Shown here piece after piece: positions 1 to 18,376 of a DNA stretch of 18,376 nt. Under the pieces are notes generated by a model, which did no database searches, had not been told where the DNA came from, and was given only the letters and a program-made list of their open reading frames with translations. The DNA comes from Chlamydiota bacterium (GTDB lineage Bacteria; Auribacterota; JACPWU01): positions 1 through 18,376 of the forward strand of contig JACPWU010000033.1 of NCBI GenBank assembly GCA_016196885.1, read 5' to 3'. Made by a program: the position numbers and the translations under genes. The first letter of the stretch is position 1; the number at the start of each line of letters is the position of its first letter.

Positions 1-1
1 A

Positions 2-55
2 CGACCGAGGCCATGCGAGGCATACTTTACAGTATGTTGAGCGTGGCCGACCGAG
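2..55. repeat. GC-rich imperfect hairpin bracketed by 8-nt direct repeats (unclassified small palindromic element, or the 3' end of an upstream feature cut by the window edge)
   Basis: GGCCATGC (9-16) pairs with GCGTGGCC (41-48). GCATACT (20-26) pairs with AGTATGT (31-37) around loop TTAC. CGACCGAG occurs at 2-9 and 48-55. The region is visibly more GC-rich than its surroundings. Confidence 0.3.
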
Positions 56-178
56 TCTGCACGGAGAGACGAGGCGGAATCGGCGCTCGCAGCAGAAATG
101 TGATGAGAAATGCGGGCTAATGAATACAAACCCTAAAGGGGACATCTTGACGTGCTACGAACAGGAAAAACTGTACGG

Positions 179-207
179 TTGAAAAGAAGGCGAAACCCCA
201 TTAGAAT
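179..207 (+). promoter_or_regulatory. sigma70-like promoter for purE-purC
   Basis: TTGAAA (179-184), 17-nt spacer, TAGAAT (202-207). AGGAG RBS at 219-223 precedes the ATG at 229. Confidence 0.45.
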
Positions 208-228
208 ATCTTATCAAAAGGAGCTTCT

Positions 229-702
229 ATGGCTAAGATTGTTATTCTCATGGCATCAAAGGGAGATTTGGAGCATTGTCACAAGATTTCGAAGGTGTTG
301 GAAAATTGGGGTGTAGACTATGTATTCAGGATTGCGTCCGCTCATAAGGTGCCGCTGAAGGTGATGGAAATCATCAAGGCTTATGAAAAAGAGAAATGTG
401 TTTTTATCACGGTGGCCGGCCGAAGCAATGCCCTGAGCGGCGTTGTAGATGCCAACACCGATCGTCCTGTGATTAGTTGTCCCCCTTACGCGGATAAATT
501 TGCCGGGGCCGATCTTTTCTCCAGCATTCGGATGCCTTCGGGTGTGTGTCCGTTGTTTATTTTAGAACCTGAAGAAGCCGCTTTGGCCGCGGTAAAAATT
601 TTAGCGCTTTGCGATACAAAGCTTTCGGGTCGCGTCAGAACTTATCAAGAAGAAAAAAGAAAAATTTTAGAGCGGGATGACAAGGGGATTCAGCATGGGT
701 AG
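229..702 (+). CDS. purE: PurE-family (N5-)carboxyaminoimidazole ribonucleotide mutase/carboxylase
   Basis: 157-aa ORF with PurE-like blocks (IASAHK, VAGRSNALSGVV, IRMPSGV). Strong RBS. The 3' end overlaps the following purC, the classic purE-purC context. The sequence is somewhat divergent from canonical PurE. Confidence 0.8.
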   Translation: MAKIVILMASKGDLEHCHKISKVLENWGVDYVFRIASAHKVPLKVMEIIKAYEKEKCVFITVAGRSNALSGVVDANTDRPVISCPPYADKFAGADLFSSIRMPSGVCPLFILEPEEAALAAVKILALCDTKLSGRVRTYQEEKRKILERDDKGIQHG

Positions 703-1822
703 CGTGAAGGATTTGACCGTTTTGACAAAGCCAGGTGAACATGCCTTAGGGATTGGCCTTTTTCGATTTTCGGACCGCTATTCTGTTTTTGACTGGGGCG
801 AAATGCCGGATCAAATTCCTCATAAGGGGAAGGCGCTTTGTATCTTGGGCGCTTATTTTTTTGAAAAATTAGAGATGCTGGGGGTCAAGACCCATTATCT
901 GGGTCTCGTAGAAAATGGGGAGGTAAAAAAACTTTCTCAATTAAAGAGCCCTGCACAGACCATGAAAGTCCAACTGGTTCGAGTGGTTCGGCCTACTTTG
1001 AAGGACCGGATTTTTGATTATTCCGTTTTTCAAAAAAAGAGAGAGAATTTTCTGATCCCATTAGAAGTGATTTATCGCAACTCTCTCCCCTCGGGTGCCA
1101 GCGTTTTTAGGCGACTGAAAGAAGGAAGCCTCACCCTTCAAGAAATAGGTTTAAAAGAAATGCCTCGACCCGGTCAGAAATTTGAAAAGCCAGTCCTGGA
1201 TGTTTCGACCAAATTAGAAACCATTGACCGCTATCTTTCCTGGAAAGAAGCGGAGAAAATTTCTGGATTAAAGGCAGGAGAATTAGAAACGTTGCAGCGT
1301 CGTACGCTCGAAATTGCTGAACTCATCACGCAGGAGACGGCGCGTGTCGGCCTTTTCAACGAAGATGGAAAAGTCGAATTTGCCTTTGATGAAAAACGCA
1401 ATCTGATGCTTGTGGACGTTTTGGGAACGCCCGATGAGTGCCGATTTACAGTGAAAGACATCCCGGGCTTGACTGGGATGTCTGGATCAGTCCCTGCTCC
1501 CGTAGGGGCAGGTGGCCGAGCGGAGCGAGGGCCCTTGACGTTCGAAGGAATACCCGTGAGTAAAGAAGTGGCCCGGATTTATTATCGAGAGACGGCCTGG
1601 TTTAAGGATGTGGAGGGAGCTAAGAAAAAAGACAAAGTGGGTTGGAAAGAGAAAGTCAAAAGTAAGCCGAATCCACTGCCACCTGAGTTTTTAGAACTTG
1701 TTTCTTTCCTTTATCAAGCGTGTGCCAATGAAATCACTCAACGGGAATGGTTTCGTACACCTCCTCTCAAAGAGATCCTTCTAGGAATAAAGGGTTTCTT
1801 AAATCAAAAGGCATGTTGTTGA
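695..1822 (+). CDS. purC: SAICAR synthetase (phosphoribosylaminoimidazole-succinocarboxamide synthase), long form with an in-frame insertion
   Basis: N-terminal GSVKDL...FRFSDRYSVFDWG and GTPDECRF motifs are typical of PurC. I prefer ATG 695 (AAGGGGA RBS about 8 nt upstream, 8-nt overlap with the purE stop). The ORF track start 677 is the alternative. Confidence 0.88.
   Translation: MGSVKDLTVLTKPGEHALGIGLFRFSDRYSVFDWGEMPDQIPHKGKALCILGAYFFEKLEMLGVKTHYLGLVENGEVKKLSQLKSPAQTMKVQLVRVVRPTLKDRIFDYSVFQKKRENFLIPLEVIYRNSLPSGASVFRRLKEGSLTLQEIGLKEMPRPGQKFEKPVLDVSTKLETIDRYLSWKEAEKISGLKAGELETLQRRTLEIAELITQETARVGLFNEDGKVEFAFDEKRNLMLVDVLGTPDECRFTVKDIPGLTGMSGSVPAPVGAGGRAERGPLTFEGIPVSKEVARIYYRETAWFKDVEGAKKKDKVGWKEKVKSKPNPLPPEFLELVSFLYQACANEITQREWFRTPPLKEILLGIKGFLNQKACC
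1474..1539 (+). repeat. 66-nt GC-rich in-frame insertion in purC, flanked by direct repeats and carrying a conserved hairpin
   Basis: GGGCTTGAC (1465-1473) and GGGCCCTTGAC (1529-1539) bracket exactly 66 nt (22 codons, GMSGSVPAPVGAGGRAERGPLT). Hairpin 1488-1511 CAGTCCCT-GCTCCCGT-AGGGGCAG. GC content is far above the rest of the gene. Confidence 0.45.
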
Positions 1823-1849
1823 CATAACTTTAAAAAAATTAAATTTAAG

Positions 1850-2746
1850 ATGAACCATTCCCAAAATCCAACACAAGAAATTCCAGACTACAAACCCAAA
1901 AGCCTAGGATGGGCCATTGGGCTCTCCATGGTGCTTTCATTGATGAAAGGGGTTGTAGGTCTTTTTTCCTCTTCAGCGGCCTTGATTGCTTCTAGTGTAG
2001 ACTCTCTCATGGATGTGGGCATCTCTTCAGTGAATTATTTTTCCCTTCGAAAGGCTGCAAAACCTCCTGACAGTGACCATGCCTATGGGCATGGAAAAAT
2101 CGAGAGTTTAGCCTCTTACACGCAAGGCGTCCTTTTTATTCTCTTAGCCTTTTTTATCTTGATTGAATCTGTCCGGCGTGCCCAGGCCCATACACCTTTG
2201 ACGAATTCAGGGGGGGTCCTTTTCACAATTGTGTTGGCGTCGCTCGTTAATTTATTCATCACTTTTATGTTGTACAGGGCAGAAAAGAAAACGGGCTCCC
2301 TGATTCTAAAAGCCGAGGGCGTTCATTATTTCATGGACATTCTTTCCTACGCCCTCATTTTTGTTTCCATTCTTTTGGTTCGTTGGACCGGATGGCGAGG
2401 ATGGGACATTGTGGGGGGCATTCTCGTGGCACTTTATGTAGCAGGCCTTGCGGCTCAAATTTTATTTCAGGCGGGAAATGAGTTGGTAGACCGCTCGCTT
2501 CCTACTTCTACACTCGATGAATTAGATAAACTCATCAGAAGGCATGATCCGAGAATTTTAGACTATCACGAGTTGAGAACACGAAAAGTGGGAAGCAAAC
2601 ATTTTATTGATTTTCATTTGGTCTTAAAATCCAATCAGAGCTTTGAAAAGGTTCATGAAATTTCTGAATCTTTGATTGAGAAAATCAAAGAAAAATTTCA
2701 AGATGCAGATGTGACGGTGCATGAAGATCCCGAGGGTGGGATCTGA
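1850..2746 (+). CDS. cation diffusion facilitator (CDF) family metal efflux transporter
   Basis: 298 aa with multiple TM helices, the HAYGHGKIESL motif and a C-terminal cytoplasmic domain typical of CzcD/FieF-type CDF proteins. TGATG overlap with the next gene. Confidence 0.85.
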   Translation: MNHSQNPTQEIPDYKPKSLGWAIGLSMVLSLMKGVVGLFSSSAALIASSVDSLMDVGISSVNYFSLRKAAKPPDSDHAYGHGKIESLASYTQGVLFILLAFFILIESVRRAQAHTPLTNSGGVLFTIVLASLVNLFITFMLYRAEKKTGSLILKAEGVHYFMDILSYALIFVSILLVRWTGWRGWDIVGGILVALYVAGLAAQILFQAGNELVDRSLPTSTLDELDKLIRRHDPRILDYHELRTRKVGSKHFIDFHLVLKSNQSFEKVHEISESLIEKIKEKFQDADVTVHEDPEGGI

Positions 2747-3699
2747 TGCGTTCCGAAGTTCAGGCCTTGCCCAAAATTTTTCTAGAGCGTCTTCGAAAGA
2801 TTATTCCCTCTCATAAGTTTGATGCGGTTGCCAATACCTTTTCTTTGATGCGCCCTACCACTTTTCGCGTGAACACGCTTAAAGCTTCCGTCGAAAAGGT
2901 TCGCGAGAAATTGAGAAATGAAGGATTTCGTCTCAGTGAAGTCTCATGGTATCCCGAGGCTTTTATTTTGCAAGGAAAGGGGTTGAGAGAGCTTCAAGAG
3001 ACAGAAGTTTATAAATCGGGTGAAATTTATGTGCAAGGCCTTTCGAGCATGATTCCTCCTTTGGTTTTAAATCCTCAACCCGGAGAAAAAATTTTAGACT
3101 TAACAGCGGCCCCTGGAAGCAAAACCACTCAAATGGTTTGCTTAATGAAGGGACAGGGCCGCATCCTGGCCAATGACAACAACAAAATTCGCTTTTATCG
3201 CTTGAAGGCGAATCTTGAACTTCAAGGGGTGAATGAGATGGTCGAGCCCACTTTGCGTTATGGAGAATCCCTCGGGCGCGTTTACCCTACAAGCTTTGAC
3301 CGCGTGCTGGTAGACGCCCCGTGCAGTGCCGAAGGGCGCTTCTCTGCCAAGGAACCTTCATCTTACGCCTATTGGAAATTGAACAAAGTTCATGAAATGG
3401 AACGCAAGCAAAGAAAACTTCTTCTTTCTGGAATTTTAGCGCTGAAACCGGGTGGCGTTTTGGTTTATTCCACGTGCACCTTTGCGCCTGAAGAAAATGA
3501 GGGCGTCTTAAACGATGCCCTTGAAAAATTAGGGGAGCAAATAGAGCTAGAATCTATTTCTTTCTCCCTGCCCAATCTCATGAACGGTCTAAAAACGTGG
3601 GAGGAAAAAACATTTCATCCCTCTGTCACGCGCTCTCTACGCATTCTCCCCAACGCCCAAATGGACGGTTTTTTTGTCGCGAAGATGAGAAAAAGGTAG
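2746..3699 (+). CDS. NOL1/NOP2/Sun (RsmB/RsmF-like) RNA cytosine-C5 methyltransferase
   Basis: SAM-binding DLTAAPGSKTT, catalytic DAPCSAEG and YSTCT..EENE motifs. 317 aa, with no NusB-like N-domain. Confidence 0.85.
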   Translation: MRSEVQALPKIFLERLRKIIPSHKFDAVANTFSLMRPTTFRVNTLKASVEKVREKLRNEGFRLSEVSWYPEAFILQGKGLRELQETEVYKSGEIYVQGLSSMIPPLVLNPQPGEKILDLTAAPGSKTTQMVCLMKGQGRILANDNNKIRFYRLKANLELQGVNEMVEPTLRYGESLGRVYPTSFDRVLVDAPCSAEGRFSAKEPSSYAYWKLNKVHEMERKQRKLLLSGILALKPGGVLVYSTCTFAPEENEGVLNDALEKLGEQIELESISFSLPNLMNGLKTWEEKTFHPSVTRSLRILPNAQMDGFFVAKMRKR

Positions 3700-3816
3700 G
3701 TGTAAAATTTGTCCTAGGACCCTCCTTAGGGAATATTCTGCGATAAATAGTAAGACATATATATATTGACATACTTATTTTAAAATGTTCTACTTATCCT
3801 AGAATAGGAGAATAAT

Positions 3817-4053
3817 ATGATTACTGCCATCGTGACCTCCAAAGGTCAAATTGTGATTCCTTCTAAGATTCGGCAACACATGAGTATCAAGAGGGGAACA
3901 AAGCTCTATATCGAAGAGAAGGGAGATGAGCTTATTCTAAGGCCTGTGACGCCTCGATACTTTGAAAAGATTGCAGGGGTTTTGTCCACCAAGGGAAAAT
4001 TAACGAAACTCCTTTTGGAAGAACGAGCCAAAGATCGTAAAAAAGAGGCTTAA
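3817..4053 (+). CDS. vapB: AbrB/SpoVT/MazE-fold antitoxin (VapB-like)
   Basis: 78 aa; N-terminal SKGQIVIPSKIR swapped-hairpin motif. AGGAG RBS. TAATG overlap with the downstream PIN gene. Inverted repeat TCCTA-gaa-TAGGA at 3797-3809 overlaps the RBS region and is a possible operator. Confidence 0.8.
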   Translation: MITAIVTSKGQIVIPSKIRQHMSIKRGTKLYIEEKGDELILRPVTPRYFEKIAGVLSTKGKLTKLLLEERAKDRKKEA

Positions 4054-4451
4054 TGAAAAGAATTCTCGATACCCATGCCCTGATGGTATTCCTTGAAAGA
4101 GAGCCTGAGTTTGAAAAGGTTGAAGCCCTCTTTGTTGCCGCCGTCGAAAAAAATAATCCCCTCCTCATGACAACCGTCAATTTTGGAGAAGTGTATTACA
4201 TTGTCTTACGGGAGTGTGGTTCGGAAAAGGCGCATGAGATTGAAAAAATCATTCGGAGCTTACCCATTGAAATTGTAGATGTAGATGTAACACTTGCCAA
4301 AGAAGCCGGTCGATTTAAGGCCACTCGCAAAATGTCCTATGCTGATTGCTTTACTGCCGCCCTCGCAAAAGTCCACAAGGGTGAGGTGATCACTGGAGAT
4401 AAAGAATTCAAAGAAGTGGAAGATGAGGTGAAGGTTCTGTGGATTCGTTAA
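4053..4451 (+). CDS. vapC: PIN-domain ribonuclease toxin (VapC-like)
   Basis: 132 aa. An N-terminal ILDTHAL acidic residue plus later conserved acidic positions (..SYADCF.., ..ITGDKEF..) fit the PIN fold. Translationally coupled to the antitoxin. Confidence 0.82.
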   Translation: MKRILDTHALMVFLEREPEFEKVEALFVAAVEKNNPLLMTTVNFGEVYYIVLRECGSEKAHEIEKIIRSLPIEIVDVDVTLAKEAGRFKATRKMSYADCFTAALAKVHKGEVITGDKEFKEVEDEVKVLWIR

Positions 4452-4475
4452 CATTTCTTTGGATGGTGAATATTG

Positions 4476-5101
4476 ATGCAAATTGTTAATCTTTACATGG
4501 ATGGTCCAAATTTACTTGGCGCTGTAAGTGATCTGCGGAAAAAACGTGTTTGGATAGATCCTTTTCGTTTATCATCTCATTTGGTTGACAAACAGATTCA
4601 GGAAGTAAAAACGATTTTTTACGCTGAAACACCCTATCCTGAAAATCTCCATAGCCCTGAATCATTTCGCAAACAACAGAGTTTCTTTGGCAGGATTTAT
4701 TCTTATATTCAGAGTCAAAAGGTGATTCACATTAAAGGTAATTATAGAATCGATACAAATACAGTTCCCCTTTTCATTGTAAATCAGCTAAGGACTGAAT
4801 CCAAAATTTAGTTAAAAGCATCAGTTGGAAAAAGCCAATAGAAAAAGGTGGAGATGTGGGTCTTGCGGTACGGCTTGTCCGAGATGCCTTTCGAGATGAA
4901 TTTGATCATGCAATTTTGGTCACTGCAGATCAAGATTTTGCTCCCGCAGTGAATATTGTTGTTATGGAGGCAAAGAAGAGAGTCAGTATTGCTTATGTGA
5001 ATAATAGCTATCGAAACGCTCTTGCATTAAGAAGCAAATGTAGAGGCGCAGAATTTATCCAAATAACCAGAAAAATGACAGATGCTTGTGAAATAAGTTA
5101 G
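4476..5101 (+). pseudogene. NYN/LabA-like (DUF88) domain gene, split by a frameshift
   Basis: The N-part (4476-4811) has IVNLYMDGPNLLGA. The C-part has EKGGDVGLAVRLV...HAILVTADQDFAP, the canonical NYN motifs. The second frame is open from 4799 and the first ends at TAG 4809-4811, so the shift lies within 4799-4811 (ATCCAAAATTTAG). Confidence 0.7.
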
Positions 5102-5122
5102 GGGGAGTCATGAAAACAGGTT

Positions 5123-5142
5123 GGGCGAGGTTTCCCTCGCCC
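5123..5142 (+). terminator. GC-rich stem-loop after the NYN gene (terminator-like but without a U-tract; could instead be a protein-binding palindrome)
   Basis: GGGCGAGG-TTTC-CCTCGCCC, a perfect 8-bp stem. A second palindrome CCCTATA-N12-TATAGGG lies at 5146-5171. Confidence 0.3.
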
Positions 5143-5186
5143 GGTCCCTATAATCGCAAGCAACTATAGGGAAGTTGAAAATGAAA

Positions 5187-5202
5187 TGGCACTTCGCTTG
5201 CT
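5187..5202 (+). promoter_or_regulatory. sigma54 (RpoN) -24/-12 promoter, perfect consensus, upstream of maf
   Basis: TGGCAC (5187-5192), TTCGC, TTGCT (5198-5202) equals TGGCAC-N5-TTGCW with correct GG/GC spacing. It lies 108 nt upstream of the maf ATG. The window also encodes a GAFTGA-containing activator. Confidence 0.55.
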
Positions 5203-5309
5203 TAATGTTTAAAACACCTGTTCTTTGCAGAGCGATACTATCATTTAAATAGGTATTCTTTCAATAAGAGTGTTATGAAAAATCATAATACATTCTTAAA
5301 GAGAATGTT

Positions 5310-5915
5310 ATGAGTGATCATTTCTATTGTTATCATCCTCCTTTCCTCTATCTTGCCTCTGGCTCCCCTCGTCGCAGAGAAATTTTAGAAAAGATGAAAA
5401 TTCCTTTTCAGGTTGTGTCTTCTTCCTATTATGAGAGAAATTTCAAGGGAGTTGAGCCTGAAGAGTGGGTTTTGAGACATGCCTTGGGAAAGGTGAGAAA
5501 GGCCAAGGTTCCGAAATCAGCGCAATGGATTTTAGGCGCAGACACGATGGTGTTTTGCAAGGGAGAGGCGTTGGGCAAGCCGAGGTATTTAAAAGAGGCT
5601 TTGAAAATGATGAAGGTTTTGTCCGGGCAGAGACATGCAGTATGGACGGGGGTTGTTTTGTGGGATCGGATCAATGATCAGCTTCTGACCGGATGTGCTC
5701 AGACCCATGTTTGGATAAAACATTTAACGGAAACGGAGATTCTTCATTATTTTCAAAAGGTGAATCCCCTCGATAAAGCTGGGGCGTACGCGATTCAAGA
5801 GGGGCCCAAGATTGTTGAGAGGATTAATGGATCTTATTCCAATGTTGTTGGACTCCCTAAGGAGTTGCTAAACATGATGTTGGGTAGCATTTCTCTATTA
5901 AAAAAGAAGAATTAG
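5310..5915 (+). CDS. maf: Maf-like nucleoside triphosphate pyrophosphatase (septum formation inhibitor family)
   Basis: LASGSPRRREIL N-terminal signature, GADTMV, KAGAYAIQ motifs; 201 aa. Confidence 0.9.
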   Translation: MSDHFYCYHPPFLYLASGSPRRREILEKMKIPFQVVSSSYYERNFKGVEPEEWVLRHALGKVRKAKVPKSAQWILGADTMVFCKGEALGKPRYLKEALKMMKVLSGQRHAVWTGVVLWDRINDQLLTGCAQTHVWIKHLTETEILHYFQKVNPLDKAGAYAIQEGPKIVERINGSYSNVVGLPKELLNMMLGSISLLKKKN

Positions 5916-5920
5916 GCAAC

Positions 5921-5955
5921 ATTGAGCAATAAAAATTGGCATGATATTGCTCAAT
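5921..5955 (+). terminator. stem-loop after maf (weak terminator candidate)
   Basis: ATTGAGCAAT (5921-5930) pairs with ATTGCTCAAT (5946-5955), a perfect 10-bp stem with a 15-nt loop. No clear U-tract follows. Confidence 0.3.
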
Positions 5956-6027
5956 TCTAAAGCATGCTTCAGGGGTGAATGGATTTTTCTATACGCTAAA
6001 CGCTACACACTGTACGCTGTTTTTGCC

Positions 6028-7140
6028 ATGATCAAAAAATACCGTTTCGTAGATTTTGCTGCTCGGGGTCAATCAGGATTCCGCAATCATGTCGTTTCGA
6101 TTGAGGAAGTGCCCTTACTCATAGAGCAGTATCAATCCACTGAGTGTTTCTCTACTTATTTTTTCTACACGGATGAAATTTTTGCCTACATGAATACGCA
6201 TATCGAAAAAGATCGTCCGTCAATTGCGGGGTTTCCCGGAAAATTATGGGCGCCTTTTTTACCCTTGGATATAGATGCGGTGGATCTTGAGAAGGCTTTG
6301 GATGGGGTACGTGTGATTGGGAAAACTTTGATTCAGGAATGGAAAATTCCAGAAGGAGCCTGTCATTTTTATTTCAGTGGTTCGAAGGGTTTTCATATTC
6401 TTTTAGATGTGCGATTGTTCGGGAAAGTCCTTCCCAATCAGCATTTGCATCAGATTTTTTCGACGCTGCGAGAAAATTTAATGTATGAACTTCCGCTTTT
6501 TGATCATGCCTTGGTGGACTTGACGATCAAAGATGCCGTGCGCCTTTTGAGGCTTTCGAACACGCTTCATGAAAAATCTAAGCTGTATAAAATTTCTCTG
6601 AGTGCCGAAGAGATTTTTTCCAATACGATTTCAGAAATTTTAAAGAAGGCGAAGAAACCGCGGCCTCTTCTTTACACAGATGAGACGGGTTTGGTTTCAA
6701 AAGTTTCGGTGACAGCCCACCCTCGGTTGTCTAAAATTTTTAAACATGTTCGTGCGCTCGTTCGTAAATACACGCTAAAGCCTTTTACGTATCGCCTGAG
6801 CGTTCAATCAGAAAATCCTTCAGAATTTTTGTGCCCAGCCTTTTTAAAAATGTATGAGAGCTCTGTCGAACCAGGTTTAAGAAATAATTCTGTGATTCGA
6901 TTGCTGTCGGAATTTCGCCTGCATGGATTGAGTCTGGAAAAGTCCAGAGAGTTGATTCTGGCATGGAATGAGTCCCTTATCGTTATGGTTATCATGATTC
7001 GATTCTTCAGGCGTTTTGCCCGTATCAGAATATCGAAGAGTGTGAAAAATGGCACCAGAACAGGAAATAAAAATGATTTGGGATGTGGCGATTATCGGGG
7101 CCGGAGCAGCCGGCCTGATGACGGCGATCACTTGTGGTGA
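6028..7140 (+). CDS. archaeo-eukaryotic primase (AEP) superfamily primase-polymerase with PriCT-like C-terminal domain; the 3' end is probably frameshifted
   Basis: Motif I LPLDIDA, motif II FSGSKGFHI, motif III region IKDAVRLLRLSNTLHEKSKLYKI. PriCT-like CPAF...GLRNNSVIRLLSEF..G.S.E....ILAWNE. After AWNES the ORF-track frame becomes low-complexity hydrophobic/basic junk overlapping the next gene by 92 nt. The -1 frame from 6972 reads VPYRYGYHDSILQAFCPYQNIEECEKWHQNRK and stops at TAA 7068-7070, just before the next gene's ATG at 7073. The start is uncertain (6028 preferred; 5941 lies inside the upstream hairpin). Confidence 0.7.
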   Translation: MIKKYRFVDFAARGQSGFRNHVVSIEEVPLLIEQYQSTECFSTYFFYTDEIFAYMNTHIEKDRPSIAGFPGKLWAPFLPLDIDAVDLEKALDGVRVIGKTLIQEWKIPEGACHFYFSGSKGFHILLDVRLFGKVLPNQHLHQIFSTLRENLMYELPLFDHALVDLTIKDAVRLLRLSNTLHEKSKLYKISLSAEEIFSNTISEILKKAKKPRPLLYTDETGLVSKVSVTAHPRLSKIFKHVRALVRKYTLKPFTYRLSVQSENPSEFLCPAFLKMYESSVEPGLRNNSVIRLLSEFRLHGLSLEKSRELILAWNESLIVMVIMIRFFRRFARIRISKSVKNGTRTGNKNDLGCGDYRGRSSRPDDGDHLW

Positions 7141-8425
7141 AGCTGGACTTAAAGTCCTTCTTTTAGATGGGAGAGAAAAAATTGGGGCTAAAATTTTAAT
7201 GTCGGGTGGGACGCGTTGCAACATAACGAATCGGGATGTCTCTGAAAGAGATTTTGGTTCAGAGCAAAACAGGGTCGTTCGAGACGTGTTGCGCAGTTTT
7301 ACCTCAGAGGCTTCCTTGAGATTTTTTGAGCAATGGGGCGTCCATGTTTTGATGGAAGAAGGCGGAAAATATTTTCCGGATACCCACTCTGCAAAAACAG
7401 TTCTAGACGGCCTGATTCAGGGATGTTCTAAAAAAGGCGTTCAGCTCAAAACAAATCAAAAAGTTAGCGAAATTCAATTTCGAGAAAATCACTTTAAGGC
7501 ATATGCGCTTGGCTCAAGTATTCTTGATTCGTCAAGCGTAGTCGCCCGATTTATCGGGCAATCCATGCATGGCCCCATAAATGGGGCGACTACAAATGTG
7601 CATATGCCTAATCTTTTTTTGATTTCAGGAAAAGGATTTTCTTATGAAGCCAAAACCGTGGTTCTGTGTACCGGGGGACTGTCCTATCCTACGACAGGCA
7701 GTGACGGCGTTGGATATGAAATTGCAAAATCTTTTGGCCATTCTCTTGTTTTGACCACTCCGGCTCTTACGCCACTTTTGACAAATGATTCAGCTTGGAA
7801 AGCCTTAATGGGTGTGTCCCTGCCCGTGAAACTCACTCTTTCTCTCCATGATCAGAAAAAAGCCTCTTTTGAAGGGTCCTTTCTTTTTACACATTTCGGT
7901 TTTAGCGGAACGCCGGTCCTGAACATCAGCCGTCATTGGGTTCGTGAGCCCGATAAAAATGCTCTAAAGATGATGGCCAATTTTCTCCCTTCTGAAAGTC
8001 AGGAAGGTTTCCGTCAAAGTTTTGTTTTGGCGGCTCAAAAATCTTCATCCAAAACCCTGAAAAATTTTCTTTCAGAAAAACTTCCCGAACGATTTGTCGA
8101 AACTTTTTTAAAGAAAAACAAGTTAGCTGAAAATTTAGTTTTGAATCAATTAAAACGCGAAGCACGGGAAAGTTTGATTCAATCTCTTTTTTATTATTCT
8201 TTGCCAGTGACAGGTGTTTATGGTTATCAAAAGGCAGAAGTGACAGCTGGAGGCGTGGATCTACTTGAAGTTGATCCAAAAACATTAGAATCCAAGCTTC
8301 AGCCTGGCCTCTTCTTTGCCGGAGAAATCTTAGACGTAGACGGCCGCATCGGCGGATTTAATTTCCAATGGGCCTGGTCCAGTGGGGTGGTGGCGGGAAG
8401 AGGTGTGGTGAAGAAAATGCTTTAG
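7073..8425 (+). CDS. BaiN/HI0933-family NAD(FAD)-utilizing flavoprotein, carrying an in-frame palindromic element
   Basis: DVAIIGAGAAGL dinucleotide fold, MSGGTRCNITN, VVLCTGGLSYPTTGSDGVGY, GFSG, GGVDL..., GEILDVDGRIGGFNFQWAWSSG, all typical of the HI0933 family. ATG 7073 has an AGGAAA RBS; the track start 7049 is the alternative. Confidence 0.85.
   Translation: MIWDVAIIGAGAAGLMTAITCGEAGLKVLLLDGREKIGAKILMSGGTRCNITNRDVSERDFGSEQNRVVRDVLRSFTSEASLRFFEQWGVHVLMEEGGKYFPDTHSAKTVLDGLIQGCSKKGVQLKTNQKVSEIQFRENHFKAYALGSSILDSSSVVARFIGQSMHGPINGATTNVHMPNLFLISGKGFSYEAKTVVLCTGGLSYPTTGSDGVGYEIAKSFGHSLVLTTPALTPLLTNDSAWKALMGVSLPVKLTLSLHDQKKASFEGSFLFTHFGFSGTPVLNISRHWVREPDKNALKMMANFLPSESQEGFRQSFVLAAQKSSSKTLKNFLSEKLPERFVETFLKKNKLAENLVLNQLKREARESLIQSLFYYSLPVTGVYGYQKAEVTAGGVDLLEVDPKTLESKLQPGLFFAGEILDVDGRIGGFNFQWAWSSGVVAGRGVVKKML
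7497..7609 (+). mobile_element. MITE/REP-like palindromic element, copy A, inserted in-frame in the flavoprotein gene
   Basis: Terminal inverted repeats AGGCATATGC (7497-7506) and GCATATGCCT (7600-7609). The internal core 7538-7593 is GTAGTCGCC...GGCGACTAC. It is identical to the core at 16084-16128 except for one substitution and an 11-nt insertion that creates the palindrome CCATGCATGG. Confidence 0.7.
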
Positions 8426-8429
8426 CTTA

Positions 8430-8942
8430 ATGTCCAAAATCATTTCTCGTCAATTAAAACTTAAATTAGGCAAACAGCGTTTAGACTTGCTGGTCGCTCA
8501 TGGCAAGGAATTGTGTCTGATTGAATTAAAAGTAACAAGATTTTCCAATGAGTATATCTCCCAGGTGAGTGATTACAGGGATGAGCTTACCAAACTTCAA
8601 ATGCAGGGCGAGCGAGTCGATGGCCGACTGCGAGTTTTTTTACTGGTAACTGGATTAAGTAATGAAGACAAAAAACTATGCAACTTACACAACATAGAAA
8701 TTATTGAATATAAACCTATAGATGTTTTGAAGCAATATTTTCAGGACTTGTCGACTGTTGCACCATTTTTGAAAATTAAACCAAATGATTATGGTGTTTT
8801 CAATATTGGTCTGATAAACAGGGTCTTGAATCAACTGAGTCTTGGGAACTCAAACGAAGAAACACTTTCATCAATGACAGACTTATCGAGCGTAAGATCC
8901 ATTTTATACCAGTACAGTCTTTGGAATTTATTCTATGGTTGA
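8430..8942 (+). CDS. PD-(D/E)xK nuclease-fold protein resembling the NucS/DUF91 catalytic domain, with an uncharacterised C-terminal region
   Basis: RLDLLVAHGKELCLIELKV (D...ExK), followed by QVSDY and LRVFLLVTG...NIEIIEY, matches the NucS C-domain strand order. Only about 18 aa precede the catalytic Asp, so it may be 5'-truncated. It starts 4 nt after the upstream stop. AT-rich. Confidence 0.5.
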   Translation: MSKIISRQLKLKLGKQRLDLLVAHGKELCLIELKVTRFSNEYISQVSDYRDELTKLQMQGERVDGRLRVFLLVTGLSNEDKKLCNLHNIEIIEYKPIDVLKQYFQDLSTVAPFLKIKPNDYGVFNIGLINRVLNQLSLGNSNEETLSSMTDLSSVRSILYQYSLWNLFYG

Positions 8943-9231
8943 AAGTGCCTTCATTTTGTCAAGAAACAGTTATCTCATCAGTTTTGAGGACTTGATAGAA
9001 ATGTTTAAAATAATCAGTGGCAAAAGGTCTGAATGGAAGGCTAAAAAATCTCAGAGCACTGCGACGTATACTTTTCTGAATTTTGCCATTGATTTAGGCT
9101 TACTCGGTAAAATTGGAAGACAAATAGTTATCACGCCCGCTGGCTTCAGATTTATATTAATGTTGCAGTTACACAAAAGCATTGAGATGATTGAGTCGCT
9201 TTCGCTTAGACAAATGGAGGATTCACGATGA
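8935..9231 (+). CDS. hypothetical protein, possible winged-helix region
   Basis: 98 aa. 8-nt overlap (ATGGTTGA) with the upstream ORF. TYTFLNFAIDLGLLGKIGRQIVITPAG resembles a wHTH recognition helix plus wing. This frame is open from 8896, so it could be the frameshifted continuation of 8430-8942. Confidence 0.4.
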   Translation: MVESAFILSRNSYLISFEDLIEMFKIISGKRSEWKAKKSQSTATYTFLNFAIDLGLLGKIGRQIVITPAGFRFILMLQLHKSIEMIESLSLRQMEDSR

Positions 9232-9494
9232 GACAGGCTTTTTTGAAAATGGAATGGAATATCTTAAATAATGAAATGTTCACCAATAAACCTAAAAGAG
9301 AACCCTTTTCAGAGAAAGTTATAAAAAGGCGAGAGCTGCTTTTATTAGCTCAGCACCTACTCTCAGATATTGAATATGGAAAATCCAGTAAATTTAGGAG
9401 ATTCAAAAGTGAGCTATACCAAAGAACAATGAAAATTTACTTTTCTTGGTATAAAAAGCACGACATCAATGGACATATCATTTGGGAAAAGTAA
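9228..9494 (+). CDS. hypothetical small basic helical protein
   Basis: 88 aa. ATGA overlap with the upstream ORF and a strong GGAGGA RBS 7 nt upstream. No recognisable motif. Confidence 0.45.
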   Translation: MRQAFLKMEWNILNNEMFTNKPKREPFSEKVIKRRELLLLAQHLLSDIEYGKSSKFRRFKSELYQRTMKIYFSWYKKHDINGHIIWEK

Positions 9495-9615
9495 AACGAT
9501 TTACAGCTTTAGGAAAAGGTTAGCCCCTCACCACTATCCTTTCAATTCTTTTTCGTCTGGTACCTCCAAGATCCATAATTGCTGTATGGAAGGTGTATAA
9601 AAATATTACATTACA

Positions 9616-9644
9616 TTGACAGATTTAAATACATTTGCTATGAA
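9616..9644 (+). promoter_or_regulatory. sigma70-like promoter reading through element B toward the XRE/Panacea gene
   Basis: TTGACA (9616-9621), 17 nt, TATGAA (9639-9644). The -10 hexamer is contributed by the left end of the repeat element. Confidence 0.3.
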
Positions 9645-9767
9645 AGTGAGGCTCATTTTGTAGTCGCCCCATTTATGGGGCTGCCCGATGAATCGGGCGA
9701 CTACAAAAAAAGCATGATTGGGAGAACTTTCATCGCACGCGATGATCTCGAAAGATCATTGAAATTG
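9635..9767 (-). mobile_element. 133-nt MITE/REP-like palindromic element, copy B
   Basis: Reverse complement of 16021-16153 with 128/133 identity and no indels. Core 9660-9704. Arms TGCTATGAAAGT / ACTTTCATCGCA pair. An extra hairpin ATGATC-TCGAAA-GATCAT lies at the right end. Confidence 0.85.
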
Positions 9768-9790
9768 ATATAAGTGAGATGTGAAGTGCC

Positions 9791-10579
9791 ATGGATAAAA
9801 TTTCTCTTAGACTGGGTCAAAAAATTAAAGAGCTTAGATCTCAATCAGGTTTGAGTCAGCAAGATCTTGCGGATGAGCTTGGAGTTCCTAGACCTTCCAT
9901 CTCTCGAATGGAGGCTGGGGAGAGAAAAATATCGGCGGAGGAATTGATAAAACTGGCTCATTTATTTAATGTTTCAGTTGAAAATCTGCTGAATTTGGAA
10001 AAATCTTCAGAGGTGGTTTTAGAGAGAGGAAAAAGGAAGGAGGGTGAGGGCATGAAAACTCAGATGAGAATCAGTGTGCCTCAAAAAAATGTTTCTAAGT
10101 TTAAAGAAGTGTTGCTGTACATTTTAAATAAAGTTGGCTCAAAACCAAATATAGGTGAAACGGTTATTTATAAGCTTCTTTATTTTATCGACTTTGATTT
10201 TTATGAGAAATATGAAGAACAACTGATTGGGGCAACCTATATTAAAAATCATCATGGGCCGACCCCCGTTGAGTTTATAAAAATTGTTGAAGAGATGATT
10301 CAATCAGGACAGGTAGAGAAGGTGAAGAGCGAGTTTTTTAAATATCCTCAGACTAAATATTTACCGCATAAGAAGGCGGATCTTACCAAACTGAAGGCTC
10401 ATGAGATTGAATCCATTGATGAGGTCCTCAACAAGCTTTCAGATATGACTGCAACGCAAATCAGTGATTATTCCCATGGAGATATTCCGTGGATTACGGC
10501 CGAAGATCAAGCAGTGATTAACTACGAGTCTGTTTTTTACCGCGCGCCCCAATATTCTGTTCGAGATTACGATTTATGA
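9791..10579 (+). CDS. XRE-family HTH fused to a Panacea (DUF4065, SocA/PanA-like) antitoxin-type domain
   Basis: N-terminus [43 protein letters not shown] is a Cro/C1-type HTH. The C-terminal [32 protein letters not shown]... matches the DUF4065/Panacea pattern. Confidence 0.8.
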
Positions 10580-10692
10580 GATCCGTCGCAATAAGGCTGA
10601 TTTTTAGATTTTCCGCAGCGGCACCCATGATACGTTCCAGGTTCTAGATTTAAAACAGCGGGTCTTTTCGCTGCAATCGTAGGTTCACTCAT
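10567..10692 (-). CDS. small CDGSH-type [2Fe-2S] domain protein (41 aa, probably 3'-truncated); not in the ORF track
   Basis: Hand translation of the minus strand: [41 protein letters not shown]. It matches C-X-C-X2-S-X3-P-X-C-D-G-S-H exactly. AAGGAGG RBS 5 nt upstream of the ATG (10692-10690). The stop at 10569-10567 comes two residues after the His ligand. Convergent 13-nt overlap with 9791-10579. Confidence 0.65.
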
Positions 10693-10901
10693 TTTTCCTC
10701 CTTGTCTTGATGGGAGTGCATCGGAAATCCGGTACTGGCCTTAATGATGTCTTCATTGTGAACGAGCAAGAGGCCATGATGGGTGTTTTGAGGATCATGG
10801 TGCTCACCAAAACTGAAACTGTGCCAGGAATCAAGCCAATGCGTTTGAGTATAAAAACGGTCTTTCGCGCAATGAAGCGTTAAGTTGCTTAACGTTTTCA
10901 T
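10689..10901 (-). pseudogene. pirin N-terminal fragment (truncated cupin)
   Basis: WLDSWHSFSFGEHHDP...[22 protein letters not shown] is the pirin N-domain up to the first two metal-binding His. The ORF then reads KEEK-stop directly into the RBS of the CDGSH gene. The remaining roughly 160-230 aa of a normal pirin are missing. Confidence 0.7.
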
Positions 10902-10939
10902 GTTTTTAATTCTAACATATTTCAGTGTAAGATCATCTC

Positions 10940-10969
10940 TTGATCTTCAAGTGAGGGCCTTGTTATAGT
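10940..10969 (+). promoter_or_regulatory. sigma70-like promoter for rfbC with an overlapping palindrome
   Basis: TTGATC (10940-10945), 18 nt, TATAGT (10964-10969). Palindrome AAGATCA-N5-TGATCTT (10929-10947) overlaps the -35. Confidence 0.3.
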
Positions 10970-10986
10970 GGGCAAGCGAGAAAAAT

Positions 10987-11529
10987 ATGAAATTTACAAG
11001 ATTAAACATTCCCGATGTCATTTTAATTGAGCCCAAGGTTTTTGAGGATAGCCGGGGATTTTTTTATGAGTCTTATCGAGAAGATGTTTTTGCCCAAAAT
11101 GGGATCCCTGAGAAATTTGTTCAGGACAATCATAGTAAATCTCAGAAGGGGACGTTGCGCGGGCTTCATTATCAGATAGAGCCTAGGGCTCAAGGGAAAT
11201 TAGTTCGCGTGGTGAAGGGCGAGGTTTTTGATGTGGCGGTAGACATTCGAAGAGGGTCTAAAACTTTTGGTCAATATGTGGGGCAAATTTTAAGCGAGGA
11301 AAATAAGCAGATGATGTATGTCCCTCCAGGTTTTTCCCATGGCTTTTTGGTATTAAAAGACGGGACAGAATTTGTTTACAAATGTTCTAATTTTTATTCC
11401 GCTTCTCATGAGCGAGGTATTTTGTGGAATGATCCTTCGATTGGGATTGCCTGGCCGAAGCTAGATTGCGATTACATTTTTTCCCAGAAGGATCAAAGGT
11501 GTCCGACCTTGAAAGATGTGCTGCGATGA
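10987..11529 (+). CDS. rfbC: dTDP-4-dehydrorhamnose 3,5-epimerase
   Basis: 180 aa. FEDSRGFFYES, RGLHYQ, KLVRVVKGEVFDVAVDIRRGSKTFG, PPGFSHGF and YKCS..Y are the canonical RmlC blocks. No rfbA/B/D nearby. Confidence 0.9.
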   Translation: MKFTRLNIPDVILIEPKVFEDSRGFFYESYREDVFAQNGIPEKFVQDNHSKSQKGTLRGLHYQIEPRAQGKLVRVVKGEVFDVAVDIRRGSKTFGQYVGQILSEENKQMMYVPPGFSHGFLVLKDGTEFVYKCSNFYSASHERGILWNDPSIGIAWPKLDCDYIFSQKDQRCPTLKDVLR

Positions 11530-12530
11530 AATTTCCCTTTCCACTCACTCCTGAAATTAAATTTGCCTTAGAGGCGGTGCGTAAAGCTTCTCAGCTGACC
11601 GTTGCTGTGCAGAATGAAATGAAGCAATTTTCTTCTCTCCAAAAATCAGATCAGTCTCCTGTGACAGTCGCGGATTTAGCGGCCCAGGCCATTGTGGCAC
11701 ATTTACTGGAAGAAAAATTGCCCCAAGATATTCTGGTGGGTGAAGAAAGTTCCGAAATGTTGGGCCTGGTGGAAAATCGTAACACCCTGGATCAAGTTTT
11801 AGAGCATGTAAAAAGATTTTTTTCACATGCTACATTAGACGGTGTTTGCGATTGGATTGATCGAGGGACCGCAGAGCCCGCCTATCGTTTCTGGACTTTG
11901 GATCCTGTGGATGGAACGAAAGGATTTTTAAGGGGGGATCAATATGCGGTGGCGCTGGCGTTCATTGTAAATGGAAAAGTGGAAATCGGTGTTTTAGGGT
12001 GCCCCAATTTAAAAGAGGCAAAATTTCAGGATGTGGGTGGAGTGGGTTCCTTGGTGATTGCGATTCGGGGAAAAGGTTGTTGGAGTAGCATCTTAAAGAC
12101 GGAACATTTGAGTTTTTTACCTCTTCATGTTTCTGATTGCCGCGAGCCTCGGGATGCGGTGCTCATGCGTTCCTATGATCGGTCTCACACCAATGAAGCC
12201 CAGCTGGAAAAGATCAAGGATGCCCTCCATCTTCAAAAACCGCCTATTCGACTGGACAGTCTCTCAAAATATACAGTTTTGGCCTCTGGAAAGGCAGATC
12301 TCTTTTTTAGGTTGCTTCCGATGGACCGGCCTGATTATCGGGATTATATATGGGATCAAGCGGCGGGCGATTTAATTTTGCAAGAGGCCGGAGGAAAGGT
12401 TACGGATTTAGATGGAAAGGCGCTTGATTATACGGCTGGTAAAAAACTTTTTAACAATCGAGGGGCTTTAGCTTCCAATGGCTTTCTTCATGAGGCGGCC
12501 TTGAAGGCAGTGAAGGAAGAGGGGATATAA
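11526..12530 (+). CDS. 3'(2'),5'-bisphosphate nucleotidase (PAP phosphatase, HAL2/CysQ-type, inositol monophosphatase superfamily)
   Basis: WTLDPVDGTKGFLRGDQYAVALA and WDQAAG motifs. I prefer ATG 11526, which forms an ATGA overlap with the rfbC stop. The track start 11466 would overlap rfbC by 64 nt. Confidence 0.85.
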   Translation: MKFPFPLTPEIKFALEAVRKASQLTVAVQNEMKQFSSLQKSDQSPVTVADLAAQAIVAHLLEEKLPQDILVGEESSEMLGLVENRNTLDQVLEHVKRFFSHATLDGVCDWIDRGTAEPAYRFWTLDPVDGTKGFLRGDQYAVALAFIVNGKVEIGVLGCPNLKEAKFQDVGGVGSLVIAIRGKGCWSSILKTEHLSFLPLHVSDCREPRDAVLMRSYDRSHTNEAQLEKIKDALHLQKPPIRLDSLSKYTVLASGKADLFFRLLPMDRPDYRDYIWDQAAGDLILQEAGGKVTDLDGKALDYTAGKKLFNNRGALASNGFLHEAALKAVKEEGI

Positions 12531-12566
12531 ACTTTCGAATCGTTTGTGAGATGAAAATGGGAGGCA

Positions 12567-14006
12567 TTAAAAAAATATCCATGTCACCAAAATGAAAGAA
12601 GAAACGAGAATGGGTAGGCTGTAGCAGAAAATGTAGCCGAAGAAAGAGGGCATTTTGAAGCCATATTTTTCGGCCATGGATTTGACCATGAAATTAGGGG
12701 CGTTCCCAATATAAGTGTTCGCACCCATAAAAACGGAACCCAAGGAAATCGCCTTTAAATAAGTGTGATTCTCTGTAATGAGTTGGGCAATGGCCATTCT
12801 TTCCGGGACATTGGGATAAAGACGGCCTAGGGAGGTGGAAAGAAAAGTAAGATACGTGGGTGCATTGTCCAAAAAGGAAGAAAGGACGCCTGAGGCCCAG
12901 AAAAAATGGGCAGGACTTTTGACGGCGTGAACGATCATACAGAGAGATCCTTTTTCACCCGCTTCCAGAATCGCAAGAGCCGGGATCATGGTTGTAAAAA
13001 TAGCGCCAAAAAGAATGGCCACTTCATGAATGGGTCCCCATGAAAATTCATTTTCTTTGTGAATGTGCTCTTTCGTGGTAAACAAAGCGCCTGTCAGCAT
13101 CAAAAGTAGAAGAACATCACGCGCTACATTTTCCGGATGAATTTCAAGGCCCTCGATTGTCCAGGCGCCGGGATGCCAAAGCCCCGAAAGAATCACGGCC
13201 AGTAAAGTGCCTCCGAGAAAAAGAAAATTGTGTAATCCTTCTATTTGAATAGGATGTTTTGTATCTGTATGTGATTTTATTTTCACATCCTCTTTGCTCC
13301 AAAAAAAGGTGTCGACTGCAAAATAAATTCCCAGAAGGAGAACACTCAAGAAAAGCATTTCTTTCCAAAGCCTTAAAGTCCAGAGAAACGGGACACCATG
13401 AAGGAAACCTAAAAAGAGAGGCGGATCTCCCAGAGGGGTCAGACATCCGCCGATGTTGGCCACTAAGAAAATGAAAAAAATCACTGTATGCACTTTGTGA
13501 CGACGATGGCGGTTGGCCCGTAGGATGGGGCGAATCATCAACATCGCAGCCCCCGTGGTTCCAATCCAGGAGGCAAGCCCGGTCCTGATGGAGAGCAAGA
13601 CAACATTGGTTTTGGGTGAACCCAGCAAGGTTCCTTTAATGTAAATGCCTCCGCTGATGGTGTAAAGGGTTGCGATCAAAATCATAAAGGGGATATAGTC
13701 TAAAATAGCCGTGTGCAAAAGGCTGTGCAGGGCTTGAGAGCGATAAAAATAAAGGAATGGAATTGCGAGGGTGAGGCTCCAGGCCGCTACAATTTTTGGA
13801 TGATGATGATGCCATACATTCGCTGCCAAAAGAGGAAAGAGGGCGATGGAGAGCAAAACCCCCATAAAAGGGAGAATGCTCCAGGCAGGGAGAAGCTCTC
13901 CCAGATTTTGGCCTGAGCTAGCATCTGCGAAGGCATGAGAAGCGAAAAAAAAGAGTGAGAAAAAGATGCTGAAAGAAATCCGTTTAAGTTTTTTTGTGAG
14001 AAACAT
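12567..14006 (-). CDS. ion-transporter superfamily permease (ArsB/NhaD/CitMHS-like, putative Na+/H+ antiporter type)
   Basis: About 479 aa of polytopic membrane protein with an N-terminal signal-like segment (MFLTKKLKRISFSIFFSLFFFASHAFA). I prefer ATG 14006, preceded by AAGGA; the track start is TTG at 14045. Confidence 0.7.
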   Translation of the reverse strand: MFLTKKLKRISFSIFFSLFFFASHAFADASSGQNLGELLPAWSILPFMGVLLSIALFPLLAANVWHHHHPKIVAAWSLTLAIPFLYFYRSQALHSLLHTAILDYIPFMILIATLYTISGGIYIKGTLLGSPKTNVVLLSIRTGLASWIGTTGAAMLMIRPILRANRHRRHKVHTVIFFIFLVANIGGCLTPLGDPPLFLGFLHGVPFLWTLRLWKEMLFLSVLLLGIYFAVDTFFWSKEDVKIKSHTDTKHPIQIEGLHNFLFLGGTLLAVILSGLWHPGAWTIEGLEIHPENVARDVLLLLMLTGALFTTKEHIHKENEFSWGPIHEVAILFGAIFTTMIPALAILEAGEKGSLCMIVHAVKSPAHFFWASGVLSSFLDNAPTYLTFLSTSLGRLYPNVPERMAIAQLITENHTYLKAISLGSVFMGANTYIGNAPNFMVKSMAEKYGFKMPSFFGYIFCYSLPILVSSFILVTWIFF

Positions 14007-14065
14007 TTCATTTTCCTTAATCTTTGGAATAATTTTGACGCTCAAAGTACCATCTTTAAAAGCAA

Positions 14066-14141
14066 GATCCTTCGCTGTCGCTCAGGATGACAACACTTTT
14101 GCTCGTCATTCTGAGGCCCTGTATTTTAGGGCCGAAGAATC
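14066..14141. repeat. doublet of REP-like palindromes of the GTCATYCTGAG / CTCAGGATGAC type
   Basis: GATCCTTCGCTGTCGCTCAGGATGAC (14066-14091) and GTCATTCTGAGGCCCTGTATTTTAGGGCCGAAGAATC (14105-14141). The second forms a 13-bp interrupted stem followed by TGTTTTT on the + strand. Confidence 0.5.
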
Positions 14142-14166
14142 TGTTTTTAAAAGCAAAATTCTTCAC

Positions 14167-15588
14167 CTATTGCTTCCACTCAATCCCCAATTTTTTGATT
14201 CTATATTTTAAAATGCGCGGTGTCACCTTCAGGATTTGTGCAGTTTCAGAAAATTTTCCCCCTGTTTTCTGAAGGGCCTCGAGAATCATTTTTCTTTCGT
14301 GTTCTTCAAGAATATCCTTGAAGGATTTTCCCTGATCTAAAAAAGAGGCGTTCGGGCATTTTTCAGAAAATCCTAAAACCGCACTTCGGAATTCTCGAGG
14401 CAAGTGAAGGACATCGAGAACAAGGGGTCTCAATTTTCGATGAGAAAGAAACATGGCCTCCAGAATATTTTTCAGTTCTCGCACATTGCCTGACCAAGAA
14501 GCCTGCTTGAAACAATCCATCAATGTGGGAGAAAATTCAGGCAATATTTCTAAGCCCATTTCTTTCTGAAGTATTTGAGTCCAGTAATTCACAAGCGATG
14601 GGATATCTTCTTTTCTTTCTCTCAAGGGGAGAATGTGAATAGGGAAAATGCAAATGCGATAATAAAGGTCTTTTCTGAATTCCCCTTTTGCAATCGCTTG
14701 CGTGAGGTCTTTGTTGGTAGCGGAAATCAGTCTTACATTGAGCGCAATGGGTTTGGTCCCGCCAATTCGAGAAATCTTCTTTTCTTCGAGTACTCGCAGT
14801 AGCTTTGCTTGAACATTCATTTCAAGCTCTCCAATTTCATCCAGAAAAAGGGTCCCATTTTGAGCCTGTTCAAAAGCACCCTTTCTTTGATGTGAGGCAC
14901 CTGTGAAGGCTCCTTTTTCGTGACCGAAAAGTTCGCTTTCAATGAGTTCACGCGGCAAGGCGGCACAATTAATCGCGATAAAAGGTCCAGAGCGATGAAA
15001 ACTAGAATAATGAATCGCCTTGGCGACCAATTCCTTTCCCGTTCCTGTTTCTCCCGTAATGAGGACCGGAGAATTTGCCGATGACGCCTGCAAAATTTTT
15101 TCACGCACCTCTTTAATCGCAAATGAAATCCCAATCAAGTGTTCAGGGTGAAACCGTTCGGCCACTTCTCGGATGAGAGAAAGATTCTTTTTTTTAAGAA
15201 GAGTGGACTCAACGGCGTGATCGAGAATTTGCTGAATCTCATCTTTCATGAAAGGTTTGACGATGTAGTCATAGGCTCCCAGCTTGATAGCCTTTACGCC
15301 GGTGGGTGCATCTCCCACCGCACTCACCACAATAATAGGAAGATCGGGCCTCGATTTTTTCATTTCTGGAATGGCTTCAAGGCCGCTCATGCCAGGCAGG
15401 CAAATGTCCAGGGTAACCACATCGGCCTCACCGCCATTTTTCAAGTAGTCGAGCGCTTCCTCGGCGTTGACTGAAAAATGGATCCGAAAAAGATGCTTAA
15501 GAGAGAGCTCCAGGGCCTCTCGAACGCCATCATCGTCTTCGACTGCGAGAAGAGAAGGTAAGGAAATATCTTTGATGAGCCATGTCAT
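14167..15588 (-). CDS. sigma54-dependent response regulator (NtrC family: REC - AAA+ - Fis-type HTH)
   Basis: REC LLAVEDDDGV...DVVTLDICLPGMSG. Walker A GETGTGKE, GAFTGA motif (EKGAFTGA), C-terminal ETAQILKVTPRILKYRIKKLGI. I prefer ATG 15588. The track's TTG 15666 extension runs through operator-like palindromes and a promoter. Confidence 0.9.
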   Translation of the reverse strand: MTWLIKDISLPSLLAVEDDDGVREALELSLKHLFRIHFSVNAEEALDYLKNGGEADVVTLDICLPGMSGLEAIPEMKKSRPDLPIIVVSAVGDAPTGVKAIKLGAYDYIVKPFMKDEIQQILDHAVESTLLKKKNLSLIREVAERFHPEHLIGISFAIKEVREKILQASSANSPVLITGETGTGKELVAKAIHYSSFHRSGPFIAINCAALPRELIESELFGHEKGAFTGASHQRKGAFEQAQNGTLFLDEIGELEMNVQAKLLRVLEEKKISRIGGTKPIALNVRLISATNKDLTQAIAKGEFRKDLYYRICIFPIHILPLRERKEDIPSLVNYWTQILQKEMGLEILPEFSPTLMDCFKQASWSGNVRELKNILEAMFLSHRKLRPLVLDVLHLPREFRSAVLGFSEKCPNASFLDQGKSFKDILEEHERKMILEALQKTGGKFSETAQILKVTPRILKYRIKKLGIEWKQ

Positions 15589-15596
15589 GGAAAGGG

Positions 15597-15625
15597 ATTG
15601 TATAAGGTTTTGGGAAAGATGGCAA
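15597..15625 (-). promoter_or_regulatory. sigma70-like promoter of the NtrC-family gene (would give a leaderless or near-leaderless mRNA)
   Basis: Minus strand reads TTGCCA (15625-15620), 17 nt, TACAAT (15602-15597), then CCCTTTCC, then ATG (15588). There is no Shine-Dalgarno before the ATG. Confidence 0.45.
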
Positions 15626-15640
15626 GAAATGTGAGCTTCC

Positions 15641-15688
15641 CTGACAATTTTGTAAGCTTTTGACAAAATTGTCAGACAAAATTGTCAG
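15641..15688. promoter_or_regulatory. three tandem operator/UAS-like palindromes TGACAA-NN-TTGTCA
   Basis: CTGACAATTTTGTAAG (15641-15656), TTGACAAAATTGTCAG (15660-15675), CAGACAAAATTGTCAG (15673-15688). They lie just upstream of the regulator's -35 and about 110-155 bp upstream of a divergent sigma54-like element. Confidence 0.5.
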
Positions 15689-15796
15689 GGAGGGACCCTG
15701 GGAAGGAAATTTCAGGTTTCCGGAGTCTAGAATTTTTATTTTTAACTTCTTCCCCATCAATCAGTAACTGCACGAGATTTTCTGTTCCTACCATCT

Positions 15797-15812
15797 TGGC
15801 ATCCCTTGTGCT
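15797..15812 (+). promoter_or_regulatory. sigma54-like -24/-12 element pointing into ORF-less DNA
   Basis: TGGCAT-CCCTT-GTGCT has correct GG(15798-15799)/GC(15810-15811) spacing and matches 8 of the 10 fixed consensus positions. Confidence 0.35.
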
Positions 15813-15888
15813 CTATAAAAGGAAGGAAATTTTTGGGATTGAAGCACTCGACCGTATCAACCGGCGCATACGGTGAGAAGAGTAGGTT

Positions 15889-15912
15889 CTGTCCCGGCTT
15901 GTGTCGGGGCAG
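15889..15912 (+). repeat. 24-nt GC-rich hairpin, same family as purC 1488-1511
   Basis: CTGTCCCG-GCTTGTGT-CGGGGCAG versus CAGTCCCT-GCTCCCGT-AGGGGCAG: 18/24 identical, same 8-nt loop length, and the closing pair changes G-C to T-A in a compensatory way. Confidence 0.5.
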
Positions 15913-15951
15913 ACCTGCTCACGAATTGGCCTGGATTTCTCATAAACATTT

Positions 15952-16021
15952 GTCATTCTCGAAATGGATAGATTCCCAATGACCTCACAGGGACTTCTGC
16001 GCTGAAACACTCGGGGATGAC
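15952..16021. repeat. REP-like palindromic element related to 14066-14141
   Basis: GTCATTCTCGA (15952-15962) and CTCGGGGATGAC (16010-16021) form imperfect inverted termini resembling GTCATTCTGAG / CTCAGGATGAC. The element abuts element C. Confidence 0.4.
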
Positions 16022-16153
16022 AATTTCAATGATCCTTCGAGATCGTCGTGTGCGATGAAAGTTCTCCCTATCATGCTTTTTTTGTAGTCGCCCGATTCAT
16101 CGGGCAGCCCCATAAATGGGGCGACTACAGAATGAGCCTCACTTTCATAGCAA
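16021..16153 (+). mobile_element. 133-nt MITE/REP-like palindromic element, copy C
   Basis: Inverted copy of 9635-9767 (5 substitutions). Core 16084-16128 GTAGTCGCCCGATTCATCGGGCAGCCCCATAAATGGGGCGACTAC. On the + strand, a bulged stem GCGATGA/TCATGC (16052-16076) followed by T7 (16077-16083) looks like an intrinsic terminator. Confidence 0.85.
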
Positions 16154-16178
16154 TATCACAATATTTATTGCGTTTGTA

Positions 16179-17663
16179 TTAGGTTATTTCTTTCATCGGA
16201 AGCTGAACGAGAAAAAGGGCGCCTTGGCCGGGCTTGCTCTCGGCCCAGATTTTCCCCTGATGGGCTTCGACAATTTGTTTGGAAATGGAAAGTCCAAGCC
16301 CCGTTCCCTTTTCTTTTTTCGTGGTGTAAAAGGGTTCGAACAAATGTTGCAGTGTCTCACCATCCATTCCCAATCCTGAATCTTTGAAAGAAATTTGATA
16401 AAGATTTTTCCCATTTTCTGCAATCTTTTCGGTTTGGATCAGCAATGTTCCGCCTTGGGGCATCGCTTCCAGGGCATTCTTGATTAAATTGAAAAAAACT
16501 TGAGCCAGTTGATTGGGGTCCGCCAGGAAAGAGGTCGGTGATTTTAAAAATTTCTTTTGAACCAGAATTCTTCTGGATTTGAGTTTGGGCTCCAAAATTT
16601 GAAGGACATCTTCCAGAGGATTAACGGGATTCATGGCCGAAAGAGAAGGCTTTTCAAATCGGCCCAAATGCATGAGCTGCTGAACCAGTGAATCCATGCG
16701 ATCGAGATAGGGGGTTACGGCCTCAATCATTTTCTGAGGAAAAGTGGGATCGGCGTAATGATCCTGAAGGACCTCCAAATAGGTGCGAATCGGTTGTAGG
16801 GGATTTCGAATCTCATGCGCGAGGCTGGCCGCCATTTGATTCACATAGGCCAGCTTTTCTTCCTGGGCTTGCTGCAAGGCCTTGCCCATTTGGCGCAAGG
16901 TGATGAGCGCCCGGGCCTTCGCTTTTAATTCGTCAATGTTGAAGGGCTTCACCAAATAATCATCGGCTCCGTATTGATAGCCCTCCAGCTTCATGTCTAA
17001 ATCTGCTTTTGCCGTCAGAAAAATCAAAGGAATATCTCGATGGCTTTTTAAATTTTTCATTCTGCGGCAAAATTCGTAGCCATTCATTTTGGGCATCATG
17101 ATGTCTGAAATCACGAGATCCGGACGCTCTTTCTCTATTTTTCCAAGCGCCTCTTCTCCATCTCTGCTCAAAATCAAGCGATACTCTCTTTGGAGTTCAG
17201 AGCTGAGAAAACTCAAGAGATCCGGATTGTCTTCCACGATCAGAACTGTTTTTTTTCCAGAGAAATTTTTTTCAAGAGAGGTCTGAGCCCCAAAAATGTT
17301 TCGGGGCAGCATTAAATCTGTCCCCGTGGTCAGGGCCTCGCGGTTCATTTTAGCGATCCATTCCTTTTCACTGGACTGGAGTTGAACAGGATCGCTTCCC
17401 GCCTTCCCTGTTGAGCGAACGACCCCCTTTCGAGGAAGAGAAATGGTAAAAGAGGAGCCTTGCCCGGGCTTGCTTTCAACGGTGATTTTCCCCCCATGCA
17501 GTTTCACCAGCTCCCGGCAAAGGGCAAGGCCAATCCCTACCCCTTCGAAATTTCGAGTCGGGCTCGAAGTGACGGAACTGAAGCGGTCAAAAATCTTTTC
17601 CTGCGATTCAGGAGGAATGCCAATTCCGGAGTCTTTAATGGTCATCTCAAGATATTCGCTCAT
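16179..17663 (-). CDS. C-terminal 494 aa of a hybrid sensor kinase (HATPase_c G-boxes - REC - second HisKA - second HATPase_c), separated from its N-terminal part by an in-frame TAA
   Basis: IKDSGIGIPPESQEKIFDRF...GVGIGLA (G1/G2 boxes without their own H-box). REC VLIVEDNPD...DLVISDIMMPKMNG...K. Second H-box SLAHEIRNPL and N/G boxes NLIKNALEAM, DSGLGM, GTGLGLS. Confidence 0.85.
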   Translation of the reverse strand: MSEYLEMTIKDSGIGIPPESQEKIFDRFSSVTSSPTRNFEGVGIGLALCRELVKLHGGKITVESKPGQGSSFTISLPRKGVVRSTGKAGSDPVQLQSSEKEWIAKMNREALTTGTDLMLPRNIFGAQTSLEKNFSGKKTVLIVEDNPDLLSFLSSELQREYRLILSRDGEEALGKIEKERPDLVISDIMMPKMNGYEFCRRMKNLKSHRDIPLIFLTAKADLDMKLEGYQYGADDYLVKPFNIDELKAKARALITLRQMGKALQQAQEEKLAYVNQMAASLAHEIRNPLQPIRTYLEVLQDHYADPTFPQKMIEAVTPYLDRMDSLVQQLMHLGRFEKPSLSAMNPVNPLEDVLQILEPKLKSRRILVQKKFLKSPTSFLADPNQLAQVFFNLIKNALEAMPQGGTLLIQTEKIAENGKNLYQISFKDSGLGMDGETLQHLFEPFYTTKKEKGTGLGLSISKQIVEAHQGKIWAESKPGQGALFLVQLPMKEIT

Positions 17664-17675
17664 TGGGGGAACATG

Positions 17676-18376
17676 TTATGATATTTCATTGGGAATTACC
17701 AAAGGATTTTCGTTTTTCACATGCCTTGCCGAAATCGCTATCGATCCCCCCTCCGGCGTAAACTTCACCGCATTGTAAACGAGGTTCATGACCACCTTCT
17801 CAATCTGGTCTCGGTCGAATTCGCCTTGGAGTGATTCCTCACACTCGAAAGAAAGCTTCAGATTCTTTTGCTCGGCTAGAGAAGACATAGAATCTTCAAT
17901 CTCCCTGAAGAAATCCCTCACCTTCACCTGACTCAAACGAAGCTCCAGTTTCCCTGCATCAATTTTTATTAAGTCTAAAAGCTGATTCATCAGCTTGAGA
18001 AGGCGCAGGGCATTGTTGCGAACCACATTCAAGTTCTTGGTCTGATGGGGCTCTAGATGCCTCTCTTTATCTTTGAGCATCATTTCCACCGGAGCCAGAA
18101 TAAGCGTCAGAGGCGTTCGCAGCTCATGAGAGATATTGCCAAAGAACTGGGTCTTGAGGCGATCGAGCTCTTGGAGTTTGAGATAAGCATTTTCTAAGTT
18201 AATCTTCGCTATAAATTCTCTCCAGCGTTGTTGGTAACCAAGTCGTGAAGAGACGAGAGAAATCAGGAGAGTCGTAACCAGAAAAAAGTTATTGTTCAAA
18301 AAGATAGCCCAATCTGTAATTTTATCGGAAATAAGAATGGGAATTAAATAAAAGACATAAATGAGAATGCCTGTGA
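17676..18376 (-). CDS. N-terminal part of the same sensor kinase (TM segment - HisKA - N-box of HATPase_c); 5' end lies outside the window and the 3' end is an in-frame TAA
   Basis: H-box FFGNISHELRTPL and N-box NLVYNAVKFTPEGG. The frame stays open upstream of the track's TTG start to the window edge (hand translation ..TGILIYVFYLIPILISDKITDWAIF..), giving hydrophobic TM-like sequence. Confidence 0.8.
   Translation of the reverse strand, partial: TGILIYVFYLIPILISDKITDWAIFLNNNFFLVTTLLISLVSSRLGYQQRWREFIAKINLENAYLKLQELDRLKTQFFGNISHELRTPLTLILAPVEMMLKDKERHLEPHQTKNLNVVRNNALRLLKLMNQLLDLIKIDAGKLELRLSQVKVRDFFREIEDSMSSLAEQKNLKLSFECEESLQGEFDRDQIEKVVMNLVYNAVKFTPEGGSIAISARHVKNENPLVIPNEIS

Follow-up and report, generated by a model that had tools for sequence, protein, structure and literature searches.

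A non-autonomous palindromic element has very probably transposed into the gene of a conserved flavoprotein in a Chlamydiota bacterium, with the reading frame kept and the additional residues tolerated by the protein. This tolerated in-frame MITE/REP insertion adds a further case to a phenomenon already on record and is not a new kind of element. The window, that is, the whole stretch of DNA that was analysed, has a length of 18,376 nucleotides (assembly GCA_016196885.1, contig JACPWU010000033.1, positions 1 to 18,376 of the forward strand). A sequence-only reading of this window had proposed that the host protein tolerates a structured palindromic repeat in frame, and this proposal is supported by the gap in the homologues, by the intergenic repeats of the core and by the predicted fold of the protein. 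The inserted element is called copy A here. Copies B and C lie in intergenic DNA of the window, and copy D lies just outside the window, in the adjoining sequence of the contig. The features in the window are as follows.

7049 to 8425, plus strand: host gene, HI0933-like NAD(P)/FAD-dependent oxidoreductase, 458 aa including the insert
7487 to 7495, plus strand: left copy of a putative 9-bp target-site duplication, AATCACTTT, codons N-H-F
7496 to 7609, plus strand: copy A, 114-nt palindromic MITE-like element, codons K150-P187
7497 to 7508, plus strand: left terminal inverted repeat, AGGCATATGCGC, also a terminus of copy D
7538 to 7559, plus strand: REP unit 1, GTAGTCGCCCGATTTATCGGGC, GTAG head followed by a 7-bp hairpin
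7560 to 7571, plus strand: spacer of 12 nt, AATCCATGCATG (1 nt in the other two copies of the window)
7572 to 7593, minus strand: REP unit 2, which reads GTAGTCGCCCCATTTATGGGGC on the minus strand
7598 to 7609, minus strand: right terminal inverted repeat, which reads AGGCATATGCAC on the minus strand
7610 to 7618, plus strand: right copy of the putative 9-bp target-site duplication, AATCTTTTT, codons N-L-F
9635 to 9767, plus strand: copy B, 133-nt intergenic element with the other type of shell, doublet core at 9660-9704
16021 to 16153, minus strand: copy C, 133-nt intergenic element, doublet core at 16084-16128, 26 nt downstream of the stop codon of a minus-strand kinase gene

The product of 7049-8425 matches PF03486 (9.5e-77) and PF22780 (5.4e-29) in Pfam and is identical to NCBI protein P0001 (accessions MBI1882786.1 and MBI3266571.1). 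As had been stated from the sequence, the ORF stays open through the element, and deletion of 7496-7618 leaves a protein of 417 aa, which is the usual length in the HI0933 family. The host protein keeps all 36 columns that are invariant in the alignment, although this is so by construction since it is itself one aligned row. A check by eye found that the nearly invariant motif GAGAAG (residues 17-22) is matched as well. Comparison of two MAG assemblies revealed three SNPs within the flavoprotein gene, all of which are in third positions and synonymous. An AlphaFold2 model of the host protein, made with the 120-sequence alignment, has a mean pLDDT of 91.2 and a pTM of 0.87. Its best matches among solved structures are 2i0z, 2gqf, 4cnj and 3v76 (target-normalised TM 0.87-0.93), which are HI0933-family structures. 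In the model, residues 146-188 are coil between strands 139-145 and 189-194, and the mean pLDDT of 10-residue blocks is 42-52 over residues 151-180 and 79 for 181-190. The sequence-only reading had proposed to see whether the insert is a surface loop, and AlphaFold2 models it as a loop of low confidence that connects two strands. Judged by the family-invariant residues, the synonymous SNPs and the predicted fold, the host gene appears to be functional, and the insert-bearing protein is most likely made and functional.

The additional residues are confined to one loop. Measured between the strand 'KVxxIxF' and 'LISG' in the protein alignment, the loop segment has 54 aa in the host protein, compared with 12-15 aa in 116 of the 120 homologues. 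The gap that had been predicted for such an alignment is present, and distant orthologs do not conserve the segment independently of the palindrome, as it is missing in these 116 proteins. The gain had been put at about 38 aa, but the added material amounts to 41 codons, or 123 nt (7496-7618), made up of the 114-nt element and a 9-bp direct repeat. The junction peptides of the insert are ENHFKAYALG on the left and NVHMPNLFLISGK on the right. A search for an insert-free allele found neither of the two possible 417-aa empty-site proteins in the protein collection searched. Three of the 120 homologues (P0002, P0052 and P0066) contain different palindromic inserts at the same loop position, and the insert of P0002 is a multi-hairpin element (-58.9 kcal/mol). 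Because these three proteins also carry unrelated palindromic inserts there, the beta-hairpin turn of HI0933 proteins is a tolerant site, which has been reached four separate times, in four lineages, by unrelated palindromic inserts. A turn with four unrelated inserts provides a natural map of the insertion-tolerant places in this fold.

Copy A has inverted ends, AGGCATATGC at 7497-7506 and GCATATGCCT at 7600-7609, in agreement with the terminal inverted repeats that had been noticed before. The terminal sequence GGCATATGC occurs four times in 21 kb, against 0.05 occurrences expected. Stop codons are found in four of the six reading frames of copy A, and the frame in use is the sole open one on the plus strand. 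The element folds more stably than shuffled sequences, both as DNA (-35.4 kcal/mol, z -7.9) and as RNA (-62.7 kcal/mol, z -8.6). A predicted RNA structure of this strength in the middle of an ORF could hinder translation or draw RNases. An intrinsic terminator, namely a hairpin with a downstream T-run, was considered and was not flagged by the scan. An intein or intron was rejected because the element is too small, has no Rfam family and has the sequence of an intergenic repeat. A search of the whole window against Rfam with a permissive E-value found no family, and a tRNA scan found none.

At the core of the element, two GTAG-tagged REP hairpins are arranged head to head (GTAGTCGCCCRATTYATYGGGC). 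Each half consists of GTAG, two bases and a 7-bp hairpin, and the GTAG heads point outward. The core is a heterodimer whose stems differ (CCCGAT versus CCCCAT), and the 7-bp REP stems, GCCCGAT/ATCGGGC and GCCCCAT/ATGGGGC, fold as 6 bp with a 4-nt loop. The 22-nt unit GTAGTCGCCCNATNNATNGGGC has six exact occurrences in the window, where 0.01 would be expected and where none of 200 shuffles reached six, and all six units start with GTAGTC. It had been claimed that the core of copy A recurs in two intergenic elements, and the comparison bears this out: the 56-nt core at 7538-7593 shares its sequence with 16084-16128 and with 9660-9704 in reverse complement, the only differences being one T/C change and 11 additional spacer bases. 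The core is thus repeated in intergenic DNA elsewhere in the genome. The 11 extra bases, described earlier as an insertion, are present but are better read as a spacer variant, since a doublet in a foreign genome (L010) has the same CATGCATGG spacer as copy A. A three-way junction had also been proposed for the core. For the 45-nt cores of copies B and C this is the minimum-free-energy DNA fold (-15.4 and -15.6 kcal/mol), and a long hairpin is 1.2-2 kcal/mol higher. The same does not apply to copy A, in which the best fold is one long imperfect hairpin, and the fourth hairpin that had been assigned to copy A does not form.

Copies B and C are 96% identical and are inverted relative to each other. 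Each is located downstream of a gene, in the same orientation relative to the transcription of that gene, and neither has a flanking target-site duplication. In the fold of copy B the three-way-junction core is part of a longer stem, which is accompanied by an extra hairpin (z -6.6). A Logan contig (L079) ends within the core of copy C, consistent with a multi-copy repeat. Copy D is a fourth doublet, found just outside the window in the adjoining sequence of the contig (L001, 1107-1249) between two FtsX-type genes. Its termini are TTGGCATATGCAC and GTGCATATGCCT, and it is homologous to copy A from end to end. The termini GGCATATGC[G/A]C and GTGCATATGCCT are common to copies A and D, and a terminal inverted repeat of 10-12 nt, AGGCATATGC[G/A]C, is present at both ends of each. 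Copy D is flanked by a perfect 9/9 repeat (AATAAATAA/AATAAATAA) with boundaries equivalent to those of copy A, where the direct repeat AATCACTTT/AATCTTTTT matches at 7 of 9 positions; the A/D shell is known from these two copies. Inverted ends combined with a 9-bp flanking repeat are a signature of MITEs. In total, about 28 kb of the MAG contains four doublets, and all four are head-to-head (HH) dimers. Within one genome, at least two palindromic shells of different kinds are built around the same doublet.

These data suggest how the insertion may have come about. A 114-nt MITE-like shell with inverted ends of 10-12 nt around a GTAG REP heterodimer would have transposed into a gene of the HI0933 family, and the insertion would have duplicated 9 bp of the target. 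Together, the element and the duplication would add 123 nt, or 41 codons, and would thereby keep the downstream frame. Of the plus-strand frames of the element, the phase of insertion would correspond to the only one without a stop codon. The landing site would be the tight turn between the antiparallel strands 139-145 and 189-194 in the FAD-binding domain, where the 41 extra residues would loop out, and this may account for an allele that was not removed by selection. Survival of the element in the gene may be due to three properties: a length that does not shift the frame, a phase free of stop codons and a site in a surface turn. The inserted segment is most likely a neutral passenger sequence.

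A recent disruption of the gene, in which the ORF is open by luck because the insert is a multiple of three and one of the three phases is free of stop codons, is improbable. About one third of all insertions of copy A would stay open by chance, but the insert is located exactly at a beta-hairpin turn while the rest of the model is confident, and in three other lineages the gene has remained full-length with different inserts in this loop. The core of copy A is only one substitution away from that of copy C, and the insertion could therefore be young and its decay not yet visible; against this, all three SNPs between the two MAGs are synonymous, and the family-invariant residues are intact, albeit by construction. 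A strong RNA hairpin is predicted in the middle of the ORF, yet the terminator scan flagged nothing at the site of the insert. It is very unlikely that the insert has gained a function, either as a new surface peptide or as a regulatory mRNA or DNA structure, for example through RNase processing, translational pausing or the binding of gyrase or IHF. Binding of gyrase and IHF has been reported for REPs of E. coli. Disorder is predicted for the encoded peptide, whose sequence is a mere translation of the repeat, and no Rfam family was matched. The presence of unrelated repeats in the same loop in other lineages indicates tolerance rather than a specific function. Such a function would be consistent with the conservation of the REP core in sequence and structure across many genomes, with the identical insert kept in two MAGs and with the description of REPs as both RNA and DNA elements (PMC3733652).

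An artefact of assembly or binning, in which a repeat-induced mis-join placed an intergenic repeat within the gene, is extremely unlikely. The sources are short-read metagenome assemblies, and Logan contigs break at these repeats, which would fit a mis-join. Both flanks of the insert, however, belong to the same gene with an exact reading frame, and the shell of the A type differs from copies B and C, so copy A was not copied from them. A second assembly (contig JACOUD010000007.1, GCA_016178005.1), a MAG labelled 'Chlamydiae bacterium', has an insert region identical to that of the window. The two sequences differ by six SNPs and by a segment upstream of the flavoprotein gene, which has 47 nt in the window and 67 nt in the contig of the second assembly, and the flavoprotein has two NCBI accessions. 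The occurrence of the same insert in two independent assemblies, which are distinguished by SNPs and an indel, argues against an artefact.

For the transposition of copy A into the flavoprotein gene, two kinds of enzyme may be considered. There is about an even chance that a DDE-type transposase acted in trans on the shell; it is copies A and D, with their inverted ends and 9-bp repeats, that favour this enzyme. For the REP core, the GTAG heads favour an HUH tyrosine enzyme of the RAYT type, which is a tentative and somewhat less probable agent of the flavoprotein insertion. No RAYT was found in the readable 28 kb or so of the MAG. Among the 72 foreign loci listed, a search of 1,687 ORFs with the E. 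coli RayT as query and an iterated profile found no RAYT (PF01797) flanked by GTAGTCGCCC units. One RAYT is present in the listed loci (L011, 1503-2048, PF01797, 4.8e-10), and the REP on its flanks is another one, GGAGTAGGGCGTTTACGCCC. An IS element with ends that match the A/D shell was not found in the sequence covered, plasmids gave no match for copy A or copy B, and viral contigs gave no matches. The 9-bp direct repeats flanking bare doublets in other genomes were not in excess over shuffled flanks. Bare doublets without flanking repeats fit two separate routes, one of the RAYT or IS200-like kind for the core and another for the shell. Two sets of candidates were rejected in these searches. 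A metagenome search for the A/D shell with the pattern GGGCGACTACN{3,25}GTGCATATGCC gave nine matches, all of which are in one conserved coding gene with the motif SPGDYHRVHMP, presumably a phosphatidylserine-decarboxylase-like motif. The ORFs between neighbouring doublets, considered as transposases, are ordinary genes (RRM, isochorismatase and argininosuccinate synthase).

Intragenic GTAG and CGTC REP dimers that encode 20-30 aa have been catalogued in several species (Di Nocera, De Gregorio and Rocco 2013, PMC3733652), so the earlier remark that such insertions are rarely described outside Rickettsia was overstated. Most of them are found in Opitutus terrae, a member of the PVC superphylum, and in Rickettsia conorii, where the intragenic dimers are RPE-4 and RPE-6 and consist of CGTC-tagged REPs (PMC3733652). 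A GTAG REP is defined in that study by a terminal GTAG beside a palindrome with a stem of 5-13 bp and a loop of 2-20 nt, and an HH dimer by inverted REPs with the GTAG ends outward (PMC3733652). Copy numbers from tens to thousands per genome are also characteristic of this superfamily. The units described here resemble the GTAG REPs of PMC3733652 and BIME/REPIN-type doublets in the GTAG head, the 7-bp stem and the short loop. As in the GTAG HH dimers (PMC3733652), the units are inverted, lie 1-12 bp apart with GTAG outward and form a heterodimer. The GTAG REPs, too, lie for the most part in intergenic DNA on the downstream side of genes, form in-frame dimers within genes now and then, and are found in the PVC superphylum (PMC3733652). 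Unlike them, the doublet described here is embedded in larger shells, and one of these shells combines inverted ends with a 9-bp flanking repeat.

Copy A is similar to the RPEs in that a palindromic repeat is found in frame in a conserved protein gene, in a surface loop where it is tolerated, while other copies are intergenic. The sequence-only reading had called this behaviour RPE-like, which is correct for the tolerated in-frame insertion. The element is nevertheless not a member of an RPE family but a GTAG-tagged REP doublet in a MITE-like shell. In contrast to RPE-4 and RPE-6, which are CGTC-tagged according to PMC3733652, the units of the window are GTAG-tagged and come from a different phylum; this comparison covers RPE-4 and RPE-6, with RPE-1 outside it. 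The A/D shell also shares many features with bacterial MITEs of the Correia/NEMIS, Nezha and ERIC types. Both are non-coding, about 110-145 nt long, have inverted ends and a flanking direct repeat, fold strongly as single strands, occur in multiple copies and are occasionally inserted into ORFs in frame. The A/D shell differs from these MITEs in that only two copies of it were seen and in that its centre is a REP doublet which is also found alone and in another shell. The flavoprotein gene provides a clear and structurally interpretable case, outside Rickettsia, of a selfish palindromic repeat that lengthens a conserved enzyme, most likely without destroying it. For annotation, such insertions account for odd low-complexity stretches in MAG proteins, for example 'VVARFIGQ...PINGATT'.

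The breadth of the REP unit across phyla is the more interesting lead. REPIN-RAYT systems are vertically inherited and lineage-specific, and most of the REP families described so far are confined to one lineage. Representative genomes were scanned with a pattern that required GTAG, and at least 72 loci with the REP unit were found. In contrast to most described REP families, near-identical units are present in MAGs labelled as more than 12 phyla among the matches listed, usually as doublets. The labels include Stahlbacteria, WOR-3, Zixibacteria, Chloroflexi/Dehalococcoidia, Nitrospinota, Nitrospirae, Ignavibacteria, Bacteroidetes (Saprospiraceae), Poribacteria, Elusimicrobiota, Planctomycetota, Chlamydiae, Actinomycetota, Doudnabacteria, a CPR member and others. 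By our own estimate (18 specified bases, 596 Gb), about 17 matches in the whole collection would arise by chance. Three of the 72 loci listed look like chance (L045, L054 and L057), and the remainder are complementary at the free positions. These three, which are matches within coding sequence, were excluded; L057 lies in an ORF of 720 aa that is kinase-motif-like by eye.

Most of the listed loci have an inverted partner 1-20 nt away, and 43 doublets were counted among the 72 foreign loci listed. Partner units were chosen by proximity with no filter for pairing, and 26 of the 48 candidate partners in the listed loci pair at 7 of 7 stem positions, compared with 6.5% in the control. In these partner units C-G alternates with T-A at four positions of the stem, and the ATTYAT loop is invariant. 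Position 5, which the pattern does not require, is T in 46 of the 50 distinct foreign units. As judged from these alignments, the predicted REP hairpin is conserved by structure across genomes. The unit GTAGTYGCCYRATTYATYRGGC is absent from the text and supplements of PMC3733652 (its figures were outside the search) and from the other literature searched. We consider it doubtful, and rather unlikely on balance, that GTAGTYGCCYRATTYATYRGGC represents an undescribed REP family which, in contrast to the lineage-specific REPIN-RAYT systems, recurs with almost no change in MAGs labelled as more than 12 phyla, nests in other palindromic elements and repeatedly expands surface loops. If this were true, it would imply either that the element has spread horizontally together with its enzyme or that a deeply conserved host factor recognises it. 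Spread of the REP unit across phyla, if not already described, would bear on the strict vertical inheritance of REP systems.

Two of about 45 doublet sites examined are in frame within a protein, namely the host flavoprotein and a locus in a Planctomycetota MAG (L073). In the latter, the doublet is in frame in a HEAT/prenyltransferase-like protein of 771 aa, to which the insert adds VVAQFIEPNSPMNRATT and flanking residues. These 25 aa are missing in all 10 homologues compared, one of which is 78% identical.

An in-frame doublet of the REP family of copy A, the palindromic element within the flavoprotein gene, was also found at positions 5319-5368 of locus L073, where it lies in a HEAT/prenyltransferase-like protein from a Planctomycetota MAG. 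The segment that the doublet encodes is missing in all homologues examined (10/10). A fourth copy, copy D, is of the same element type as copy A, with its REP units separated by a 20-nt spacer, and is flanked by a perfect 9-bp direct repeat, AATAAATAA. Copy D is located outside the window, at 1107-1249 of the matching NCBI contig stretch (L001), between two MacB/FtsX genes.

Unrelated palindromic repeats occur in frame at the same beta-turn in three other HI0933 homologues, P0002, P0052 and P0066, and are of the types GTCATCCTGAG...CTCAGGATGAC and CCCTCTCCCAGAGGGAGAGGG:

L075 495-608, L076 about 1950-2030 and L077 about 1915-1950: inserts in the three homologues

In another genome, at L068 (5836-6027), at least six REP units are repeated in tandem with a strict 34-nt period, which consists of a 22-nt unit and a constant 12-nt AGGTTTCTCTCT; this head-to-tail order departs from the usual inverted doublets. 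In a MAG labelled Actinomycetota, the doublet at L010 3910-3965 has the same spacer, CATGCATGG, as copy A, which suggests that distant bins share one subfamily, or else that the locus was binned wrongly. The Stahlbacteria genome represented by L011 contains many GTAGTCGCCC-type units, yet the GTAG REP on either side of its RAYT-like gene is another one, GGAGTAGGGCGTTTACGCCC:

L011 1503-2048: RAYT-like gene (PF01797), Stahlbacteria MAG

In read-level data, the 3' end of the Logan contig L079 falls inside the REP core (...CATTCTGTAGTCGCC), and this break fits a multi-copy repeat in that sample.

The intergenic 133-nt elements B and C (9635-9767 and 16021-16153) form inverted repeats with 96% identity, and the bracketed 6.25-kb segment, which carries ordinary genes, could therefore undergo inversion:

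9791-10579: HTH-SocA/Panacea gene, directly after element B
between elements B and C: the HTH-SocA gene, with RmlC, inositol phosphatase, CitMHS transporter and sigma-54 regulator genes

In the upstream ORF 5941-7140, for which no match was found in Pfam, the window sequence departs from that of the NCBI contig. Here 47 nt of the window (6816-6862) stand against 67 nt of L001 (9858-9924), a replacement that turns the 399-aa ORF into 299 + 81 aa. The difference appears to reflect either variation within the population or decay of the gene. A further gene cluster lies upstream:

3800-5100: toxin-antitoxin-like gene cluster with MazE-type antitoxin, PIN and NYN domain

Follow-up and report, generated by a model that had tools for sequence, protein, structure and literature searches.

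A Q..Y pair belongs to the nuclease NucS. NucS-like nuclease domains have been described as fused to modification sensors in the END nucleases (PMC12191111), and fusions of a PD-(D/E)XK nuclease with a winged helix (wH), together with fusions of a winged helix with an HNH domain, have been described as modification-dependent enzymes of the DpnI-like and type IV/IIM kinds (PMC11037411). Here, we analyzed a locus from a Chlamydiota bacterium in which three short overlapping open reading frames (ORFs) open with a NucS-like nuclease sequence. The locus occupies positions 8430-9494 of a stretch of 18,376 nucleotides, hereafter the window. The initial annotation had read it as a translationally coupled three-gene module. 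Our results indicate with high probability that it is a remnant, now decaying, of an AT-rich cassette that was acquired horizontally and had the gene order M-R-S-H, and that it reached its present form via three deletions.

The reading frames at 8430-9494 and gene R

The three ORFs lie where they had been placed before (Table 1), and both of the junction overlaps claimed for them are present in the sequence, ATGGTTGA at 8935-8942 between ORF1 and ORF2, and ATGA at 9228-9231 between ORF2 and ORF3. The earlier description of the locus as more AT-rich than the flanking flavoprotein and purine genes was also borne out, with a GC content of 0.33-0.38 across 8400-9600 vs. ~0.42-0.48 in these flanks. 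The value was 0.36 for the remnant of gene R described below (8436-9213) and 0.44 for the remaining window.

Table 1. Features of the locus in window coordinates; an asterisk marks a stop codon.
Feature	Position	Strand	Remarks
ORF1	8430-8942	+	170 aa
ORF1 start (ATG TCC)	8430-8435	+	Without counterpart in the intact family; sits at the left deletion junction
R fragment A	8436-8891	+	R residues ~36-188: beta1-3 with D/ExK, Q..Y helix, rest of the nuclease domain, first turn of wH1
ORF1 out-of-frame tail (VRSILYQYSLWNLFYG*)	8892-8942	+	DPFY...VESAF region of R, read at +2
R fragment B	8896-9231	+	R residues ~247-352: second winged-helix domain, C-terminal helix, native stop
ORF2	8935-9231	+	98 aa
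ORF3	9228-9494	+	88 aa
S portion of ORF3 (aa 1-76)	9228-9455	+	From neighbour clustering, tblastn, phmmer, alignment A6 and junction comparison
H tail of ORF3 (HDINGHIIWEK*)	9456-9494	+	Last ~12 codons and stop of H, in frame with S
Palindromic repeat, 133 nt	9635-9767	.	Strongly folding (RNA fold z = -8); inverted copy at 16021-16153, 96% identical

In domain-model searches, ORF1 gave sub-threshold PD-(D/E)xK matches alone (YhcG_C, E = 0.006; PADLOC PDC-S02; a RecB-like nuclease motif), and no family was matched by ORF2 or ORF3. The few homologs of ORF1 found in a word-index search all begin ~35 residues earlier (M.LKQHNNISESQVEDALV...) and extend beyond the ORF1 end into a winged helix, while most of the 25 homologs of ORF2 (66-83% identity) are extended at the N-terminus, into sequence that the ORF1 homologs also cover at their end. 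The ORF2 alignment was then scanned against one genome per species, and this yielded 31 loci, in hosts from Chloroflexota, Zixibacteria, CPR phyla, Bacteroidota, Planctomycetota, Omnitrophota, Acidobacteriota, Methanosarcinales, Woesearchaeota, and Micrarchaeota. When these were compared by tblastn with a composite reference, one continuous ORF of ~350 aa (q1-350) was detected in ~27 of them. The corresponding gene, R, is a single unbroken gene of ~352 aa in ~22 bacterial and archaeal MAGs, and its intact product has an N-terminal NucS-like PD-(D/E)xK nuclease and then two winged helices, the first (wH1) separated by a linker from the second. These proteins are labelled 'hypothetical protein' by NCBI. 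The proposal of a coupled three-gene module did not hold, as this ~352-aa ORF spans both ORF1 and ORF2 in ~22 genomes, and the two frames are, on their alignment, fragments of one decayed gene R, an outcome that the initial annotation had itself named as speaking against its reading.

The composite R protein matched the window by tblastn in two different frames, with q36-186 at 8436-8888 (E = 4e-43) and q241-352 at 8878-9213 (72% identity, E = 2e-46). For a residue-level anatomy of the window copy, we used an alignment of 22 intact R proteins. The window tracks the R family from K36 to '...TDLSS', at ~residue 188; ~58 codons are then gone (~189-246, covering wH1 and the linker), and the family resumes at 'DPFYTSTVFGIYSMVESAF...' in the other frame. 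No counterpart of R residues 1-35 was detected in the window by tblastn with intact R, and fragment A accordingly lacks the N-terminal helix that carries the invariant E11 and E15. The internal deletion junction lies at ~8889-8895, with a TAA at 8893-8895 in the ORF2 frame, and the R homology begins 13 codons 5' of the annotated ORF2 ATG (8935). This ATG stands in place of a family Ile/Val and, in the AF2 model, lies midway along the first helix of its domain; no ribosome-binding site accompanies ORF2. The last 16 residues of ORF1 are a wrong-frame reading of the resumed R stretch and not a genuine C-terminus, and no Shine-Dalgarno sequence is visible upstream of ORF1. The overlap between ORF1 and ORF2, which had been taken as translational coupling, exists because of the ~170-nt deletion and its frameshift. 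Homologs broken near the same region were found elsewhere (L002-4, L040, P0005/P0006), with breakpoints that differ from one another, beside the ~22 continuous ones. A programmed frameshift and a true two-gene split at this junction were considered separately and rejected, since ~58 codons are absent and not one base.

Seven residues, E11, E15, D52, E65, K67, Q78, and Y82, are invariant in 22/22 intact R proteins. The D...ExK core of ORF1 (LDLL...IELK) and its Q..Y pair, both pointed out in the initial annotation, are present and align with D52/E65/K67 and Q78/Y82, respectively. At 82 of the 85 positions conserved at ≥90%, the window copy is unchanged, a value within the range of intact members, and for this reason the deletions are probably recent, or else the fragments are still under some constraint. 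Nonetheless, an active nuclease is unlikely to arise from the R fragments of the window, because ORF1 lacks alpha1 with E11/E15, carries a nonsense tail and has no Shine-Dalgarno sequence, and because ORF2 starts mid-helix with no ribosome-binding site.

Frameshifts in MAGs are often errors, and the breaks could in principle reflect sequencing or assembly, with the organism really carrying an intact R. This explanation is scarcely credible. The losses amount to 35 and ~58 codons and are not single-base slips; moreover, the region was 100% identical to the window in three independent single-run Logan assemblies (SRR12113387, SRR12113416, and SRR12113417), and the same ORF1 was found in a GenBank MAG (GCA_016178005.1, contig JACOUD010000007.1). 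The broken state thus recurs in four independent assemblies, and because these agree, neither the ORF structure nor its breaks are assembly errors. The three-ORF arrangement itself was seen solely in the window's own population.

Fold and family of R

The AF2 model of an intact 256-aa family member (P0003; mean pLDDT 65, core 70-90) displayed the full alpha-beta-beta-beta-alpha-beta nuclease core and, after it, a winged helix, with the D/ExK residues on the strands at 50-57 and 60-70. The core is thus complete in this protein, and the window ORF1 is without its first helix (residues 1-35). When the model was compared with solved structures by Foldseek, the top matches were Pyrococcus abyssi NucS (2vld, chains A and B) and EndoMS (5gke_A), with E values of 3-5e-4, a probability of 1.0, and ~120-127 aligned columns; Bax1 and the R2 restriction-like endonuclease came next. 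The label 'NucS-like' given earlier to ORF1 is in line with this result, as the best structural match of the family nuclease is the NucS/EndoMS catalytic domain (2vld, 5gke, E ~3e-4). The PD-(D/E)xK motif is present in ORF1, and the weak YhcG_C, PDC-S02, and Hjc matches span this same motif.

Sequence models gave a different picture of the relationship. The NCBIfam NucS model (NF003270), with a cut-off of 216, was matched with 12.6 bits by ORF1 (E = 0.05) and with 15.8 bits by an intact R (locus L005, E = 0.0056). There was no match to the Pfam NucS family (PF01939), and Pfam yielded the sub-threshold YhcG_C alone. A sequence-profile search of the PDB failed to link R to NucS, DpnI, or any solved structure, and returned generic ArsR/Sso10a winged-helix matches only. 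In addition, R matched no PADLOC REase model (no REase_II at E ≤ 0.1), no NCBIfam equivalog, and no PHROG. The nuclease of intact R starts at residue ~10, and the winged-helix DNA-binding domains come after it, not before. The absence of the NucS N-terminal DNA-binding domain, noticed earlier for ORF1, was therefore real, and such a domain is not found even in intact R. For the C-terminal domain, which includes the ORF2 region, AF2 predicted a winged helix of generic type together with a long helix, with weak matches to MotA, MarR, MukF, and Sso10a; the winged-helix-like segment recognized in ORF2 is part of this predicted domain. Taken together with the model, R is NucS-like at the fold level and is not a member of the NucS family.

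The M-R-S-H cassette and its probable remnant in the window

Genes M, S, and H recur beside R. M is a beta-class DNA methyltransferase with the motifs SPPYN...DPFxGSGTT (PF01555, E = 7e-41; PADLOC MTase_II, E = 1e-86); it adjoins or overlaps the start of R in at least 12 loci, and is intact in five loci and truncated in seven others. Neighbour clustering of the 31 loci revealed S as an ORF of 70-100 aa found directly 3' of R in many of them, with the signature EW..L..E.F.N.P...RRELLL.AQ..L. Normally located 3' of S, H encodes ~183 aa with an AbiEi_4-like winged helix and an HNH domain (PF01844, E = 1e-7), and is matched in its HNH region only by PADLOC REase_II PDLC03478 (E = 1.5e-5). The full unit spans ~2.9 kb and has no integrase.

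The R-S pair was found at 60-75% identity across CPR bacteria, Bacteroidota, Planctomycetota, Chloroflexota, Methanosarcinales, and DPANN archaea, and R was more AT-rich than its surroundings in 27/27 loci. Where M is absent, the gene 5' of R encodes SecA, AcrB, a peptidase S46, LexA, a hydrogenase subunit, MCM, or similar housekeeping functions. Because R adjoins such diverse housekeeping genes, the cassette has been inserted at chromosomal sites unrelated to one another, and in hosts of very different kinds, and this landing pattern resembles, by analogy, the behaviour of mobile genes of the restriction-modification (R-M) type. A phage origin was considered and rejected: no tblastn match for R was obtained in 50,697 phage records, and neither R nor S matched a PHROG. 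On plasmids, one distant full-length R homolog (22% identity) was detected, on a Halobaculum plasmid beside a queC/queD/queE/folE/tgt-type cluster (7-deazaguanine, Dpd-like); this suggests a pointer to DNA-modification contexts and nothing beyond.

The window copy is a truncated member of this set, collinear with R and with S directly downstream at a coupled start. No M remnant was found in the window, where the flavoprotein stop codon (8423-8425) lies 4 nt ahead of ORF1. The closest relative (L040, 75-79% identical) is also decayed, with M truncated and containing stops, the R sequence lying in three frames, and S joined to what is left of H.

ORF3 yielded no homologs in the word-index search. 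A phmmer search of 1.84 billion representatives returned 26 relatives, nearly all of them aligned within residues 1-79 only, and ORF3 keeps all the conserved residues of the S family. The strong ribosome-binding site noted earlier for this ORF was confirmed as GGAGG; it is the site of S, lies within the 3' end of R, and is retained in the window. Both the ATGA overlap and GGAGG are also found at the R/S junction of the closest intact relatives, so that the ATGA between ORF2 and ORF3, as the R-S junction, is the sole inherited coupling in the locus. With its ribosome-binding site kept, S may still be translated in the window. In protein and DNA comparisons with three loci (L027, L017, and L010), the terminal 12 residues of ORF3, together with 42 nt of the DNA underlying them, correspond to the very 3' end of H, and tblastn with ORF3 q75-88 also hit H tails. 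Comparable fusions of S to an H tail are found in other family members, at least one of them (P0056) unrelated. ORF3 is thus S fused to the tail of H through a near-complete deletion of H. It had been described as a protein without a recognizable motif, and in fact consists of the conserved S gene and the terminal 3' part of an HNH gene. The possibility of an orphan gene was also discarded, the S family having been found by neighbour clustering and the full phmmer scan.

The homologies, the breakpoints, and the missing parts were observed directly, and three deletions account for the whole state of the locus. The ancestral locus would have carried M, a beta-class N6/N4 methyltransferase; R, of ~352 aa; S, a helical protein of ~75 aa coupled to R; and H, a wH-HNH endonuclease. 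A first deletion, at the flavoprotein junction, would have removed M together with R codons 1-35. A second, of ~170 nt within R (codons ~189-246), would have shifted the frame and generated what was annotated as ORF1 and ORF2. A third would have eliminated nearly all of H, joining S to the last ~12 H codons to give ORF3.

It is also conceivable that the locus has been partially domesticated, the nuclease being dead and one or more fragments working: S (ORF3) could be antitoxin-like or serve in immunity or regulation, or the ORF2 winged helix could bind DNA. The conservation of 82/85 positions in the fragments, and of the GGAGG and all S-family conserved residues in ORF3, would fit this idea, as would the change of Ile/Val to Met that created the ORF2 start codon; S::H-tail fusions recur, moreover, so the fused form might be functional. 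However, ORF2 begins within the first helix of its winged-helix domain with no ribosome-binding site, S has no intact partner in the window, and NYN, the AEP-like ORF, and pirin are fragmented too, which points to regional decay. We consider domestication unlikely.

The surroundings of the locus had been described as a defence-type neighbourhood, and this stood in part. The vapBC pair (MazE/PIN) was supported, and the XRE-Panacea gene at 9791-10579 was confirmed (Panacea, E = 3e-18; HTH_3, E = 1e-17); the NYN gene is represented by its C-terminal half only (E = 8e-8), and the AEP primase by weak matches (PriS, E = 2e-4; PriCT_1, E = 0.17). The NYN sequence is split across two frames, the weakly matching AEP-like ORF differs by indels between assemblies, and a 70-aa pirin fragment lies nearby. 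The fragmented state of these neighbours suggests a general decay of the region. Distant relatives show no more than a flavoprotein-Maf adjacency, which is rearranged in the window. No empty site was found in a close relative, and a metagenome scan with the flavoprotein gave no relative above 49% identity.

The association proposed between the locus and the Panacea gene did not survive comparison with other loci. No Panacea homolog was detected by tblastn in 35 related R loci (the 31 genome loci plus L001-L004 and L040), the only match being that in the window's own contig. Moreover, the 133-nt repeat intervenes between ORF3 and the XRE-Panacea gene; it bounds the remnant on the right, outside the cassette, and its second copy lies 6 kb away. 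The 9495-9790 spacer contained no credible Rfam RNA. These data bear on the reading of the trio as a functional, coupled defence or toxin-antitoxin module, built on a stand-alone NucS-like nuclease and possibly neutralised by XRE-Panacea. Such a module would account for the overlapping stop and start codons, the NucS-like fold, and the conflict-type neighbours vapBC, NYN, and Panacea; but ORF1 and ORF2 are collinear with one gene that is intact elsewhere, the arrangement is confined to the window's population, and a structured repeat separates the locus from a Panacea gene that the related loci do not have. This module is very improbable, and nothing indicates that the three ORFs act jointly as a system. 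What does hold is that the DNA is foreign, AT-rich, and descended from a conflict-type cassette with a methyltransferase and nucleases.

Possible dependence on M and comparison with known systems

The intactness of M and H was scored by motifs across the loci. Where M is intact and H could be assessed, H is intact in 3/3 loci, and where M is truncated or absent, it is intact in 2/19, numbers that are small and come from loci that are not phylogenetically independent. R is intact in nearly all scored loci, with invariant catalytic residues, and the truncations of M have several distinct end-points, each of which leaves the start of R untouched. This result suggests that the partner dependent on the methylase is H and not R, with R-S being kept for reasons of its own. 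We tentatively put forward, as a possibility somewhat short of an even chance, that R-S is an undescribed inter-domain mobile nuclease module, in which R would not be a methylase-dependent restriction enzyme of the classical type and M-H would form a separate R-M couple around it. R could then be a modification-dependent, nicking, or toxin-like nuclease with its own small partner.

As to the window, its feature is ordinary decay, a broken member of known R-M-like mobile cassettes, and the intact R-S family is unnamed and uncharacterized. A false lead is thereby removed, since the apparent coupled nuclease trio consists of deletion fragments of an R-M-like cassette, and the cloned ORFs would probably do nothing in toxicity or phage assays. 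For annotation, overlapping stop and start codons, even with a good ribosome-binding site, do not count as evidence for an operon where the ORFs line up with one gene of another genome. The by-product is M-R-S-H, an unnamed and widely transferred gene set in which conservation of the central NucS-like nuclease does not depend on the methyltransferase. Intact copies, such as the Bacteroidetes locus L016 (cassette at 1230-3869) and the Dehalococcoidia locus L005, are better suited to experiments.

Among the described systems, NucS/EndoMS (DUF91) is the best structural match of R and has the D...ExK...Q..Y arrangement in common with it. The two differ in that R scores under the threshold of the NucS sequence models, and in that its nuclease is N-terminal, followed by two winged helices, with no NucS N-terminal DNA-binding/dimerisation domain. 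The context of R is, moreover, a mobile cassette and not a repair locus.

Type II R-M cassettes and their remnants resemble the relatives of the locus in gene layout, as the methyltransferase gene directly adjoins or overlaps a following gene of equal orientation, with nucleases after it. M-R-S-H is likewise small, AT-rich, without integrase, placed between housekeeping genes in many phyla, and often partly deleted. In contrast, R matches no REBASE-derived REase model, and the cassette has two nucleases plus a small protein. The truncation or absence of M leaves R intact, the reverse of the usual order of decay, whereas H co-varies with M; the window copy itself has no methyltransferase at all.

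The comparison with DpnI-like and END-type fusions is one of architecture alone, in that intact R joins a nuclease to winged helices, and H a winged helix to HNH. R differs from the DpnI-like fusions in the lack of similarity of its sequence profile and in having methyltransferase genes as frequent immediate neighbours. The persistence of R without a cognate methyltransferase, however, is what would fit a modification-dependent enzyme.

State of M, H and R across the cassette loci

Among the M-R-S-H loci (L005-L034 and L040), the wH-HNH endonuclease H co-varied with the methyltransferase M, and the NucS-like nuclease R was intact in nearly all of them, whatever the state of M. An intact M was accompanied by an intact H in 3 of 3 loci, and a broken or absent M in 2 of 19, counts that come from few and not phylogenetically independent loci. 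M was truncated at several different end-points, each just 5' of the start of R.

Possible small partners of R and fusions of S

When the small helical protein S was absent, R was followed by other conserved small ORFs of two families, and one of them, the zinc-ribbon-like family, weakly matched phrog_9844. The presence of these ORFs in S-less loci suggested that R has interchangeable small partners. The H-tail sequence was also found at the end of other S proteins (P0056, P0039, and P0042), e.g., '...KHNINGHIVWKK', and therefore S has been joined to the H tail by deletion repeatedly; such fusions may be caused by local similarity between the C-termini of S and H.

Genes and repeats around the remnant

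The match to the NYN domain came from the second ORF only, covering profile positions 79-139 of 145 (E=8e-8), and this ORF also matched PADLOC HEC-09. The AEP-like ORF extended into the start of the HI0933-like flavoprotein gene and, at ~6815-6973, differed by a 47-nt and a 67-nt indel from GCA_016178005.1, which means that, within the population, this locus is either polymorphic or in decay. When the window (5310-8425) was compared with distant relatives (L044, L046, L049, and L094), maf was directly 3' of the flavoprotein gene in the relatives and upstream of it in the window, with the AEP-like ORF between both, i.e., this region is rearranged in the window. No toxin partner was visible for the XRE-Panacea gene, and the pirin fragment that follows it looks like one more gene remnant.

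The 133-nt palindromic repeat had an RNA fold of -58.6 kcal/mol (z = -8). The flavoprotein contained an in-frame insertion of ~41 aa (aa ~149-189), absent from its homologs, and a 25-nt piece of the repeat lay within it. The repeat looks like a REP/MITE-type element, also inserted into a coding gene.

Coordinates of features in the window and at related loci
Feature	Location	Position	Remark
NYN-domain gene	window	4473-4811 and 4856-5101	two frames, apparently split
'AEP primase' ORF	window	5941-7140	PriS and PriCT_1 matches, weak only
Repeat piece, 25 nt	window	7572-7596	in flavoprotein coding sequence
Palindromic repeat, 133 nt	window	9635-9767 and 16021-16153	second copy inverted; 96% identity
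XRE-Panacea gene	window	9791-10579	
Pirin fragment, 70 aa	window	10689-10901 (-)	next minus-strand ORF after XRE-Panacea gene
87-aa family after R	L015	8433-8696	S absent
	L018	8359-8622	S absent
	L023	821-1084	S absent
Zinc-ribbon-like family (CxxC...CxxC), 74-78 aa, after R	L030	6749-6985	S absent
	L034	1308-1532	S absent
Distant full-length R homolog (L041)	Halobaculum marinum plasmid NZ_CP119991.1	181245-182330	22% identity, E=1e-20

A plasmid-borne homolog of R

The distant R homolog of Halobaculum marinum adjoins queD/queE/folE/queC, a large tgt-like gene, and PD-(D/E)xK and helicase genes, a neighbourhood of 7-deazaguanine (Dpd-like) DNA-modification genes.
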